From an uncultured Nitrososphaeraceae archaeon (GTDB taxonomy: Archaea > Thermoproteota > Nitrososphaeria > Nitrososphaerales > Nitrososphaeraceae), in assembly GCA_963837175.1 (NCBI GenBank), contig CAWIMJ010000022.1, positions 18,826 through 82,825 of the forward strand: a DNA stretch of 64,000 nucleotides, in the 5' to 3' direction. Positions 1 through 64,000 of this stretch are shown in pieces. Positions within the stretch are counted from its first letter, which is position 1. Each line of letters begins with the position of its first letter. The position numbers and the translations under genes are program-made. The notes under the pieces are model-generated. The model was given only the letters and a program-made list of their open reading frames with translations, searched no databases and had not been told where the DNA came from.

Positions 1-285
1 TACCATCATTATCTTGTCATTGGGTTTGCAGAAATGCCATACCCTTAGAGTGGGGTCGTCAAAGACGTGTCTTATTGCTGTTAAAGGGCCTGTTGGGGGA
101 CCACCAAATCCTTGAGTAGTAGTATTCTGTGTAGCATTCTGAGCTTGCTGTGCAAAAGAAATCATAGGTGCGGCTACTATTACTATCATCAATACAATTA
201 GTCCAAAGGGTAGGGTTGCTCTGCTAAACCTGGTGCTTGTTTTTGTACTATCGTTTATTCGTATGATCAGCGTATTGATTTGCAT
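1..285 (-). CDS. Secreted protein, possibly DUF1264/OBAP-like; runs off the window start
   Basis: Manually read ORF from ATG at 285 (not in track): hydrophobic signal region, then ...RHVFDDPTLRVWHFCKPNDKIMMV. TATA-like TTTTATATA upstream. Confidence 0.55.
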   Translation of the reverse strand, partial: MQINTLIIRINDSTKTSTRFSRATLPFGLIVLMIVIVAAPMISFAQQAQNATQNTTTQGFGGPPTGPLTAIRHVFDDPTLRVWHFCKPNDKIMMV

Positions 286-535
286 TACACAATATATAAA
301 ATCATGCATAATCGAAAGTTTCTAATTAGCCGACGCATAAAGTCAAACTATAGTCATTGGTGATCAATGTTATACTACTAAAGTGCAAGCTGCCGCTGCT
401 GTAAAATAGAGTAAATATCTCTCTTACATTCCACCCTGACCTGCTCAAATTCTAATAGCTGCAAATACCAATTTCATATACTTCAGGAATATCTAGAAGA
501 TTAATGTAAATGCCTTGCATTAAAAAATCTTACCT

Positions 536-986
536 ATGAATAACCAATCTAAAAACAACTTTGTGGTATTAGCGGTAGCGATAGGCAGCAGTTTTCATAG
601 CTAGTGCCATGCTTCTAACAACAGAAGCAGATGTTAAGAAAAAAAGTGGATTAGTAGAGGAACTAATTCTCAGAGCACTTATAGCTACATCTGGTGACAA
701 TGTCTACATAACATAGTGGAGTAACAAGACAGAAAATGAGGAAGTAATGTTTAGAGCATCAACAGACAATGGAGATACATTTGGAGATAAAATAAACCTA
801 AGTAATACAACTGCAGCTGATTCAGATGATGCAGAGATAGCAGCATCTGGAGATAGTGTGTATGTAACATGGTGGGAGAGAAATGAAACAAGTGATACAC
901 CAGTAGCAAGAGTTAGTAATGATAATGGAGATACATTTGGACCATTATTGGTGCTTGCTACTAATGGTACTATTGAAGGAGGATAA
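536..986 (+). pseudogene. Degraded secreted BNR/Asp-box (sialidase-like) repeat protein
   Basis: Asp-box SxDNGxTF occurs twice. The frame extends upstream of 747 as IATSGDNVYIT*W, with TAG at 714-716 where the second repeat has W. There is also a frameshift in the signal region. Confidence 0.7.
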
Positions 987-1700
987 GAAGAATAAGAATA
1001 AGAAGAAATCAATCTTTTTTCCTTTGCAATAAAGTCAATCAGACAAACCTAATAGTCTGTTGATGGCTGCAGCAGCGTAGAAAAATCGGTCGATGATATG
1101 TTACTTATAGATGGTAATAATATAAGATATTGTTATACTATTAAAAGAAGTTTGTATACGTGCTCCTCAATATGATACTTCAATAACATCCTATACTCAA
1201 AACTTTAACAAGAATCAATTACAACGGCAGTGTCTTTATAAATAAAATCTCTGATTAAAGTACATCCTCCTTCTTTTTTAGAATACAGAGTGACAAATAG
1301 CTTATCTATAATTCATTAAGTTTCATTTGTATGCCATCAAGTTTACCTAACATATATTAGCAGTAATACAGATTGAATTTATTACCTATCCAGCAATACT
1401 TTTGGGTGGCATATTTGAGTCAAATCTGTCCCACATCCCACCGAATTCGGACCAACATATAGCCACCCATTGTATCTCTAAAGATTAAGCAAGACCTCAA
1501 AATTATGTCAAATTTGGTTTAGACCTTTGGACCTCATTTCAACGTCAATTCTGTTCTGAATCCGACCTGGCCCAGAGCGAATGATGATGAAATGCACCTA
1601 GATATTATGATGATGGTGTTGAATTAACGGCGTATTGTAACGCTGCAAATTCTCGTGGAAAATATTGGATTATCAAAAGATCAAAAGATTCTAATTCATG

Positions 1701-1757
1701 GCGGTCCAGCCGCACCTGAGCCACCTCGGGCATCGTAGCCTTCCGCTAGGAGACCGC
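1701..1757. ncRNA. Candidate structured RNA element (GC-rich three-way junction)
   Basis: GCGGTC...GACCGC closing stem around hairpins CCTGAG/CTCGGG and TAGC/GCTA, in an AT-rich background. Confidence 0.35.
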
Positions 1758-1963
1758 AGATATTTTGTGACTGAGAAGTTTCTATATTCTGATTCAACAG
1801 GTCTACTTGCGATCCCAAGGTCCCGTGTTGTGTACTCCTATATCACATTATCAGCTATAAACGATCCGCTGCATATAGCTGCATAAATACTACAATAACA
1901 CGATTTGCTATTAGCTACAATATGACAATATCGAAACATAATCAGACTAGATTACTACTATGA

Positions 1964-2413
1964 TTACCTGACTGCTAATACAGGACAATGAGCATAACTT
2001 ATAATATTATTTGCAACACTTCCCAAAAGAAAACGTTTCAAGCCAGTCATGCCTTTAGTACCTACCACAATAAGATCAACATTATTCTTTTTTGCATAAT
2101 CGATTATTGTAGCAGCACAAGAGGATGCTACAATAATTGCCTTATCTACTTTTACCTCTTCTTTATCTCCCAACAACTCAGCCTCACTGAGTAGCTCGTC
2201 GGCTTGTTTTCTTAATTCCTCTTCAGTAGCTTGAATCTGATCTCCCATATAATTACCATAAGCATCAGGTGCTGGCACAAGAGTAGATTTGTCAATCACA
2301 TGTATTGCTATTATTTCTGCATCAAGTGGTTTTGCCAAGGATATTGTAAAAGTGATTATTCTTTCTTTATAACCTGATCTATCAATTGCCATCAATATTT
2401 TTTTTACTACCAA
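1964..2413 (-). CDS. Universal stress protein (UspA family)
   Basis: KKILMAID start, DLIVVGTKG..G...LLGSVA and CPVLAV motifs. Confidence 0.95.
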   Translation of the reverse strand: MVVKKILMAIDRSGYKERIITFTISLAKPLDAEIIAIHVIDKSTLVPAPDAYGNYMGDQIQATEEELRKQADELLSEAELLGDKEEVKVDKAIIVASSCAATIIDYAKKNNVDLIVVGTKGMTGLKRFLLGSVANNIISYAHCPVLAVR

Positions 2414-3151
2414 TCATTGATAGTTTCTCTTCTGCAAAGTATTATTCTTTTCATATCAACTGAATATCTATATATGAATAGCTCTTTTACAAGTTGTAGA
2501 ACTTTTACCTTCCCTTATTCTTTTTCACTTTATCTGCTACTCAAATCAAGAAATTGTTCTATATTCTTTTCTCGTACCGGAATGTTCCCTGTGTGATATC
2601 TGTGTTAGCACTTTTGACTATAGGATACTTGTGTTTGTTTTTGTTTTATTCATAATGCCAAAGGTTTCGTCCAATAAATATGCACGTCTTTGAGCTGGTT
2701 TTGAAGGTACCAGCAGGTGTGCCCATAGATCGTCATTACAGTTCTGTACCCCGCTACCTTTGCGTTGCAATTCCATATTTCCGATAATCTCAATGAATAT
2801 CGCAATCTATCTTTCAAGAATCTGTCATAAATTTAAACCTGGTTTAGTTCTACAAAGAAAGGACGACGGTAATAATTAGATAGTTGCAATGGCGCAGCAT
2901 CTACATTAAGATACATATCGCCTAATTTATTATCTTGAAAATATTTATCATTCTCTGTTGAAATTATGTCAATAAGTAGTGATCCTAGTGATCTTCTGAA
3001 ATAGCATTCCCAATGCGGATATACAGAATCCCATTTGAATTTGTCTTTACCAATCTTGCAAAAGACAAAAATTACTACCATTTCAGAATTCCTCTTTTAA
3101 TTAGACAATGAAAATATAAATCGAAAGTTACTGAATCACCTACCAACGAGC

Positions 3152-3172
3152 TTCAAATCCCACTGGTCCCCA
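3152..3172 (+). other. Possible tRNA 3'-half fragment (att-like scar)
   Basis: TTCAAATCCCACTGGTCCCCA resembles a T-loop plus acceptor 3' strand; no 5' half is present. Confidence 0.2.
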
Positions 3173-3955
3173 CTTAGCTGAAAACCATAATAACAAAAAA
3201 AATAATATAGATATATCCATGGCCAGCAGCCAAGGAAACGAATCTCATTACCTCTACTCTGTTCATGAGTTTACACATGTTCTTTATAAAAAGACAACAC
3301 TATTTTGAAGTATATCCATGGCAGCAATTTGGTCACGACCACTACATCAAAACGTAAGATAGCATCACATTCTAAAAAAAGATTGATCACTAACTGCTTG
3401 TGCACTATCTAACTTTATATGTTAACGAAATCCTAGAATTCATAAATACAACGTCACCTAGTACTAACAGCAAAATCGCAAATTTTGTGAGAAAGCACAT
3501 TAAGAGATCATGACTGCTAGTCTATGACGAAGCAGAATGCAAAATATCTATTTACACTACTTTGGAAATGAATCAAGTCTCTTTAATAGATAGCCTATGG
3601 AATAGAAAATATCAGCAAAATCAGATCGATGATCTCTTAAAAGTAAAATCTTGTCCTAATTGTGTGAACCGAACTAGTTTTATTATTAAATTAGTTTACC
3701 TTCTTTCTTTCTTTCTTCTGAATATATTTATAGATGCAATAATTATTATTATCTGTCAATCTTATACTATTTCCTTCTGTCAATAAATCCTGACTAAGTT
3801 GCTTTCTTATCAATGCGTAAGCGTATTTGCAATATTCTATAAAGCAAACACGTATAGCTAACTATTAATTTTCTATAAATAACAAATTAGCTTCCATAGA
3901 ATAAAATTATAGTTATATTTCTTATCTCTATTTTCCTTATTTCCTATCTTTCTAT

Positions 3956-4945
3956 CTATCTATCTTTTTTTAGATATAAATAATTGCTATTTTCATCGTA
4001 TCCAAGGTCTGCCATTGTCAATACCTTAAAGCCATTATCGTGTAAATATTTAATTTCTTTTTCAAATAGATCTGGAGTAGTATCATAAGAGCCTGGATCA
4101 CCTGCTCCACTATTATCTATTCTATGCCATGTAATTATTGGAATTGCATTTATTGTACCACCTGTGTTATATCTAGACTGACTATTGACAACTTCAACGA
4201 ATCTATTGAACATTTCAGAATCATCATATGAGTACTTGTACCTATCAGCATCATGACTCCAACCTATAACAGAGTATCTATTTATAAAATTGAGTTTACC
4301 ATCATCAGAATACGTTCTACAATCAGTCTGACTTGATTTTTCTTTGAATCCATCACAATGTAAATACATTAGTGGATTATCACCACGTCTAGCTATATCA
4401 TAATATTTAGAAACTGTATCAATTACTGCTGCCTTATCAGATCCTCCATTAAAAGGATATGCAAAACTTGTAGGATTATTAATACCATGGTCAAGAAGGC
4501 ATTGTTTTGACTGACCTACTTCAAAATCTACCATCTTATTTGACATTTGAGAAAGATCTTTATGATTCATACTATGAGATCCTATATCATATCCTTCCTT
4601 GTATAATGCTGCTATATCTTCCCAATTCATTCTAGCATTGGGTTTAGCTTGTCCTTCTCCATATCCTACATAATTGCAGATTATATAGAAAGTAGCCTTA
4701 TATCCATACTCGTCTAGAATTGGCTTAGCATTAGTGTATTGGCTCTTGTAGCCATCATCAAAGGTTAAGATTACTGCTTTATCTTTGGCAGGATTAATAT
4801 CACTATTGGGAACAGAAGGAAATGACTGGCTATAGGCTTTATTTGGCATTGCAATAGCAACATTGGTTAGAAATGTTATTAAAGTAATAGAAATAATAAA
4901 TTCATATCTAACATTTCTTATATTTTTTAGCATTATAACTAACAA
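3956..4945 (-). CDS. Secreted polysaccharide deacetylase (NodB/CE4)
   Basis: Signal peptide, LTFDDG, GSHSMNH and FAYPFNG motifs. Confidence 0.92.
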   Translation of the reverse strand: MLVIMLKNIRNVRYEFIISITLITFLTNVAIAMPNKAYSQSFPSVPNSDINPAKDKAVILTFDDGYKSQYTNAKPILDEYGYKATFYIICNYVGYGEGQAKPNARMNWEDIAALYKEGYDIGSHSMNHKDLSQMSNKMVDFEVGQSKQCLLDHGINNPTSFAYPFNGGSDKAAVIDTVSKYYDIARRGDNPLMYLHCDGFKEKSSQTDCRTYSDDGKLNFINRYSVIGWSHDADRYKYSYDDSEMFNRFVEVVNSQSRYNTGGTINAIPIITWHRIDNSGAGDPGSYDTTPDLFEKEIKYLHDNGFKVLTMADLGYDENSNYLYLKKDR

Positions 4946-5127
4946 AAATTTGTAGCGTATATAATTTTATTGAATAAGATATTATGATCATATATATGTC
5001 GTATTTGCATTAGAAAGAGAAGAAAAGGATATACAAGGAATTCGAGCTATTAGCCCCATACAACAAACCTCAGGTTTAAAGCAGATTTGTTTTGATCAGC
5101 AAATCATTTTAATTCATTTTTATCATT

Positions 5128-5400
5128 ATAAATACCGTAGCAAGACTTGACATAATTGGACATATTCTAGAGATGTTAATAGTCACGGTGATGATAATGG
5201 ATTAACTAGCATGAAAATAATACACAATGTATTATTATTGTTTTTGCTCAATTGAAAGAATATTTGTCAATCCTATCAGAAAAAGGCTTGGTAGATGAGT
5301 ATCAAAAAGAACAGAAAGAAAAATGAAAGCAACGATCTTTCTATTATTATAAAATACTAGACAAGTGAAGACATTTCTTACAAATATACATAGGGTCTTA
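5128..5400 (+). pseudogene. Degraded small winged-helix regulator (COG3432-like)
   Basis: Frameshifted fragments KYRS..DIIGHILE and QLKEYLSILSEKGL; boundaries approximate. Confidence 0.5.
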
Positions 5401-5837
5401 GTGAGATGATTTCATAATTTCTACTTCTAGCTCCTTCTTAAAGACTGTAGTATAAATTATGCCCACCTCCTAGCTTAGCACTTCTCTACTTCCTACATAA
5501 TATCCACTATAGTCTTCATTTATTATTTTTCGTCTTCTTCTTCTTCTTCTTTTTATTCATCAAATTATTCATCAAATAATTCATATTTGATTCATATCCT
5601 GTGGATATCTCATCGTTAGCCATATGTTTTGTAATACTATAATCTCGTTCACACATATAGTAATCGCAATATTCCAACTCGCAGAAAACTTATTATCTCT
5701 ATCCCTAATTCTCTTTCAAACTTCTACTTTTTTTAGATTTCAGTAAGAAACATGATTTATTACACTACTCAGTTTAGTTGGATTTTTGCTTTTGAATGAT
5801 ATTTAATTTTAGCAATTACAGTTTCTCTATCTCGATG

Positions 5838-7826
5838 TTAGCTTCCTTTGATCGCCAAGGTAAACCAATCAGGTAAGATATTCTTATTCTTCTTTACAAA
5901 ATAACCAAACGCAGAATCCAGAACATATGTCTTTGCCCAGTCTTCCTTTGATCTTATCGATCTACCATATGCCTGTATTAATTTCAATGCTGTTTGCCAG
6001 TAGTACCATTCTTCATCTGTTTCTCTCTTTGCATTAGTCCATCTATCGCTTTTATTAGGATACGGTACCTTGGTTATAATTTGAAACCTTGAAAGTTCAT
6101 CTTTTAAATTAAGGCCTGTGTGCAAAGATGGCGAGATAAGAACTGTTGGCTTTATGCTATCTATATGTTGTTTTAAAACTTCATCTCTTTGTATCTCTGG
6201 ATCCGTTACTATCAGTCTTCTTGCATTTTCCTGGGATACATTTTCTTTGATAAAATTTAACTGCTCATAAGAAGTAGTATGAATTATTCCTTTATCATAA
6301 TGGTGTATAGACATTAGATTATCAACAGCCTTTGCAATTTTATTTTTTACTTGTTCTGATTGCAAGTTATTAAAATTAAGATATTCAATATTCAGAGGAT
6401 AAATTAGTCTATTTTCTATTGGAAAATCCGACGGTATTCGTATGAATTTCACGTCGTCCCTATCATAAGAAGAAGTAGCTAGACCTACACTTTTACAGAA
6501 TTCTCTGCCGTTTAGGATTGTTGCACTCATTATCAATGTTTTTGAACATTTTTTGAATACCGCTTGACAATACTCTGATATGTTTAAGGGCTTTAATTCA
6601 ACTTTTACTACCTCATAGTTTTCCTTTTTTATATCCGATACTATCCAATTTTTTGGATTTGATAAAATATTGTTTATCCCTCTTGTAAGTTTCTCTGCAT
6701 CCCTGGCTGCTTCAACAAAAAGTTCATCACTTATTTTACTTGTATCATTCTTTGAAATATCAGCATATTTTTCTGTTATTTCTTCGTCGCTATCAAATAG
6801 ATCTGATGCTGGAATTACTTTCTTGCTATTGTTATTTTTGATGTTGCCTGATGTTATTAATTTTTTAGATTCCTCATCGTTTTTTTGCCAGTTGTACAAG
6901 ATTTTTCGTTCTTCTGACACGTCCTGTATCGCTGAAGTATTTCCAATTAATGTAAGCATTTTCGTTTCTAGATCAATCAAAAAATCAATCCATCTTATGA
7001 CTTCGTTATACCCATAATCTATTATATTTAAATCCTTGATATAGCGTTTCCATCTCTTTTTCGAAATAGATAGGCCTCTAAATTTTACAATTTCTGTCTC
7101 CAATAAATGTCCTTCATCCAATACTAATAACTCTCTTGGTAGAATAATTTTCTTGCTTGGCAAAAATGCCAAGAAATTTGAGTAATTGAAAATGGAATGG
7201 CTAGAAGTTAAGGCTATGTTTAATTGATCAAAATATTCACATGGTCTCCATATTGCTTTATCTTTATTGTTATCTTTTAGATTTTTTAAGTGCAACCATT
7301 GGAAAAACTCCTTCTTATAATGGTGTTCTTTATCCTTGTTGATGAATATTTTTTCGTTTTCTGTTCCTTTATTACTCAGATTATAATCTTGTAAAAATGT
7401 TCGATATTTACATCCGGTACCTTCAAAGGCTTCATCGCTCATACATGGTCCGTATTCCACGGTTGTATGATAGCATTCACTTCCATTCCCTACTGAAAAG
7501 CAGCTTCTACATCTATAGATGCCATTTTTAATGAAATCTTCCTTCACTAAACAAGGGAAATTGCTTTTACCTTTTGCCGCTTTAATAAATGAAAAATCCC
7601 TAGCATATTGCGTCTGCAAGTCCTTCGTGGAAGTACATATATAACTTGAGCCCAGAGTCTTTGCTACAGATACTGCTACAGGACTCTTTCCAAATCCGGT
7701 AGAAGCTTCAAGTATAATGTATTTATAGCCAGAATTGAATGCATCGCATATTTCATTTAGTACTCTTGTCTGGTTATTACGCCGGGATGTGAAAGGAAAA
7801 TTCTTGATAAAATCTGTTTTTGTCAA
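5838..7826 (-). CDS. DinG/Rad3(XPD)-like SF2 DNA helicase with Cys-rich insert
   Basis: Motifs I LEASTGFGKS, II LDEGH, III MSAT and VI QAYGRSIR; several Cys between motifs Ia and II. Confidence 0.9.
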   Translation of the reverse strand: MTKTDFIKNFPFTSRRNNQTRVLNEICDAFNSGYKYIILEASTGFGKSPVAVSVAKTLGSSYICTSTKDLQTQYARDFSFIKAAKGKSNFPCLVKEDFIKNGIYRCRSCFSVGNGSECYHTTVEYGPCMSDEAFEGTGCKYRTFLQDYNLSNKGTENEKIFINKDKEHHYKKEFFQWLHLKNLKDNNKDKAIWRPCEYFDQLNIALTSSHSIFNYSNFLAFLPSKKIILPRELLVLDEGHLLETEIVKFRGLSISKKRWKRYIKDLNIIDYGYNEVIRWIDFLIDLETKMLTLIGNTSAIQDVSEERKILYNWQKNDEESKKLITSGNIKNNNSKKVIPASDLFDSDEEITEKYADISKNDTSKISDELFVEAARDAEKLTRGINNILSNPKNWIVSDIKKENYEVVKVELKPLNISEYCQAVFKKCSKTLIMSATILNGREFCKSVGLATSSYDRDDVKFIRIPSDFPIENRLIYPLNIEYLNFNNLQSEQVKNKIAKAVDNLMSIHHYDKGIIHTTSYEQLNFIKENVSQENARRLIVTDPEIQRDEVLKQHIDSIKPTVLISPSLHTGLNLKDELSRFQIITKVPYPNKSDRWTNAKRETDEEWYYWQTALKLIQAYGRSIRSKEDWAKTYVLDSAFGYFVKKNKNILPDWFTLAIKGS

Positions 7827-8174
7827 TGATTTGTAGGTACTCAGTTGGCATCACCTCTCACTTATTCTTCTCATTAACTTATCTGTTCATCACCAATAAA
7901 TCTGTGACCCCACTTTGCCTGTTGCAATGTCGGCAGTTGTTTTTAGATAACAATGGCCCGGTAATTAATAATTAATCTGGTATACAACTTATCAGAAGAT
8001 GAGATAGTTTTATGTTAGGAAGAAAATACGATACACGCATGTGTGTATATATATAGTATAACAAGAACTGTGTTTTTGCTAATTACATTTGAATATAAAG
8101 TGTGTGGTTGCTTCTCTTGTCCTATACCACAACAGTCTAGAGATTGCCTAGAATTTTTTCGAACCTATAGAAAT

Positions 8175-8333
8175 TCATTCTTTCATTTCTTTGGAGTTCA
8201 ACAGTGGTAGTAAATGTTTTGTTCTTCCAACATAGTGTTCGTCCCATTGCAAATAGAAGTACGTCGCATAAAGAGGCTTTTTTTGACATTCCCTACATTC
8301 CTTGTGAATTCTGCTTTTGCCATCTAGTATCAT
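8175..8333 (-). CDS. Possible 52-aa CxxC microprotein
   Basis: Manual ORF MILDGKSRIHKECRECQKK..., co-oriented downstream of the MEDS gene. Confidence 0.3.
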   Translation of the reverse strand: MILDGKSRIHKECRECQKKPLYATYFYLQWDEHYVGRTKHLLPLLNSKEMKE

Positions 8334-8423
8334 TAGTAGTTATGTGTTCTTAAACTCTTACTGAGTCATCATATGAGTAGGGATTTTGGATTACTTCTTC
8401 CAAAGCTATCATCGACTAACTAA

Positions 8424-9005
8424 TTATTTATTTATTTCGAGGGCTTTGCCATGATGGTCAAGTAATTTTTTCTTTTGGTGTTCTGTAAGCCTGTTAAAGT
8501 CTTTTTGATTATAACAACAAAATCCTTTCAATTTTGAATGAAACTTTAATGGCAGAGTGGTTTCATATTCTATTATGTTAGATTTTTTGTTTTTATGATT
8601 ATTAAATTGAAAGTATGAACCCATATCAGCAATTGCAGTAACGCCCTTTTTGCCTAATTTTTCTGCATGTTTCACTAGCCTTTCAAGAAATGTAATGATA
8701 GAGGTTGAACAAAAATATGCTCTTACAGAATCTATGATCACAAGTAAACCTTCTTTTTCATATTTTCTTATATCCATCCTGGTACTCTCATTTTCTCGTA
8801 GACTACGCCTAACAGTATCAGTAGTTTCGTAATGTGGAAGTAGTAGTACAAGTTCATTGTTTTCTTCTAACTGTATTTTTGTATAATATGAGTAGATCTG
8901 CCTAAATGTGATTAAATGATCATAGATAAGAATATAGTGAGCACCAGGTTCTGTCTGGTTTAATTGGTCTAAACCCACGCCAAGATTACCTTCTAGGATT
9001 TTCAC
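8424..9005 (-). CDS. Stand-alone MEDS (DcmR-like sensory) domain protein
   Basis: H.ILIY, GLLVIIDS, ADMGSYF, EYE and GFCCY pattern. Confidence 0.8.
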   Translation of the reverse strand: MKILEGNLGVGLDQLNQTEPGAHYILIYDHLITFRQIYSYYTKIQLEENNELVLLLPHYETTDTVRRSLRENESTRMDIRKYEKEGLLVIIDSVRAYFCSTSIITFLERLVKHAEKLGKKGVTAIADMGSYFQFNNHKNKKSNIIEYETTLPLKFHSKLKGFCCYNQKDFNRLTEHQKKKLLDHHGKALEINK

Positions 9006-9067
9006 AATAGCTCTATCTAATGGTATTTGTTAATGAACTTTGATCTCTTACTTATGAGAGAGCAGCT

Positions 9068-9481
9068 TTAATTTTTCTTTAATCTAGTAATGGGTTTTAT
9101 TCCATTAGTGTATTTTTTTATCTCAATATTTAATCTCTTCAATGATATAGGTTTTTGAATGAAGCCATTTACCTTAGTAGCTAGTAACTCTTCTGAGAAG
9201 ATGGTCGTGTTAATATCAAATGCTGTCATTAGCAAGATCTTGACATCTGGTTTTATCTCTCTAATATTTCTTACAAATTCAAATCCATTTATACCTGGCA
9301 TTCGAATATCAGAAATAACTAGACAATAGTTATTACAATTTACCCTAAAATGTTCTAGCGCTAAAAATGGATCTGTAAAGTCATAAACATTAAAGCCATA
9401 CTTCTGCAACGATAATCTCATTAGCACAGTGATGTCAATTTCATCATCTATGATCATGATTGAGTCATTGTTCGATGCCAT
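9068..9481 (-). CDS. Stand-alone response regulator receiver (CheY-like)
   Basis: IIDDE, SDIRMPGING, LMTA and QKP motifs. Confidence 0.95.
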   Translation of the reverse strand: MASNNDSIMIIDDEIDITVLMRLSLQKYGFNVYDFTDPFLALEHFRVNCNNYCLVISDIRMPGINGFEFVRNIREIKPDVKILLMTAFDINTTIFSEELLATKVNGFIQKPISLKRLNIEIKKYTNGIKPITRLKKN

Positions 9482-9766
9482 TAATTGAGATGTATGAATA
9501 TATATTTAGAGAATTTAAATGGTAATCTTATTATTTTTTGACCCTTTATATAAATAAATATCATCAAATCATAGCTAATTGTATCAATTATAAAGGGTAA
9601 TAATATAGTATTCATGACCATATGATATGTAGTTAATATTAAACTTTTGTAATGAACTATTTTATGTACTTAGCAAAAATTTCTATATTAAAGAATCTTG
9701 TAATATATAATTTTTAGAGTAATACCAGCTAAATCATATTTATTATTAGAGTAATATAATTAAATA

Positions 9767-10498
9767 GTGTTTATGACCAAAAATTGGTTAGGCAAAAATA
9801 GAGATATTTTCTTTATTTTGATAGCGATACTTAGCTTGGTAAGAGAAGAGGTACGTTATGATTTCGAAGAATTCAGAAGATATGCAGACGATTTTATCCA
9901 TGATCTAATCAAACTGATGATAATTTCCAAGATGAATTCGACATTCAAGAATATTTCATCTAAAGAATACTTTGTAAATTTGATACAACAAATAAATGGC
10001 TGTGAAGCATATATTGTGAGATACGGTCAACCAATATTATATACAAAATACAGAGGTATGGAGTTTAGTGATCAAAAAGTTACTTCACAATTTGTTAGAT
10101 TAAATGATCATGCTATTGATGTTACCGTGGAATCTGTTGTTGGTGAATTTATAAAATCATTTGATAGTCTTGTTTCTACTACGGCAAATAGGGTCAAGTG
10201 GGGTACAGATGGTGGAAACAGTTCACGTATAGACCCACTCTTTAAGTTACTCGATTCATTCGTACATGCTGTACACAATCTGACATTGCTTGAAAAAAAT
10301 AATTATGACAGCCTTATGGGAAAGCGATTCAGTATCAAAAACATAAATATCACAAAACAATCAACGCAATTAGAATTTTTAGTTGACGGTCATTTGAATA
10401 TAATAGGATTATATCCATCCAAAAAAAAGGGCAGAATAGAGATATTATTTGGCAATGCTAGTATAGCTAATGCTATAGTATCTTTAATGAAGCAATAA
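9767..10498 (+). CDS. Hypothetical protein
   Basis: 243-aa ORF with natural composition; start uncertain. Confidence 0.7.
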   Translation: MFMTKNWLGKNRDIFFILIAILSLVREEVRYDFEEFRRYADDFIHDLIKLMIISKMNSTFKNISSKEYFVNLIQQINGCEAYIVRYGQPILYTKYRGMEFSDQKVTSQFVRLNDHAIDVTVESVVGEFIKSFDSLVSTTANRVKWGTDGGNSSRIDPLFKLLDSFVHAVHNLTLLEKNNYDSLMGKRFSIKNINITKQSTQLEFLVDGHLNIIGLYPSKKKGRIEILFGNASIANAIVSLMKQ

Positions 10499-10988
10499 GA
10501 AGTGGTCAGCTATATATGTATGTAAACATAGGCAACTGCGCAGCTATTACACATTCTATAGGGCTTCTTAGAGTCTTAAAAGATAATTAAACTATAAGAT
10601 AGCATATTATTTCTATAGACAGAATTTGATGTATATATTGTGCATTTCTATGAAGTGAGTTAAGTGTTATTAATCATATATAAATGACACAATTTAAGAG
10701 TATAGATATTTCATGAATACATTATTCTTGATTTTATTACTCCGCTCTATCATAGAATAAAAAAAGTCATCTTGTGTTATAGATGGCAAATTGGCCAGAG
10801 TTATTTGGATTCGTATATAATAATGAGCCCCTCAATTATATACAACCAATATTAAATGATACAATAAATGATAAAGTTAAGTTACCAGTTGATAGAAACA
10901 ATATCTATTTCGTTAAATAGTCTATTGGCAGCTCAGTGCCATAACTTTACTTGTATATTAATAACAAAATTCAAAATTATTTTAGTAA

Positions 10989-11486
10989 TCAATATCCCCC
11001 GTTATCAAGAATAGCTGCTAACAACAATATTGCTACTGACAAAATAACTGTAATCCTTCCTAGATAAATTATTTTTGATCGAATAGATTGAACATAAATG
11101 GTTTCAGCATATCCACCTGAAAGAGTCTTTTCTGTCCCCGTATTAAGAATTCTGATATGAATGATATAGATTATAAGAGTTGCAATTACTAATATTATTT
11201 TGAACAAGAGAATTATGCCGTAATTTGTTTCGAATAATAAACCTGGTTCTTGTAAGAATACACGTGAATTGTAAATGCCTGTTACTATTAGAATCACAAA
11301 AGATGGCATTGCTATCTTGTTGAATCGTCTTCCAATTTTGATCATAAGTGCAATGCGTTCTTCCAATGTTCCTGTAATACTTTTGAGCATGGGTGCAAGC
11401 ACTATGCCAAGAAAAATTGAGCCACCTACCCATATTGAGGCAGCAACTAAATGTACCCAGGTGAACAGGCTATCAGTAAGAGACAT
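10989..11486 (-). CDS. CopD-family 4-TM membrane protein
   Basis: WVHLVAASIWVGG, RRF, TGIYN and YG.ILLFK motifs. Confidence 0.85.
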   Translation of the reverse strand: MSLTDSLFTWVHLVAASIWVGGSIFLGIVLAPMLKSITGTLEERIALMIKIGRRFNKIAMPSFVILIVTGIYNSRVFLQEPGLLFETNYGIILLFKIILVIATLIIYIIHIRILNTGTEKTLSGGYAETIYVQSIRSKIIYLGRITVILSVAILLLAAILDNGGY

Positions 11487-11584
11487 CTTATTATTATAAT
11501 AATTTCTACCAAGACATATTATTCATGCTGCGATAAGAAAAGTATTAATTCAATCTTACATTCACCTAATATTGAACAGCTACT

Positions 11585-12100
11585 ATGTTTCTAAGTAGAC
11601 GTAGAATTATTCTTATCGTGGCAATTGCAGCAGTTATAGGTGCCATAATTTTACTGCCATTAATTCTTGCCACCTTTTCAGCTCCTAATATAAATAGCAT
11701 TACCATAGAACTTTCTAAGGTAGAGGTTAAGAATATTACAAATGATAATAAAAGAATCCCGTTAGATTTATTTTTTAATGTACAGAATCCAACCAACAAG
11801 GCAGTGACAACATCAAAAGTTGAATATAATCTGATTGCAAATGGTAAATCTCTAGGTCATGGAGTTTTGTCATATGAAGACATTCCTCTTAATGGAAGGC
11901 CTCAACTCCTACCTGGACTTACAACAACACTACAATCAACATTTGAACTAAATCAATCTAACCTGAATTCTAATATTTTTAGAGCAATTAAAAATGCAGA
12001 AGCAGTCAAACAGATCAAATGGAAGGTTGAAGGAGTAGCTGAGATCGAATCTGCATTTAGCTCTTCTCCAAAACAATTTAGTGATGAACTCAACGAATAA
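11585..12100 (+). CDS. Membrane-anchored LEA_2/WHy-like protein
   Basis: N-terminal TM, FNVQNPT, YNLIANG..LGHG. Confidence 0.7.
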   Translation: MFLSRRRIILIVAIAAVIGAIILLPLILATFSAPNINSITIELSKVEVKNITNDNKRIPLDLFFNVQNPTNKAVTTSKVEYNLIANGKSLGHGVLSYEDIPLNGRPQLLPGLTTTLQSTFELNQSNLNSNIFRAIKNAEAVKQIKWKVEGVAEIESAFSSSPKQFSDELNE

Positions 12101-12544
12101 ATTATTAACTCCTTTAAGCATATATAATATAATCCGCAAAGATCAATAGATATCAGGCTCATTAAATCCAATCTGCCCTAACTGTAGGAGTCTAACTAAC
12201 CAGAAGAAGAAGAAAGTCTGCCAACAAATCAGATAATAATGAATAGTATAGAAATGAAATTAATATTATTCCTAATTCTTTTTAATTTTGTTATCTATTA
12301 TCTATTATTATATATAATAAACAGAAAGGAAGGAATAGCGCATGTTATTTATATGTAAGAAATTTTGAGTTTTCATATCAATCACTATATAGATATATTA
12401 ATATTTTTGAAAATAAAAAACATGCTCGTCAAGTATGGATCAACAACTCAAAGCGCAATTTTTTCCTTTACTTGTTCTTTACGTATGTTAGTGTTTTTAT
12501 TATCATGGTTCATTTGATTCCACAACTTTCAGGTGCCTTGGGCT

Positions 12545-15495
<2,951 letters not shown>

Positions 15496-15741
15496 AGTTT
15501 GCACTTTGCCTATGATAATATGTCTAAAACCTAACACTTTACGCGAACATATGTAAAGCAATCTTTTTTTTTTTATTTATTTATTTACCACTTAAAAACT
15601 TCTGTCGTTATTGCTAGATTATCTTTTCTAGCAATAATATGTGGCGTGATTTCTTGTTGTTGATCCTATACATGACGCTCATTGTAAACTTACGCTTACT
15701 ACATCCTTCATCCCTTGTCATATAACAAGGAATTGCATCAA

Positions 15742-15782
15742 TTTCTTTAGCGCTACTTCTTTTTCTTTAGCGCTACTTCTTT
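15742..15782. repeat. 20-bp tandem duplication in the rRNA ITS
   Basis: TTTCTTTAGCGCTACTTCTT occurs twice. Confidence 0.85.
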
Positions 15783-15893
15783 GCATTTTGATCATATAAA
15801 TGATGATCATCATCATCATCATTCATAGTTTGGTTGATTGATCACATCACATCAATCACAACCCTTTACACAAAGTAGTCCGGCCTCATTCAA

Positions 15894-17363
<1,470 letters not shown>

Positions 17364-17887
17364 CAATCCATTTATTTTCTATATAAAGTAAAGAGTACGG
17401 CCGGACAACTTGTTATTGTGCGGGTCGTGTATTGTTGTGACCATTGTCAGATTCAATAATCTTAATATTGAATCTCCATGTTATGAGCGCAACTGGAGGT
17501 CGGTGAATCACGAAATGGCACTATGACCACAATCATCCCAACGCCGCCTTTTATAGTTACGTTCGGATCTACCCATTCACGTTATTCACATATTAAGATT
17601 CGCATTATAAAGAAGTAACATACTACTCTATATTTGGTGTTGTTACGTCACATAGACAAGGTGTAATTAATATGCCTTATATTAATAAAATGAATGATTT
17701 TTTATTCTATTATCTGATTATATCCCATAGAACGCGCAGCTTCACATTGACAAAAAAACACTTGATATTTGCTACGAAACTAGGAAACGATATGCTCAAT
17801 TAGCCAAGGCAGACAGCATATCGCAATAATATGATACGAAAATATAAATGATACAATTAAGCAGAGAAATTGTAATTTTATTAATAA

Positions 17888-19036
17888 TTAATAATTTTTT
17901 CTGGTCATACTGTCGCCAATCTCGCTCATAATCTCCGTTGAATCCTTCTTTGTATCATTCGAAAATATTCGTAATGCTATTAAATCCTTTAATTTATCCA
18001 TATTAAAGTCTGTCTTTGATGAAACTAGTAAAACATACTGTCCAAAAGGGAGAAAGCCCAGTTTATCACATTTATCATGTGCACTTTCAAGATTAGTCAA
18101 GTCAACCTTATTCATCACATACAAGACTTTAGTCAAAGGTACTTTCAATTCATTAATAATATGTATGGAACTGTCTAATTTCTTCTTAATCTCTTCTATA
18201 GACTGGCTAATGTCAACTACAAGCAAAACAAGATCAGAATAAGTTATATCCTGAAGTGTTGATTTAAATGCATCGATCATATAAGCTGGAAGCTTGCTGA
18301 TAAATCCGACAGTATCTGAAATTAACAGCTTCTTATCATTTTTCAAATTAATTGCTCGAGTAAAGGTAGATAGAGTAGTAAATACCTCTTTTCCTTCCAT
18401 TTTTGATTCTCCTGTTAAAGTATTGAATAGAGTCGTCTTTCCTGCAGAAGTATAGCCAGCAATAGAAATGGTAGGCAAACCTGCTCTTGATCGTTGAATC
18501 CGAAAAAGTTCTCTTCTCTTCTCTTCTCTTTCCAACTTCTTCTTCAAGATAGCGGATCGTTTCTTGATATCTAGAAAATAGACATCAGCATCATATTTTC
18601 CCATACCAAAAAATCCTGGCTGTTCTCCTGCTCTTGCGAGTCTAACTTTTTCTCGAGCTCTAACCATGTCATATCGTAACTGTGCAAGTTTAATCTGAAT
18701 TCTTGATTCCGCAGTGCTTGCTCTTAATTCAAAGATATCTAGAATTAAGCGCTCTCTATCTAGTATGTCTATTTTACAGACTTTTGCTAAATTATATTGT
18801 TGACTTGGCTTTAGCACCTCATCAAAAATAATTACTCCTGGTTTTAATTGCTCAACTAATTCCTTTACTTCTTCTGCTTTCCCACTACCGATTCCATATT
18901 TTGACTGTGTAAGATTACGCTGGTTTACTATTTTAATAATAGAATATCCAGCTGCGTCTGCTAGAGTAATAGCTTCTTTTGTTACCTCCTCTAAAGGATA
19001 GGTTATTAGCAGAGCTGTTTTATTAGATTTTAACAT
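17888..19036 (-). CDS. hflX: GTPase HflX
   Basis: IGSGKAEE, QIKLAQLRY, GYTSAGKTT, FTTL, DTVGFI and NKVD motifs. Confidence 0.95.
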   Translation of the reverse strand: MLKSNKTALLITYPLEEVTKEAITLADAAGYSIIKIVNQRNLTQSKYGIGSGKAEEVKELVEQLKPGVIIFDEVLKPSQQYNLAKVCKIDILDRERLILDIFELRASTAESRIQIKLAQLRYDMVRAREKVRLARAGEQPGFFGMGKYDADVYFLDIKKRSAILKKKLEREEKRRELFRIQRSRAGLPTISIAGYTSAGKTTLFNTLTGESKMEGKEVFTTLSTFTRAINLKNDKKLLISDTVGFISKLPAYMIDAFKSTLQDITYSDLVLLVVDISQSIEEIKKKLDSSIHIINELKVPLTKVLYVMNKVDLTNLESAHDKCDKLGFLPFGQYVLLVSSKTDFNMDKLKDLIALRIFSNDTKKDSTEIMSEIGDSMTRKNY

Positions 19037-19546
19037 TATTTTTTTCTCTGTTTAGATTAATAATAATATTGAGGCTCATAAACAATTTAAACCTAAAATT
19101 AAGATACCTATCAAGAGAATGTAAAACATGAATATAAATAATACTACTATGTGATGTAAGAATTAAGAAAAAGCAAAGTTATATCGAAAATCAAAAATTC
19201 TATAATATCAATGATATAGCACTTTTCATATTGCCCAGTCAATGTTAGATGTAGATCTATGGGATACCAAATCATAGTTTAGATACACTAAAAAACTTTC
19301 CAGAGCATGCCAGGACTATAATGCCTTGATAGTTTACATGGATACATGTAAAATATACGAAAAATATAAAGTATACATATACAGATGTTTGAATTTTTGT
19401 TTCGAATACTATTTCTTTTATATCAAGTAAAATTGCGGTAGAGTAGTAGTTAGAAGCTACAAGTATACATATTAGTCTTTGGGACAACTAAGAAAATTTC
19501 ATCAACCATAATGTATAACACTATCAAAATATTTTCTATCATACAA

Positions 19547-20011
19547 CTACAATTCATTCTCCATTTCAGAATGCTCTTGTGAAGTCAACATTTTGCTGAA
19601 ACCCATTGAAACCCATTCTTCAATCCACACACATTTTGCAGGGCTATATTGACTAGTTTCATCGTCTGATGAACACAGATGCTGATAATTGCAACTGATA
19701 CAAGGAGCACCTTCTATGTTTGCTATTTCGATAGGTTTTTTTGCTAATTCTGCGACTATCGATGATTTTTTTACAACCAATTTATACGTCCATCTGCCGT
19801 TATGTAACATTTTTTCTCGAGATATAAGGGACTGTTTTTCCAGATTACCTACTAATCTTGAGCCATCCCTGCTATCAAGAGAAAACGTCTTACAAAGTTC
19901 TGTTTGGAATATTCCGTTTTCACCGCTTTTGGATATTGTGTCAAATACTTGATCAATCAACTCGCTTTTAGTTTTAATTGAAACTTTTGGATTAATTATT
20001 TCTGATGACAA
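19547..20011 (-). CDS. TFE beta / RNA polymerase III Rpc34-like protein (wHTH plus Fe-S Cys cluster)
   Basis: GIFQTEL..LDSRDGSR..LEK..LI.R wHTH and C-terminal PCISC-x5-C...C..I.EW. Confidence 0.75.
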   Translation of the reverse strand: MSSEIINPKVSIKTKSELIDQVFDTISKSGENGIFQTELCKTFSLDSRDGSRLVGNLEKQSLISREKMLHNGRWTYKLVVKKSSIVAELAKKPIEIANIEGAPCISCNYQHLCSSDDETSQYSPAKCVWIEEWVSMGFSKMLTSQEHSEMENEL

Positions 20012-20301
20012 AATATATATTTTATTGTCAGTTATTCATATAAAAGTCTTCAGTTGTTTGAATTATTCTAATATAGAATAACCTCACAACTATTGCTATT
20101 ATTATCATAATTATTACATAATAATATTTGTTGTCAATAAATTGCATCAAGTTAAATAATTGATATATTATTTTGGCGGATTACAGCTGAAGTTTGCATA
20201 TTAAAATTATAGTAATATCATCAATTTATATATACCAAACATCTGTATTTCTATTTAAAATACCAAAATTTTAAGTAATTAACATTCTCCATATAACAAT
20301 A

Positions 20302-21174
20302 TTGCCTATTACGAATCTCCAGTCTTTAATTGAAGATTGGAAAGTTAGCGTTGTTGATTCCGTTGTCTCCTCTAATGATACTGATAGATTAGCTGAATAT
20401 GCACTACATCTATCTAGGATACTTGCTTATCCAGATTTAGATGTTAGTTCCAAATTGAACGAACTAAATTCAATGAGTGAAGAGCTGAAGCAATCGATAA
20501 AGAAGTTATTGCCACTCAGGCCAACCCAATTGATAGAGAAAATTAATAATTACCTTTTTGTGGATAAGGGGTTTAAAGCGAATATTCAAGATTATTATAA
20601 CCCTATGAATAGTTATCTTAACATTGTTTTGCAACACAAATCCGGCATTCCTATCACATTGTCAATGATATATATGCAAATTGCTCATGCATTGAATTTT
20701 AAGTTGTTTCCAGTTAATTTTCCCGCTCACTTTCTTGTCAAACACGTTCTAGAAGATGACAATGGTGAGATAATTATTGACCCATTTAATGGTGGCAGAA
20801 TAATGGATGATTATGCTCTGAAGGAATTGCTCGATCAATTCTATCCACATCAGAATGTTCCTCTTACTCATGCATTTGTTGAAAAGGCAACACCAACCCA
20901 GGTAATGATAAGAATGTTGAATAACCTAAAGGGAAGTTATTATGAAGCACAAGATATTGACAAAGCTGAAATCGCAAATGAAATGATAATTGCACTAGAT
21001 CATTATAATCCAGATGCCATTCGAGACAAAGGTATGATATTATTAAAAAGAGAAAAGCCTACGGAAGCGCTCGAAATGCTAAATTTCTACCTTGAACTAG
21101 ATCCCGAGGCACAAGATGCAGACACCGTCCTAGACATAATCAGGCAAATTCGTACTGACTGGAACGGAAAGTGA
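20302..21174 (+). CDS. SirB1-like transglutaminase-core/TPR protein
   Basis: YYNPMNSYL, GIPITL, NFPAHFL, DPFNGG and RMLNNLK motifs; C-terminal TPR. Confidence 0.9.
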   Translation: MPITNLQSLIEDWKVSVVDSVVSSNDTDRLAEYALHLSRILAYPDLDVSSKLNELNSMSEELKQSIKKLLPLRPTQLIEKINNYLFVDKGFKANIQDYYNPMNSYLNIVLQHKSGIPITLSMIYMQIAHALNFKLFPVNFPAHFLVKHVLEDDNGEIIIDPFNGGRIMDDYALKELLDQFYPHQNVPLTHAFVEKATPTQVMIRMLNNLKGSYYEAQDIDKAEIANEMIIALDHYNPDAIRDKGMILLKREKPTEALEMLNFYLELDPEAQDADTVLDIIRQIRTDWNGK

Positions 21175-22169
21175 GAATATATAAGATTTCTTCGTTACAA
21201 GAATAAGATCATATAATAAAATAAGATCATTTAAATGGCTCAAAGGTCACAAATTAATCTGCTTAGGCATTGAATGTGATTTTTGAATAAATATTTTTTC
21301 AATCCTATAAATAATTTCAATCAGGTGGATTTAGTAAACTTCAATTATTGCATATTATAATATTTGGTCTACTTTAGGATCTTGGGTGTAAATACATTTC
21401 ACAAAGCCGGTGAGGGGATATTATAATCATCACCATCGTCTACTCTCAGACCATGTTTTTTTATATATCGTAGCAATTCATCATGACTTTCAATTTTATA
21501 ATAATGTTTCATATGTTCTAATGTTTTATCGTCATAAATGGGTTGTTTTTTTTTCTTTTTCACTTAATAATAAAGTATAACATAATACTTAAATTTTTTT
21601 AATGACATTTTTCTTCAAATTAATTGGCGTCTTTTTAAAAGATTCTGTGTTTAAAACACGTCCAAATTCATTTTACTTTTATTATTACATCAAGGCATTT
21701 AGCATAATAAGCCTTGTCGATTTATTGCCTCAACTATGCGTATTAGTAGCATTTCTACTGTTTTTAAGTTTTGATATATTACTTTATAAATGATCTTTCA
21801 AAAATGATGATGGTTTGACAGGTTCATCGATATAGAGTGATCAAAGTATGATAAATTAAGTATGATATGTCTATGTATTATGCGCGGTAGAAAGTATATA
21901 CTTACTTACTTGTAAGAATAGAACTTGTGTTTCTTTTTATTTTATTTCATTTTATCCCAGTTTCATTTATAATTGGCAGATTAGGTGGTGGATGATCTGA
22001 CGGTTCAGTTTCATTTACGATTGGCATTATGTTATTTGAATTAAGTGTAATAGTAGGTGTATCGGGTGTGATGTCATAAGATGGTAGTAGTTGCGATGAC
22101 GACAAGGAAATAGCATAGACAAATGTCGTAGTGGTTGTTATGATTATTATTTTTATTTAATTTAATTTA

Positions 22170-23082
22170 GAGCCTATCCCAAAAATAGATAGGAATATAG
22201 CTCGTTTGTTTTTATTAGATTATCTGTTAAATATTTGACTAAAAGTAAAAAATATGTCAGAACAATCACATGTATTCCAGATCACTTATGGAATGAAATT
22301 AAAAATATTTTGCCAGATGAAAAACCAGAGAATACTATAGGTAGACCAGTTGTTTCATATAGAAAAGTACTTGATGGCATACTATTTGTTTTAAGAACTG
22401 GCTGCCAGTGGAAAATGTTACCCAAAGACTATGGATCTGGTTCTACTACATGCCATAGAAGATTTCAGCAATGGATACAATTAGGTATTTTCGATACACT
22501 ATGGTCTAGATTGCTAAAAATATATGATAACAAAAGAGGAATCAAATGGAACTGGCAATCACTTGACAGCAGCATCTCAATAAAATCGCCTTTAGGGGGG
22601 CGATGACTGGACATAATCCTACTGACAGAAGCAAATTAGGCAGTAAAAGACATATTTTAGTGGATAAAGAAGGTATTCCCCTATCTACTTTTATAACATC
22701 TGCAAATACTCATGATGCTACTGTTGCAATTGATACTGTTGATAGCATGGTTATCAAAAGAAGACAGTCATACAAACTAATTGATAAAAATAAGAGGAAG
22801 AAGCAAAATCTATGTCTTGATAAAGCATATCATTCCAAAGAAGTAGAACAAGAAATCATCAAAAGAGGATACATACCACATATACGACACAGAAGAAAGA
22901 AGAAAAACAATTCAAAAAGAAACATCCTGCAAGAAGATGGGTAGTAGAGAGAACAAATTCTTGGCATAACAGATTCAGGAAGTTATTTACTAGATATGAA
23001 AAGAAGGAGGAGAACTATCTTGGTCTTGTACAACTAGCAAGTAGCCTTATTGTTTATAGGAGGTCAATTTTGGGATAGGCTC
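22170..23082 (+). mobile_element. IS5-family element with split transposase (22235-22606, 22603-~23078)
   Basis: Terminal IRs GAGCCTATCCCAAAA/TTTTGGGATAGGCTC with TTA duplicated on both sides. Motifs LRTGCQW, DKAY and RWVVERT. G-run junction between the ORFs plus an extra frameshift near 22895. Confidence 0.95.
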
Positions 23083-23084
23083 TT

Positions 23085-23610
23085 AGTTGCAGTATCTCCA
23101 CCATAAGCAGAGTTAGCTGATTGAATGGGTGTAGGTTCTTTCCGTACTAAGGAAGGAAGACAATTAATTAGGCTCTTTAGTATATTGATATCTATATCAC
23201 AGATGGCGAGCTTGAACCTTGAAGGAAACTATTCTGATAGCGATACTGATTGCGATATTGACCGCAGCATCATTCCTGCTTTTGTCAATGACTCAGACTC
23301 CAGTGATACCGATTCGGCTGATAGCTGTCGGAATTTGGATCCTACTCGTTGCAGCAGTTCTGACAACAGTGTTATTTCTGACTCAAGAGCGCGAAGTGCT
23401 TTTGTGAGCCTTGTTACTTGACTGCTCTGATGCTGTTAGTCTCTGTTATCATATCCCTTATCGCTTTCTTTGCACCTGCTAACGATACATCATAATCAGG
23501 TACTGATTCTAATACTAGCGAGCGCAGCGCTGTTGCTATTCTCCCAAGCGACTCGCATGCTGCTGTTGAAATACTCTCTATTGCTAAACTTCGTAATGAT
23601 ATCTTGAATC
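23085..23610 (-). pseudogene. Degraded ~21-aa repeat protein, possibly a viral structural or fibre relic
   Basis: Minus-strand units RSLAIESIST..ESLGR / RSLVLESV / RALESEITLLSELLQR / RQLSAESVSLESESLTK / RSISQSVSLSE*, with a frameshift and stops. Confidence 0.45.
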
Positions 23611-23612
23611 TT

Positions 23613-25188
23613 CTATTTGTTCCCTAGCTCGAAGTACTTCAAGCACATTCTAAAGGCGTCAAAAACGTCGCTATGCGCCGTTCTTTCTTTGTCCAGCGCT
23701 CCGTCGTTCTCGTAAGCGGTTCTGATTGCTGTCACTAGCTTAGTAAAGTTCGGGTGAATTGCAATGTAGTGCTTATCAAGCAACATTTTGGCGTGGCCTA
23801 GCATGGCCTTGTGTTCCTTATTGGCACCACTTTGCCAAGCCAGTGATCTGGACTCCTAAAGCCAGAGCGCTTAGACCTTTCTATCACGTCCTCATAGTTA
23901 GGATCCTCTCCTATAGCAATCTTAAGCGCTCTAGTGAATGCAGAAGCTGAGCTGTCAACGTAAACTTTGGCGTCTGTATCAGCAATGATCCCATATTGAT
24001 ACATCAGATTTCTTGCTACGTCTACCATTACATTAAAGTTGGGACGATTGAATTCCTCTGCGTACAGGACTTGAATCAAACTACCAAAGTTTGAATCCGT
24101 GTATGTCTTTGTGATAGTAGTAGTCTTCTTTATAATAGGATCGGTAGTAGTAGTAGTAGTAGTAGTTGATACATTCAGAAGCTGACATACACAGAAGCCG
24201 CAAGCGCTAGAACCCCAACCTGGATCTATCGCCATAGCTTTCTTTGCAAAAGGATTGATTGCAGCCTTTGGTTTATTCGGATCGTAAAGCTGTGAACCTT
24301 TCTCTATTGCAGCCTGTATTGAGGATTCAGAAAAGGTAGTACCGATATGTCCACCATATTTCAGACAATATTCTCTTTGGAAGCTGGGAGAAGCCATAGC
24401 CTCTGCAATCTCTTCCTCGGAGTATATCTTGTTTAAGCCGTAAGTGTAATCTAGGTACAGCCGTTTATACAGGCACCTTTCTGCCGGTTCTAGCTCAATG
24501 CTCTCGAACAAGCCGCCTGGCCTGTTGGGTGTACTGACCATTACTATGTACGGATTTGACTTTGCTATGTACCGCTCCGAACGTCTCTGGCGTCCTGTTG
24601 CTGGCCTGGAGGATAGAAATCTGCCTCCTCGTTTAAGATAAAAGAGACATTGGCAAGCCCTCTCATTGCGTCCAGATGGTGACTTGGGTAGGCTTCTATG
24701 GTACAGCCGTTCAGCTCGATAACAGTCTCCTTACTGTCAAAATATATTGCAGCTTTAGGTTCAAAGAGCCGCTTCATTCTGTCTATAAGCGTTATAGCTA
24801 GGTCTATCCTTGGGCCTGTGACAACGCACATTTGAGACCCGGCAAGTACTTTATCTTTCAAAGCAAGCCACGCCATGTAACGCAGCATGAACTCGGTAAT
24901 CCCCAGGCCGGTTGACTTCTTTATGAATACGTGCTTATGCTTATCCAGTGCGTCATAGACTATCTTCTGATAAGGATATAGCGGCCGCTCGGTGTTACTC
25001 TTCACAGGTAGACCAATAATGTGGTTGAAACAGCAATCCCCTCTTGTCTTAATGTCCTCTGCCTTGTGTTGTTCTACGTTCCAAATCCAAAAAGGTTTAT
25101 GTTTTAATCTGTTAAAGAATCTTGTTTTATCGGAGTTGGATTCTGATTGTCTATAGTGAATTAGCTTTTGTAGTTCTTTGAAGGTCAT
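23613..25188 (-). pseudogene. Terminase large subunit-like gene in three frameshifted pieces
   Basis: Walker A-like KKSTGLGITE, Walker B-like ILNEEAD, motif III VSTPN, nuclease AIDPGWG and HSDVFDA. Frames join near 24575 and 23810. Confidence 0.85.
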
Positions 25189-25334
25189 CTTCTTGTGTTG
25201 TTACTAAGATAGAGTAATACTAGGAATGCTATAAAAATAATACTCTATTATTGTCTTCTTAGTTCATTCAGAAGGAAGGATGAAAAGAAAATAAGAAGAA
25301 AACGGCAAGCGGAGCTGAAATATATATAAATAAA

Positions 25335-25583
25335 TCAGGTTGCTTTGTGAGCCGCAATGTTCTTTATTGCTACATCAATGGGTTCATGAGGAAGTATAGG
25401 AATATGTTCTCTTGTCAAGTCAAAACTAATCAGATCATTGTTTTTCCCTTGGGATATTGCATGTATTTTATTAGATACTGTAGAAAGATTTGGAGTAGTA
25501 GCGAAGAGGTTAGAAAATAAAGTCACACCACTAAACATACAGGACGCTGTCCCGACCATTATTAACGCATATATTAGATTCAT
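25335..25583 (-). CDS. Small exported hypothetical protein
   Basis: 82 aa with hydrophobic N-terminus. Confidence 0.4.
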   Translation of the reverse strand: MNLIYALIMVGTASCMFSGVTLFSNLFATTPNLSTVSNKIHAISQGKNNDLISFDLTREHIPILPHEPIDVAIKNIAAHKAT

Positions 25584-25815
25584 TTTATTTTCTTCTTATA
25601 TTAAAGACTGATTTTTGGTATATAATAATTGAGGAACATATGCCTAAACAACGTATGTATTTCTTTAGTTTCTCAGCATGCTTATAGCTTGGATTTAGAG
25701 AATCGTACCACAAGTAAGAAAAAGAAGATGTATATTATACAAGTGTGTTTTTCCTCATTATACTCAATTGAAGAATAATGGAAAAAGATAGCAGGAGAAT
25801 AATGGAGAGATTTGG

Positions 25816-26502
25816 TTGCACGATGTTAGCGATAATAATGAAAATCACATTAACATTCCAGACAATAGGAGCCGCATCTATGATTACATTAAGAATAAAC
25901 CTGGATCCCATCTTAGGAAGATCAACAAGGAGCTTACCTTATCTATGGGAGATACTCAACACCATTTGAGAAATCTTGAAAAATCTGGGGTAGTAAAGTC
26001 AAAACGCATGGGTATCTACAAAGTTTACTACCCAGTTTCTATTTTGGAAGGAAGACAAGAATCTATACTATCTACACTTCAACAAGACACACCAAGGGAA
26101 ATAGTGATACATATAGTAGAACATCCTGGAACCACACAAAGTGAAATAGCCGATCATATGGGTTTCTCTTCACCAACGATCAATTGGCACATGTCGAATT
26201 TAATAGAAATTGGCTTGGTTAGAGTCCAGAAGGACAGACAGTTTGTAAAATACTACATAAAAGGAGACATCAAAGACATAACTAGTCTTCTAAAGTTATA
26301 CTACCCTACACTGTGGAGCAAATTATCATCTAGGTTAGATGACCTTTTCTTGGATTTATCAACAGCATCGCGATCCTACAGTGTAGGTGTTGCAAATGAG
26401 GATATAACCATCAATAGAAAAAAACAACAAGTAATTGAAAAAGAAGAATATGAAGATCAAGATAACGATGAAGACAAACATAAAAAAATAGGAGAACAGT
26501 AG
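25816..26502 (+). CDS. Double winged-helix transcription regulator (COG3398-like)
   Basis: IYDYIKNKPG.H..I...L and HPG.TQSEIA..SPTINWHM..L. Confidence 0.88.
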   Translation: MHDVSDNNENHINIPDNRSRIYDYIKNKPGSHLRKINKELTLSMGDTQHHLRNLEKSGVVKSKRMGIYKVYYPVSILEGRQESILSTLQQDTPREIVIHIVEHPGTTQSEIADHMGFSSPTINWHMSNLIEIGLVRVQKDRQFVKYYIKGDIKDITSLLKLYYPTLWSKLSSRLDDLFLDLSTASRSYSVGVANEDITINRKKQQVIEKEEYEDQDNDEDKHKKIGEQ

Positions 26503-26507
26503 CCAAT

Positions 26508-26966
26508 ATGAAATTTCGTCATCATCGTAACTATATCTCTACTTCTTCTTCTATGTTATTAGTTATAACAACAATAATCCTGCTTCTTTCAATTGCTTTC
26601 TTTCTCCTTTCTTCTAATCCATTAGTTATTGCTGAGCAGAATGGTGAAGATGGGAATGATTTATTGGATAAGGGAGATGTAGCTGATATATTTGATTTTG
26701 GAACTGGAATATTTGCAGCAATTCTCTTTGCTTTATCATTAAAAGCTTATAGGAATCTTAGGTCTAAGAAGCTGCTCTTTGTTGCAGGTGCATTTGGATT
26801 ATTTGCTATCCGTACAATAGTATCAAGACTTGATATTTTCATGCCTGAAATTGAATCTACTATTTTGGAGTTACTTTTAGCAGTTATGAGTTTCGCAGCC
26901 CTTGCTCTATTTTTCTTAGCTATCGTAAAGCGTGAGAAAATCAAGACCAAATACGTGCAAACATGA
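26508..26966 (+). CDS. Small multi-TM membrane protein coupled to the wHTH gene
   Basis: Four hydrophobic segments; AY....KKLLFV..AFGLF is shared with 31205-31624; 5-nt gap. Confidence 0.8.
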   Translation: MKFRHHRNYISTSSSMLLVITTIILLLSIAFFLLSSNPLVIAEQNGEDGNDLLDKGDVADIFDFGTGIFAAILFALSLKAYRNLRSKKLLFVAGAFGLFAIRTIVSRLDIFMPEIESTILELLLAVMSFAALALFFLAIVKREKIKTKYVQT

Positions 26967-27194
26967 ATAACTTCTACCACACTACCACTACTATTTTGTT
27001 CAACCCTATCTATTGTATTTGATATACTCATTCATTCGAGCCGTAGAAAAAGTAGCGTCGTTACTCAAATCTAAATAAAATGTTTACAATATATATTTAG
27101 ATTCACCACGATCCCAAGCGCTTAACATTTATCTAAGGCGAATTAGGCTAAGCACATAGTCGAAGTAGACGAAAAGATAATCACTGTTTTCATT

Positions 27195-27512
27195 GTGAAT
27201 CCAGATGGCAATATTTCTGATTTATTCATAGCAGTGGATGCAAATATAGATAATTCTATGGTTGAATCTGTAAGGTCAGCTCTAAATCTTAAATTTGAAG
27301 ATAAGCAAGATCAAACAACAAATCCCTCCTCATTAGGAGAACATCTTTGTGATATATCTGAATACGACAAAATAAGAATTATTAAAATATATGAGTCAAA
27401 TCGTTTAATAGTAGTATTAGCACAGAGCTGTACTTCTCCTGGAGAAGTTGCTGAAACAGTCTTAGGCTATCTGTATGAATCTGATGAAGAGCAACCAAAA
27501 AGTTTATTCTAA
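27195..27512 (+). CDS. Hypothetical protein (roadblock/profilin-like size and pattern)
   Basis: 105-aa ORF; the frame probably extends further upstream. Confidence 0.55.
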   Translation: MNPDGNISDLFIAVDANIDNSMVESVRSALNLKFEDKQDQTTNPSSLGEHLCDISEYDKIRIIKIYESNRLIVVLAQSCTSPGEVAETVLGYLYESDEEQPKSLF

Positions 27513-27728
27513 AATATCCTATGCTTTCTTTGTAAATCTTCAATGCATTAGACATTATTTATATATTCAAAAGGCTCGTCAATGATCTCTAATATTGGTT
27601 CTGCAAGATCTTCCAAATATTGAATGCCTATAGGATAAGTAAAACAATTCTATCTATCTAATATAACACAATGCAAACGATTAAGAGCTAATTCTGCATA
27701 TATATAATTGAGGTGATATTTCACAGAT

Positions 27729-28070
27729 ATGAGTGCTGCACATAATAGCGATAAACAATTTCTTTTATACCAGCTAAAGTGGATGGGAATATATATTGCG
27801 ATAGGTTTTGCCATATCTTTAGCTCTACCATTTCCTCTATCTTTGGTTGGAGCACTGGGAGCTTTCCTACTCTTAAATTTCATTAGAACAAGAAGAATAC
27901 TAAAAAGATCAGGTATTGATATGAAAGGATTGTTTAGGTCACTGTCATCCGCTTCTTCGCCTTCAATGTATGGTTCTAATCCACTAAAGTACTATTGTAT
28001 GAGCTGTGGGAAAGAACATAAGGAAATTGCATGTCCTAATTGCGGTTCAAAGATGAAAAGAGTAGGATAG
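27729..28070 (+). CDS. Membrane protein with C-terminal zinc ribbon
   Basis: Two TMs, then YCMSCG...CPNCGS. Confidence 0.85.
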   Translation: MSAAHNSDKQFLLYQLKWMGIYIAIGFAISLALPFPLSLVGALGAFLLLNFIRTRRILKRSGIDMKGLFRSLSSASSPSMYGSNPLKYYCMSCGKEHKEIACPNCGSKMKRVG

Positions 28071-28638
28071 ATATAGAAACAGAAACCGTACTCTTTCTAC
28101 TTAGTTGTGTGTGGGATCTTGTCAACCTATAGCGATTTCTACTCCTTTTACTCAAATTCAACGATGAGAGCAATAAAAACATCAATAATTACTTTCTAGC
28201 TAGTTATTAGTTTGCTGAACAAAGCCATCTAGCTATATCTCTAACTAACTGAATGAATTGTTCTATTGGTGCAGTAAGAATGAGTCACGTTAGATCAGGA
28301 ATTATCTTCAGGTCTCTTTCTTCAAGCAGCCAAGATCCACTGCAAGTTTTACTGTGATTGTTGTACATTTTTACATCTAATAAGTTCATTTAACTACTGT
28401 TGTTGTTGCTGTCGTTGGGATAGTTGTCGGTGTTGTTATTGTTGAACTTATTATATTATTTGATGAAAGAATTTTTGTTTCTTTTATTACTACTGCTTTC
28501 TTTTCTCTAGTAATAATATCATCTTCTTCTTTTTCTTTCTCTTTCCTATCTTTACTTTTATTATTAGTATCCTTATCGCTATTCTTGTTCTTGTTTCTGT
28601 TATTATTATTGCTACTACTATGATGACTGAAACGTAGA

Positions 28639-29511
28639 TCAGAGATACCTTTTCTCTAATTCCAAATATCTCTGTAAATCCACGAGTTTATTAAATTCTT
28701 TGAATGTAACCATCATTTTACGTCCTCGTTTTGTAGCGCCAGTCTTTCTTAACTCAGTAAACACTTCTCTTATGGCAAATGCTGCTGCATATAATCCTGA
28801 TAATGGAAATACTGCAATTCTATAGCCCATTTTTAATAGCTCATTCGCAGACAAATTAGGTGTTACTCCCTCTTCTATCATATTTGCTACTAATGGAGCA
28901 TCTATTTCATCAGCTATTTTTTTCAATTCCTCCACTGTTTTAGGAGCCTCAACAAAGATAACATCTGCGCCCATTTTACGATATTCTTTGCCTCTTTTGA
29001 TAGCTTCATCTATACCAAGTGGAGCGCGAGCATCTGTTCTTGCAACAATGATAAAATCCTTGCTTTTACGGGCTTCTAATGCTGCTTTTAATTTTGAAAT
29101 ATAATCATTTTTAGAAATCACATCTTTTCCCATCATATGTCCGCATCTTTTAGGCCATACTTGATCCTCTAGAAAAATACCATTGGCTCCTAGATTTTCT
29201 AGATCACGAACGAGTCGCCACACGCTTAAAGGATTGCCATATCCGGTGTCAACATCAACTAGAACTGGAACATTTACCGAACGTATGATCCTGCGAGCAT
29301 TGTCTACAGTTTCACCTGCATTGAGAAATCCATAGTCGGGCATTCCTAGAAGAGTAGCAGCAGAACCATATCCAGTTTGAAACATTGCGTCAAAGCCCAC
29401 TTGTTCTGCAATTCTAGCGCTTAACGCATCGAAAACTCCTGGCAATACTATGATTCTTTTCTTATCCTCAATTTGTTCTCTTAATGGTATTTTGATAGTT
29501 GATTTTTGCAT
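28639..29511 (-). CDS. Isocitrate lyase/PEP mutase family enzyme (PrpB-like)
   Basis: DVDTGYG, EDQVWPKRCGH, ARTDA and ANMIE motifs. Confidence 0.93.
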   Translation of the reverse strand: MQKSTIKIPLREQIEDKKRIIVLPGVFDALSARIAEQVGFDAMFQTGYGSAATLLGMPDYGFLNAGETVDNARRIIRSVNVPVLVDVDTGYGNPLSVWRLVRDLENLGANGIFLEDQVWPKRCGHMMGKDVISKNDYISKLKAALEARKSKDFIIVARTDARAPLGIDEAIKRGKEYRKMGADVIFVEAPKTVEELKKIADEIDAPLVANMIEEGVTPNLSANELLKMGYRIAVFPLSGLYAAAFAIREVFTELRKTGATKRGRKMMVTFKEFNKLVDLQRYLELEKRYL

Positions 29512-29894
29512 TCAATCATAAAAATACAGCAGAAATTATTAAATAGTTGTTCTATTCTTTATTCAGCTAGCTTTTATTCATCGTTTCTAAATTAGGCACT
29601 ACAGAATCTCTAACATAAATGGATACCGATTTTACTCCATAATATTTTGCTTGAAATTAATCTTTCATTTAGGAATTACTATTTATAATTCATAGTTTCA
29701 TTTTCAATTGCAAAAGTCAAAAAATGGATATATAATTCAGAGAGATATCGAAGATATATAAATATAGACAACAACTTATCATTCATTTTTTCTATTGTCG
29801 TCCCATCATACAATTAGAAACATTTTACTTGTCTTTAACAAAAAATAATTTCTTTATCATTGCATTAATGGCGTCAAACAGAACAATATCAATG

Positions 29895-29923
29895 TAATAA
29901 TAATAATAATAATAATAATAATA
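29895..29923. repeat. (TAA)n microsatellite
   Basis: About nine consecutive TAA units. Confidence 0.9.
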
Positions 29924-29990
29924 TAAAAAATAAAACTTGATATTATCTTAATTTTGGGAATAGTGATGTTGCAGGAACTCGTACTTTCAC

Positions 29991-30272
29991 TTATTGTTTT
30001 CTTATTGATGCTTTTGTTTTTTTTCTTTCCACTATTTCAAATGAACCATCTAGTTGTTTTGTCACATTTATGTTACATACTCGACATTCATAGTATTTTA
30101 CTGGGGGATCATGACTAATTGAACCATTTAACCATATCATTATTGCACCGCATATAGGACAATTCATCGTCATATTCCAATTTTGTATATGACTATTAAT
30201 ATGTTTTTTATTAACTTCTAAAAAATGAATAAACCGGTCATAAGAATTATTATCAAAACCTAAGAAACTCAA
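29991..30272 (-). CDS. Small zinc-ribbon protein
   Basis: CPICG...YECRVC; the true start is probably an internal Met. Confidence 0.7.
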   Translation of the reverse strand: MSFLGFDNNSYDRFIHFLEVNKKHINSHIQNWNMTMNCPICGAIMIWLNGSISHDPPVKYYECRVCNINVTKQLDGSFEIVERKKTKASIRKQ

Positions 30273-30659
30273 GCTATAACTTGGAGAACATCATAGAACA
30301 AAAAAAGTAGAGACTATCTACAGAAAAAGACGGGTAGATTCCTAAACGTATTTTGTTAAGCATTAGAATTATAGTCTTGTTTTGGTCTCAAAATAGATAT
30401 GAGATTTGGCATATAAGTAGAAGAATCAAAATTATTCAATCTTTTGACTGCTAGCGATTATAATCTAAATCAGGTAACAGTCTATCAAGTGATCTGTTTT
30501 CATTTCATTTCTGCATCATAGTTACCGATTGCCTGACTTACCGCATTTTTAAGTTACTCAGTCTAACTTGGGTGTAGTAAACTTAAAAATAACTTCATAC
30601 TACAATAATGATAATGAAATAACATTGAATCTTAATCTTAATATAGATCTTTTATATCA

Positions 30660-31208
30660 TTACAACTCTTCCATCATTTCTGTATAATTATTCACAACTT
30701 TGTCTACAAAACTCTCTTGGTATTTGTATAATATATTCGCAATTGCCTCTCCATCTACAACTCTATAAAGCTGACGCTTCTCTCCAGGTATTATTGATAT
30801 TATTCCAGCATCCCTAAGCCGTTTCAGATACCATGAGACGGTAGATGGAGCTTTATTCACATGGTCAACTATTTCATTAAAGATACATGAATCATGTTGC
30901 AGTATGAATATCGCCATCTTCCTTGTAACCTTATTTCTGAAATAACCAATAATATCTGATTCTTCCTTTGGAATATTGACAATATAGTATCTCGTAACTC
31001 TGTTATTGTATCTATCGATCCTTATCTTACCCAGTCTTTCAAGTATTGTCAAATGATAACTCAATACTCCATTTTTTAATCGAGTTAAGCGTAAAAGCTC
31101 CTTGTATCTGATCCCTGGAGTTTTATAAATATTTTCTAAAATAACGCTTTTGGTATCGGGCTTGTTGATGTTTCTTGAAGTTATTTCTTCCTGTCTATAT
31201 AATATCAC
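30660..31208 (-). CDS. Double winged-helix transcription regulator (COG3398-like)
   Basis: IYKTPGIRYKEL..GVLSYHL and FNEI...APSTVSWYLKRL. Confidence 0.88.
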   Translation of the reverse strand: MILYRQEEITSRNINKPDTKSVILENIYKTPGIRYKELLRLTRLKNGVLSYHLTILERLGKIRIDRYNNRVTRYYIVNIPKEESDIIGYFRNKVTRKMAIFILQHDSCIFNEIVDHVNKAPSTVSWYLKRLRDAGIISIIPGEKRQLYRVVDGEAIANILYKYQESFVDKVVNNYTEMMEEL

Positions 31209-31624
31209 GATTTATTATTCACCCTAACAAATCCAATGCCAAATAAAGTAAGCATTACAAATAGAATTAAGTGTGGTATTTCTATATTAACTACGGGAAT
31301 TATTATATTTGTATCCTCTATTTCCATCATGGAATAAGATAGGTATAGGATTTCAATTACCACAAGTGAGAAGAAACCAAGGGTCATAAATAATAGCCTG
31401 GAACTACTCTTTCTCTTGTATGCAAGCGTTGATACAACGCTTAGAAAAACTGCTATAATGAGGCTTACTATATGAAGAAAAATGTGATAAATAATATTTG
31501 TATGTGTGATGTTTGGAAGAATTACAGGTATAGCGAGTATAGCAGTTATAGATACAGATATAATTAAAAATAATTTATATTTACTAGCTGTAATATTCTG
31601 TAAAGATGCCTTTCCTGACTGCAA
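31205..31624 (-). CDS. His-containing 4-TM membrane protein overlapping the wHTH gene
   Basis: THTNIIYHIFLH, AYKR..SRLLFMTLGF and IPHL; 4-nt overlap with the downstream regulator. Confidence 0.82.
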   Translation of the reverse strand: MQSGKASLQNITASKYKLFLIISVSITAILAIPVILPNITHTNIIYHIFLHIVSLIIAVFLSVVSTLAYKRKSSSRLLFMTLGFFSLVVIEILYLSYSMMEIEDTNIIIPVVNIEIPHLILFVMLTLFGIGFVRVNNKS

Positions 31625-31660
31625 TGCCCATATTAGTAATATTTGAACTAATTTAAATAC

Positions 31661-31678
31661 TATGGTACAAATATCGAA
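31661..31678 (-). promoter_or_regulatory. Conserved 18-bp promoter motif, copy 1
   Basis: TTCGATATTTGTACCATA-GTA-TTTAAAT upstream of 31624. Confidence 0.7.
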
Positions 31679-32208
31679 GTTAACATTTAATTATTAGTAA
31701 AAATAACAAAAATTTGCATCAGATAGATTTTCCTTTATACTAAGAATCGCTACCGTTGTTATGAGGAGATCCAACATCTTTTCTTGTAAAATATATATTT
31801 TGTTAGCAGTAGAAAGAACTGAGTAAAATAACTTTACAATAACGGCCTATAATACTGTAGTATTATATTATATGTGTCTCTCTCACATATGCTTCTGTAC
31901 ATAAGTAATAAAGCTCTATAGTGCATCTTAATTTATAAACACAGTTAATTATAATATTAATAGTATAATAGAAAAATATTAAATTAAGTATGCTTTTGTT
32001 GCATTCCGAAGCTCATAATTACCATTACCTTATTGTGAAGTTAAGATGGATATCGCATTAACTACCTATTTTTACATAATAATTATTTTACCCAGTTCTA
32101 TCTACTGCTACAAAATATATATTTCACAAGAAATAAAAAATTCTTTTTTATTTATGCTGTATATATTATCTTAACGGGGATGATGAACATCAAAGAGAAA
32201 AGGACTAA

Positions 32209-32679
32209 AGCTCACGAATTATCAAGATTAATGATAATCAATCCAAGATCTTAAAACATATTGCTAAAACTCCAGGAGTTAGATATAGAGAGCTTTTAAG
32301 ATTAACAAGGCTAACCAACGGTGTACTTTCATATCATCTGAAAATTCTTGAGGAATCAAGAAGTATAAAAGTTAATAGAGAGGGGATTAAAATGACAAGG
32401 TATTATCCAAAAAATATCAAGACTAAAGAATTTCATGTTATAGCCTATACCAGAAATAGTACGGCTAGACAGATAATACAATTATTGCTTAAACAAGGCC
32501 ATTCTACTTTTAAAGATATTGTAAAACACACAAACAAAGTACCATCCACAATATCATGGCATCTGAAAAGACTTGAGAACGGGAAAATTATCTCAGTTAG
32601 TCACAAGAAATTTCATGTATATAGAATAAGGAATAAAGAGAAAGTAGGCGAAATAGTTGCCAAATATACAAATATATAG
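32209..32679 (+). CDS. Third COG3398-like wHTH regulator; 5' end disrupted or non-ATG start
   Basis: The frame is open from 32209 (ILKHIAKTPGVRYRELLRLT..GVLSYHL), a paralog of 30660-31208. In-frame TAA at 32206. Confidence 0.75.
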   Translation, partial: SSRIIKINDNQSKILKHIAKTPGVRYRELLRLTRLTNGVLSYHLKILEESRSIKVNREGIKMTRYYPKNIKTKEFHVIAYTRNSTARQIIQLLLKQGHSTFKDIVKHTNKVPSTISWHLKRLENGKIISVSHKKFHVYRIRNKEKVGEIVAKYTNI

Positions 32680-33127
32680 ATAAGTAGAATACCAGTTAAT
32701 AAATAAAAGCTTATCTTAACTTAAAGAAGCCTATAACATCTATATTATTTATATAATACTCCTCCAAATTGTAATACAATCTCTTGGGATAACCTTTTGT
32801 ATAAATCGAACATGCTATTATCACACCTATTATTGAAATAATTACGCAGGTATTCCTAATAGACCCAGTTTGAAAAATTTAGGGAAATCAAATAGATCGA
32901 CCTAACCCCAATTTAACTACAAATGCTATTATAATCGAAGACATAAACTAATGTGCATTTAGCTGATGATAGACATCGCATTTTACATTCAATAGATAAA
33001 ATAATTCATCCCATTAAGGATTCTGTAAAGTCATTATCTCATAGTATATGTATAATGTCTAGCACAATGAGACTAAGAGTTTACAGTATCACAAAATAAA
33101 GAAAATGATATGTATTAGTCATCATTT

Positions 33128-33913
33128 TTATTGAGGAGCTTTAACTGTTACCTTAAAAGAGTGATTTAGATCATATGCCCCATTTCTTTGTACAATAATC
33201 TTGATATCCCATTCACCAGGCTGGCTAATATAACCTCCCTCAGTGCCATATACTCCATTTTCAAGTTTATGCAAATTTGCAACAATTGGTCCTATTCCAG
33301 CTTGTTTGTCATTAAATTGCATTATGACATTCTTTATATTGGTAGGAGCCTTGCCTGATGCATCAGTAAGTGTTACATTGAATTTATTATTTATACCAGC
33401 ATACAATGGACTTATTTTATATTGCAAAGTTATATTATCGATCGTAACTTGATCGGAGAATGTATTATTTTTATTTGATAAGTTAGTTTGAGCAGCTGCT
33501 GCCTGTGCAGGTTTTATGGTAAATACATAAGAACCTTTTGTTATGTGTCCGTCATCACGAGAGAATGCAAGCCAGGAGACAGTATAAACTCCAGGTGTAA
33601 GTTTATTCTTATCTAGTGTAACAGTAGCTTGTCTACCATTTTGCCCTGTAATTGCATAATCATTATTATCTACCCGATTATTTTTGGCATCTGTTACATG
33701 TATATAGCTTGCTTTTGGTTCTGGCCTTTCTGAAAATGATATTACCACTTTTGTTGGCAGAGATCCATTTTGTACAATAATAGAATTTATTGCTGGAGAA
33801 TATGACACAGGAGATGCGTGACCATAAACATTACTTGAAAATGAGCTCACAATAACAGGAACTAGAAGCAATGTGATTATTGCATGACTTAGTGAAAAAT
33901 AATTTTTTTGCAT
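33128..33913 (-). CDS. copC: CopC domain plus YtkA/FixH-like Ig domain
   Basis: VYG|HASPVSYSP, FSE and YTVSW...DDGH motifs; C-terminal GIGPI..G.Y..QPGEWDI. Confidence 0.88.
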   Translation of the reverse strand: MQKNYFSLSHAIITLLLVPVIVSSFSSNVYGHASPVSYSPAINSIIVQNGSLPTKVVISFSERPEPKASYIHVTDAKNNRVDNNDYAITGQNGRQATVTLDKNKLTPGVYTVSWLAFSRDDGHITKGSYVFTIKPAQAAAAQTNLSNKNNTFSDQVTIDNITLQYKISPLYAGINNKFNVTLTDASGKAPTNIKNVIMQFNDKQAGIGPIVANLHKLENGVYGTEGGYISQPGEWDIKIIVQRNGAYDLNHSFKVTVKAPQ

Positions 33914-33947
33914 ATGAGATAAATATGTATATCTCAGTCTTAAACTT

Positions 33948-33965
33948 TATAGTACATCTCTCGAA
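33948..33965 (-). promoter_or_regulatory. Conserved 18-bp promoter motif, copy 2
   Basis: TTCGAGAGATGTACTATA-AAG-TTTAAG upstream of 33913. Confidence 0.7.
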
Positions 33966-34229
33966 TATTGAATAAAAGATATTATAAAAATTATAAAATG
34001 GATAATGTACTATCATCTTTCTATCTCTGCAAAAAGGTACCTGATGCTCTTATCATGCAATATATATTAAAAAACATGCTGAAGTAATTATCATTATTTT
34101 GCTGTTGCTGCAATGATAATTGGACTAATTTTATGGAATAGAATAAGATAAAAAAACTCATTAGAGCAGCATCATACACCCTACAATTCTTATTAAATAA
34201 AAAGACAACAGACTGAATATATATCTAAA

Positions 34230-34952
34230 TTAAGTACTTTTGCGAGAAAATGCCACGACTGCTATAACAATTCCTGCCACACCAACTCCCATTCCCGTTA
34301 TACCTATCAGGAAGGATTTATCTGCTGTCTTTTTCACATCTTGAAATGATTTCTGTATATTTGCATCATTTTTAGCTAAGGTATCTATATCACCTTTAGT
34401 AACATCAATATCGTTTGTTAATTGGCTGAGGATTCTTTCAACTTCTGCTCCAATGCTAGTGGCAGGAGTATTAGTATTAGTACCCTCACCAGTATTGCCA
34501 GAATCTGGAAAAGAGAGCTTTTGCTTACTTTCTACATCATCTAGGGGTATTTCAGCATTGACAATACTCTGTCCTTGTAATGTTCCATTCAATACCAAAC
34601 TATAAGATCCTAGTCTTGTTGGAATCATCTCAGCTTGATATAGTCCTGCTGACTGTTCTGATGGTTTAAAATCAAGAGTCTTTGTTACTCCACCGTATTT
34701 TACCAAGATATACATTTCAGCTAAGGCATTTCTTACTGGTGTAGAATTGCTCTCAGTTCCTTTGTTTACTTGAACAATAGCATTATTTATTTCACCAACA
34801 AGTGATGGCTCGTTACTCCAACCTACCTCCACTGTAAAATTACCAAATGTCTTTGATATGTGAGCATATACAGGAACCTGAGTACTAGATGCAAAAACAG
34901 TAATCAGCAATAACACAGCAATGATCATCAAGGGTATTATAATAAATTTCAT
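34230..34952 (-). CDS. Membrane-anchored exported protein with mature N-terminal His
   Basis: VYA|HISK, VGWSNEP, coiled-coil stalk, C-terminal TM; paralog of 45449-46117. Confidence 0.85.
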   Translation of the reverse strand: MKFIIIPLMIIAVLLLITVFASSTQVPVYAHISKTFGNFTVEVGWSNEPSLVGEINNAIVQVNKGTESNSTPVRNALAEMYILVKYGGVTKTLDFKPSEQSAGLYQAEMIPTRLGSYSLVLNGTLQGQSIVNAEIPLDDVESKQKLSFPDSGNTGEGTNTNTPATSIGAEVERILSQLTNDIDVTKGDIDTLAKNDANIQKSFQDVKKTADKSFLIGITGMGVGVAGIVIAVVAFSRKST

Positions 34953-35085
34953 TTTAGTATTGAAAAATACATATTGTTATATTATCATTTACGAAGAATC
35001 TTGATACTAATCTTTATTGTCTTTCATCGAAAATATACTATAAAAGGTAAAAATGCTATAAACTCAATACGCTATATACATTATT

Positions 35086-38000
35086 ATGAGAAGACATTTT
35101 GGAAGGTTACATTTCCATCATATCTTATGTCCTGTTATAGTGATTGCAGTATTATCAATTTTAATGTTAATTTCTTTACCATCCATACCTAAATCATATG
35201 CTCATGCTTTTGTAATGAATAGCAATCCATCGCCTTCACAAACTTTAGAGTCACCACCGACAAAAGTCGAAGTTTACCTTAGTGAACCAGTTGATCTAAG
35301 ATACAGTAAACTGAGTGTTATAGGTCAAGATGGAAAGCAGATAGACAACAAGAATGTACAATATGTTAACGGGGATCAAACTGCATTAACTGTTACTCTT
35401 CCCCATGATATTAAGGATGGATTGTACACAGTCTCTACAAAAATGCTCTCTCAAATAGATGGTCATGTTACAGACAATGCTTTTGTATTTGGAGTAGGTG
35501 AGGCAGAAATTCCAAATAATATTTCAAGTGAAGGTCTACAGTCTTCTTCTTCTCAACTATCAATACTTGATGCAATTGCAAGGTTCCCTGCATTGGTCGG
35601 TCAAGTCATGATTGTTGGTGCAGCATTTGCAAATCTATGGTTATGGAGACCTATGTCTAAAATTAATTGGTTGAAAAGTGCTTTTGCACAAACAAGGAAT
35701 AGAGTTGACAGGAGTTTAATAAAATTGATAGTAGTTGGTTCTGTTATACTAGTTTTATCTGATTTCGGCATGATTTATGTTCAAGCCTATTCCATCAATG
35801 CGGGAATAGCTGATGCTATTGCCACGAAGTTTGGCACTATATGGATTGTTAGAACTTTAGAATCTTTTGTAGTACTTGTTATTGCAGTAGTTATACACCT
35901 AAAGTTAAAAAAAACAAATTCTACAATTCCATCTAAGCAAGATATTTTGAGTATATTAGTAGTTGGCCTTGCAATGCTTGCGACTACTACTTTGATTGGA
36001 CACAGCTCTGCTGTTGGTAATGTAATACCAATTGCAATAGATTTTATGCATAATTTAGCAGCCTCGATATGGATTGGTTCTGTTATTTACCTCGCCTTTG
36101 TTGTAGTTCCAAAAATAAAGCAAGCACCTCTCGAGGAACACGTAAAAGCTTCAGTATTGTCAATCATAATTCCAAGATTTTCAACTATCCCGGTAGTGAT
36201 ACTAGGAATAATAGTAATTACAGGACCATTTCTGTTATACATTCTCGAAACTAATCTTGACTTAATTTTAGCATCTTTGTACGGAAAAGCGCTTATAGCA
36301 AAATTAGTACTCGCTGCAGTAATGATCAGTATCGGAGGATATAATCAGACAGTAATATACAGACAAGCCCTGAAGGTTGCTGCTATTGCTATGACTACTT
36401 CATCATCATCAACATCAATAACAACATCACCACCGACAAGAACTCTTAGTACTAGTAATAGAAGCAGCTCACTGAAAAGAAGACAAGGAGCACCCAAGCA
36501 AACACAAAATAACAATGACAAGGAATTGCCATCATCTTCCTCTTCCTCCTCCTCTTCTAATTCATACAGACATTATATTTCAAAGATGTCTACTGTTTCA
36601 AAATTAAACACGAGTACAAAGATTGAAGCAATTGTCGGAATCCTTCTACTTGTAGCTGTTGCTGTATTGGTTAATACAGGGTTGCCAGCAAGCGAGTTCC
36701 AGAACCAACAACAGATAATACAACAAAAGATACAAGCAGAGGCTCAGACTTTGTCCTCAAAAAATATAAAATACAACACATTTACATCTACAAAGTTCGT
36801 AGAAAATGGCACTAGAATCAAGCTATCAATAGATCCGTTTACTCCAGGTAATAACAATTTCAAAATATCATTTTTAGATCAAGACAGAAATCTTTTAGAT
36901 ATAAAGTCTGTGAAATTGAAACTAACCCAAATAGAACAAGGTATAGGTCCAATTGAAGTAGACACTAAACAGATTTCTAAAGGAATATTTTCTGCTAATG
37001 CTGCTTTTGGTTTATCTGGAGAATGGAACGTACTGGTCGAAGCATTTCAGAATAAGGCAAATTCGCTCAATGTTGTTGCAACCTATAATTTATTTGTGAA
37101 ACCCACGCTAGATCAAATGAAGTTTAATGTAAGGGAATTTAGAATAACTGGTAGTAATAATGATAGCCAACCTTTGTACCCTCTCTATGATAATAGTCGT
37201 AACGTAATATGGGTTGGAGATACAGTAATTGATAGCGGTAGAATATTTGAATTTAGCCTAAATTCAAATAAATTTACAGAACATAATATCAATGATACTA
37301 GTATTGTAACTGTTATGGCTTTGGACCATAATAATCAAATATGGTATGCTGACCCTTTAATGAGACACCTAGGACATTATGATCCAAATACCTATACAAA
37401 CCAAATATACAAAATTCCAAGTCCAGATTTCAGTCCATCTGGTATAGCCATAGATAGGAGTGATAACGTATGGCTTACATCTGCAAACACTAGTAGTATA
37501 TTGAGGTTTAACACTCAAGCTAAGAACTTCACAACCTTTCAGTCTCCAACTACAAATATAACTGCTGCATTAGATATTATGATAGATCCTTCAGATCAAA
37601 TATGGATTGCAGAAGGAGTAGGAAAACTAGCCAATATAGATCCAGCTAACAACTTTAATGTTACTGAATATTCTCCAAAAGGCAAAAACAATACCCTAGT
37701 TAATCCTATAGCATTGCTTGCTGATCCTATTACCGGCGATATTTATATATCGGAACATGATGGATATGCAGTATCAGTTTTCAATCCAGTAATAAAGACA
37801 TTTAAAGAATATCTACCTCTTAATTCAAATGGTAAGCCATTTGGAATGGCACTAGATAGCAATAAAAATTTGTGGATTGCTGAGCAAACTATAAACAAAA
37901 TAGCAATAATAGATCCCCGCACTGGTGAACATAAGGAAGTAACAATACCTTCACCAAGTCCATTCATCCAATGGCTAACTTCAGATTCCAGAGGGAACAT

Positions 38001-38298
38001 ATGGTTTGCAGAGCAACGAGGAGATTCCCTTGGTGTTATAACAATCAATGCTAATCCTTTACAATCTGGCTCCCCAGCAGGAGATACTACTGCTAATAGT
38101 TTAAGTAATAACAATCAATCCAGCAGTAATGGATATAATGGTTTTATTCCTCATCAATATGGTTTTAATTATACTGAAATCGTTGGTCCTGCAGTAGCTG
38201 CAGGTATAATAGCCAGTGCATTATTTTATACAAAAAGCATTACTGATTTAAGAAATAGCATGAAGCAAGCAAATAAAGGCGTTAACAGCAAGTGTTGA
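35086..38298 (+). CDS. CopC-CopD-YtkA-like-beta-propeller (Vgb/NHL-like) fusion with C-terminal TM
   Basis: SYA|HAFV...DGH, GHS and HNLAASIWIG, GEWNV, and repeated P.G.A.D...N.W.. blades. Confidence 0.9.
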   Translation: MRRHFGRLHFHHILCPVIVIAVLSILMLISLPSIPKSYAHAFVMNSNPSPSQTLESPPTKVEVYLSEPVDLRYSKLSVIGQDGKQIDNKNVQYVNGDQTALTVTLPHDIKDGLYTVSTKMLSQIDGHVTDNAFVFGVGEAEIPNNISSEGLQSSSSQLSILDAIARFPALVGQVMIVGAAFANLWLWRPMSKINWLKSAFAQTRNRVDRSLIKLIVVGSVILVLSDFGMIYVQAYSINAGIADAIATKFGTIWIVRTLESFVVLVIAVVIHLKLKKTNSTIPSKQDILSILVVGLAMLATTTLIGHSSAVGNVIPIAIDFMHNLAASIWIGSVIYLAFVVVPKIKQAPLEEHVKASVLSIIIPRFSTIPVVILGIIVITGPFLLYILETNLDLILASLYGKALIAKLVLAAVMISIGGYNQTVIYRQALKVAAIAMTTSSSSTSITTSPPTRTLSTSNRSSSLKRRQGAPKQTQNNNDKELPSSSSSSSSSNSYRHYISKMSTVSKLNTSTKIEAIVGILLLVAVAVLVNTGLPASEFQNQQQIIQQKIQAEAQTLSSKNIKYNTFTSTKFVENGTRIKLSIDPFTPGNNNFKISFLDQDRNLLDIKSVKLKLTQIEQGIGPIEVDTKQISKGIFSANAAFGLSGEWNVLVEAFQNKANSLNVVATYNLFVKPTLDQMKFNVREFRITGSNNDSQPLYPLYDNSRNVIWVGDTVIDSGRIFEFSLNSNKFTEHNINDTSIVTVMALDHNNQIWYADPLMRHLGHYDPNTYTNQIYKIPSPDFSPSGIAIDRSDNVWLTSANTSSILRFNTQAKNFTTFQSPTTNITAALDIMIDPSDQIWIAEGVGKLANIDPANNFNVTEYSPKGKNNTLVNPIALLADPITGDIYISEHDGYAVSVFNPVIKTFKEYLPLNSNGKPFGMALDSNKNLWIAEQTINKIAIIDPRTGEHKEVTIPSPSPFIQWLTSDSRGNIWFAEQRGDSLGVITINANPLQSGSPAGDTTANSLSNNNQSSSNGYNGFIPHQYGFNYTEIVGPAVAAGIIASALFYTKSITDLRNSMKQANKGVNSKC

Positions 38299-38793
38299 TT
38301 ATTAAGGCATAGGAGTAGTTAGTTGGTGTGCATTCTGCCGTATATCATGACGACTTTTAAGGAATTGCTTTTAATCTTAATGTTTGTTTTATATGTTATG
38401 TATATATTTATTTTTTGAAGGATACTACCTGTATCTTAATATAAAGAAGGGCTCTTTTAACTTTGCCATTATCAGTTAAGACTGCTATGAGTTTAACTCT
38501 ATCTGTTACCATATATAGAGATCAGTATATAGAGACACAAAATATATCCCGTATGCTATTACAGCTAGGCATGCTTCAGCTATAGACTATACCAATAAAA
38601 GAATTCACTTAAATTAACGAAGCCTAAATCACTCACTGCTACTTAGAAGAAGCATATTGGCAATAATAATAGCAGAGCAACAACAAGTATCGATAAAAAT
38701 TAATATGAAATAAAATGAGATGAGAATATCATCTTGTTGTAATTTTATAGTAATTATTTTTTATAATAAGATCGCTCTTCCTATTTTGACTTT

Positions 38794-39415
38794 TTATTGG
38801 CCCATTGCTGCAGTAGCGTTAGGGCTGATGTCATCTGCTGATTCATATTCTTCATACAAATGCAAAATTTTATCGACACCTATGGCCACTGTACCTCGTA
38901 TCTGGTAACTTTATATCATCCACTCCTGGATTTTTAATCACTATATCTGTAATTATAAATCCACCTTGTGGAGGCAAATCTATATGATACATGCATAGCT
39001 TACCTGGAGTTGATAGATTTTGCACTAGTTTTAATTCAGCTGGTTGTAGTTCAGGTATGGATCCTGTAAGTACAGTCAATGTAGAATTTGAATTATCATC
39101 ACATGGTATCTTTGCAGTGATATGTCCATTAACTATTGCATATGGTGCACTATCATAAAGTTGAATAAAACCACCTGCAGGAATTGTTTCATTTGAAAGG
39201 AGAATTGTAGAAGAGTCCCTTACTATTGTACCTTGCTGTTGTTTTGAACTTTCCTCTGCTATGCTACTAGGTTCTTCCATGGTGGTAGTATTTGTAGTTG
39301 TATTTGTAGTAGTCTCTTGTGCTACCGCAATATCTACAACTCTGTTTAACATAAAAACCATAGAAATTATAACTGCTATTAAAATGCCACTAACGAAAAA
39401 TCTTTTGTTTAGCAT
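38794..39415 (-). CDS. Exported His/Cys protein, paralog of 42944-43444, with a 1-nt frameshift near 38895
   Basis: VRDS, LYDS.PY.IVNGHI.AKIPC and LCMYH motifs. The shifted frame continues TVAIGVDKI, matching the paralog's TVVVGVNEI. Likely start ATG at 39415. Confidence 0.8.
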
Positions 39416-39448
39416 TAATGAATGGTCGTAGACATCATTTTTAAACTT

Positions 39449-39466
39449 TGTAGTACAACCATAAAA
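39449..39466 (-). promoter_or_regulatory. Conserved 18-bp promoter motif, copy 3
   Basis: TTTTATGGTTGTACTACA-AAG-TTTAAAA. A back-to-back plus-strand copy, TTCTATAAATGTACTATA, lies at 39471-39488. Confidence 0.6.
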
Positions 39467-40115
39467 CATATTCTATAAATGTACTATAAAATAAATAAAT
39501 GCATCAAAAGAATTACAAATAGTTTGGATTTGGATAATAATAGCAGTTGAACAACTATATATAGAAGACAATTCTTGGATTCATGTCTCATGAGAAAGAA
39601 ACATGCTTTTGTAGTTGCATAATAATTTCTGAGTTAGTTAGCAAGGGAACATAAAAATTGCTATTTAAATAGAAGCAGTGTAATATGGTTGATATCATGC
39701 CAAGTCTAAAATTTCTGAAAATAATAATGCATATCTAATCTCTTCATTATTCATATGGAAAAAGTGTCATATGAAAGAGAACAATCCAATAATTGAAGAA
39801 CAGAACTCAATGTTGTTGGTTATGCAATTAACAATAACCATTGACTATATATTGTTGCTACAATCAGGATGTATTCTCGTGACTTTAATAGGATATTCTT
39901 AGAGGGATATGGTAATATCAATCAATTTTTCTTTTGTTTCTTTAACTACATAAAGTCAATATCGATCTGGATGATGTCTCCGGATGACATCTCAGTTTTT
40001 TTGATGTAACTATGGTATGATGTGTTTGACCTATTTTGGCATATTCAACTCATCCACGATAATATTATAAAGGCCTGGCTTTGGATTATTATTTATGATC
40101 TTACAGAAGACACCA

Positions 40116-40350
40116 CTAGCCTAACTTAACGGAGCAGTATAAAATTAAAGAAATTGAAATAAAAGTAGATAGTTTTGATACATTTGCGTTTTGTATATTC
40201 TGTAATTCAGCTAATGATATCGTGAGCTCATTAGCAACTCGGTGATTTCTTTCTTCGATTTCTTTTATCCAAGTTTTATTTAGAAGTTCAACAACATTTT
40301 CTGCATGTTTTTGAACCAATGAAACGTTGTTGTTAGTTATGAACTCATCT
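40116..40350 (-). pseudogene. Fragment of a helical exported-protein gene next to an IS relic
   Basis: QKHAENVVELLNKTWIKEIEERN.RVANEL, with no intact start. Confidence 0.35.
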
Positions 40351-40426
40351 GGAAAGTAATTTGATATATTACTCTAGATTCTCTCACTCGCTTACCTATA
40401 GCTTAAATCATGTCTAATTGATGCTA

Positions 40427-40805
40427 GTGAGATTCGAAGAGCTAATGGATGATCATTGGAAGCTATTAGTACCATCAATTCCTGCTCCTGCTCATACTGG
40501 TAGACCTAGAGCTGATGATAGGAGTACTATCAATGGCATCTTGTATGTCCTTATGAGTGGATGTAGATGGATGGATGGATATGCCTCCAAAGTATAGCTC
40601 CTACAAAACAGTTTGGGAACGGCACAAGAAGTGGAGTATCAAAGGTGTATGGAAAAATATTATGAATTCCCTGGTATCACGTAGCTATGCTTCTGGATTG
40701 ATAAACATAGACTACCTATCTGTAGATAGCAGCACTGTAGGAGCCAAGAAAGGGGGCAAGAAATAGGCTTTGATGATGGTCATAAGCGGATGAAGGGAAG
40801 CAAGG
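40427..40805 (+). mobile_element. Truncated IS5-family transposase relic
   Basis: GRPRADDRSTINGILYVLMSGCRW, GGAT-duplication frameshift, then DSSTVGAKKGG and DGHKRMKGSK before truncation. Confidence 0.85.
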
Positions 40806-40931
40806 ACATTTTGCAAAGAATGGTGCAGCAGCCAACGCTGGATGAGTATAGAGGCCATCCACAATTACTAGTCCTAACAAGCCGAGTACTCCTACTATAG
40901 CAAAGATTGCCAACATTGTTTCTGTAGGCAT
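40805..40931 (-). pseudogene. Small secreted peptide gene cut by the IS5 relic
   Basis: MPTETMLAIFAIVGVLGLLGLVIV...ALAAAPFFAKCP runs into IS sequence. Confidence 0.35.
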
Positions 40932-41235
40932 CACTTGAGAATTGGTGGAATAATATATGAGTTTGTCGGTAAAACCGTTGTTAACAAGATAAAGAAAAGG
41001 TTTTACATTAGTTTGTGCATATCTTTTCTGCAAGAAGAGACGGAAGGTAAAAGAAAAGTAGGGTACTTTAATTAATACTTTTGAAGAAATTAGAAAATAA
41101 CAACAACAAAAGCAAATCTCGCAAATCCAAATAGAGCTAGCATTAACCTATAAGAAGTATTAGAATGTTTGATTTATTCAATTAGTAATTAAAAACCATA
41201 TCAAAGTAAAGTGTATCCGAATCAAATGATATCGG

Positions 41236-41817
41236 CTATAATCCTTTTGGGAAATGATAACTTGAGGGTATTGTATCTGGAGGCTTGCCGTAAACTATTG
41301 CAATCTCGTCATGGCTATTTAATTTTATATCTCTATAATCTACTGAACTTGCTTTGTTACCGTTTACGTATACGCTTAATGTGTTATTTTTATTGTTACT
41401 AACAATATTGTCAAATATCTGAGTATTGTTGAATTTTTCATTCCAAATATCAAAGAACTGTCCAAGGGTAAAGTTTCTATTTTCTGGTGATTCTATATGG
41501 ATAACTCCAGTATCATCGTGTGTATGCATCCAATAGAGGCATTTGCTAGGTATGATACCAATTTGAGAAGGGACGGTGTAATGTTTGCCGTTAATAAAGA
41601 TATCTAGATGTGCATGGATATGAAAAGTAAGATGTTCTATCACTTCACATCTTATATTGTCTATTCCTAATGAAGAAGACGATGCTGACGCTAACAATGT
41701 ATTTGGTGCCATAGTCGCAAATATTCCAACACCTACAAAAATTGCAATCAAAACACTCATAGTAATAATAGTCAATCTTTTGTAGTTTTTTTTGTTAGTG
41801 CTTGACCTGGGATGCAT
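41236..41817 (-). CDS. Membrane-anchored exported His-rich protein
   Basis: N-terminal TM, C...HLTFHIHAHL, CLYWMHTHDDTGVIHIE and FTLGQFF. Confidence 0.88.
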   Translation of the reverse strand: MHPRSSTNKKNYKRLTIITMSVLIAIFVGVGIFATMAPNTLLASASSSSLGIDNIRCEVIEHLTFHIHAHLDIFINGKHYTVPSQIGIIPSKCLYWMHTHDDTGVIHIESPENRNFTLGQFFDIWNEKFNNTQIFDNIVSNNKNNTLSVYVNGNKASSVDYRDIKLNSHDEIAIVYGKPPDTIPSSYHFPKGL

Positions 41818-42276
41818 ATAAAAACAGCGTTTATGCTAATCGTTTTTTAGAGATAAAAATGTTTTCTATAATAATTCATAGATATAAAAAGAATGTAAAC
41901 TATTGTAATATCGGAAGTTGGTTCCTATATAAATGTGGTAAAATATATTATCTATTCTAATATTATATTATTGCTGTTTAAACGAATATCTTTTGATATT
42001 GTTATATTTCAATGTACATCAATAGGACTCTAGTGTAATACAATGCATTGTATCAAATTTATCTAGCCAATCTCGTGAATGAAGATATGTCTCTGGAAGG
42101 AAAACTATGAGTAGATGCATAAGATTAGTTGTTGCCCCAATAGATAATATTGTTAATAGTATGTAACATATTAAAAATTAAATCGTGCCTAATCCATATT
42201 ACATAGTCGAAATAATTTGACTAATTGCGATAGTAATAATAAAAATCTTCTTGATACAATTTCAAATTACAAGTTA

Positions 42277-42888
42277 TTACTGCTTAATTCTTCCCGCTGA
42301 TTTTCTAGATGCATAATAATATATTAAACCAGCTGCAGTTATTGCAGTTATGATAGGTAATACAAAGTAAATTATGAATTCACTAAAAGATATTCCTACA
42401 GAAACATCATAATTAACAACTAATGGATTTTCTTCATATTTTGGATCTCCAGCTATTCTAGCCTGTAATATTACTTGATAATCAGCACTTTTGTTAAATA
42501 CATACGGAATAGTAATATCGCCAAATTCATGCAATCTGTAAGGAATATGTGCGACAACCTTATCTGGATTTTTTTCTTTTATTGTTAACGCTGCAAATAC
42601 ATTATAAACATCTGTATTGTTCTGTTGAATACTAAAGTTTAATTTGGTAGTAGAATTATCATCTGCTAATATAACAGAAGGAGAGGTTCGAAATTTTATT
42701 TGATATTTATCAATGTTTTTTATTGTTTGACCTCCGCCAAAAATATGGGCATCGGCAAGATTATTTCTTCCTTGGTGGTCCAAAGGATTAGTACCCAGAC
42801 TATTAATACTAAGAAGAATAAGAATGACATTGGTAACTATAAACAAATATAATAAATAAAAAAGAAATGAAAAAATAGTTTCTTTCAC
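42277..42888 (-). CDS. Exported Ig-like protein with ADA|H site and C-terminal TM
   Basis: LADAHIFGG, HEFGD and a C-terminal hydrophobic anchor. Confidence 0.8.
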   Translation of the reverse strand: MKETIFSFLFYLLYLFIVTNVILILLSINSLGTNPLDHQGRNNLADAHIFGGGQTIKNIDKYQIKFRTSPSVILADDNSTTKLNFSIQQNNTDVYNVFAALTIKEKNPDKVVAHIPYRLHEFGDITIPYVFNKSADYQVILQARIAGDPKYEENPLVVNYDVSVGISFSEFIIYFVLPIITAITAAGLIYYYASRKSAGRIKQ

Positions 42889-42943
42889 ATACTTTTAGTG
42901 ACTCATTGCGTCATTTTAGGATACTGGTAGTATCTTTCGTTCA

Positions 42944-43444
42944 TTATTGATGTTCTTCAGCGCCAGGCATTATTTCATTGACACCTACAACCACTGTACT
43001 AGTCTCTGGAAAGTCTATACTACTGTCAGTCGGGTTCTGAATAGCTATATCAGTAGTAGTTGTCACATTTTTCTGTGGAATGTCAACGTGATACAAGCAT
43101 AGTTCACCTGGTGTGGACAAATTCCCATCAATTAATTCTAATTCAGCTGGTTGAAATGATGGTGCCGATCCTGTAAGTATATTTAATTCAGCCTCTGAAT
43201 CATCATTACATGGTATCTTTGCAGCTATATGTCCATTCACTATCTTGTATGGGCTACTATCATAAAGGTGTATGTAACTCATTGCTGGAATCGATTGGCC
43301 GGAAAGAAGCAATGTAACAGTGTCTCTTACTACTGTACCTGTGGGTGCTTGAGCTGTAGCAGGAGTTGTACTTGCAGTATTCATGAATACCATAGATGTT
43401 ATTACTGCTGCTAAAACAGCTATCAATGATTTCTTGTTTTGCAC
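42944..43444 (-). CDS. Secreted His/Cys protein
   Basis: Signal peptide, YIHLYDS..NGHIAAKIPC and LCLYH. Confidence 0.88.
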   Translation of the reverse strand: MQNKKSLIAVLAAVITSMVFMNTASTTPATAQAPTGTVVRDTVTLLLSGQSIPAMSYIHLYDSSPYKIVNGHIAAKIPCNDDSEAELNILTGSAPSFQPAELELIDGNLSTPGELCLYHVDIPQKNVTTTTDIAIQNPTDSSIDFPETSTVVVGVNEIMPGAEEHQ

Positions 43445-43477
43445 AAAAATTGGTTCTTACGTCTTATATATAACTGT

Positions 43478-43495
43478 TATAGTACATCTATTGAA
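43478..43495 (-). promoter_or_regulatory. Conserved 18-bp promoter motif, copy 4
   Basis: TTCAATAGATGTACTATA-ACAG-TTATATAT upstream of 43444. Confidence 0.7.
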
Positions 43496-43847
43496 TAGAA
43501 CTATCGTCTTTAGCTGAGTAGATTATATGCCTATTCTACCGCATTTCTTAAATGTCAGACAATATAACAATTAACAGAGTTAGGAAATACAGAATAAAGG
43601 ATTACTTGATAATTATCATCTCGCTAATGTGATCGAAGAAGAATAAGGAGTGATACAGTCAACTAATGACACATCTTTTTTCTCCTAGTGGTTGCCACCA
43701 ATAAAAAATTGTATTCAGGATTTGTTGAAAAAAATTAAAATCGTCTATCATTTATATCATTATGATATTTCACTAATATGAGAATATAGTCATCTTTAAA
43801 TTTTCTATTATTTTGACATTAGTAGGATTTTCAGAAATTCTATTGAC

Positions 43848-45356
43848 TTAATGATTAGCTTGCAAAGAATCTAATGTTTTCTTTATCTCTCGTTTACTCC
43901 TTACAAAAGATATAATACTTCCCGTCAAAACTGCTGCCGATAAAATGATAACCAGAATAGCAAACGCGTCAAAAGATGGCATTTCATTTTTAGTAGTAGT
44001 AGAAGTAGCTAATCCGTTTAAATTAGAATTTTCTGCCATTGACACAGATGGTGGCGAAGTTATTGTAAGAAACGAAGTTATAAAGAGAATACCCATACCT
44101 ATAAATGATTCAATCCTGATAGTCTTACTAAATTTTGCAAATGGATCGGCTTGTAGTGAATTGCTGCCGCCAGATGTAGTTGCTGCTGAACTACGCTTGT
44201 TATCATTTGATTTTTTTCCCCCTTTACCAATTTTAGCAACTAATACAAAGCTATCATGGAGTCTAAATTGATGATAACCACCAAGGATAACCATAGGCAA
44301 AATAGCAGACAGCTTAATTATTAGAACGTTCCCATACATGGTATCAAAAATTGCTCCGACTGTATGAAGATGGATCCAAGCCATATATAGTCCTGTTACA
44401 CCAATTATACCAAGTGAAATTGTAGCTATGAGAGAAAAATATGGAAGTAATACAGCAAGAAAATAAGTATTTCTTGTTTTATTAGTTTCATATTGCTGGT
44501 TTACAGGTTCAGTTAGATTTATTGTTGATCTTATTGTGACTAAAAGTATGACAGAAATATAAAATACGCCTCCAACCCAGATAGATACTGCCATAAAATG
44601 CAGCCAGTTTATTGAGATGGCTAATGACGGAAGGAATGATAATGCGGCACTATGGCTGACTACACTGTTAGAGAAGATGCTTATTGCGCCTGACAGTATT
44701 ATAACATATAATAATACTATAGAAAGACTCAGATTTCTTTTCCTTTGTTTACTGTACGTATGATGCTCTTCTTCGGTTGTCCTTTTAATTTTCTTCTTTT
44801 CCAAAATGTAATACAATATAGAGGATACGACAATTATCGATGAAGTTATAATCCTTAATATCCAAACTGGTCCCACAGAAGTAGTGGTCAATATTGTAAA
44901 AGTGGTACTGACATCCAAGCCTAATTCTGAAGACATACTGATTGTTTGTAGATATATCAAAGAGCTTGCGGTAACCAGTATAGTTAGACTACATACAACA
45001 AGTAGAATGAACAATCTCCTTAAAGGCTGCAAACTACTACTACTATTATCCACGGGCACGTTATTTTTGTAATTTGGTTGAATTCTACTCCGTAGTACTC
45101 TGTGTAGAAATACATGATTAAATACTCCTCCTACTATGGCTGCCTGGGATATCATCATTGGTGCTTTCAGTAAAGCATCGTAAGTGGAGGTAACCGACTC
45201 TATATGAGTAGAGTCAAGGCCATCCTGAGCGTGAACTGTAGTAGGTAGGAAACTCGTAGGCATCAAAATAAAGGATATTATAATAACTAATATTCCTGCT
45301 ATTATCATAAAATTGTTCATCATGAGAGTTTTTTTTCGATGTGTTTCAGTTTCCAT
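43848..45356 (-). CDS. copD: CopD-family copper uptake membrane protein
   Basis: SHSAA, WLHFMAVSIWVGG, TGLY, YG..LIIK and GGYHQ motifs. Confidence 0.88.
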   Translation of the reverse strand: METETHRKKTLMMNNFMIIAGILVIIISFILMPTSFLPTTVHAQDGLDSTHIESVTSTYDALLKAPMMISQAAIVGGVFNHVFLHRVLRSRIQPNYKNNVPVDNSSSSLQPLRRLFILLVVCSLTILVTASSLIYLQTISMSSELGLDVSTTFTILTTTSVGPVWILRIITSSIIVVSSILYYILEKKKIKRTTEEEHHTYSKQRKRNLSLSIVLLYVIILSGAISIFSNSVVSHSAALSFLPSLAISINWLHFMAVSIWVGGVFYISVILLVTIRSTINLTEPVNQQYETNKTRNTYFLAVLLPYFSLIATISLGIIGVTGLYMAWIHLHTVGAIFDTMYGNVLIIKLSAILPMVILGGYHQFRLHDSFVLVAKIGKGGKKSNDNKRSSAATTSGGSNSLQADPFAKFSKTIRIESFIGMGILFITSFLTITSPPSVSMAENSNLNGLATSTTTKNEMPSFDAFAILVIILSAAVLTGSIISFVRSKREIKKTLDSLQANH

Positions 45357-45448
45357 TTCTCATACTTAAGTAATACACATGCTGAATGATAAAAAAGGAA
45401 AAATTAAGTTCTCTTTGTGATTTCATGATTTTTGCTCATTTACTCTTT

Positions 45449-46117
45449 TTATTTCATACCAGTTGAATTTTCAGATCTGGACAGCATCTTTTGTATCTCT
45501 ACATTAGACATATATGGTTCTGGAAATCCAGCATCAGTTCTTGGAAGAGGACATCCAAAACTTCCCATTATTGACTTTCTTGTTACTCCTTGTGACAGTT
45601 GCGTTGTAGAATTGTCTGAAATAGGAGTTTCATCTCCTCCCGCTGGACTACAAGTCCATGTTGCATTAAATGCAGTACCATTAATGTCTCCGAATAGACG
45701 ATAATTATATGTAGTTTCTATTGTTGGAAAGAATGGTGCTTCATAATGACCTGGATCTCTGAATGCAGGTTCAAAATCTAGTGTCTTGTTCTTATCACCG
45801 GCAGATATCTCTACTTTTAACATTTTTTCTAATCCTTCTATAGGTCTTGTTCCATTTGCTTGGGAATTTACAGGATCAGATGCATTAGGCCAATAAGCAA
45901 ATAATTCTACCCCAGACTTGTCATCAACAAAAACTGGTTCATTCACAGATCCAACCGCAAACAAATAATCTTTGTCTCCTATTGTAAACAACTGCCTTTG
46001 ATGAGCAAATGCAAATTGCGTATTTACTACTGATGCAAATAATAGTAGTGTGCCAGTAGCAATCGCGCTAAAAATAACTGTATGTGGATTTATCATTGCA
46101 GCAGTATCACGAATCAT
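45449..46117 (-). CDS. Secreted protein with mature N-terminal His (likely start 46096)
   Basis: AFA|HQRQLF, VGSVNEP, KTLDFEP..GHY..PT; Cys pair at the C-terminus. Confidence 0.85.
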   Translation of the reverse strand: MIRDTAAMINPHTVIFSAIATGTLLLFASVVNTQFAFAHQRQLFTIGDKDYLFAVGSVNEPVFVDDKSGVELFAYWPNASDPVNSQANGTRPIEGLEKMLKVEISAGDKNKTLDFEPAFRDPGHYEAPFFPTIETTYNYRLFGDINGTAFNATWTCSPAGGDETPISDNSTTQLSQGVTRKSIMGSFGCPLPRTDAGFPEPYMSNVEIQKMLSRSENSTGMK

Positions 46118-46132
46118 ATTATATTTAAGATA

Positions 46133-46150
46133 TATGGTACAACTATCGAA
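46133..46150 (-). promoter_or_regulatory. Conserved 18-bp promoter motif, copy 5
   Basis: TTCGATAGTTGTACCATA-TAT-CTTAAATA. Confidence 0.7.
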
Positions 46151-46719
46151 TTATTGCACATAGAAACGGAATTCGTTAAGTAATAATAAATAATATTGTT
46201 TGACAGATAAAAACAGTAACTTCCTTGATCTGACTTTAGACCGTAACGTCGCATTATACATATTTTCTTTATTTATGATAATTACGGTACTGATTAACAT
46301 ATCCGAAGAAAAGTTGTTTTGTTGCTTTTCACCTTGACGAAGCAAAGCGGAATTATACTAATAAAAATTCCAATATTTTTCAGTCATATAATATTTATAT
46401 GATATTTATATATAAAGTATAAAATGGTTCTCGTTCTGTTTTACTTGTCGATGGTTTGGCTATCAGCAAGGGGATTCTAAGAAATCCATATCATAGCCGG
46501 ATTGTTCTTATAGTCAAGATATGTAAATTTTGTTTTTAATAGATTAAGTCTTTTGGTCAATTAGTAAATTGATTCTTGTATATAGTTGATATTCAAGGAT
46601 ATAATGATAGATAAGATATCATTCTCGTAATATTATTGTATAAATGGGTAGACAGAAAACGTATTAGGCAAAAGTAGCATCTAATAGCTGGTAGTGAATA
46701 TTTATCTTTGATATATTAA

Positions 46720-47382
46720 GGCTCGTTCACTTGAAGATAAGGATATAGCCTTGAAAAGTACTAATTGTCTTTATGTCTGAAAGAACATCTTTAAAGTATA
46801 TCTATTATGCTTTACAATTACATTCATCAGGCCTTTCCCTTCGAAAGACGTCGCAACACTTATCTCTAATTATAAAAAGAAATCATGTATCTGTTTGGAA
46901 TTGGATTCAAAAGTACAAGCCAAAGAAGATGTTGCAAAAACAAAATAAAATACAGGAATTCATAATAGATGAAACACTGATTAAAGTCAGCAGATGATTA
47001 CGTATGGGTTTGGGTTGCAATTGAGCCAATAGACAAGGTGATTCTTGATATTCGTATTTCTTTTGAAAGGACTATGCTTGTAGCAGAACAGTTTCTGAAA
47101 GGATTGGTAAAGAAATACGGAAAGCATTCAATTTCAACTGATGGAGGAACTTGGTATCCACCGTAAGCATGTAAATTCTTGAAGATAAAGCATCACATTC
47201 ACTCATATTATGAGAAAAGCATTGTTGAAAGGACTATCCAATATTTGAAAGATAGAACGGAATGTTTTGATGATTATTTTCTCTGCAGAAAATATAACTG
47301 TAAATTAGAGCATGTAATTAAGTGGTTGAATTTGTTTGCAGATATGTATAATAAAATGATTCTTAGGTAGATGAACAGAGCC
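46720..47382 (+). mobile_element. IS6-family element with inactivated transposase
   Basis: Ends GGCTC-GTTCA / TGAACAGAGCC with an 8-bp duplication TATATTAA. Motifs GLSLR, IDET, TDGG.WY and ERTIQYLKDR. Frameshift and internal stop. Confidence 0.92.
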
Positions 47383-47603
47383 TATATTAATCAGTTAATG
47401 CTTATAAAGTCACTATTCTGTCATGATCTATATCTATGTATCAAACACTATTTCTCAGAGTTGATTACAGCAGAGATATTATATTTTTTTAGTTTCACTT
47501 CATGTGGAGTAAAAATCTTATAATACTTCAACCACATTATCTAAAAAAAGCCAATGTTAATTTGATAGAATATGAAGAGAGCATTCATGTTACTATTATA
47601 AAA

Positions 47604-48833
47604 TCAAGGAGGAGGAGGCTGGTAAGCATTAATCTGTTGGAGAGAAAGAGCATGATTATCATCTAATGCTCCAACACCCAAACTTAGATTTCTTATCGTT
47701 ATGTCGAGAGTTTTACTTTGTTCTAAGCTTAAAGCAAATTCCTTCATCAGAACACTTCTTACCTGTTGATCAGGATTTACTGTTTCATTTGTCCTTATTG
47801 GTACTGTAACGCTAAGTATCTTTGATATTATATCTTTAGGGATCTTTCCGCTTTCATGTTCTTTGTTTATACTATATTCGATAAGCTGTAATATTATTTC
47901 CCTGCTTGCAACCTTTAGCGCATTTACAGTATAGATAGCATCTACACTAAGTACGTTTAGAGATTCGTCTTGTGCTCCAGATATGGTATTTAAAACTCCT
48001 TCCCTGCTAGATGATATAGATCCAAGTATAGAGGAATCCACATCAACATTTATCGTCATTATACCTTCAAAGAATTTTTCTCCGGTATCATTTGCATATA
48101 TTGGGATAGATGCCTGGATATCTTTGCAGCTGAGACTGACTGAGCCTCCTGGCTCTAAATTACGAATTCTAAAATTAGTATCACTTTGTTCTGGACTTGT
48201 TGATACTGCCTTCCAAAAAAAAGAAATTGGGAAACTTTGTCTATTGAATATATTAATGTCTGAATTATAGCGCCCAGGTCTCAAAGGTCCTTGTTCTCCA
48301 GTTATTGTACCGCAAATGAATCTTGCTGTATATTCAAGTTTAGTTGAATCGGAGTTAAGTGGATATCCTTCAAACATTACTGTTGTTGGGGATGATGAGA
48401 TGGATTGTGTGTTAATACTAACAGTTTTTACGGAAATGTCTTTGATGTATCCATCTGGAGCAACAATTTCAGAGATTGTATATTGTCTGGGGATTATGTT
48501 AGAAAGAAGCACTACGCCCGAAGTTCTATTTGCATCCTCGGCATTATCATCAGTAACAGCCAAGTTGCTTCCGTTTGTGAATGGATTTGGAGTTATTAGA
48601 AAAGTTGCCCCACCAATTGTATTATTCTTTTCATCTACTTTTTCTATTATAAGTGAGGGCGACGACAATGTCGTATTATTAGATGATAACGATAAATTTC
48701 TATTCAAAGATTCTGCAAATACATTCTTATTATTACTTCCACCAATAATATCTGCAATTTTACCATTATCTAAATTGGTATCATCAGAATACTGGTTGAT
48801 AAAAACAAAAGTAAGCACAAAGCCAAAACACAT
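47604..48833 (-). CDS. Exported protein with SpaA/CnaB-like domain plus a domain of unknown function
   Basis: IEKVDE..GGATF and YTISEIVAPDGY, then YTARFICG..GPLRPGRYNSDINIFN. Confidence 0.8.
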   Translation of the reverse strand: MCFGFVLTFVFINQYSDDTNLDNGKIADIIGGSNNKNVFAESLNRNLSLSSNNTTLSSPSLIIEKVDEKNNTIGGATFLITPNPFTNGSNLAVTDDNAEDANRTSGVVLLSNIIPRQYTISEIVAPDGYIKDISVKTVSINTQSISSSPTTVMFEGYPLNSDSTKLEYTARFICGTITGEQGPLRPGRYNSDINIFNRQSFPISFFWKAVSTSPEQSDTNFRIRNLEPGGSVSLSCKDIQASIPIYANDTGEKFFEGIMTINVDVDSSILGSISSSREGVLNTISGAQDESLNVLSVDAIYTVNALKVASREIILQLIEYSINKEHESGKIPKDIISKILSVTVPIRTNETVNPDQQVRSVLMKEFALSLEQSKTLDITIRNLSLGVGALDDNHALSLQQINAYQPPPP

Positions 48834-49010
48834 AATTGCTAAAACCAGATATAGACAGTAAATTAAAATGCATCAACTTGTCTTTTGATAATAAAAATTT
48901 AATACTTCGAAAATTCACATATATCTCCTAGATATATTTAAATCATAATAATGAGAATAAAAATGTATATACGATGCCACCAAAATCAATGTTTCTTATA
49001 TGTGGTTTAA

Positions 49011-50927
49011 TTGCTGCCTATTATAGTTATTTTCATATCGTCTTTTTCATTAATTCCAATGAAGACTGCTTTTGGTGATGGCTTGTTCATGGAACAACTA
49101 TCAGCGTCTTTTGGAAATAGAAAAGCAGATTTGCTTATCAAAATGACACCTCCTGTAGTTACAACAGAGACATTGAAGAACCCGAACCAACACCCAGTTA
49201 TTCAATTTAAGCTCTTTGACTCAAATACAGACAAGGGTATAAAACATGTAACATATTTTATAACAATAGAAAAAAATGGTAAAAAACTACTTTCAAATTG
49301 GTTCCATGATCACAATGGAGATTTGAAATTAGAGATACAACCAAGGAATACATCTGCAGTAACAGTCTATGGCGAACCGGATCCAATTTTGCAGGCATAT
49401 ACAGGAACAGCAAATAGTCCTGTAGTTGCTCAAGGACCAATATTTCTAGAAGGTGGTTTATATCATTTCATAGTAAGGATAGTAACAGTCGACTTTGATA
49501 CGACCATTCTTCCTGACGATAAGCAACCGGTTTATGATGGCTGGTTAAGTGTTGGCAACACAGAGGAGAAACAGATAATAATAGATGGTCAACAACTCCC
49601 AATTCAAATAATTTCTTATTATGATAGATTAAATGGCTTCAAGTTCGATGAAAGCAAGATACAGATGCAGTTTACTATGCCATTTGATTGGAATACTACA
49701 AGATTAGAACAAAATAAAATACTAGTTCACGAAGAAGTCACAGTTCCAAAACCATCGGAATTTGCTGCAAAAAGATCCTATGTAGGAACAGTAAATGATA
49801 TTGATGTAACAAAAAATCTAGTATTAGACGATACTGATCCGCAAAAAGATGTGATTCACTTTATGCTACCAAAACCGGAAGTTATTAAAATTGCTGAACA
49901 AGTAAATAACAAAAGTAGTCAGGCATCTTCTTCTTCTAATGAATCAATGAAGTTTACTTTGCAGCCTGGTGGAACAGGAGCATCAGCGGCAGCTGCTACT
50001 GGTACTAGTACTAATAATACCAATAATACTTCACCAATAACGACTACTACTTCCAAGCCTATTGAAAAACTAACAGATGGTGGCACGTACAAAATAAATA
50101 TGTCTTATAGTCCAGCTAACATACAACCTACAAATACTACAACTTTTAATCTAGAATTTCTTGATCCAAAAACAAATCAAAAGAAAGACAATGTCCAGTA
50201 TGATTTCATGATTATGCCAGCAGAAGACCCTGAGACAATGTTAACACATAGAGCAGCCAAGATAGCTCAGAATGGTTCTGCACAGCAATCTTTCACTTTT
50301 AAAGATGAGAATGTCGGCTCTGTCATAGCAAGGGTTGCAAACATAAACAATACTGGAGAATATGCAGACTTTCCATTAATAGTTACTAAAAATAATACTG
50401 CTGATAATACCAATAATACTTCTAGCAATCAGACCACCCAACAAGCAAGTAGTAGTAGCCCTTCCCCCAGTTCTACTTCAACAATAACAGCATCTCCACC
50501 CATGGAAAAACTAACAGATGGTGGCACGTACAAAATAAATATGTCTTATAGTCCAGCTAACATACAACCTACAAATACTACAACTTTTAATCTAGAATTT
50601 CTTGATCCAAAAACAAATCAAAAGAAAGACAATGTCCAGTATGATTTCATGATTATGCCAGCAGAAGACCCTGAGACAATGTTAACACATAGAGCAGCCA
50701 AGATAGCTCAGAATGGTTCTGCACAGCAATCTTTCACTTTTAAAGATGAGAATGTCGGCTCTGTCATAGCAAGGGTTGCAAACATAAACAATACTGGAGA
50801 ATATGCAGACTTTCCATTAACAGTAGTACCAGAATTTCCATTTGCCACAGTAATATATATGGCCACGGCATTTGGTTTGATTATTTCACTGGCTATATTT
50901 ACGAAGAGAAAATCATCATACCAATGA
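49011..50927 (+). CDS. PEF(G)-CTERM-type surface protein with a duplicated Ig-like domain
   Basis: Signal peptide, WFHDHNG, MPFDW and HEEV; C-terminal VPEFP + TM + basic tail. Confidence 0.88.
   Translation: MLPIIVIFISSFSLIPMKTAFGDGLFMEQLSASFGNRKADLLIKMTPPVVTTETLKNPNQHPVIQFKLFDSNTDKGIKHVTYFITIEKNGKKLLSNWFHDHNGDLKLEIQPRNTSAVTVYGEPDPILQAYTGTANSPVVAQGPIFLEGGLYHFIVRIVTVDFDTTILPDDKQPVYDGWLSVGNTEEKQIIIDGQQLPIQIISYYDRLNGFKFDESKIQMQFTMPFDWNTTRLEQNKILVHEEVTVPKPSEFAAKRSYVGTVNDIDVTKNLVLDDTDPQKDVIHFMLPKPEVIKIAEQVNNKSSQASSSSNESMKFTLQPGGTGASAAAATGTSTNNTNNTSPITTTTSKPIEKLTDGGTYKINMSYSPANIQPTNTTTFNLEFLDPKTNQKKDNVQYDFMIMPAEDPETMLTHRAAKIAQNGSAQQSFTFKDENVGSVIARVANINNTGEYADFPLIVTKNNTADNTNNTSSNQTTQQASSSSPSPSSTSTITASPPMEKLTDGGTYKINMSYSPANIQPTNTTTFNLEFLDPKTNQKKDNVQYDFMIMPAEDPETMLTHRAAKIAQNGSAQQSFTFKDENVGSVIARVANINNTGEYADFPLTVVPEFPFATVIYMATAFGLIISLAIFTKRKSSYQ
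50064..50820 (+). repeat. Two apparently identical 316-bp copies (50064-50379, 50505-50820)
   Basis: Direct comparison; offset 441 nt, in frame. Confidence 0.95.
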
Positions 50928-51177
50928 TCTAATCAGAATCTGCAACACGCCAGAATCCATGTTTACAAGGATATAGATAGCATCAAGAATCATCGATCAA
51001 TAATATGTATTCTATCACAGTACAAATAAGTTAAAACAGAAGGACTGAATCAAGGAATTTATCTTTTTCGATTCTCGTATTTTGCTTCAAAGACTTCCAC
51101 AATCATCATCCTCATTTACATAGCCTTATAGACAATATATTAATAGAAACATTATAAGAAAACAGAGGATAATAATT

Positions 51178-52260
51178 ATGCCAAAAGAAAAAATAGATAA
51201 TAAGCTTGGATATTGGGCTTCTCAAGAACAATACGCTATGCAGGATTTACTAAAGTTTGTAATTGAAGCTGAAAAATACGGCTTTGATAGTTGCTTGACT
51301 AGTGACCATTTTCATCCGTGGTGGCATGACAATGGATATGGCAACTTTACTTGGATTTGGATAGCAGCAGCGGCTGAGCGAACCAAAAGAATGCAATTTA
51401 TAACAGGTGTGACTGCCGCTGTATATCGTTATAATCCAGCTATAATTGCACAAGCTTTTGCCTCTCTTGATGTTCTATATCCAGGTCGAATTGGCCTTGG
51501 CATAGGCACAGGTGAAGCTATGAATGAGGTCCCTTTAGGGTTTGATTGGCCTGATGCAAAAACCAGATTGGCACGGACCACTGAAGCAATTCAAATTATA
51601 AAAAATCTTTGGAGAAAGGAAGAAGAGATAGGAAAGGTAAATGATGGTAAAGAAAATGAAAGAAGAAGTTATTACGATAACGACGGTTTTTTGTACTTTA
51701 ACGGTCAATATTTTAAAATTAAAAACTCAAAACTGTATACTCCGCCTTTAATGAAAATACCATTGTATATGGCAGCGAGTGGAGAGGAAGCAACCAGAAT
51801 TGCTGGACAATATACTGATGGTTTGATTACAGTTCAAAAACCTGATAAATCAAAAGAAATATTTGATATATTTGATAAATCTGCTACTGAGCAAGGAAAA
51901 GATCCAACCTCTTTAGAAAAAATAGCCAAGCCTAAAGTATCTTACTCAGAAGATTATGATAAAGCTTTTAAGACTACAGAGTTTTGGCGAGCTTCTTTAA
52001 TAGAAAATGTATTTGATTTAGATATAAGCAATCCAAGAAAATTAGAACAAAAGGCAAAAGAAGAAGTGCCAGATGAAAAAGTGAAAGAATCAACGTTGAT
52101 AGTTACTTCAATTGAGGATTTAATCAAGCCTATAGAAGAATATTTCAAAGTTGGCTATACAAGAGTATATATACATAGTACTAGTCCTAATGAAATAGAA
52201 TTTATTCAAGCCTTTTGTGATAAGGTATTGACTTATTTTAATGACATAATTAAGATGTAA
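51178..52260 (+). CDS. LLM-class F420-dependent oxidoreductase (G6PDH-like subfamily)
   Basis: SQEQY, SDHFHPW, AQAFASL and GTGEAMNE motifs. Confidence 0.92.
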   Translation: MPKEKIDNKLGYWASQEQYAMQDLLKFVIEAEKYGFDSCLTSDHFHPWWHDNGYGNFTWIWIAAAAERTKRMQFITGVTAAVYRYNPAIIAQAFASLDVLYPGRIGLGIGTGEAMNEVPLGFDWPDAKTRLARTTEAIQIIKNLWRKEEEIGKVNDGKENERRSYYDNDGFLYFNGQYFKIKNSKLYTPPLMKIPLYMAASGEEATRIAGQYTDGLITVQKPDKSKEIFDIFDKSATEQGKDPTSLEKIAKPKVSYSEDYDKAFKTTEFWRASLIENVFDLDISNPRKLEQKAKEEVPDEKVKESTLIVTSIEDLIKPIEEYFKVGYTRVYIHSTSPNEIEFIQAFCDKVLTYFNDIIKM

Positions 52261-53134
52261 ATAAGACCATTAGAGTAAGGAATACAATAAATTAAACTAA
52301 AATACAAAAGGAAAAAAAGAAATTGTCAGACTCCTACTGCTGCTAGTTTTGCTACTGATTCTACTAGGATGTCCAAATGCGTTTTATTCTTTGTCGTCGA
52401 TCTAACCTGCTCCTAATTCATCGTTATTTGGGTCTTCATCGTTCAAATCCAATACTGGCTTTCCATGTGTTAACTCTAGTATTTCCATGTTTTAAAGTAG
52501 AAAGCAACACTCACGCTTTGAGGTTTTATGAATAGTCATCTCGCATTCGAAAAATGGTTTTGTTTTATACAGAGGTATATAACTGATTTTACTTGGTAGA
52601 AAATAATAAAGTTTCAATCACCATTGGGTTCATGCTTGATGGATTGGCATAATATGGCAATCATTATTGATACGCTTTATCCTTGTTCTTCTATTCAGAG
52701 AATAAACGAAAATAATATAGAGTAAGGAGAAATGCATTCAGAACCTAATGTCGGGGGTTGAGGTTCTGGATAATGATACAAAAAATAACTTATAATACAT
52801 TACTGCATGGTCCAGCTTAACGTTAACTTAATTATTCTGTATAGATTGTTAAATTATTGAATTTACTAGTTCCTATATATGGTAACAATGTCATTTAGTT
52901 ATTATTTCATTTTTTAGAATAGAAGCTGTATATTATGAAGTACCTCAAGGGAGGGTTAAACAATGAAAGTTACAAACTTGGGATACTTGCAACTACATTC
53001 GCCGGGTAAAGTCATTCTTATTGTCTTGGGTGAGCGATAGATTGGTTTTTGGAGACAAGCAACAATTACAATAAATCTTTAAGATGTTTCAGTGGATATG
53101 TGATTGTATTAAAAAATTCTGTGTACTGCGAAAT

Positions 53135-53170
53135 TGCAGTTACTGCAGTAACTATTTAGTTACTGCAGTT
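53135..53170. repeat. Nested palindrome / inverted repeat
   Basis: ACTGCAGTAACTA-TT-TAGTTACTGCAGT, overlapping the perfect palindrome AGTTACTGCAGTAACT. Confidence 0.85.
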
Positions 53171-53423
53171 ATTTTTAAATTAAAAAACAAGAATAGATGC
53201 CACCTTGGCCAGGTGCCTAGTATCGTTAACGAAAATACATTAGCTAGACCATTATTAATAAGAAATAACAAAGTAAATACTTCTAGAGATTTTTTCAATT
53301 TCAACTAGTGATTGTAAATTGGAATTAGAACATATCATAAGGATACGAAAAACTGCTGAAATTCTGTTTTTCTAATGTTAAGCCTTATAAGCAAATTTTA
53401 TTTAATAGTATGAAAATTTTAAG

Positions 53424-54269
53424 ATGAAAAATAAAAAATGGTACTGCCCACATTGTTCTCAGACATCTTCAAGACACTGGAATTTGAAGAAACATATTGA
53501 AAGAAAGCATCAGGGAAGAGGACAACCGATACGAGAAGATGGATGGCATTCTATTTCTACTAATACTTCTACTGCAACTCATTACATTCCTGATATGATG
53601 AGTTTGCAGAATAACAATTATCATCTGAATCAAAGATATCAACAGACTCCTTTTTCTGCATCACCATATCCCAAAATAGAAGACACATCTAAAAAAAGAG
53701 AGTTACTAGATGAAATTCTTGAGCCATGGCGGTCTTTAGCCCAAAAAATGAAGGAAATAATGGAAATAAAAAATATCTTCAATGAATTTTCTTCTTTTTC
53801 TTCCTCTTCACAACAACCTAATTTTATTACTAGTCTAGGCCAGACTCCTATGATACAACCAATAATTCCACTAGTTACAACTCCACTACAGCCAACACCA
53901 CCAGCACCACAAGAACAAGAACAAGAACAAAAAAAGAAGAATATTGATCCGTGGACTACTTTTAATCCTAAATTATTTTTGGCTTCAACCTTCCAGATAG
54001 AAGAATTTCAAAGAAGATTAAGAGAGGAAAAAATAGAAGATTTTATTGTCAATCCTCTAGAACTATTGCCGCTACCTATAATTACTATTACTCCTGATGA
54101 TAATAACAATAATTGGGTAATAAAGAGAAATAGACGTGGTGATATTATTGATGCGTATAAAGTTATAACGGATCCTCTCTTAGAGGCTCAAGAATCTTAT
54201 TATCAAGAAAAGAAGAAAGCTGCAGAAAGAATGGAACAAAAAGAGAGAGCATTATTGGATCTATCTTAG
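53424..54269 (+). CDS. C2H2 zinc-finger protein with low-complexity tail
   Basis: WYCPHCSQTSSRHWNLKKHIERKH. Confidence 0.8.
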   Translation: MKNKKWYCPHCSQTSSRHWNLKKHIERKHQGRGQPIREDGWHSISTNTSTATHYIPDMMSLQNNNYHLNQRYQQTPFSASPYPKIEDTSKKRELLDEILEPWRSLAQKMKEIMEIKNIFNEFSSFSSSSQQPNFITSLGQTPMIQPIIPLVTTPLQPTPPAPQEQEQEQKKKNIDPWTTFNPKLFLASTFQIEEFQRRLREEKIEDFIVNPLELLPLPIITITPDDNNNNWVIKRNRRGDIIDAYKVITDPLLEAQESYYQEKKKAAERMEQKERALLDLS

Positions 54270-54542
54270 AATGATGACGGATATTAACAAAAAAAGTCAT
54301 AGATAATTGAATGGATATTATATATGATATGATTGATCCTAACATAGAAAAAAAGAAGGAAAGAATGAAAAAAGCAATAATATAATTAAATAATGGATGA
54401 TGCAACGTTACAAACTTGATTTATTGCAGTCGGACAGCACTTGTGTTACTCAGGTAGGTTGTCTTCCATATGCTTCTTCTGTAAATTCTTTTAGCTTTTG
54501 TTTTAAAAAGTATTCTACATCTCTGAAAATGTATTAGTCTAC

Positions 54543-55727
54543 TCACTCATTCCTAAAGATTAGGATGAATTCTTCTTTCATTTTACCCATTGTAGATCGG
54601 TATTTACGACGATTAATCTCCGTCAATAGGATAAATCCAATATCAGTTGCATCCTTTTTTATAAAATCATTTAACTTCCAAATTTTGCCATTATAAACAG
54701 GATTACCAATAATAATACAACAATACTTTTTTTTACGTAAAACTCTTTTCATCTCTATTAATGCCATATTAATGCCTTGAAAAAATCTATCAGGAGTGTC
54801 AGCTCTGCTGCGCCTTCCACCGATTAACCTCTTCTCTAATTCATACTGACTAAATCCTAGCCACCAAAGCGACAATTTTTGATATTCTGCATATGGAACG
54901 GCTGCCATATATGGTGGATGAGTACAAATAAAATCTATTGTTTCATCATTAATGAATTCTATTTTTCTACTATCATGATTGACTATTCTTATATCTGAGT
55001 TCGTTGTTTCTACGTTATATTCTGACATGCTTTTCAGCATATCTCTAACTACGAGAGCAAATTTCTCGTATATTCTATTTTTGGGAAGTGCTTGCTTATT
55101 TATCATTAGATTTCCAAATCCACTTGTTGCATTAGAAACACTACGTAAAATTGAAGAGAGCGATACCAATAGAAAGTCCTTCACATCCTTATTCTCTACA
55201 GTATCAATTCTGGACTTTATTGCTAATAGTTCATAAATGACATTTTGATGATACCATTTTGGTATATTGGGATGAAGTATCTTACCATTGGAGTTATATA
55301 TGATTGCCCTTTTTTCTCCATGATTGAAGGTTGTATTATTGCCACGTAAGTCAAGGATATCCTCTTTTAATAACATTAAAATTTTTGAAATTTCTACTCG
55401 TGCAGGTTTTTGTATAATTGTGGTTTTTACCTTTGATATTAAACAGGCTAGAGGATTAACATCAATACCTATTGCGTTTCTGCCTAAGACCTTTGATTCA
55501 ACTAAAGTTGTTCCGCTACCCATAAAAGTATCTAATACAAGATCATTCTTTTTAGTAAAGTTGGATATCAGTCGATTTGGAATTTGAGGAATATATTTTG
55601 CTGAATATTGATGGTATCCATGTGTATAATATCTGGTATCTGCGTCTTTTAATTCCCAATCTAAAGCAGAAAGATTTTTGATTTGTTCTAACTCAGTTTG
55701 TGATAGAATTTCTGACTTTAATTTCAT
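54543..55727 (-). CDS. DNA amino-methyltransferase (motif I before motif IV)
   Basis: THGYHQYSAKYIPQ, DTFMGSGTT and THPPY. Confidence 0.9.
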   Translation of the reverse strand: MKLKSEILSQTELEQIKNLSALDWELKDADTRYYTHGYHQYSAKYIPQIPNRLISNFTKKNDLVLDTFMGSGTTLVESKVLGRNAIGIDVNPLACLISKVKTTIIQKPARVEISKILMLLKEDILDLRGNNTTFNHGEKRAIIYNSNGKILHPNIPKWYHQNVIYELLAIKSRIDTVENKDVKDFLLVSLSSILRSVSNATSGFGNLMINKQALPKNRIYEKFALVVRDMLKSMSEYNVETTNSDIRIVNHDSRKIEFINDETIDFICTHPPYMAAVPYAEYQKLSLWWLGFSQYELEKRLIGGRRSRADTPDRFFQGINMALIEMKRVLRKKKYCCIIIGNPVYNGKIWKLNDFIKKDATDIGFILLTEINRRKYRSTMGKMKEEFILIFRNE

Positions 55728-56517
55728 ATTTTACACCTGAATCAATTTTTGCATAATTATTATTATTCCATCCTACGTTATTTTTAATTAATTCCATGTA
55801 TTTTGCATTAACCTCATATATTACAGAATTTCGTTTTAAATCTCTTGCCACTTTCATAGTTGTTCCACTACCACCAAATGGATCAAGAACCACTTCTCCT
55901 TCAATTGTGTATAATTTTATCAATCTCTCTGGCAACATTTCAGGAAATGGTGCTGGATGTCCTTTAGTATATGATACTTTCATATCCCAGACACTCCATG
56001 ATACTTGTTTAATAAATTCCTCAGATAATCTATTTTCTGGCTCGAGGTTTATTCTCATGCGACCATCATTTTGGAAAATTAGAATATATTCATGCATTAT
56101 GTTAAGATTAAAAAAACAAGGATACGGTTCACTCTTTAAAAATTTAGTTACTCCACGCTGCCACAATCCCTGTGTACCTTTTGGTTTTATCCAAATGATC
56201 TCTTTTTTAAATGTAAAACTGAAATCCTCCATCATCTTTACTATGTCTGCATTAATGGGTTTCATTCCAATATCAGATACAGCAGTTCCAACGTTGATTG
56301 CAACAAACCTTCCAGGAGCCAGTATTCTTTTTACCTCTTTAAAGACTCTCTGAATTTCATACAAATATTTTGCGTATGCTTGATTAGGGCCTAATCCAGT
56401 TTCTCCATATTTTTTAAGGTTCCAATATGGTGGAGAAGTAACAACGAAATGAATAGACCCAGAATCAATTTCTGGCATGAATGCAGAATCGCCTATAATT
56501 AAAGTATGACTCGTCAT
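55693..56517 (-). CDS. DNA N4-C/N6-A methyltransferase, beta class
   Basis: TSPPY, HPAPFP and DPFGGSGTT. Confidence 0.93.
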   Translation of the reverse strand: MTSHTLIIGDSAFMPEIDSGSIHFVVTSPPYWNLKKYGETGLGPNQAYAKYLYEIQRVFKEVKRILAPGRFVAINVGTAVSDIGMKPINADIVKMMEDFSFTFKKEIIWIKPKGTQGLWQRGVTKFLKSEPYPCFFNLNIMHEYILIFQNDGRMRINLEPENRLSEEFIKQVSWSVWDMKVSYTKGHPAPFPEMLPERLIKLYTIEGEVVLDPFGGSGTTMKVARDLKRNSVIYEVNAKYMELIKNNVGWNNNNYAKIDSGVKYEIKVRNSITN

Positions 56518-56689
56518 TATACGAGTTATCTACCGATCCAGCTATTAAAGATCAGAGTAAAGTTCATCAGTATTGTTGTCTTTCTATTCGTCTCTTTCAT
56601 TTATATCTTATCGTATTCATAAATTGAGATAATTTTAACTGGAATTAAATCATACAAGTAACAAGGGGTCATAGTTGCACAGTTAAACT

Positions 56690-57195
56690 ATGTTGCATCA
56701 AAACAGCTCTCCCCTTATCATATAGACGAAACCACTACGATTCAGATGGTAACAATGATGCATGGCTATTGGTAGCAATAGAACCCCAGTCATCATCAAA
56801 TTCTCTGTGTTTATATGTCAAGGCTAGGCAATATGTTAGTTGCAGAGATATTCTTGATATCATTGATTAAACTTTATGGAAAACATGTTGTCTATTCTGA
56901 TGATGCAGGACCATGGTACCATGAAGCTTATAATTCTGTTGGGATTAAATATAAACTACATATATCATTTGAAAAGTGCATTATTGAAAGGGCTATGGAG
57001 TATGTCAAGAATAGAACCGAAGACTTTGACTATTGTCCATAAGTGTAAAGAAAGCAATAGATTGTAACCAAATACATGCCTACCATTGGATGATAGTGTT
57101 TACATGTCTACATAACCTATCAGATCATATTCTGACTCTGGCCTTCTTAACTACTTGGCAGGTGGTAAAAACAAACCTTAACTTAACAGAACTGG
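56690..57195 (+). mobile_element. Degraded IS6-family transposase relic
   Basis: IDET, LYGKH.VYSD..WY and IIERAMEYVKNRTE.FD, with multiple frameshifts; ends approximate. Confidence 0.8.
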
Positions 57196-57241
57196 CATCC
57201 TGAAGGAAAAGAAGAAATATATCTAGCATTGATGGATAATT

Positions 57242-57757
57242 ATGGTATCAGTAGTTAATAATTCGATCAGGAGAATAATAATATTATTTCCCATTGTTGC
57301 TATTATCTCAACTCTACCTTTATTACATGGGACATTTGCTTATCATGGACAAGAAATTTCATTGGTATTAAATTCGGCGGACTTCACATCACTTTCTACA
57401 AACAAAACTGGTAACCAAGTCAGAGTGTTTGTAAATTATACTGTTAATGACCCTTCAATAGATAGTCAAACTATTAATTCTGTTATGAAAGTCTATAGTC
57501 CTAATGGAACATTGCTTAAAACATCTTCATCACCAAATGGATTTACTATCAATAACACTGGAGTCCAACGCCATTCAACTACCTTAACTAATAGTATTAT
57601 ACAAAATATTTCAGCAGTTGTGCAATTTACTGATGTATCAAAGATAATACCTCTATCAAATTCAGTAGTTGTCAAACTTAACTTGGCAAATTCTTCTACA
57701 GCAATAAAACCAGAGGATAAAAAGCCTGCAATTGCTTCATTACCACCGCCGTCATAA
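57242..57757 (+). CDS. Secreted Ig-like hypothetical protein
   Basis: Signal peptide TFA|YHG, beta-rich sequence with many N-glycosylation sequons. Confidence 0.8.
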   Translation: MVSVVNNSIRRIIILFPIVAIISTLPLLHGTFAYHGQEISLVLNSADFTSLSTNKTGNQVRVFVNYTVNDPSIDSQTINSVMKVYSPNGTLLKTSSSPNGFTINNTGVQRHSTTLTNSIIQNISAVVQFTDVSKIIPLSNSVVVKLNLANSSTAIKPEDKKPAIASLPPPS

Positions 57758-58463
57758 TACTACTACTATTGGAAAGCACTGTATTTGGGAATCTGCACGC
57801 ACAATATCAATTTTTTTTCTTAATAGATTAGGCAAAAAATAGGCAGATTAAACTATTATAATTAAGTGTTTACCATAAATCATGCTATATGATCATGTTA
57901 TAAATAGGAGTTGATAATAGTATCACATTATTCGTTGAAAGAATATAAAAACATTAGATCGCCATAACTAATTCTTGTTGGCACTCTTTTCTATTTTCCA
58001 CCATTATATGTTTACTTTTATATTTTTCTGTATCTTCATTATTGTCTTGCATCATTGTGGATCTTCATAATTGTTTACTTTCTAATATTTGTCCGTGATT
58101 AAATACTAAAAGTACTACTGCTGTATTACGCTTATTAATAATGTGTTTATTACATATGCAACTACAGGGTAATATACTGCCTAATATAATTTCGTATATC
58201 TTTTAAAACCAAGTAAAAGGATTTTTTAAGCATAGTAAACCTTACATATTAAGAAAAATCTGTAAACGAACTTTTGTTAGTTAGTATAGCTAAACCCCAT
58301 TATTAAATTTAAAAAGCAAAGTTATATTATTATTATCATTATTGAAAGATGATTTTTTTGTTTGCAGTATCTTGTTATCTAAAACCAATGCATTTTTATG
58401 CATAGATTTTTGTGTTCATATTTTATCAGTAAAGATTTTAAATCTAAATGTTGTTGAGGTGTT

Positions 58464-58604
58464 ATGATGATAGGTGCAACATTCTCTTGTAATTGTTGTA
58501 AAATAAAATTTCAAGTAATTGGAATATCCACCAAAAACGAACCTAAGTATTGTCCATACTGTGGTGTGAATTCCATAGAAACCTATAACATTATTCTCTG
58601 TTAG
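58464..58604 (+). CDS. 46-aa zinc-ribbon microprotein (below track cut-off)
   Basis: GAGGTG SD-like site; MMIGATFSCNCCKIKF...KYCPYCG. Confidence 0.65.
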   Translation: MMIGATFSCNCCKIKFQVIGISTKNEPKYCPYCGVNSIETYNIILC

Positions 58605-58720
58605 TCTTTATTCGCCAGATCTTGGAAAATTATGCATTAAAATATTCAGTATAATTTAATGAAGGGAATTTTGCATTATAAAAATGAAAGTGGTTACGAC
58701 GACTTATCTACTATTTAGTA

Positions 58721-59365
58721 CTACTTTACAATAATTCTTCCAGTCATCCATGGATGGAAAATACATATGTAATCATAATTTCCTGCTTTTTTAAATGTTG
58801 CACTAAATGTAGTTATAGGTGGGATTCCTGGTAGTATTTGTCCTGCTGGAAGTATCACACCTGAATTAACATACTTTTCAGTTCCATCTATTTCATATAA
58901 AGCATTTGGATTCAGGTATGTGACATTATCAGTTGAATCAATTACAACTGGATAAAATCCTCTTGCATCTAAAGCCGCTATAACATTTGTTCTATTTGTA
59001 CCATTACCATTAGGTATTACTACTGCTTCACTATTAGCCCCTGGAGGCAAGGGTATGAATTGTGTTGAGTCGGAAACAGCAAAGGGTGCAATTATATCTG
59101 TCATATATTTATTATCCATTACAAAGGTAACTGTATGCGGCTCTGACACCTCTGTAGGATTATACCAAGTTACACTTTCACCTACATTGATTTGTACGTC
59201 CTTCGGTAAAAACCGACTAAATGAAATAGTAGCATTTCCTCCTCCAGCTTGTACTACTTTATTTGCAGTCTCTTCTCTTGTTGCGTTTGTGGTATTAATA
59301 TGCGTCATCATTACAAATACTATTGTAACAATGACAATGAATGCCAATATTCTCTTGTAATGCAT
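58721..59365 (-). CDS. Secreted type-1 blue copper protein (cupredoxin)
   Basis: EPHTVT and YICIFHPWMTG give the His, Cys, His and Met ligands. Confidence 0.93.
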   Translation of the reverse strand: MHYKRILAFIVIVTIVFVMMTHINTTNATREETANKVVQAGGGNATISFSRFLPKDVQINVGESVTWYNPTEVSEPHTVTFVMDNKYMTDIIAPFAVSDSTQFIPLPPGANSEAVVIPNGNGTNRTNVIAALDARGFYPVVIDSTDNVTYLNPNALYEIDGTEKYVNSGVILPAGQILPGIPPITTFSATFKKAGNYDYICIFHPWMTGRIIVK

Positions 59366-59901
59366 ACTATATCGGTGATTGGGATTATATATTATAAGAA
59401 TTATTCATGTATGAAAATTATAATATAATCTACCTCAGCAAATGTATATATTTTCTCTACAGATTACGTTAGCATTGTACATGGTGGATGTGATATCATC
59501 ATGTATTGGAGGGATAATTTTATTTATATATGGAATTGTTCCTACTCTTCTACCAATGCATTTTATAATAAGGCTGCACTTTCACCAATAAACCAAGCAA
59601 GCCTTTGCCAACTCCACTTGGCGTTGACTAGATAATTGGTAGATATATGGTATGTATGTGACATGCATGAGATATAACCAAACAAAGTTACAAAAGACAT
59701 CAAAAAAAGCAAACCAGAAAAGCAATTTACTTAATGGCTTTTAAATGGGGGAAAAAATGGCACGCTGACTCTTTCTTTAATGTTGTGAGCGTTATTATAT
59801 TTAGAATGAATCCTTAGACATTTTTGCAAATGCCTCCCCAGTTTTTCTAAGCTCCTCAGGAGACAGATCTTGCTAATGGGTTTTCACCAGTAAATCCTGA
59901 A

Positions 59902-60523
59902 TTGAGCAAAAGACAGGCAATAAATAGTTCAGAAAATATAGTAGGAGGCGGCGTTACCAATAATCTTTCTCCACAAAGTCTAATTCAATCAGGCTCTCCG
60001 TTAATAGGAAAGCCAGCTGCACCGATTACAATAGTGGAATTTGGAGACTTTCAGTGCAAATTCTGTGATAGATTTGCTAAAGAAACAGAACCGAAAATTA
60101 ACGCAACTTACTTTCAGACTGGCAAGGTTAATATGATAGTCAAGAATTTTGTAATATATGGCCCTGATTCACCACAGCTGCCATGGCAGCTCAGTGTGCA
60201 AATGACCAAGGCAAGTTTTGGAATTTTATAATATATTATACAAAAATCAAGGAGAAAACTCTGGTTGGGCTAATGCAGACAATCTGAAAAAATTCGCGTC
60301 ACAAATACTTGGATTGAACATACAAGAGTTTAGTTTCTGTCCTGATAGTGCAAAATACAAATCCTTCGTAGATAAAGATAACGCGTTTGCAATTACATCA
60401 GGCTTTCAACGAACACCCACATTCATAATAGAAAAGAGTGATGGTTCTAAACCAGAAACTTTACTTGGAGCACATCCTTTTCCTTCGTTTCAAGCAATAA
60501 TTGATAAGAAATTGAGTGAATAA
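59902..60523 (+). pseudogene. DsbA-family thioredoxin, frameshifted near 60172
   Basis: EFGDFQCKFC in ORF1 and TPTF plus GAHPF in ORF2; the shifted frame reads AAMAAQCANDQGKFW. Confidence 0.85.
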
Positions 60524-60537
60524 GTGAATATATCAAT

Positions 60538-61146
60538 TTGATTCCATTTAAAAGAAAAAAGAAAGAAAATAGAACAATAAGATCACCAGCTTCATCCTCA
60601 TTGAGAACAGCATTATTCTTGCGACCTTCCATTATTTTACTTGCAATTAGAATGGTCTTCTTTCCGAACTGGCCATACATTGCTTTGGCAGCGGTAGTAT
60701 CATCAATATTCTGGATTATATTTAATGTCTTTGACCAATTGCTCTTTTTCTCACCAGTCTTTGTATTTTACCTACCTGATGATGCAGTATTAGGATTTAT
60801 TGTTTCAACTATAACTGCAGTTCTTTTGGGTATAGTTGTAAGTATGAATGTGTATGTATTAAAACATTCAAGAGGTTCGAAGATAAATATTGGTTCATTT
60901 TTTTCAGGGTCAACTTTAAGTGTGATTTCAAGTACGTGTGCTAGCTGTTCCTCACTTGGTTTTCTTCTTGTTTCTACATTTGGTGGAGTGGGGATAACAG
61001 CATCAACCTTTCTCTCCAATTATCAGATACCTCTACGTATTATCTCTATAGCTCTTTTAATGTGGGCATTATATTCAATAAGTAACAAATTGACTAAAAG
61101 TTGTGTATTAAATTATGATGTAGATAATGGAGCAAGTAAAATCTAA
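60538..61146 (+). CDS. Membrane protein with CxxC motif, downstream of DsbA
   Basis: Four to five TMs with SSTCASCSSLG. Confidence 0.8.
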   Translation: MIPFKRKKKENRTIRSPASSSLRTALFLRPSIILLAIRMVFFPNWPYIALAAVVSSIFWIIFNVFDQLLFFSPVFVFYLPDDAVLGFIVSTITAVLLGIVVSMNVYVLKHSRGSKINIGSFFSGSTLSVISSTCASCSSLGFLLVSTFGGVGITASTFLSNYQIPLRIISIALLMWALYSISNKLTKSCVLNYDVDNGASKI

Positions 61147-61420
61147 ATCTTATATGCATGTATAGACGATATAGAATAGCTGGCGACGCTCATCTGACGA
61201 TTATACGATAGGCAAGTGACCAAGATGACGACAAAGTATGATAACTATGATAATATTATTTGAAAACCAACCATTTGATAATTCATTGAGCTTAGCGTAG
61301 ATGACTATGTCATCATCTACCAGAACTGATGACCTTCTTTCTCTAATCAATGAAGTTTTGGACAAGTTGCAATTTCTTTGAAATTATTTATTTGCAGTTG
61401 AATCATAGGCATAGTTATTA

Positions 61421-62233
61421 TTAATTAACTGGTTGGTAGTTACGTTGAATATAGTATTGATTCTCAACGAAAATCCTTCGCTGCTCTCCTAGTTTATTCT
61501 GGAATAACCTCGTAACATGCTGAAATATCCTATATGAAACAGCCATTGCTTCAACCTTTTCCTTATCTGAAACCGCATTGGTTTCTATTATAATATAATC
61601 TGATACTATTTTCAAGCTTACTTGAAAAGAATCGTCTTCGTTGACCCATTGTAATGCATAACCTGTTCCACCTTCGATTAAACTAACCCAGCGAAAGTTA
61701 TTAAACCATCTTCCGATTAAACTATCTGCTATCTCGTTAGCTTTTACATTGATAGGAATGTATGTTAAAATCAATTGTGAATAAATATTTCCTTTTCCCT
61801 CTAGATCTCGAGGACCATTTTTTAATAACACTGATTCGCCTTTTTGAGTTAATTTGTATCCTGAATGAACGGTCGACTTTTCAATCATACCTAAATCTTG
61901 TAGCCGATTCAAAGCTCTTGAAAGACTTTGCTGATGAATATGTAATTTCCTCATCAAACCCTTAAATGAATAATAGTTCGATCCATCCTCTTGATTTAAC
62001 AATGAAAGAATTTTGTTATCATTTGTACGAAAATCGGTAACAGATAAGGAATAATCATCCTCATCTTTATCATCTCTCTGAATTAGAATTTGGGAGGTCT
62101 TACTACTATCAGGAATAGATGAGACTATTTCTTTTTGATTTTCAATCACATTCTTATCAAGATCATCTTTTTCTGAAGCAATATCTTCGCTTTGGGAAAT
62201 TCCTGCTTCTAGAGATATATTTTCTTTATTCAA
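61421..62233 (-). CDS. MarR-like winged-helix protein
   Basis: SFKGLMRKLHIHQQSLSRALNRL..LG.IEK..GYKLT..G. Confidence 0.8.
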   Translation of the reverse strand: MNKENISLEAGISQSEDIASEKDDLDKNVIENQKEIVSSIPDSSKTSQILIQRDDKDEDDYSLSVTDFRTNDNKILSLLNQEDGSNYYSFKGLMRKLHIHQQSLSRALNRLQDLGMIEKSTVHSGYKLTQKGESVLLKNGPRDLEGKGNIYSQLILTYIPINVKANEIADSLIGRWFNNFRWVSLIEGGTGYALQWVNEDDSFQVSLKIVSDYIIIETNAVSDKEKVEAMAVSYRIFQHVTRLFQNKLGEQRRIFVENQYYIQRNYQPVN

Positions 62234-62460
62234 TAGTCATAAATAATTACTCTCTGCATAATATAAATTGTAAAGTAACCATTTGGCAACTTGGTAAGTC
62301 AAAAACAACTAAATTCTTAAAACCGAATGCTATATTGATGCTGCAGCAGCAGTGGTCTTATAGTTCATTGTTTTTTCACACAAACAAAGTCAACTAGTTA
62401 TTCTAAATGAATTCGACATTATTGTTACCTATGCTATTTGGGCTTCATACTATTCTATTA

Positions 62461-62835
62461 TTAATCATTTTTCTTTACTAATCTGGCTGCTATCTCAATA
62501 TCATATACACTATTATATTGAATGTCTTCCCTAAGGTTATTTTGAACAGCTTCCATAACATCATTAATTCTGTTTCCCATACTTGGAGATTTCCGATTTA
62601 TATGATCCTTGATCTCTTCTTTTGTGGTTGGAAATATTAAACCTTCAAGTAGATTCGCCATTTTTGATGCTATATTTCTGTTGACAGTTTCATTAGTTGG
62701 CGGCTCCCCTCTAATATCGCCAACTCGTTCGGCTGGTGCATCTATCCCTGACTGGGTGTTATCAGTATAGTTACGATCATCTGATACATAAGACATTGGT
62801 TTTATCTTCTTCCTCTCTCTATAACAAGTGGTCAT
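62461..62835 (-). CDS. DUF2795-like small protein
   Basis: LEGLIFPTTKEEI...L....Y.SV.DI. Confidence 0.65.
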   Translation of the reverse strand: MTTCYRERKKIKPMSYVSDDRNYTDNTQSGIDAPAERVGDIRGEPPTNETVNRNIASKMANLLEGLIFPTTKEEIKDHINRKSPSMGNRINDVMEAVQNNLREDIQYNSVYDIEIAARLVKKND

Positions 62836-63352
62836 GATGTCTCATAAATATTTTAGTTAATCATTCTATTCGACGACCATCAGATTGAACTGTCAGGCAA
62901 ATAGATGATATCACAAAATTTATAATGATATTAACGAAAATAAAACGCATCACGAATTAAAAATAATATATTGCTTTCTAAAGCGTAGGAAGATGAGTAT
63001 TTCTTATGGACTGCTTTGAAATATCCTTAGTTTATTGATGATTATAGTAATTGTAACATCTGATTAGAAATTATAATAGAATATTTATTTGTCTTTTTAG
63101 TCGATAATTTTACTATCCGTATTTTATCACTTCTCACATTTTGTTGTGTTTTTCTCTCAGTCTTACCACTCCTCTAATCAATAAATCGATCGTAAGAATT
63201 TTTTAATACTTATAGTTAAATATCTATATGTGATAAGATAGACCATATATCTTTGGCTTCTTTTATTTAATTTTTCATAATAATCATATAAATATCCCAT
63301 AAGTGAGATGATGTCAAGATTAATTAAGACTGTAAATATGGAGTAAAAAGAT

Positions 63353-64000
63353 ATGATTGAGAATGTTGCTAATGATGATGAGGGTGATGGTGATGGTGGG
63401 GATAGTAGTAGTAATAGTTACCAACGTCAGACCGTATTAAATTTGTATAATTCTGGTATCTCGGCTGACATAATATCTTTACAGCTCGATATGAGTAAAG
63501 AGGAAGTAGACAAAATTATTGAGGCCGCAAATATAGAAGAAGAGAGAAAGAAGGTGTTTATCAGACAGGCGTCAGATACTCCGTCATTAGGTTCGTTTTA
63601 TCTAGATGCAGTAGTTGACCTAGATGCGGCAATTAAGATGGCACAATCAAGAGTCTGGAAGGCATTAAAAGTAGCACCAGAATTTAATATCTCATTTAAA
63701 GAAACACATAATGTATTAGAAAAGTTTGCTAAATCTAAAGTAACGCTGGTAATTTTGCATATTGATCTTGTAGGTTCAACCAGACTCTCAATGACTCTTC
63801 CTGTTGACAGACTTGCAACAATAATTCAAGCATTTACTCAAGAAATGTCTCTTATGATTTCAGCATATGGTGGATATGTATTAAAGTATGTCGGAGATGC
63901 ACTTCTAGCATTTTTGTTGTGGATAATAACTATGATTTGTATCTACCGTGCATTAATGCAGTATATTGTGCAAGATCTATGATTAAAGTAATTCGGCAGG
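63353..64000 (+). CDS. Class III adenylate/guanylate cyclase with N-terminal HTH-like region; frameshift at the T-run near 63911; runs off the window
   Basis: HIDLVGST and GYVLKYVGDA; the shifted frame continues VVDN..LPCINAVYCARSMIKVIRQ. Confidence 0.88.

Follow-up and report, generated by a model that had tools for sequence, protein, structure and literature searches.

Tandem-wHTH regulators paired with small four-TM proteins in a Nitrososphaeraceae archaeon: an archaeal two-gene module with a candidate copper sensor

In Bacillus subtilis the membrane immunity/signal protein SdpI reportedly sequesters the ArsR-family autorepressor SdpR. The gene pairs analyzed here resemble that system in that a polytopic membrane protein is encoded together with an ArsR-like regulator, whose autoregulation is suggested by an element in its own promoter; kinase-free signalling by a membrane-held regulator, the second point of likeness, is what we propose for them. 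However, there is no sequence relation between both systems (the SdpR profile NF033789, whose cut-off is 100, gives 45.5 bits for A1 and 22.8 for A2). The present regulator, from an archaeal host, combines two wHTH domains in one chain, and a metal takes the place of the peptide toxin as proposed ligand. The same two families in the same tight adjacency are found in uncharacterised haloarchaeal pairs, DUF7471 (PF24283) with PF24266. The aromatic-basic cytoplasmic loop is common to both, and copper-protein genes (plastocyanin-like, SCO, NosL, NosD, metal transporter) flank 4 of the 12 haloarchaeal loci. These pairs differ in that M1 and M2 score below the Pfam gathering score of 27 bits (M1 22.4 for DUF7471, M2 17.2 for DUF7521, PF24365), and in that the haloarchaeal proteins carry HH-x2-EH at the last TM helix, whereas M2 has H-x5-H-x3-H on TM2. 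In addition, in N. viennensis a motif-bearing hypothetical gene is co-transcribed with an ArsR regulator (NVIE_014290/NVIE_014280) and has CopC/D and an exported protein as neighbours (Reyes et al. 2020, PMC7785015). That gene order is also the order in one of our related loci (L054), and the motif matches the element described below; in the sections of that report considered here, the hypothetical protein is not described as a His-cluster membrane partner and no sensor pair is proposed.

The window, that is, the whole stretch of 64,000 nucleotides analyzed, contains representatives of a two-gene module that is widespread in archaea and consists of a small four-TM protein (M) and a tandem-wHTH regulator of the HVO_0163 type (A). 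Its relevant genes are the following:

25816-26502, + strand: A1, 228 aa, TTG start; single-chain tandem-wHTH regulator whose helical C-terminal tail is conserved and whose end is acidic
26508-26966, + strand: M1, 152 aa; four-TM protein; external loop acidic, cytoplasmic loop (AY...KLLF) basic
30660-31208, - strand: A2, 182 aa, GTG start; tandem-wHTH regulator, second gene of the M2-A2 operon
31205-31624, - strand: M2, 139 aa, TTG start; four-TM protein with H41, H47, H51, E91 and H118 in the predicted outer half
32181-32679, + strand: A3, a third paralog of the tandem-wHTH type, transcribed divergently from M2; in the assembly its frame is broken near 32212
33128-33913, - strand: exported protein with a CopC domain (PF04234, 1.4e-15), among the copper genes adjoining the pair
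34230-34952, - strand: p240, exported and membrane-anchored; divergent partner of CopCD, with which it co-occurs in related loci
35086-38298, + strand: CopC-CopD fusion with a C-terminal beta-propeller-like region (CopC 1.7e-14, CopD 6.9e-9, Vgb_lyase 4.6e-22)
43848-46117, - strand: operon of p222 and CopD (PF05425, 2.3e-17), candidate regulon member

The two tight pairs in opposite gene order described in the earlier note are confirmed, with a gap of 5 nt between A1 and M1 and an overlap of 4 nt between M2 and A2. p222 is a paralog of p240 (29% identity, E 7e-9), which itself matched no Pfam family in the profile search.

According to Pfam profiles, A1 and A2 contain two wHTH domains each, PF24266 plus HTH_24/HTH_5. 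PF24266 (HTH_HVO_0163_N, gathering score 31 bits) reaches 76.8 bits in A1 (1.3e-21), 38.7 in A2 (1e-9), 45.1 in the A3 frame and 44.9 in A4, the regulator of pair 4, and it is also present in relatives. The second wHTH is of the ArsR/MarR type, with HTH_24 and HTH_5 above cut-off in A1, A2 and A3 (HTH_24 at 4.9e-15 in A1; HTH_5 at 1.2e-11 in A2). Judged by these profiles, A1, A2 and A3 are all of the HVO_0163 type, with PF24266 and an ArsR-like wHTH in the same chain; A1 and A2 are homologous (BLASTP E 2e-14). The AF2 model of A2 comprises two wHTH units (pLDDT 83.4 overall, below 50 for residues 172-182), and the conserved C-terminal helix is predicted helical, yet the model leaves it unplaced (pLDDT ~40). 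Foldseek searches with the whole A2 model led to tandem-wH chains, SarS (PDB 1p4x, E 6.6e-4) and ScpB (E 2.0e-4), although whole-chain TM-scores were low (0.29-0.35). The second domain is alike in fold to the ArsR/SmtB proteins SmtB, CadC and CzrA, on which it superposes at 1.5-2.4 Å over 80-86 columns. We know of no membrane partner for SarS-type regulators or ArsR/SmtB repressors.

Metal sites of ArsR/SmtB proteins consist of a Cys pair on alpha3 or of an Asp/His/Glu set on alpha5. No such classical site is conserved in A2 in the alignment of 30 A2-type sequences, among which H52 of the first recognition helix is the only His without variation. Furthermore, the profile of ArsR/SmtB metalloregulators, NF033788, stays below its cut-off of 55 bits in A1 (49.9), in A2 (32.7) and in the 95-aa ORF of A3 (34.2). 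Cys108 is semi-conserved (25 of the 30 sequences, by hand count on the alignment) and has a His nearby, so that A2 might also sense directly.

As for the third wHTH paralog that had been reported, the paralog is real, but instead of a single wHTH it is a complete tandem-wHTH gene whose frame is broken by 1 nt. Its ATG-started ORF (32392-32679, + strand) encodes a wHTH of 95 aa, while the stop-to-stop frame 32209-32679 codes for both domains; no ATG/GTG/TTG start was found for the latter within that frame, and the ATG-ATG at 32181 belongs to another one. An extra G behind 32212, present in a contig of DNA run X1, joins both frames, and orthologues in the same genus have 166-168 aa. A3 has no M gene partner.

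M1 and M2 are weakly similar in pairwise comparison (E 0.001), and their family profiles are homologous (hhalign probability 95.9%, E 5.7e-9, 80 columns). The loop motif that they share, previously written AY-x4-(K/R)LLF, has six residues between its halves and should read AY-x6-(K/R)LLF. The invariant positions of the M1/M4 family are the AY of this cytoplasmic loop and the following AF..F, and polar TM residues are not among them. As had been observed, M1 is without His cluster and its external loop is acidic. DUF7471 is matched at E<=1 by 14 of the 24 M1/M4 family members, and many relatives were annotated as PF24283 beforehand; together with the sub-cut-off score of M1, this indicates a distant relation without formal DUF7471 membership of M1. 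Similarly, half of the M2 relatives (15/30) match DUF7521 at E<=1, the best at 0.0016.

Four TM helices are predicted in M2, with a basic cytoplasmic loop, Y69-R71-R76. Its inside segments, as read from the sequence, have nine K/R and its outside segments none, which would put the His cluster within the outer membrane half. The pattern H41-x5-H47-x3-H51 plus H118 was correctly described, and it is conserved: these four residues and E91 are invariant in 30 M2 sequences, down to 35% identity, and 95-100% conserved in the 120 best M2 relatives. The MHYT domain consists of repeated MHYT-bearing TM pairs (six TM) and has been proposed to bind copper. The M2 family gives sub-threshold matches over TM2-loop-TM3 to MHYT (8/30), 7TMR-DISM_7TM (14/30) and MASE3 (6/30). 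The likeness of M2 to MHYT-type sensors (PF03707) lies in His residues near the outer membrane face, at a score of 16.1 bits that is below the gathering score of 21; M2 differs from all three families in having four TM helices and no output domain.

The pairing of M and A genes held when it was surveyed across archaea. A2 lies directly 3' of M2, in the same orientation, in 26 of 29 loci and in all ten further loci (L050-L059), which makes 36/39, and an A gene stands immediately before M1/M4 in 29/29 loci; without one unpublished genome (G035, loci L026 and L071) these counts are 35/38 and 28/28. Pairs of the A->M1/M4 type occur at varied loci in 33 of 60 related genomes; if the own genus is counted, 13 of 18 genera are represented. 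The own genome carries two further M/A pairs, on contigs C12 and C10, and with four pairs, 4 of its 5 A-type genes adjoin an M gene. In a survey restricted to haloarchaeal and methanogen plasmids, in which 12 loci from 56 matching records were inspected, nine had DUF7471 (six, above cut-off at 98-106 bits) or a related small TM protein (three) beside the PF24266 regulator. One plasmid-locus regulator (L093) itself bears N-terminal TM segments, and no M-A fusion was present among the 150 best of 501 M1/M4 relatives (51-233 aa). Two loci of one genus (L017 and L018) retain M2 and the promoter element with no adjacent A gene; these unpaired M2 genes and the partnerless A3 indicate that M and A proteins can exist apart.

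In the promoters of M2-A2 and of the CopD operon of the window, a bipartite element, TT[C/A]GATA-N3-GTACCA, stands directly against the TATA box, and CopCD and exported-protein genes of other loci have it in that position too. The promoter features of the window are:

31661-31678, - strand: conserved 18-nt element of the M2-A2 promoter, putative operator; PWM 24.7 bits, highest genome-wide
31652-31659, - strand: putative TATA-like box of M2-A2, 2 nt past the element, with the start codon ~27 nt further on
46133-46150, - strand: second strong 18-nt copy, before p222-CopD; PWM 24.6 bits, second in the genome, with a TATA-like box 2-4 nt on
25695-25709, + strand: element of pair 1 in the form TTAGAGA-N3-GTACC, ~107 nt upstream of the A1 start (pattern scan)

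After the two top sites, the genome-wide ranking continues with 22.5 and then 17.3 bits. The exact pattern has 7 genomic matches versus 2.05 expected, and four of the seven precede A1-M1, its duplicate, M2-A2 and p222-CopD. Of 33 M2 loci, 26 have the element conserved at 41-69 nt upstream of M2 and 6 have none, and 9 of 10 A1-type operons carry it upstream. Twenty related loci contain 32 matches of at least 14 bits: 15 are located before M2-type genes, and the others named precede CopCD/p240 (2), one exported protein family (9) and a Met/His-rich secreted protein (1). It is by co-occurrence that the element is tied to A-type proteins.

The earlier note considered M2 a His-rich sensor serving the adjacent copper island. 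Four lines of evidence speak for a link to copper, namely the proximity of CopCD/p240, the shared promoter element, the match to a Cu-limitation motif and the expression data from N. viennensis. The assignment to the adjacent genes was not supported: the intergenic regions of CopC/CopCD (33128-38298) have no element of at least 11 bits, and the strong sites are found before M2-A2 and the p222-CopD operon (43848-46150) instead. Seven of 20 M2-A2 loci have CopCD and/or p240 no more than 8 kb away, and the arrangement varies among them. In N. viennensis, the ArsR regulator, the motif-bearing hypothetical gene, CopC/D and the exported protein are adjacent and show log2FC values of 2.47, 2.72, 2.68 and 2.80 under Cu limitation (PMC7785015); the M2-A2 element has three mismatches to the motif published there. 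By gene order, annotation and motif, NVIE_014290/NVIE_014280 are apparently the counterparts of M2/A2, induced about 6-fold.

We propose, with a probability of about 0.5, that M2 senses metal in the membrane and thereby controls its partner A2, which would autoregulate and govern Cu-acquisition genes. The metal site would consist of the invariant His and Glu of the outer membrane half, and the basic cytoplasmic loop would contact A2, most likely via the C-terminal helix of the latter. Metal occupancy of M2 would decide whether A2 is held at the membrane or released. Free A2 would be the protein that binds the asymmetric element abutting the TATA box at the BRE position, and so would control, in a sense that is itself part of the proposal, its own operon and Cu-acquisition genes; the putative targets among the latter are operons of CopD/CopCD and genes of exported His-first proteins. 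For pairs 1 and 4 we propose the same mode of action, with other inputs. Taken as a whole, the earlier interpretation is partly supported: of the three outcomes that were to refute it, a lack of conserved pairing and a lack of conservation of the His residues are both contradicted by the data.

The main rival explanation, which we regard as unlikely but serious, is that M2 is a copper-handling channel, importer subunit or membrane chaperone, and A2 a self-sensing ArsR-type autorepressor, co-transcribed like arsRB or cadCA with no contact between them. Like a component of an uptake system, the apparent N. viennensis counterpart of M2 responds to Cu limitation by induction along with CopC/D (PMC7785015); its gene has been named 'putative cation channel protein' (PMC12448741), and in L017 and L018 no regulator adjoins M2. 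A role as effector, however, does not account well for a pairing that spans three diverged subfamilies and two phyla although M1 and M4 have no His cluster, nor for superfamily-conserved residues that lie in the cytoplasmic loop and not along a polar TM path. In the case of A2, the semi-conserved Cys108 and the close superposition of its second wHTH on SmtB, CadC and CzrA suit an ordinary repressor, whereas the lack of a conserved ArsR/SmtB-type metal site and the NF033788 scores below cut-off argue otherwise.

It is improbable, in our view, that the M-A pairs are mere targets, for example with a role in envelope or membrane stress, of another copper regulator that binds the element. Six of the 33 M2 loci have no element, and CopR/S-like proteins and CopT are discussed as candidate regulators by Reyes et al. 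(PMC7785015); nevertheless, the paralogous A1-M1 operons likewise have the element upstream in 9 of 10 loci, the sole product common to all element-bearing operons is an A-type regulator, and an asymmetric two-box site would suit a single chain with two unlike wHTH domains. Even less probable, to the point of being a marginal option, is that pair 1 at least is mobile-element cargo, an immunity/addiction-type module similar to SdpI/SdpR and not a housekeeping sensor. The occurrence of A->M1/M4 pairs at varied loci in over half of the related genomes speaks against it, no toxin-like partner gene was seen, and SdpI is not matched by M among the families listed (first 25 of 36; first 25 of 39). 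These points outweigh for us the duplication of pair 1 with a flanking gene on contig C12 (M1 97% identical), the IS4/5-family transposase fragments at 22235-22944, the GC content of 0.38-0.39 at 22-26 kb against ~0.31 nearby, and the location of many halo relatives on megaplasmids, in a search that covered plasmids only.

Returning to M2 as the membrane sensor of A2, the fixed His cluster within a copper-uptake gene network makes this pair a testable candidate for archaeal copper sensing. More tentatively, a four-TM sensor with a tandem-wHTH regulator may be a general kinase-free device of archaea (Nitrososphaerota, Halobacteria and Methanosarcinales), of which M2-A2 would be the version that senses copper in soil ammonia oxidisers through a two-box operator at the BRE/TATA junction. 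If this is true, these organisms would owe the setting of their Cu-acquisition regulon to M2-A2, a copper sensor that has long been sought.

The genes under study are single-chain tandem winged-helix (wHTH) regulators, the A genes, and small membrane partners, the M genes. In the window they are arranged as follows:

25816-26502, + strand: A1, regulator of 228 aa; M1 starts after a 5-nt gap
26508-26966, + strand: M1, membrane protein of 152 aa
31205-31624, - strand: M2, membrane protein of 139 aa, with a 4-nt overlap with A2
30660-31208, - strand: A2, regulator of 182 aa
32392-32679, + strand: wHTH reading frame of 95 aa, part of A3

In both A1 and A2, PF24266 (HTH_HVO_0163_N, above the cut-off) comes first and an ArsR/MarR-like wHTH second, which makes two winged-helix domains per chain, and M1 and M2 are proteins with four transmembrane (TM) segments; the AF2 model of M2 presented four long helices (pLDDT 78.3). 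As read from the sequence, the lysine and arginine residues of the M proteins occur only at the N-terminus, in the TM2-TM3 loop and at the C-terminus. Therefore, an N-in/C-in topology is predicted, with the histidines of M2 in the outer half. The loop motif that an earlier note on this DNA had described as common to M1 and M2 is real, but the spacing from AY to (K/R)LLF is six residues and not four. The same note had listed a third wHTH paralog; A3 is indeed one, although it turned out to be a complete tandem-wHTH gene, with both domains, that carries a frame break. The open frame 32209-32679 encodes both domains without a usual start codon, an ATG-ATG at 32181 sits one frame off it, and the 1-nt break of the gene (32181-32679) lies near 32212. 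Since two other genomes of the genus carry intact orthologues (166 and 168 aa), and a contig of the DNA run X1 unites the frames through a single additional G behind 32212, the break is either strain-specific decay, i.e. a pseudogene, or an assembly error. Contigs from RNA libraries were found on A3 (run X17, 32400-32560) and bridging the M2/A2 junction (run X15, 31073-31258); such contigs cannot prove transcription or, at the junction, a single transcript, and regions lacking RNA cover are uninformative.

A1 and A2 share 24% identity (E 2e-14), and A2 and A3 share 41% across the second half. The pairwise comparison of M1 with M2 was marginal (E 0.001); when the alignments of M2-type (30 sequences) and M1/M4-type proteins (24) were compared, hhalign gave a probability of 95.9% (E 5.7e-9) from TM2 to TM4. 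Five A-type genes, three of them in the window, were found in the genome that carries it (3.81 Mb in 58 contigs; completeness 91%). Contig C12 holds a near-identical copy of pair 1 (A1-M1) and contig C10 a fourth pair, A4 (190 aa) and M4 (106 aa), with a 1-nt overlap; an M neighbour was thus observed beside four of the five A genes. Besides pair 1, the duplication takes in the small gene ahead of it (window 22235-27000 against G000:C12:44406-47585, L001), the M1 copies being 97% identical. Fragments of IS4/5-family transposases lie at 22235-22944, the GC content is up to 0.38-0.39 across 22-26 kb, and the duplication looks like a recent segmental or mobile one. A further GC-rich block of the window, 12527-17363 (0.48 vs about 0.31), is the rRNA operon, with the LSU rRNA at 12527-15500 and the SSU rRNA at 15894-17363, both on the - strand.

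The pairing itself, proposed in the earlier note from the loci of the window, was confirmed by a gene-neighbourhood survey. Of 60 other genomes of this taxonomic family, 55 carry relatives of M2, as do 17 of 18 genera when the own one is included; the close homologues had 'Nitrososphaeraceae archaeon' as source name. M2 was followed directly by A2 on the same strand in 26 of 29 loci of other genomes, and in all 20 loci fetched with 8-kb flanks (ten from the earlier set and ten new, L050-L059), for a unique total of 36/39, or 35/38 excluding L026 of the unpublished genome G035. The exceptions were L017 and L018, both of one genus, and L032, at a contig end. Furthermore, M1/M4 proteins were found in 33 of the 60 genomes, and an A1/A4 homologue lay directly upstream on the same strand in 29/29 loci (28/28 excluding L071 of G035); three M1/M4 loci have fragmented genes. 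No fusion of M with A was observed among the 150 best listed M1/M4 relatives. A search with PF24283 in the own phylum, outside the own family, matched 2 of 150 genomes, so this Pfam model is too halo-centred for surveying Nitrososphaerota.

The pairs also occur in haloarchaeal plasmids. A tblastn search of plasmids with A1 gave 56 records, nearly all haloarchaeal, and 12 of these loci, picked to spread across genera and not at random, were inspected.

Membrane neighbours of the regulator in the 12 plasmid loci
DUF7471 protein (98-106 bits) adjoining the PF24266 regulator: 6/12
Related small TM protein, sub-threshold for DUF7521/DUF7471: 3/12
Unrelated 2-TM protein: 1/12
No membrane neighbour: 1/12
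Regulator with its own N-terminal TM segments (Methanomethylovorans): 1/12

Seven of the nine paired loci are same-strand, one is convergent and one divergent, and all nine share an aromatic-basic loop after TM2. In 4/12 loci, plastocyanin-like, SCO, NosL, NosD or metal-transporter genes were present within 1.5 kb. The Methanomethylovorans hollandica case (L093:1752-2459, plasmid pMETHO01), a PF24266 tandem-wHTH regulator with two hydrophobic N-terminal segments, is a predicted membrane-anchored form of this regulator. A preprint, in which DUF7521 is named, reports Haloferax HVO_B0192/B0193, a transmembrane protein and a regulator, as the most up-regulated pair in a qarA mutant.

The histidines of M2, to which the earlier note had attributed copper sensing, are conserved. 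H41, H47, H51 and H118, together with E91, were invariant in 30 M2-type sequences reaching 35% identity, and of 330 M2 relatives, the best 120 gave values of 95% for H41, 100% for H47 and H51, and 99% for H118, E91 and E115. Position 38 is His in 94 of 121 relatives and Asn in the window. M1 and M4 do not have these His/Glu residues, their invariant positions being the loop AY and AF..F, and the haloarchaeal DUF7471 proteins carry a His-rich motif unlike that of M2: HH-x2-EH, where the last TM begins on the outer side. Foldseek found no PDB entry matching the M2 model at E<=0.001, the best being generic helical bundles at 0.41, and the M2 profile gave no match at E<=1 against PDB sequences. 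The ESM Atlas returned only own-lineage clusters at >=0.9; the DUF8036, DUF7521, DUF5985 and DUF7471 clusters at 0.75-0.83 are leads only.

Ammonia-oxidising archaea (AOA) rely on copper enzymes. CopCD and/or its divergent partner p240, an exported protein, lie within 8 kb of M2-A2 in 7/20 loci, with varying order and orientation; in L054, CopCD is on the same strand, 79 nt upstream of M2-A2. In N. viennensis, PMC7785015 shows four adjacent genes up-regulated under Cu limitation, among them NVIE_014290 and NVIE_014280, which by gene order, annotation and motif are the putative counterparts of M2 and A2:

NVIE_014280, ArsR family regulator: log2FC +2.47
NVIE_014290, hypothetical: log2FC +2.72
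NVIE_014300, CopC/D: log2FC +2.68
NVIE_1457, exported protein: log2FC +2.80

A later report (PMC12448741) lists NVIE_014290 as up-regulated in biofilm and calls its product a putative cation channel protein. In the window, the product of 35086-38298 is a CopC-CopD fused to a long C-terminal region matching Vgb_lyase, SGL, beta-propeller families and YtkA; for a copper-uptake protein, such an extracellular extension is unusual. In CopC261 (33128-33913), p240 (34230-34952) and its paralog p222 (45449-46117), the mature chain is predicted to begin with His, directly behind a signal peptide; with the cleavage sites so placed, these ends would be as in CopC-type copper sites.

According to PMC7785015, the motif that marks Cu limitation in N. 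viennensis lies 35-70 nt ahead of start codons. Near the pairs it had one match, at 31661-31678(-); this site is on the strand of the M2 gene, 37-54 nt ahead of its start, with a TATA-like box 2 nt after the site. Allowing <=3 mismatches, the window held 3 matches vs 2.9 expected; this count alone is not significant, so only position and cross-genome conservation carry weight. Across genera, 26 of 33 M2 loci keep the same 18-mer, at positions -41 to -69. The M2 genes without an adjacent regulator (L017:994-1377, L018:2027-2410) retain the element, and have a DUF6659 protein (4.8e-11) upstream and a secreted protein downstream. A weight matrix built from the conserved M2-locus sites gave its highest scores to the M2 site (24.7 bits) and to window 46133-46150(-) (24.6); elsewhere in the 3.8 Mb it reached 22.5 bits on contig C39 and otherwise <=17.3. 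The C39 match (G000:C39:59578-59595, L102:3001-3018) falls within a glycosyltransferase-like ORF and no gene starts behind it; it was therefore set aside as a regulon site, as unexplained or spurious. The site at 46133-46150 precedes p222 and a CopD gene (PF05425, 2.3e-17), and its TATA-like box follows at 2-4 nt, the same spacing as at M2. The operon of the exported, p240-like p222 and the CopD membrane protein, together with this second-best genomic copy of the element ahead of it, occupies 43848-46150. In 20 related loci there were 32 matches of at least 14 bits.

Position of the 32 element matches
Before M2-type genes: 15/32
Before an exported protein family of about 275-355 aa: 9/32
Before CopCD or p240: 2/32
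Before a Met/His-rich secreted protein: 1/32
No clear gene: 5/32

The exported proteins of about 275-355 aa are helical, have no Pfam family, and their mature end starts H-T-F-x-G-D-E-S-A; they may be copper-binding members of the regulon. Their genes start 31-35 nt after the element, with a 9-nt overlap in one. The own genome has one homologue, on contig C50, without the element.

Genes of the H-T-F-x-G-D-E-S-A family
L041:14269-15093
L042:3297-4133
L043:2371-3204
L047:6231-7112
L049:9437-10510
L050:13837-14739
L052:4149-5078
L058:6416-7264
L059:9462-10358

In addition, A1-type operons present TT-A-GATA-N3-GTACCACAA upstream in 9/10 loci, including window 25695-25709, that is, the same two boxes as the M2 element with one base different. 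The exact pattern TT[CA]GA[TG]A-N3-GTACC had 7 genomic matches vs 2.05 expected, and 4/7 precede A1-M1, its duplicate, M2-A2 and p222-CopD. For the A4-type operons, only 5-6/18 loci had an upstream element containing GTACC. Since the A-type regulator is the sole product common to all element-bearing operons, we assign the element to it and infer that it binds there. The intergenic regions of the CopC/CopCD genes directly adjoining the pairs gave no match of at least 11 bits. Synteny, the element, the published expression and the haloarchaeal neighbours support the copper link of the earlier note; the strongest sites do not precede the adjoining CopC/CopCD genes.

In the AF2 model of A2 (pLDDT 83.4) both wHTH units are well defined, whereas the conserved helix at the C-terminus (residues 170-181) is predicted but unplaced (pLDDT about 40). 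Foldseek related the whole model to the tandem-wH chains SarS and ScpB, and the second domain to ArsR/SmtB proteins. No classical metal site is conserved in A2 among 30 sequences; C108 is present in 25/30. An asymmetric two-box site fits a single chain with two unlike wHTH domains. In archaeal promoters, the BRE position adjoins the TATA box; as the element abuts the TATA box there, a bound protein would either block or recruit TFB. Beyond the conserved residues, we infer a sensor chain: binding or loss of metal at M2's outer His/Glu site would change the cytoplasmic loop, the loop would hold or release A2, and free A2 would act at the element. Should A2 be a repressor, the induction seen under Cu limitation would mean that apo-M2 holds A2. 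Prediction of a 1:1 complex from the A2 and M2 family alignments scored 0.00 and 0.00, which has no bearing either way on binding.

The main alternative takes M2 as a Cu channel or chaperone and A2 as an ordinary repressor. It would account equally well for the co-induction and for the two unpaired M2 loci, but is less able to explain that subfamilies lacking the His cluster keep the pairing and that the residues conserved across the whole superfamily sit in the cytoplasmic loop. The reading of M and A as a sensing pair is therefore partly supported: it stands on the pairing, the conserved histidines and the copper connection, and it proposes the physical coupling of M to A.

To our knowledge, few transmembrane signalling routes have been characterised in archaea. 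The nearest functional model of the M-A pairs is SdpI-SdpR sequestration, of which they are not members by family. By family, the regulators of the window are of the HVO_0163 type, whereas the membrane proteins are distant relatives of DUF7471/DUF7521, under the Pfam cut-offs. The M. mazei operon MM2440-MM2441, a hypothetical protein overlapping an ArsR regulator, has the same layout, and is compared by layout only. In the literature searched on HVO_0163, DUF7471/DUF7521-type families, both NVIE genes and archaeal ArsR sequestration, the pairing was not found as a sensor module. The M-A system would be a variation on a known kind of signalling, here in families of unknown function. The analysis links the uncharacterised Pfam families DUF7471 and DUF7521-like with regulators of the HVO_0163 type in a single module that recurs in archaea, and offers a concrete, conserved candidate for copper regulation in AOA: the M2 His/Glu cluster, its partner regulator, the 18-nt element and a small predicted regulon. 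With coordinates, residues and predicted regulon defined, the question of copper regulation is now testable.

What the first reader, a model, noticed from the sequence alone, without database searches (positions are those of the whole stretch)
31651..46150. Shared 18-bp TATA-proximal motif defines a putative copper-acquisition regulon
Seen: five minus-strand promoters carry TTCGATATTTGTACCATA (31661), TTCGAGAGATGTACTATA (33948), TTTTATGGTTGTACTACA (39449), TTCAATAGATGTACTATA (43478) and TTCGATAGTTGTACCATA (46133). Each ends 3-4 nt before a TATA box lying about 25 nt from a likely leaderless start. The genes are the His-containing membrane protein/wHTH pair, copC, both His/Cys paralogs and the His1-protein/copD operon. 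Weaker copies lie at 39471 (+), 25695 (+) and about 35024 (+). Inference: this is an activator site abutting the BRE, or an extended BRE read by one TFB paralog. Its presence at the regulator's own operon suggests autoregulation. I know of no described operator like this.
Basis: partly seen in the sequence, partly recalled or inferred. Interest (0 to 1): 0.88.

Follow-up and report, generated by a model that had tools for sequence, protein, structure and literature searches.

The report
Known copper-starvation promoter motif, new genome
The shared 18-base element in front of these copper-uptake genes is real and strongly conserved, but it is the local version of a promoter motif already published for copper-starved Nitrososphaera viennensis, most likely the docking site of a regulator encoded in the same locus.

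Summary
All five minus-strand 18-mers sit at the stated coordinates. Each lies 3 nt upstream of a TATA-like box that starts 30-33 nt before the start codon.

A weight matrix built only from sites in other genera ranks these sites 1-3 (18 nt) or 1-4 (with TATA) among 7.6 million positions of the 3.81-Mb genome. No canonical site was found outside the window.

Reyes et al. 2020 (PMC7785015) describe an 18-nt motif, TTCSGSMTTTGWACYANT. It lies upstream of genes induced by Cu limitation in N. viennensis, including copC/D and an ArsR-type regulator operon.

- The register to TATA is fixed: 3 nt at most genes, 13 nt at copCD.
- The motif is conserved widely across Nitrososphaeraceae, at 48 of 63 membrane-protein/regulator operons and 18 of 20 copCD genes.
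- Sites occur as overlapping palindromic pairs and as back-to-back pairs.
- It co-occurs with a tandem winged-helix regulator (28 of 76 genomes against 1 of 75).
- A paralogous regulator carries its own variant, TTAGA...YGTACC.

Best reading, inferred and not shown: an upstream activator site read by the co-transcribed tandem-wHTH protein. Verdict: a new member of a known kind, of moderate interest.

The parts
31661..31678 (-). Motif copy TTCGATATTTGTACCATA at the promoter of the membrane-protein/regulator operon. TATA-like box at 31650-31657; TTG start at 31624.
   Evidence: Rank 1-2 of 7.6M genome positions with matrices trained on other genera. The orthologous operon carries the motif in 48 of 63 cases.
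31205..31624 (-). 139-aa membrane protein, first gene of the operon. Relatives keep His47, His51, His118, Glu91 and Glu115 invariant. His38 and His41 are nearly invariant; the window has Asn at position 38.
   Evidence: Weak MASE3 match in 7 of 23 members and weak DUF7521 match in 4 of 23.
30660..31208 (-). 182-aa tandem winged-helix regulator (HVO_0163-type N-terminal wHTH plus ArsR-type wHTH). Its start overlaps the membrane gene's stop by 4 nt. Candidate reader of the motif.
   Evidence: Pfam. Model pLDDT 86.4. PDB comparisons. Co-occurrence with the motif.
33948..33965 (-). Motif copy TTCGAGAGATGTACTATA at the CopC promoter. TATA-like box at 33937-33944; ATG at 33913.
   Evidence: Genome rank 3. 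The same site stands upstream of copC in two congeners.
33128..33913 (-). Exported CopC-domain protein, 261 aa.
   Evidence: Pfam CopC 1.4e-15. NCBIfam copper_CopC 60.8 bits, below its cut-off of 95. RNA-library contigs cover 33176-33898.
39449..39466 (-). Motif copy TTTTATGGTTGTACTACA. TATA-like box at 39438-39445; ATG at 39415. It drives the 181-aa paralog at 38870-39415.
   Evidence: Genome rank 16 (18-nt matrix) or 4 (29-nt matrix).
39471..39488 (+). Motif copy TTCTATAAATGTACTATA, back-to-back with 39449(-) across a 4-nt gap. A TAAATAAA box follows, but no ORF of 25 aa or more starts before 39771. Orphan or decayed divergent promoter.
   Evidence: Three relatives show the same back-to-back geometry.
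43478..43495 (-). Motif copy TTCAATAGATGTACTATA. TATA-like box at 43467-43474; GTG at 43444. It drives the 166-aa exported protein at 42944-43444, and probably 42277-42888 as well.
   Evidence: Genome rank 21 or 14. Homologues carry the motif in 8 of 15 cases. RNA-library contigs cover 42940-43406 in four runs.
46133..46150 (-). Motif copy TTCGATAGTTGTACCATA. TATA-like box at 46122-46129; likely start ATG 46096. It drives the His1 protein at 45449-46096. CopD (43848-45356) lies 92 nt downstream.
   Evidence: Genome rank 1-2. Orthologues are 212-214 aa and carry the motif in 2 of 5 cases.
35025..35042 (+). Decayed motif remnant CATCGAAAATATACTATA, 13 nt upstream of CTATAAAC (35056-35063) and of the ATG 35086 of the 1070-aa CopC-CopD fusion. 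It is the positional counterpart of the intact copCD site of other genera.
   Evidence: (PWM -9.1). 18 of 20 copCD orthologues elsewhere carry the motif.
25695..25712 (+). Variant motif TTAGAGAATCGTACCACA upstream of the paralogous tandem-wHTH regulator (25816-26502) and its membrane partner (26508-26966).
   Evidence: The variant pattern occurs only twice in the genome, once upstream of each copy of this paralog. It is also present at both orthologues in another genus.

Best explanation
The 18-nt element (consensus here TTCGA-N4-TGTACYA-N2) is the AT-rich local form of the Cu-limitation promoter motif published for Nitrososphaera viennensis. It is a binding site for a dedicated transcription factor.

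The most likely factor is the 182-aa tandem winged-helix protein at 30660-31208. It is co-transcribed with a small His-rich membrane protein from a promoter that carries the motif itself.

The two conserved blocks, TTCG(A) and TGTACYA, are centred 10 bp apart. They lie on one face of the helix, which suits one wHTH domain per block.

The site points in one direction and sits in a fixed register upstream of BRE/TATA: 3 nt at most genes, 13 nt (one turn more) at copCD in relatives. From there the bound factor would help recruit TFB/TBP and switch on leaderless Cu-acquisition genes, including its own operon, when copper is scarce.

Shown here: the motif, its register, its conservation, its target families and its co-occurrence with the regulator.
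Inferred: which protein binds, that binding activates, and that Cu is the signal. The Cu response comes from the N. viennensis paper, not from this organism.
For: Motif and geometry.

Genome-wide specificity. A matrix from 61 unique sites of other genera places 46133, 31661 and 33948 at ranks 1-3 of 7,619,390 positions. With TATA included, 31661, 46133, 33948 and 39449 take ranks 1-4. Six of the top 21 hits fall in 14.5 kb, where about 0.08 would be expected (my arithmetic).

Published identity. PMC7785015 passages describe an 18-nt TTCSGSMTTTGWACYANT, found 12 times at -35 to -70 from start codons of Cu-limitation-induced genes. These include copC/D_b and NVIE_014290, which is co-transcribed with the ArsR regulator NVIE_014280. 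The window's motifs start 51-54 nt before their start codons. GC-rich relatives carry forms such as TTCCGGCTTTGTACCAAT at the orthologous operon.

Conservation upstream of orthologues in other genera:
- membrane-protein operon: 48 of 63
- copCD: 18 of 20
- the 166/181-aa family: 8 of 15
- His1 family: 2 of 5
- all other ORFs of 100 aa or more: 30 of 873.

Register. Of 160 unique high-scoring sites taken without any TATA filter, 73 have a TATA-like pentamer at offset exactly 3. Twenty-eight have one at other offsets and 59 have none detected. The copCD class has motif + 13 nt + TCAAATAT.

Regulator link. The composite motif+TATA pattern gives 47 hits against 6 for the reversed control in 151 genomes. 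It occurs in 28 of 76 genomes that have the regulator and in 1 of 75 without it (my cross-tabulation). Many hits lie about 460-540 nt upstream of the regulator gene. A paralogous regulator carries its own variant, TTAGA-N4-YGTACCRCA, in two genera.

Position rule. Archaeal activators typically bind upstream of the BRE. TrmBL1 activates from upstream sites and represses from downstream ones (passages in PMC5512572 and PMC4706686).
Against: - No binding, expression or 5'-end data exist for this organism.
- The literal published IUPAC string finds only 1 of the 5 sites at <=3 mismatches, and that count is at chance level (3 hits against 2.9 expected). Identity therefore rests on shared blocks, register, gene context and intermediate forms. 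I did not compare directly with the N. viennensis sites, which are in supplements I could not open.
- The last three motif positions plus the 3-nt spacer occupy the BRE position, so occlusion of TFB by a repressor also fits the 3-nt class.
- The TATA assignment in the 13-nt class is inferred from distance to the start codon alone.
- In families f9 and f13 the regulator is common (10 of 10 and 25 of 32 genomes) but the strict composite pattern is rare (2 of 10 and 3 of 32).
- Related genomes are not independent samples.
- The window's own copCD and 34230-34952 promoters lack a scoring motif.
Confidence: 0.6

Rival explanations
1. The motif is a repressor operator. A Cu-loaded repressor, either the same tandem-wHTH protein or another, sits against the BRE and blocks TFB. 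When Cu runs low it leaves and the genes are derepressed.
For: - Motif positions 16-18 plus the 3-nt spacer cover the 6 nt directly upstream of TATA.
- The C-terminal wHTH resembles ArsR/SmtB repressors.
- An autoregulated operon is typical of repressors.
- The induction under Cu limitation reported for N. viennensis fits derepression equally well.
Against: - The orientation is strict and the register single. Each of two divergent promoters has its own oriented copy.
- The copCD class sits 13 nt from the TATA box, clear of the BRE.
- No site was seen over or downstream of a TATA box.
- Classical ArsR/SmtB proteins release DNA on binding metal (recalled). For a repressor that would give induction by excess Cu, not by limitation.
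Confidence: 0.27
2. The motif is read by a different factor, for example a CopR-like response regulator as suggested for N. viennensis, or one of the other wHTH paralogs. The neighbouring regulator would then be only a target.
For: - PMC7785015 mentions an induced two-component pair as a possible CopRS.
- The genome has at least five tandem-wHTH loci.
- No binding data exist.
Against: - The regulator operon is the target that carries the motif most consistently (48 of 63).
- The motif and the regulator co-occur (28 of 76 genomes against 1 of 75).
- The paralog has its own variant site.
- Two different half-sites 10 bp apart suit a protein with two different wHTH domains.
Confidence: 0.1
3. The motif is an extended BRE recognised directly by a specialised TFB paralog.
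For: - The genome has 9 TFB loci.
- The motif abuts the TATA box in the main class.
- TFBs are reported as induced in AOA biofilms (PMC12448741 passages).
Against: - The conserved blocks lie 5-20 nt from the TATA box.
- The whole motif is displaced by a further 10 nt in copCD promoters.
- It also occurs as overlapping palindromes.
- No TFB gene lies on this contig.
Confidence: 0.03

Closest known systems
Cu-limitation promoter motif of Nitrososphaera viennensis (Reyes et al. 2020, PMC7785015; passages read, supplements not seen)
   Same: - It is 18 nt long.
- The same blocks stand in the same register: TTC at positions 1-3, T-G-W-A-C-Y-A at positions 10-16.
- It starts 35-70 nt before start codons; here 51-54 nt.
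- It is found at copC/D genes, at exported proteins of unknown function, and at the small membrane protein that is co-transcribed with an ArsR-type regulator.
   Different: - Positions 5, 6 and 18 are A/T here where the paper has G/S/T. Four of five sites need 4 mismatches to the printed IUPAC string.
- The paper's main text does not contain the words TATA or BRE. In the passages I read it reports cross-species conservation only for the separate motif of the down-regulated genes.
- In this genome the sites are confined to one locus. In N. viennensis they also lie at MCO4 and DsbD loci.
Archaeal upstream activator sites: EarA boxes, the Sulfolobus ara-box, TrmBL1 TGM when upstream (passages in PMC5512572 and PMC4706686)
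   Same: It lies immediately upstream of BRE/TATA. The effect is expected to depend on position.
   Different: - The sequence is different and the factor is unidentified. Activation has not been shown.
- The site here is asymmetric and strictly oriented, with two spacing classes one helical turn apart.
ArsR/SmtB metal-sensing repressors and their 12-2-12 operators
   Same: The C-terminal domain is an ArsR-type wHTH (Pfam HTH_5 44.8 bits; best structural matches SmtB, SqrR and CadC at TM 0.68-0.77 of the target).
   Different: - The protein has two unlike wHTH domains in one chain plus a C-terminal helix. No full-length structural match was found (TMq <=0.42).
- The NCBIfam metalloregulator cut-off is not reached (32.7 against 55).
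- The site is bipartite, not a 12-2-12 inverted repeat.
- The genes respond to Cu shortage, not to excess.
Bacillus subtilis ycnKJI
   Same: It is a Cu-limitation-induced cluster with a CopC-CopD fusion, an exported N-terminal-His copper protein and its own autoregulated regulator.
   Different: The regulator family and DNA site are unrelated. It is bacterial, with sigma-70 promoter logic, and YcnK is described as a repressor.
Archaeal Cu-excess regulators CopR/CopT (PMC7830388 seen only as search listing; CopT mention in PMC7785015)
   Same: They are archaeal copper-linked transcription factors.
   Different: They control efflux and detoxification under excess Cu. They belong to a different protein family, and no such motif is known for them.

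Membership tests
Cu-limitation promoter motif of N. viennensis (Reyes et al. 2020) | Literal match to the printed consensus TTCSGSMTTTGWACYANT | tested here: not met
   At <=3 mismatches only 31661 matches. Three window hits against 2.9 expected by chance. The other four sites differ at 4 positions, mostly A/T for G/C in a 34% GC genome.
Cu-limitation promoter motif of N. viennensis (Reyes et al. 2020) | Same length, register and invariant blocks (TTC ... TGWACYA), linked by intermediate forms in orthologous promoters | tested here: met
   35 unique sites upstream of the orthologous operon, in loci of 30-58% GC, run from TTCGATATTTGTACCAAT to TTCCGGCTTTGTACCAAT. T1, T2, T10, G11, A13, C14 and A16 are invariant.
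Cu-limitation promoter motif of N. viennensis (Reyes et al. 2020) | Starts 35-70 nt upstream of the start codon | tested here: met
   The motif's first base lies 51-54 nt before the five start codons.
Cu-limitation promoter motif of N. viennensis (Reyes et al. 2020) | Sits at copC/D-cluster genes and at the membrane-protein/ArsR-type regulator operon | tested here: met
   Pfam CopC, CopD and wHTH. Ortholog counts. Orthology to the NVIE_ genes themselves is inferred from the paper's description, not aligned.
Cu-limitation promoter motif of N. viennensis (Reyes et al. 2020) | Downstream genes are induced by Cu limitation | not testable with these tools
   The only evidence is soil RNA-library contigs that cover four of the genes. 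No condition-resolved data exist for this organism.
Archaeal upstream activator site | Located upstream of BRE/TATA, never over or downstream of it | tested here: met
   All six window sites, and 73 of 160 relatives' sites, end 3 nt before a TATA-like box. The copCD class ends 13 nt before it.
Archaeal upstream activator site | The bound factor stimulates TBP/TFB recruitment | not testable with these tools
   This needs in vitro transcription or footprinting.
BRE (TFB recognition element) | About 6-7 bp directly adjoining the TATA box | tested here: not met
   The element is 18 nt. Its conserved blocks end 5 nt from the box, and the whole motif is shifted by 10 nt in copCD promoters.
ArsR/SmtB metalloregulators (for the candidate regulator) | ArsR-type wHTH domain above curated thresholds | tested here: inconclusive
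   Pfam HTH_5 scores 44.8 bits against a cut-off of 22. NCBIfam HTH_metalloreg scores 32.7 bits against a cut-off of 55.
ArsR/SmtB metalloregulators (for the candidate regulator) | Single-domain protein of about 100-120 aa | tested here: not met
   182 aa with two wHTH domains (residues about 19-76 and about 93-150) and a terminal helix. No full-length PDB match was found.
ArsR/SmtB metalloregulators (for the candidate regulator) | Conserved metal-ligand residues | tested here: inconclusive
   His52 is invariant. The H105-D106-x-C109 stretch is kept within most of the family but lost in more distant homologues. No known site was mapped.

The most novel reading that the evidence does not exclude
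The locus encodes a copper-starvation activator module of ammonia-oxidising archaea that has not been characterised.

- A small membrane protein with five conserved His and two conserved Glu senses Cu. It controls a co-translated tandem-wHTH protein.
- That protein binds as a monomer to a bipartite, oriented site (TTCGA and GTACC, one helical turn apart). The site lies at a fixed helical phase upstream of TATA and switches on leaderless Cu-uptake genes.
- Paralogous sensor/regulator pairs have diverged to read variant half-sites (TTAGA), forming a family of membrane-coupled one-component systems.
Probability: 0.3. Interest if true: 0.75.

Novelty: new member of a known kind. Interest (0 to 1): 0.42.

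Why it matters
Ammonia-oxidising archaea depend on copper enzymes. How they sense Cu shortage is unknown, and the 2020 paper left the regulation of these genes open.

This locus shows that the published motif is not peculiar to N. viennensis. It is a conserved promoter module with exact geometry and an obvious candidate factor. That turns 'a MEME motif' into a short list of direct in vitro tests.

It also gives annotators a usable marker for Cu-acquisition genes among the many Nitrososphaerota-specific hypothetical exported proteins.

Tried and rejected
- Circular matrix. A matrix built from the window's own six sites is circular. I replaced it with matrices from other genera.
- Exact core pattern. 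TTCGN5TGTACYA is too common to be diagnostic: my sums are 117 against 93 reversed-control hits in the 25 genomes of the family.
- Candidates outside the window. Nine high-scoring sites on other contigs were examined; none has an ORF starting at the canonical distance.
- Membrane protein with regulator. Complex prediction returned no verdict (score 0.00, controls not run). This says nothing either way.
- Regulator fold. Fold search found only single-domain ArsR-like matches or loose tandem-WH matches such as ScpB and SarS.
- Target proteins. ESM Atlas gave only Nitrososphaerota hypothetical clusters for the 166-aa and His1 proteins, plus a weak YtkA lead. NCBIfam hits of the 166-aa protein to class C beta-lactamases are far below cut-off and cover the signal-peptide region; I treat them as noise.
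- Recognition helices. Comparing the two regulator paralogs did not show which domain reads which half-site, because both helices differ.
- RNA contigs. They come from assembled contigs of soil RNA libraries, so they show neither transcript starts nor levels. Parts without cover mean nothing.
- Supplements. Dataset S1 and Fig. S8 of PMC7785015 list the N. viennensis sites. They could not be opened, so a site-by-site comparison was not made.
- Literature. Searches for later work on the motif or the regulator found only PMC7785015 describing it.

Full report
**1. Observation**

The five minus-strand 18-mers are present exactly as reported: 31661, 33948, 39449, 43478 and 46133.
- The degenerate pattern TTCRATAKWTGTACYATA gives 4 hits at <=1 mismatch, against 0.00 expected.
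- At <=3 mismatches it gives 6 hits, against 2.02 expected. None of 100 shuffles reaches 6.
- Every copy is followed by 3 nt and a TATA-like octamer.
- The box starts 30-33 nt before the start codon. This holds once the start of the 38870 gene is placed at ATG 39415 and that of the 45449 gene at the second ATG, 46096. Orthologue lengths of 212-214 aa agree with the latter.
- The TTG start of the membrane protein matches the MQ(S/K)G N-termini of 22 relatives.
- The geometry is that of leaderless mRNAs. No 5' end was mapped.

**2. Genes**

Pfam results:
- 30660-31208: a tandem winged-helix protein (HVO_0163-type N-terminal HTH plus ArsR HTH_5).
- 33128-33913: CopC.
- 35086-38298: a 1070-aa CopC-CopD-YtkA-propeller fusion.
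- 43848-45356: CopD.
- 31205-31624: a 139-aa membrane protein. It overlaps the regulator start by 4 nt.

In 23 aligned sequences of the membrane protein, His47, His51, His118, Glu91 and Glu115 are invariant. Seven of the 23 match the MASE3 sensor domain weakly.

The remaining targets are exported proteins specific to Nitrososphaerota, with no known family.

The genome is 3.81 Mb with 34% GC. Its nearest named records are uncultured Nitrososphaeraceae MAGs.

**3. It is already described**

Reyes et al. 2020 (PMC7785015; passages read) report an 18-nt motif, 5'-TTCSGSMTTTGWACYANT-3'.
- It was found 12 times, starting 35-70 nt before the start codons of genes induced by Cu limitation in N. viennensis.
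- The genes include copC/D_b, several exported proteins of unknown function, and NVIE_014290. The last is presumed to be co-transcribed with the ArsR-family regulator NVIE_014280.
- The window's motif has the same length, the same blocks at the same positions and the same gene context.

The literal IUPAC string is a poor probe in this AT-rich genome. It finds 1 of 5 sites at <=3 mismatches, which is chance level.

The link is instead made by a graded series of sites at the orthologous operon, in loci of 30-58% GC.

Searches for later work found no other description. A 2025 paper only notes that the copCD region and NVIE_014290 are induced in biofilms.

**4. Specificity without circularity**

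I trained matrices only on sites from other genera: 35 unique sites at regulator operons and 61 unique sites at any gene. I then scanned all 7,619,390 positions of the window's genome.

| Site | Rank, 18-nt matrix | Rank, 29-nt matrix (with TATA) |
|---|---|---|
| 46133 | 1 | 2 |
| 31661 | 2 | 1 |
| 33948 | 3 | 3 |
| 39471(+) | 9 | 10 |
| 39449 | 16 | 4 |
| 43478 | 21 | 14 |

None of the nine high-scoring candidates on other contigs has an ORF at the canonical distance.

In this 91%-complete assembly the system is therefore a local regulon of about 15 kb. The independent element is that such sites recur at orthologous promoters elsewhere.

**5. Conservation**

Share of orthologues in 77 loci from other genera that have a site scoring >=12 upstream:

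| Gene family | With site / total |
|---|---|
| Membrane-protein gene | 48 / 63 |
| copCD fusion | 18 / 20 |
| 166/181-aa family | 8 / 15 |
| His1 family | 2 / 5 |
| CopD (second gene in its operon) | 0 / 4 |
| Regulator (second gene in its operon) | 0 / 80 |
| All other ORFs of >=100 aa | 30 / 873 |

Many of the 30 'other' hits belong to one further exported family whose mature N-terminus reads HTFS.

Across 151 genomes of the order, the composite pattern (motif + 5 nt + BTTAWWW) occurs 47 times, against 6 for the reversed control. It is found in 21 of 31 other genomes of the family and in a few genomes of four other families.

**6. Architecture**

- *Register.* Among 160 unique high-scoring sites taken without any TATA filter, a TATA-like pentamer lies at offset exactly 3 in 73. 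It lies at other offsets in 28 and was not detected in 59.
- *The 13-nt class.* Many of the 59 fall into two groups. About 17 are copCD promoters that read motif-aaaCAAGCAAGAG-TCAAATAT. There the TATA-like box is 13 nt away and starts 29 nt before the GTG start in the cases counted by hand.
- *Palindromes.* The other group is the second reading of full 23-bp palindromes, TGGTACATTCGnCGAATGTACCA. These are two 18-mers overlapping by 9 nt in opposite orientation.
- *Back-to-back pairs.* A third arrangement has a 4-nt gap. It occurs in the window (39449/39471) and in three relatives.
- *Half-sites.* In every unit the TTCG and GTAC centres are 10 bp apart.

The window's own copCD promoter keeps the 13-nt layout, but the motif has decayed (TGTAC to TATAC, TTCGA lost). 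The same is true in two congeners.

**7. Who binds**

This is inference. The arguments for the tandem-wHTH protein are:
- Its operon is the most constant carrier of the motif.
- Twenty-eight of 76 genomes with the regulator have the composite pattern, against 1 of 75 without it. The hits often lie about 460-540 nt upstream of the regulator gene. Related genomes are not independent samples.
- A paralogous tandem-wHTH/membrane-protein pair (25816-26966) carries a variant, TTAGA-N4-YGTACCRCA. The variant occurs only twice in the genome, once before each of its two copies. It also stands at both orthologues in another genus, where the flanking sequence is otherwise unalignable.
- Two unlike half-sites one turn apart suit a chain with two unlike wHTH domains (model pLDDT 86.4).

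No solved structure matches the whole protein. The C-terminal domain resembles SmtB, SqrR and CadC.

**8. Activator or repressor**

Passages in PMC5512572 and PMC4706686 state that archaeal activators typically bind upstream of the BRE. They also state that TrmBL1 activates from upstream sites and represses from downstream ones.

Here every site is upstream, oriented and in a fixed register. Two spacing classes differ by one helical turn, and divergent promoters each have their own oriented copy. I take this as favouring activation, at roughly 2:1 over a BRE-occluding repressor.

If the ArsR-like habit of binding DNA in the metal-free form holds (recalled), an apo-activator would give induction under Cu shortage.

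The TFB-paralog idea is rejected on geometry, and because none of the 9 TFB loci lies on this contig.

**9. Expression hints**

Contigs from four soil RNA libraries of at least three studies cover the following:
- the 166-aa gene (42940-43406)
- copC (33176-33898)
- the His1 gene (45738-46039)
- the regulator (30851-31054)

None of the listed pieces reaches a motif. Contigs cannot show transcript starts or levels, and DNA carry-over is possible.

**10. Verdict**

The claim of novelty is wrong.

The finding is a new member of a known kind. It carries new architectural detail and a testable candidate factor.

Noticed in passing
window 32194-32700 (+): A second tandem-wHTH paralog, divergent from the regulator operon, is split by a frameshift near codon 12. 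MMNIKEKRTKAHE stands in one frame and the rest in another. The 95-aa 'ArsR' ORF at 32392-32679 is its tail. The congener has an intact 166-aa gene (L031 8705-9205, minus strand). This could be real decay or a MAG assembly error.
   Followed up: partly
window 40116-40346 (-) and 40418-40766 (+): A remnant of the exported 'HTFS' His1 family lies here; residues of about 57-124 of relatives' 270-410-aa proteins align to it. It adjoins a transposase-like fragment (IS5-like by eye) that also appears in RNA-library contigs. The family is a regular motif target in Nitrososphaera-like relatives but is broken here.
   Followed up: partly
window 31205-31624 (-), residue 38: The window's membrane protein has Asn where 21 of 22 aligned relatives have the first His of the conserved PH-x-x-H...YH...LH cluster.
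   Followed up: no
window 34953-35085: Neither divergent promoter here scores for the motif: copCD 35086(+) and the 240-aa exported His1 protein 34230-34952(-). Orthologues in other genera do carry it (copCD 18 of 20; the 240-aa family 1 of 16, plus one clear case in G015). The loss at copCD is shared by two congeners.
   Followed up: partly
G000 contig C12:45447-46124 (-): This is a 91%-identical second copy of the paralogous regulator 25816-26502, with a nearly identical upstream region that includes the TTAGA variant site. It looks like a recent duplication.
   Followed up: partly
window 34230-34952 (-) and 45449-46096 (-): By eye, both exported proteins begin their mature form with His and share a (V/I)G(W/S)xNEPxxVG-like stretch. 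They may be distant relatives. A 206-aa homologue of the first lies after a motif copy in a genome of another family (L111 5392-6009). That copy has no TATA-like box at the 3-nt offset.
   Followed up: no
L111 (G032:C1:1385161-1387369): In a closed 1.58-Mb genome of a different family, three motif copies lie in tandem on one strand. They stand before a 478-aa exported His protein, a homologue of the 166-aa protein (40% identity) and a homologue of the 240-aa protein. The module therefore seems to reach beyond Nitrososphaeraceae.
   Followed up: partly

Follow-up and report, generated by a model that had tools for sequence, protein, structure and literature searches.

Exported Proteins with a Conserved Histidine at the Predicted Mature N-Terminus in a Probable Nitrososphaeraceae Gene Cluster for Copper Acquisition

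Why would one 13-kb stretch of archaeal DNA encode five exported proteins in which His directly follows a signal-peptidase-like site? The genes lie in a window of 64,000 nucleotides from an uncultured ammonia-oxidizing archaeon of the Nitrososphaeraceae. A sequence-only reading had proposed that they form a copper-scavenging system in which three new His1 families feed CopD importers. Our analysis makes it reasonably probable that the stretch is, as proposed, a copper-acquisition gene cluster combining His1 proteins, CopCD and a shared promoter element. By analogy with YcnI, two unnamed exported families, here called FamA and FamB, probably expose a copper-grabbing His as their first residue. 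The proposed families, His conservation and CopD link stood; the number of families, a two-His brace and the novelty of the kind of system did not.

All five open reading frames were confirmed at the coordinates given below, each with His immediately after the putative cleavage site, where we infer that the signal peptide is removed. In a crude genome-wide scan, 38 of 4016 heuristic sites (0.9%) had His at +1, and 4 of the 38 fall within this 13-kb stretch. As had been claimed, only two of the five are CopC proteins. The first is an exported CopC and YtkA-like protein of 261 aa (33128..33913, minus strand; ...SSNVYG/HASPV, the slash marking the site), with His32 as its predicted first mature residue. 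Its CopC domain (Pfam 1.4e-15; residues 32-133 on profile positions 1-92) retains the DGH motif, and its C-terminal region (145-250) aligns with the YtkA alignment at an hhalign probability of 97.9%. The second is a CopC-CopD-YtkA-beta-propeller fusion of 1070 aa (35086..38298, plus strand; ...PKSYA/HAFVM), predicted to begin at His40 once mature. Pfam identified CopC (1.7e-14, residues 40-137), CopD (6.9e-9), Vgb_lyase (4.6e-22) and SGL (5.1e-10) in this protein; YtkA (7.4e-4) and the NCBIfam CopD model (7.4e-20) scored under their cut-offs. In both, profile position 1 of Pfam CopC falls on the His. Across 19 CopC domains compared, H40 was invariant and D125-G126-H127 nearly invariant (fusion numbering). 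Both are true CopC domains (PF04234, C0-1 type Cu(II) site) with His1 and DGH. A stand-alone CopD membrane protein of 502 aa (43848..45356, minus strand; Pfam CopD 2.3e-17) had no CopC domain by Pfam.

The other three His+1 proteins match no curated family in Pfam or NCBIfam, but they represent two families, not three. P0001 (240 aa; 34230..34952, minus strand; ...QVPVYA/HISKT, His31) is encoded divergently from CopCD and comprises a signal peptide, a predicted Ig-like sandwich (31-145) and a long helix that runs into a membrane anchor at the C-terminus. P0003 (222 aa; 45449..46117, minus strand; ...TQFAFA/HQRQL, His39), encoded on the same strand as CopD and 92 nt upstream of it, has a signal peptide and a FamA-type sandwich with a Cys pair, without a membrane anchor. 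The two are paralogues within a single family, FamA: over 143 residues they are 29% identical (E 7e-9), and their His residues align. FamB is the third protein, of 203 aa. No sequence relative of FamA was found in Pfam, NCBIfam or the PDB. With a profile built on 19 members, the representative clusters detected numbered at least 1709 at a cut-off of E<=1e-3 and 991 when it was tightened to E<=1e-10.

The canonical AxA/H site of the 240- and 222-aa proteins is conserved family-wide. Of 150 listed representatives, 133 span the His position; 132 of them have the His and 127 have Ala at -1. Glu48, 17 residues after the His, was found in 135 of 136 and Pro49 in all 136, and Trp45 in only 73 of 136. 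The second conserved His anticipated near His1 was found in neither FamA nor FamB, leaving a classical two-His brace unsupported. The conserved partner in FamA is instead Glu, which as a sequence pattern matches the YcnI-type mono-histidine brace. The AF2 model of FamA (mean pLDDT 89.3; sandwich 31-145, helix 167-238) predicts an Ig-like sandwich that most resembles CrdA and CopC. CrdA was the best structural match (Z 10.5, rmsd 2.3, 98 residues aligned), followed by HftA (Z 8.3), FtrA-P19 (Z 8.1) and CopC (Z 7.2); for this very common Ig-like fold, shared by FamB, Z values of 7-10 are near background in such searches. The best FamA matches are copper or metal proteins.

FamB is represented by P0002 (203 aa; 42277..42888, minus strand; ...NNLADA/HIFGG, His48), with an N-terminal hydrophobic segment, a predicted Ig-like sandwich (55-165) and a C-terminal membrane helix. 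Its hydrophobic core stops about 19 residues ahead of ADA/H, which makes cleavage there less certain in this copy. Nevertheless, small-x-small followed by His was kept by 14 of the 15 Nitrososphaeraceae homologues examined, several of which have a short canonical signal peptide. At the FamA position, FamB showed no conserved partner, whether acidic or His, and its first mature His falls in a low-confidence model segment (pLDDT <50, residues 29-52). Its best structural match was also the CopC-like CrdA (Z 11.4). FamA, FamB and CopC are alike in sandwich fold class, but the first two have no CopC match, second conserved His or DxH motif. FamB was present in 47 of 61 Nitrososphaeraceae genomes, a tally that includes one unpublished genome (G154). 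Eight of 14 FamB loci lie inside a CopCD/FamA/regulator cluster, three loci having the order CopCD-FamA-FamB; copper genes were not seen near the other six.

The cluster is organized in two modules. In the first, CopC-YtkA and P0001 (both minus strand) are divergent from the CopC-CopD-YtkA-propeller fusion (plus strand). The second, wholly on the minus strand, runs from P0003 through the CopC-less CopD and P0004 to P0002. P0004 (166 aa; 42944..43444, minus strand), an exported protein without an assigned family, is encoded on the FamB strand, 55 nt upstream of that gene; an orthologue adjoins FamA in one locus and the regulator in another. Its exported paralogue P0005 (199 aa; 38870..39469, minus strand), likewise unassigned and without a Pfam family, has related ORFs in two CopCD clusters of other genomes. 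P0006, a membrane-anchored His-rich protein of unassigned family (193 aa; 41236..41817, minus strand), has related ORFs in two loci.

At the left edge are a winged-helix regulator and a small membrane partner. The two-domain regulator (HVO_0163-N and ArsR/HTH_24; 182 aa; 30660..31208, minus strand; Pfam HTH_24 5.3e-12, HTH_5 1.2e-11, HTH_HVO_0163_N 1e-9) is a candidate Cu-responsive regulator of the island, and its orthologues adjoin CopCD in eight loci of other genomes. The overlapping gene for a polytopic membrane protein (139 aa; 31205..31624, minus strand; no Pfam family above cut-off) is presumably co-transcribed with it, and the pair is co-conserved beside CopCD. A short ArsR-type HTH protein (95 aa; Pfam HTH_5 8.9e-9, HTH_24 1.6e-8) is encoded at 32392..32679 on the plus strand. 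In agreement with the claim of no efflux ATPase in the window, a Pfam scan of 43 window ORFs (30 of at least 110 aa outside the island and 13 in or beside it) revealed no P-type ATPase; nor did it reveal a multicopper oxidase.

Gene order across genomes was used to examine the proposed link to CopD importers. In 20 of 24 Chloroflexota-type FamA loci, a Pfam-confirmed gene with both CopC and CopD lies directly downstream on the same strand. By BLAST, 80 bacterial FamA loci (Chloroflexota plus a small number of further phyla) had CopCD adjacent in 56, within 2 kb in 3 and not at all in 11; the other 10 have less than 1.5 kb of downstream sequence, leaving 56 of 70 with adjacent CopC-CopD. Among 20 archaeal FamA loci from same-order genomes, FamA abuts CopCD in 15 and lies at a distance of one or two genes from it in 3 more. 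P0001 relatives occur in all 54 genomes of family f2 and the single genome of f3, and in none of 64 genomes from the remaining families of the class. Two other loci also have P0003 followed, on its own strand, by a CopD that lacks CopC.

Four transcription units share an 18-bp element. TTCGATATTTGTACCATA (31661..31678, minus strand) lies 36 nt upstream of the start of the 139-aa membrane protein, TTCGAGAGATGTACTATA (33948..33965, minus strand) 34 nt upstream of the CopC-YtkA start and TTCAATAGATGTACTATA (43478..43495, minus strand) 33 nt upstream of P0004. TTCGATAGTTGTACCATA (46133..46150, minus strand) is upstream of P0003; a putative translation start at Met8 (46096) would make the spacing 36 nt. 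A weaker copy lies by P0005 (39471-39488, plus strand), and no strong copy is present at P0001 or CopCD. The pattern TTCRANNNNTGTACYATA, derived from those same four sites, occurs 4 times in the 3.81-Mb genome, always within the island (0.4 in shuffles). In leave-one-out scans, the omitted site was the best non-training match genome-wide every time. In loci of other genomes, 571 kb in all, the matrix found 19 sites of at least 14.5 bits, upstream of CopCD, CopC-YtkA, FamA, P0004-like and membrane-partner orthologues; outside the island, this genome (G000) yielded about 12 per 3.8 Mb. In Nitrososphaera viennensis, Cu limitation is reported to induce a copC/D cluster that includes an ArsR-family gene, with motif TTCSGSMTTTGWACYANT (PMC7785015). 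The 18-bp element resembles this motif, TTCGATATTTGTACCATA differing by 3 mismatches, and the published motif itself is unenriched in the window (3 matches vs 2.9 expected). Conserved synteny and the common promoter element support the link between the His1 genes and CopD-type importers.

A system of this type is already known, as an exported His1 protein, a CopC-CopD importer and an HTH regulator constitute the ycnKJI layout of B. subtilis. YcnI (DUF1775, PF07987) is described as having a signal peptide, His1, a Glu ligand, a C-terminal transmembrane helix and a CopCD neighbor (10.1101/2021.06.11.448128), and YcnI and YcnJ's CopC domain have been described to exchange Cu(II) with each other (10.1101/2025.05.23.655588). 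Like YcnI, FamA has a conserved His straight after the signal peptide and a conserved Glu about 20 residues on (His27/Glu50 in YcnI, His31/Glu48 in FamA), and its gene adjoins a CopC-CopD-YtkA importer and an HTH regulator. P0001 further shares the extracytoplasmic beta-sandwich (predicted in P0001) and C-terminal membrane helix. However, the DUF1775 model matched no window protein at E<=0.1 and none of 26 FamA relatives at E<=0.01, and YcnI was missing from the 50 best structural matches of the FamA model, so that the likeness is one of analogy. A DUF1775 match was not found in this genome. FamA also differs in its Ig/YtkA/CopC-like predicted fold, in lacking a clear equivalent of the Cu-cushioning Trp of YcnI, and in its occurrence in archaea, Chloroflexota and phyla not listed for DUF1775 in the YcnI paper. 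P0003 departs further by its missing anchor and its Cys pair.

We propose that each of the five proteins would start with His once its signal peptide is cleaved. In the CopC domains, the known Cu(II) site would be built from His1 and the Asp and His of DGH. In FamA, His1 may contribute its free amine and imidazole, together with the invariant Glu 17 residues on, to a YcnI-like mono-histidine-brace Cu(II) site on the Ig-like sandwich. FamA could then capture or buffer Cu(II) and exchange it with the CopC domain of CopCD, with soluble P0003 perhaps substituting for CopC at the CopC-less CopD. FamB, a lineage-restricted second His1 sandwich with the topology of FamA, probably has a similar accessory role. 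The 18-bp element, just upstream of the promoters, is probably the operator of the adjacent regulator and would link the island to an N. viennensis-type Cu-limitation response.

Copper binding by the non-CopC proteins is a proposal. An unlikely alternative is that FamA and FamB carry no metal and act as accessories or scaffolds for the CopCD machinery, as diverged YtkA-like Ig copies whose His serves folding, processing or protein contacts. YtkA-like (PF13115, the C-terminal domain of YcnJ-type CopCD) is the closest family to FamA by profile comparison (hhalign probability 72%, E 3.5e-5, 65 columns), is likewise of Ig-like class, and turns up in the same operons and in 12% of members of an Atlas neighbor cluster. 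The fold is generic, and CopCD proteins already carry such a domain. Yet FamA has no Pfam match, and the aligned YtkA domains are internal, without the N-terminal His strand or the Glu-Pro motif. His at AxA +1 in nearly all representatives, with invariant Glu-Pro, carries the signature of a terminal-amine metal site, and a free N-terminal His alone is reported to chelate metal (PMC12537917). About equally improbable is that these proteins bind another metal (Ni, Fe, Zn) or act in a redox reaction, for instance by reducing Cu(II). Ni(II) is the preferred ion of DUF4198, likewise an exported sandwich with His1 (PMC12537917), the structural neighbors HftA, FtrA-P19 and Tp34 handle iron along with copper or other metals, and a C-terminal cytochrome c domain on 11 of the 20 Pfam-confirmed Chloroflexota CopCD partners hints at redox chemistry. 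Copper chaperoning is favored by the conserved partners, which are CopC and CopD and not Ni or Fe transporters, by plastocyanin-like neighbors in related genomes, and by the resemblance of the promoter element to that of Cu-limitation genes.

CopC and CopD owe their names to copper resistance, and the cluster could serve tolerance through surface sequestration. We rate this slightly lower still, even though YcnI has been proposed to also withhold Cu(II) from the importer (10.1101/2025.05.23.655588). The N. viennensis copC/D genes are induced by Cu limitation (PMC7785015), B. subtilis without YcnJ or YcnI grows worse under Cu limitation (10.1101/2025.05.23.655588), and the scanned ORFs lack the efflux ATPase and multicopper oxidase. 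Import by CopCD, and with it the direction of Cu transport, is what we propose. Finally, His is at +1 in 2.6% of the signal-peptide proteins in the SignalP training set (PMC12537917), and two paralogues and two CopC domains mean that the five sites are not independent; a coincidental run among unrelated exported proteins is nonetheless very unlikely given family-wide His conservation, CopCD synteny across two domains of life and a cis-element confined to the island in this genome.

Other sandwich proteins offer more distant comparisons. PmoD has a C-terminal membrane helix. Its sandwich resembles FamB (Z 10.2), and HftA, P19 and Tp34 also have similar sandwiches (Z 7.4-10.1), but the PmoD/AmoD and P19/Tp34 types share 8-14% identity and no common ligand motif, with Z in the range of unrelated Ig domains. 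Signal-strapping has uncovered further exported His1 metal binders, namely DUF4198, DUF6702 and the 'anglerases' Ang-1 and Ang-2 (PMC12537917). As described there, these are beta-sandwiches that work for a membrane permease and owe their exposed His1 to the signal peptide, much as proposed here, but the partners are HupE/UreJ or TonB systems instead of CopD, and the taxa differ. Neither window proteins nor FamA relatives matched the DUF4198 or DUF6702 models. Ang-1 has a mono-histidine brace, as proposed for FamA. Elsewhere in this genome, a FamB paralogue (C7:5968-7071) forms a fusion with a polytopic membrane domain, an arrangement also described for Ang domains.

The twelve ORFs at 30.6-46.2 kb of the window constitute a single functional neighborhood. 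Pfam searches placed CopC in a 261-aa protein (33128-33913(-), 1.4e-15) and, in a 1070-aa fusion (35086-38298(+)), CopC (1.7e-14) and CopD (6.9e-9) together with a sub-threshold YtkA domain and a Vgb_lyase/SGL beta-propeller. The two CopC (PF04234) matches scored 58.5 and 55.0 bits, respectively, against a gathering cut-off of 23.3. The 261-aa protein also has a YtkA-like domain, which forms its C-terminal half (hhalign probability 97.9% against 11 YtkA domains). A 502-aa protein (43848-45356(-)) carries CopD only (2.3e-17). Regulatory domains were found in a 182-aa winged-helix protein (HVO_0163-N + ArsR type; 30660-31208(-)) and a 95-aa protein with an ArsR-type HTH (32392-32679(+)). No Pfam or NCBIfam family scored above cut-off for P0001 (240 aa), P0002 (203 aa), P0003 (222 aa), P0004 (166 aa), P0005 (199 aa), or P0006 (193 aa), and the first three gave no match to the CopC model. 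The database proteins nearest to P0001, P0002, and P0003 were labeled Nitrososphaeraceae or Thermoproteota archaeon.

The sequence-only reading had singled out five proteins of this island with His directly after a signal-peptidase-like site (VYG, VYA, SYA, ADA, and AFA), and all five sites are present. It had also held that only two of these are CopC, and indeed the 261- and 1070-aa proteins alone match the Pfam family. In both, His occupies CopC profile position 1, straight after VYG and SYA. Across 19 aligned CopC domains from this and related genomes, H40 was invariant and D125, G126, and H127 were each kept at 90% or more; both proteins thus have regular CopC domains of the Cu(II) type. 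A crude heuristic scan of the genome found His at +1 in 38 of 4016 signal-peptidase-like sites, four of them within the island stretch; it missed the 203-aa protein because the hydrophobic core lies far from the site. In the SignalP training set, 2.6% of sites are given as having His at +1 (PMC12537917). Nine proteins encoded between 33128 and 46117 have a hydrophobic N-terminal segment, and in five of them His stands at +1. This run of sites is not due to chance, although the five do not count as independent cases (two CopC domains and two paralogues).

Those paralogues bear on a further claim, that the three non-CopC proteins are candidate new families. They form two families, since P0001 (34230-34952(-), His31) and P0003 (45449-46117(-), His39) are paralogues (29% identity over 143 residues, E 7e-9, His aligned). 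We call this family FamA, and that of P0002 (42277-42888(-), ADA|His48) FamB. The His was kept in the homologue alignments of all these groups: in 132 of 133 FamA representatives, in 14 of 15 FamB homologues, and invariantly in the 19 CopC domains.

FamA proved to be very large. At E<=1e-3, metagenome searches recovered 326 relatives of P0001 and 716 of P0003, and a 19-member profile matched at least 1709 representative clusters (991 at E<=1e-10) of a library clustered at 50% identity. A Pfam scan of 26 FamA representatives gave no family above cut-off. Searched against all PDB sequences, the FamA and FamB profiles returned coiled-coil, transmembrane, or filamin noise, or nothing, and ESM Atlas clusters were labeled only 'hypothetical' or 'filamin repeat'. 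Conservation was counted over the 150 representatives listed, aligned to the family HMM. Among those covering the site, the one exception to His was P0454, with Tyr; position -1 was Ala in 127 of 133, and position -3 was Ala, Val, Ser, Ile, or Thr in 131 of 133. Also conserved were Glu48 (135/136), Pro49 (136/136), Gly44 (133/136), and Tyr105 (139/142). An alignment of 116 full-length members selected from these representatives gave the same picture. In 27 of the 132 His1 representatives (P0367-P0516), His is found at +3 as well (H-x-H, often A|HEH), which would give the N-terminus an additional Cu(II)/Ni(II) site of the ATCUN X-X-His type; P0001 and P0003 are both without it.

An AlphaFold2 model of P0001 built on the 116-member alignment (mean pLDDT 89.3) comprised a beta-sandwich at 31-145 (most blocks at pLDDT 94 or more), followed through a disordered linker by a long helix (167-238) with a hydrophobic end as the membrane anchor; Chloroflexota members share this C-terminal helix. 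Strands 32-36 and 39-45 form the first hairpin and therefore set His31 opposite the invariant Gly44. Glu48-Pro49 lies in the next loop, and we infer from the model that His31 is near it. Foldseek returned filamin/Ig domains and Helicobacter pylori CrdA (E 3e-4). CrdA also headed a wide structural search (Z 10.5, rmsd 2.3 Å, 98 residues), with DUF4426 (Z 9.1), HftA (Z 8.3), FtrA-P19 (Z 8.1), Tp34 (Z 7.4), and CopC (Z 7.2) further down. These neighbors are metal-handling periplasmic sandwiches, but their Z values come close to the Ig-like fold background. By profile, the closest named family was YtkA (hhalign against the 11 YtkA domains: probability 72%, E 3.5e-5, 65 columns); the YtkA-like Pfam model (PF13115) matched neither P0001 nor P0003.

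Genomic context ties FamA to genes encoding CopC and CopD together (CopCD) in bacteria and archaea alike. A five-sequence bacterial FamA alignment retrieved 163 relatives in species-representative genomes. The 80 loci kept were nearly all from Chloroflexota, with a few labeled Saccharimonadales, Acidiferrales, or Proteobacteria, and each contained one FamA match, with no tandem copies. By ORF calling and Pfam, a CopC + CopD gene lay immediately downstream on the same strand in 20 of 24 bacterial loci. The loci without a Pfam-confirmed downstream CopCD were L014, L030, L042, and L074; in L042, the BLAST pass revealed a shorter CopCD-like ORF adjoining FamA. Over all 80 loci, BLAST placed a CopCD-like gene adjacent to or overlapping FamA in 56 and within 2 kb in 3, with none in 11; the 10 loci with less than 1.5 kb of downstream sequence were left out, giving 56 of 70 judgeable loci. 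The adjoining bacterial CopCD often contained YtkA/FixH too. A cytochrome c domain ends 11 of the 20 Pfam-confirmed Chloroflexota CopCD proteins (including L008, L010, L013, L015, L018, L032, L040, L059, L080, and L006), which suggests a redox step coupled to copper handling. In a Limnocylindria MAG, one 1105-aa open frame (L024:6187-9504(+)) spans the FamA match and CopC-CopD-YtkA; this may be a FamA-CopCD fusion of natural origin or an artefact of ORF calling.

Among 121 sampled genomes of the class, P0001 relatives were present in 56, including all 54 of family f2 and the single genome of f3. None were found in 64 sampled genomes of nine other families of the class, nor, at E<=1e-5, in G120, the only further genome sampled from the window's own family, which does carry the P0003 branch. 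Twenty archaeal loci from 20 genomes were compared. FamA abuts a 910-990-aa CopCD gene in 15, mostly divergently, and lies one or two genes from it in 3 (L093, L094, L095). The remaining 2 are unlinked: L098, with an IS110 transposase next door, and L110, where the neighbor is a subtilase. The regulator and the membrane partner (in the window a 139-aa ORF, 31205-31624(-)) again stand beside CopCD in L093, L094, and L100, and the membrane partner alone does so in L108. The P0003 branch is narrower. Searched for in 81 genomes of the order, it turned up in 5, which represent three genera (E<=1e-15). In the window, 92 nt separate the end of P0003 from the CopC-less CopD gene. The same order and strand, with a CopD of ~494 aa, recur in L129 and L132. 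Other P0003 loci have a divergent CopC-YtkA gene beside FamA (L131, as also in L129 and L132) or FamA before or flanking a CopCD fusion (L130, L134).

These features recall YcnI of Bacillus subtilis. That protein is described with a signal peptide, a mature N-terminus at His27, Glu50 as oxygen ligand, a nearby Trp137, and a C-terminal transmembrane helix, and its gene neighbors those of the importer YcnJ (CopC-CopD-YtkA) and of the YcnK regulator (10.1101/2021.06.11.448128). Cu(II) is reported to exchange between YcnI and the CopC domain of YcnJ, both being needed under copper limitation (10.1101/2025.05.23.655588). FamA likewise has a predicted signal peptide followed by a conserved His, and a neighboring CopC-CopD. 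The C-terminal helix is present in P0001 but absent from P0003, which ends without a membrane anchor. The near-invariant Glu48 may be the counterpart of the YcnI Glu ligand, and Trp45, set against the YcnI Trp, is kept in only 73 of 136 representatives. By analogy, then, FamA appears to reproduce the contextual and architectural features of YcnI, and a YcnKJI-like system is the best-supported reading of the island. Outright membership in the YcnI family, DUF1775, is another matter. The DUF1775 model (PF07987) matched neither P0001 nor P0003 at E<=0.1 and none of the 26 FamA representatives at E<=0.01, and found nothing in the whole genome, while a control search detected DUF1775 in B. subtilis. 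YcnI, whose solved structure has a cupredoxin-type fold, was not among the 50 matches listed from the wide structural search, the lowest of which had Z 6.9, although its absence there speaks against nothing. We treat FamA accordingly as a YcnI analogue and not as a member. Candidate assignments to the signal-strapping families DUF4198 and DUF6702 were likewise dropped, as these Pfam models matched neither the window proteins nor the 26 FamA representatives.

How FamA might hold copper was judged from the same alignments. A classical two-His brace of the LPMO type is not supported for FamA or FamB, as neither alignment has a second invariant or near-invariant His. The FamA pattern is rather mono-His/Glu; Cu binding, cleavage, and transport direction are predictions. 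The sequence-only reading is therefore partly supported, with two families in place of three, a putative mono-His/Glu site in place of a two-His brace, and a type of system that is already known. Within the YcnKJI-like reading, the soluble P0003, encoded just ahead of a CopC-less CopD, may supply the copper-binding head which that CopD is missing. A complex prediction with the CopC domain (residues 40-140) and the FamA domain (31-150) returned 'no answer' with a score of 0.00, which is neutral for either view.

FamB is a weaker case of the same His1 idea. Searches with P0002 gave 156 relatives at E<=1e-3, all named ones being Nitrososphaeraceae, and FamB occurs in 47 of 61 sampled Nitrososphaeraceae genomes (one of them unpublished, G154) and 16 of 18 genera. 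Ala47-His48-Ile49-Phe50 is invariant in 19 aligned members. The spacer from hydrophobic core to site is 15-20 residues long in these members, with several of its residues invariant, which is unusual for a signal-peptide c-region. Nevertheless, homologue N-termini support His1 as the probable mature N-terminus despite the long spacer of the window copy, because His follows AYA, AYG, VSG, ASG, AHA, or VYG in 14 of 15 Nitrososphaeraceae homologues (Cys-His in L122), and several, such as L126, L123, and L128, have short canonical signal peptides, as does a related 176-aa protein of L095. The AlphaFold2 model of P0002 (mean pLDDT 78.3) has a confident sandwich at 55-165 and a C-terminal helix at 168-197; segment 29-52, which includes His48, is below pLDDT 50. 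Structural neighbors were CrdA (Z 11.4), the PmoD soluble domain (Z 10.2), DUF4426, HftA, Tp34, and P19, in a search that also placed many unrelated Ig and macroglobulin domains near Z 10. Hhalign gave FamB against FamA a probability of 33% with the AxA|H sites aligned, and the two may have a common origin; against the 11 YtkA domains FamB gave nothing, and Pfam gave no YtkA match.

FamB lies inside a cluster of CopCD, FamA, and regulator genes in 8 of 14 loci (L117, L119, L120, L123, L124, L126, L127, L128), in the order CopCD-FamA-FamB in L123, L127, and L128; the L117 match has an internal stop and was not recovered as an ORF. The other 6 loci had no copper genes near FamB within the sequence covered, some of the contigs being short. 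The genome holds two further FamB copies, at C10:939-1556 and C7:5968-7071. The latter ((+) strand; L113:5968-7071) encodes a 367-aa protein with a canonical signal peptide (SYA|H), a FamB sandwich (35% identity to P0002 over residues 47-150), and a C-terminal polytopic membrane domain of about five predicted helices. This fusion of a His1 domain to a membrane domain is an 'anglerase'-like layout, and ORFs of 370-430 aa resembling it are found in many Nitrososphaeraceae genomes.

When the 150 nt upstream of island genes were compared, four units proved to have an 18-bp element, TTCRAKAKWTGTACYATA, directly ahead of a TATA-like box. The copies are at 31661-31678 (membrane-partner/regulator operon), 33948-33965 (CopC-YtkA), 43478-43495 (P0004-FamB), and 46133-46150 (P0003-CopD). 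A weaker inverted copy sits beside the P0005 start (39471-39488), and the common intergenic region of P0001 and CopCD has no strong copy. If P0003 starts at Met8 (46096), as we infer, all four element-to-start spacings are 33-36 nt. With at most one mismatch, TTCRANNNNTGTACYATA matched the window five times against 0.22 expected, a number reached in 0 of 100 shuffles; its exact matches in the 3.81-Mb assembly number four, all in the island, against 0.4 in shuffles. As TTCRANNNNTGTACYATA was derived from the same four sites, leave-one-out matrices were run. Each time, the omitted site was the genome's best after the three training sites (21.6-25.3 bits), and the next position was the inverted copy beside P0005 (16.4-18.8 bits).

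A matrix trained on the window alone found 19 sites at >=14.5 bits in 571 kb (40 loci) from other genomes of the order, 12 of them at >=17 bits; in the window's own genome outside the island, the >=14.5-bit sites come to about 12 per 3.8 Mb, and no site reaches 17 bits. Sixteen of the 19 are followed, at a distance of 18-49 nt, by an ORF of 60 aa or more, and 10 of these ORFs are recognized orthologues. The element precedes CopCD (L094, L120), CopC-YtkA (L131, L132), FamA (L103, L107), a P0004-like gene (L095), the membrane partner (L094, L119), and five ORFs of an exported family with the motif AYA|H-x-F-x-G-D-E-S (L093, L094, L095, L119, L128). Members of this family, in which the motif continues A-S, are L093:7748-8767(-), L094:7704-8603(-), L128:13110-14039(+), L095:4915-6351(+), and a 278-aa ORF of L119. 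It has no Pfam match and lies between FamA and CopCD in two genomes. A 260-aa ORF with VYG|HYFSKDDRASFL (C50 near 100867) may be its local member.

In Nitrososphaera viennensis, the motif TTCSGSMTTTGWACYANT is reported 35-70 nt upstream of genes induced by copper limitation; these comprise, among others, an ArsR-family operon, copC/D_b, and genes for exported proteins without a known function (PMC7785015). The 18-bp element resembles this motif. With up to 3 mismatches, the published motif was not enriched in the window (3 matches against 2.9 expected); one of the three is the site at 31661, which led to the island-specific element.

Taken together, a joint reading, which we hold tentatively and at slightly less than even chances, is that FamA is a very large unnamed family of mono-histidine-brace Cu(II) chaperones within an archaeal copper-limitation regulon. 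If so, FamA would play the YcnI role where DUF1775 is not found (this genome) or is unreported for the phylum. It would do so in essentially all sampled genomes of the order's two main ammonia-oxidizer families, and in Chloroflexota and some other bacterial phyla. Its soluble P0003 branch would replace CopC as copper donor of CopC-less CopD permeases. The regulon would comprise FamA, FamB, at least one more His1 family (AYA|H-x-F-x-G-D-E-S), and the winged-helix regulator acting on the 18-bp operator, and would feed the copper-dependent ammonia-oxidation machinery.

The surprise is moderate, because systems of this kind are already described: YcnI/YcnJ, CopC/CopD, and the His1 families found by 'signal-strapping' (PMC12537917). 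Three things appear new. One is FamA, which is very large and unannotated, has an invariant His1-Glu pair, and is tied to CopCD in archaea as well as bacteria; the others are FamB, as a further His1 family specific to one lineage, and a cis-element specific to the cluster. Full-text literature searches (histidine brace/ammonia-oxidizing archaea, YcnI/Chloroflexi; subscription journals outside their scope) found no description of FamA, and supplements of PMC7785015 may already list orthologues among the Cu-induced 'exported proteins of unknown function'. On copper capture, published work goes no further than 'CopC/D plus exported proteins of unknown function' (PMC7785015). A testable identity for these proteins is offered by the His1-Glu family, which all 55 genomes sampled from two of the order's families carry. 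This family would extend the YcnI-YcnJ paradigm of surface Cu(II) hand-over beyond the phyla with reported DUF1775, and would lengthen the growing list of 'signal peptide + His1' metalloproteins by a large group. For CopC-less CopD proteins it suggests a candidate partner, which bears on a gap noted for Nitrosopumilus maritimus in the N. viennensis study (PMC7785015). The value lies in the large unannotated family and the clear experiments.

Several further features of the island and its flanks were recorded. P0006 (41236-41817(-), 193 aa) is anchored in the membrane and has a stretch rich in His (HLTFHIHAH ... WMHTHDD ... HIE); related ORFs occur in two CopCD-cluster loci (L120, L131), and its Atlas neighbors are unnamed clusters from Actinomycetota and Nitrososphaerota. 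P0005 (38870-39469(-)) and P0004 (42944-43444(-)) are exported paralogues with a conserved Cys pair and a mature N-terminus other than His, and their orthologues adjoin FamA or the regulator in L093, L095, L119, and L124. On the island flank, a 409-aa protein (47604-48833(-)) has a SpaA/prealbumin-like domain (7.8e-10), and related ORFs lie near FamA/CopCD in L093, L108, and L109. IS4/IS5-type transposase pieces (DUF4096 + DDE_Tnp_1) occupy two neighboring ORFs at 22235-22944(+), and between the two copper modules, at 40557-40766(+), there is a sub-threshold DUF4096 fragment (E 3.8e-7); these pieces suggest that the island was rearranged in the past. Outside the island, a very short third CopD-domain ORF (165 aa, 10989-11486(-), Pfam CopD 1.7e-14) adjoins the archaeal 23S-16S rRNA operon (12527-17363(-)), which accounts for the jump in G+C to 0.48 in the window. 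A 214-aa plastocyanin-like protein (1.1e-6) is encoded at 58721-59365(-), and in related genomes cupredoxin/plastocyanin-domain genes lie one or two genes from FamA (L096:7679-8824, L098:7635-8528, and L099:8598-9518).
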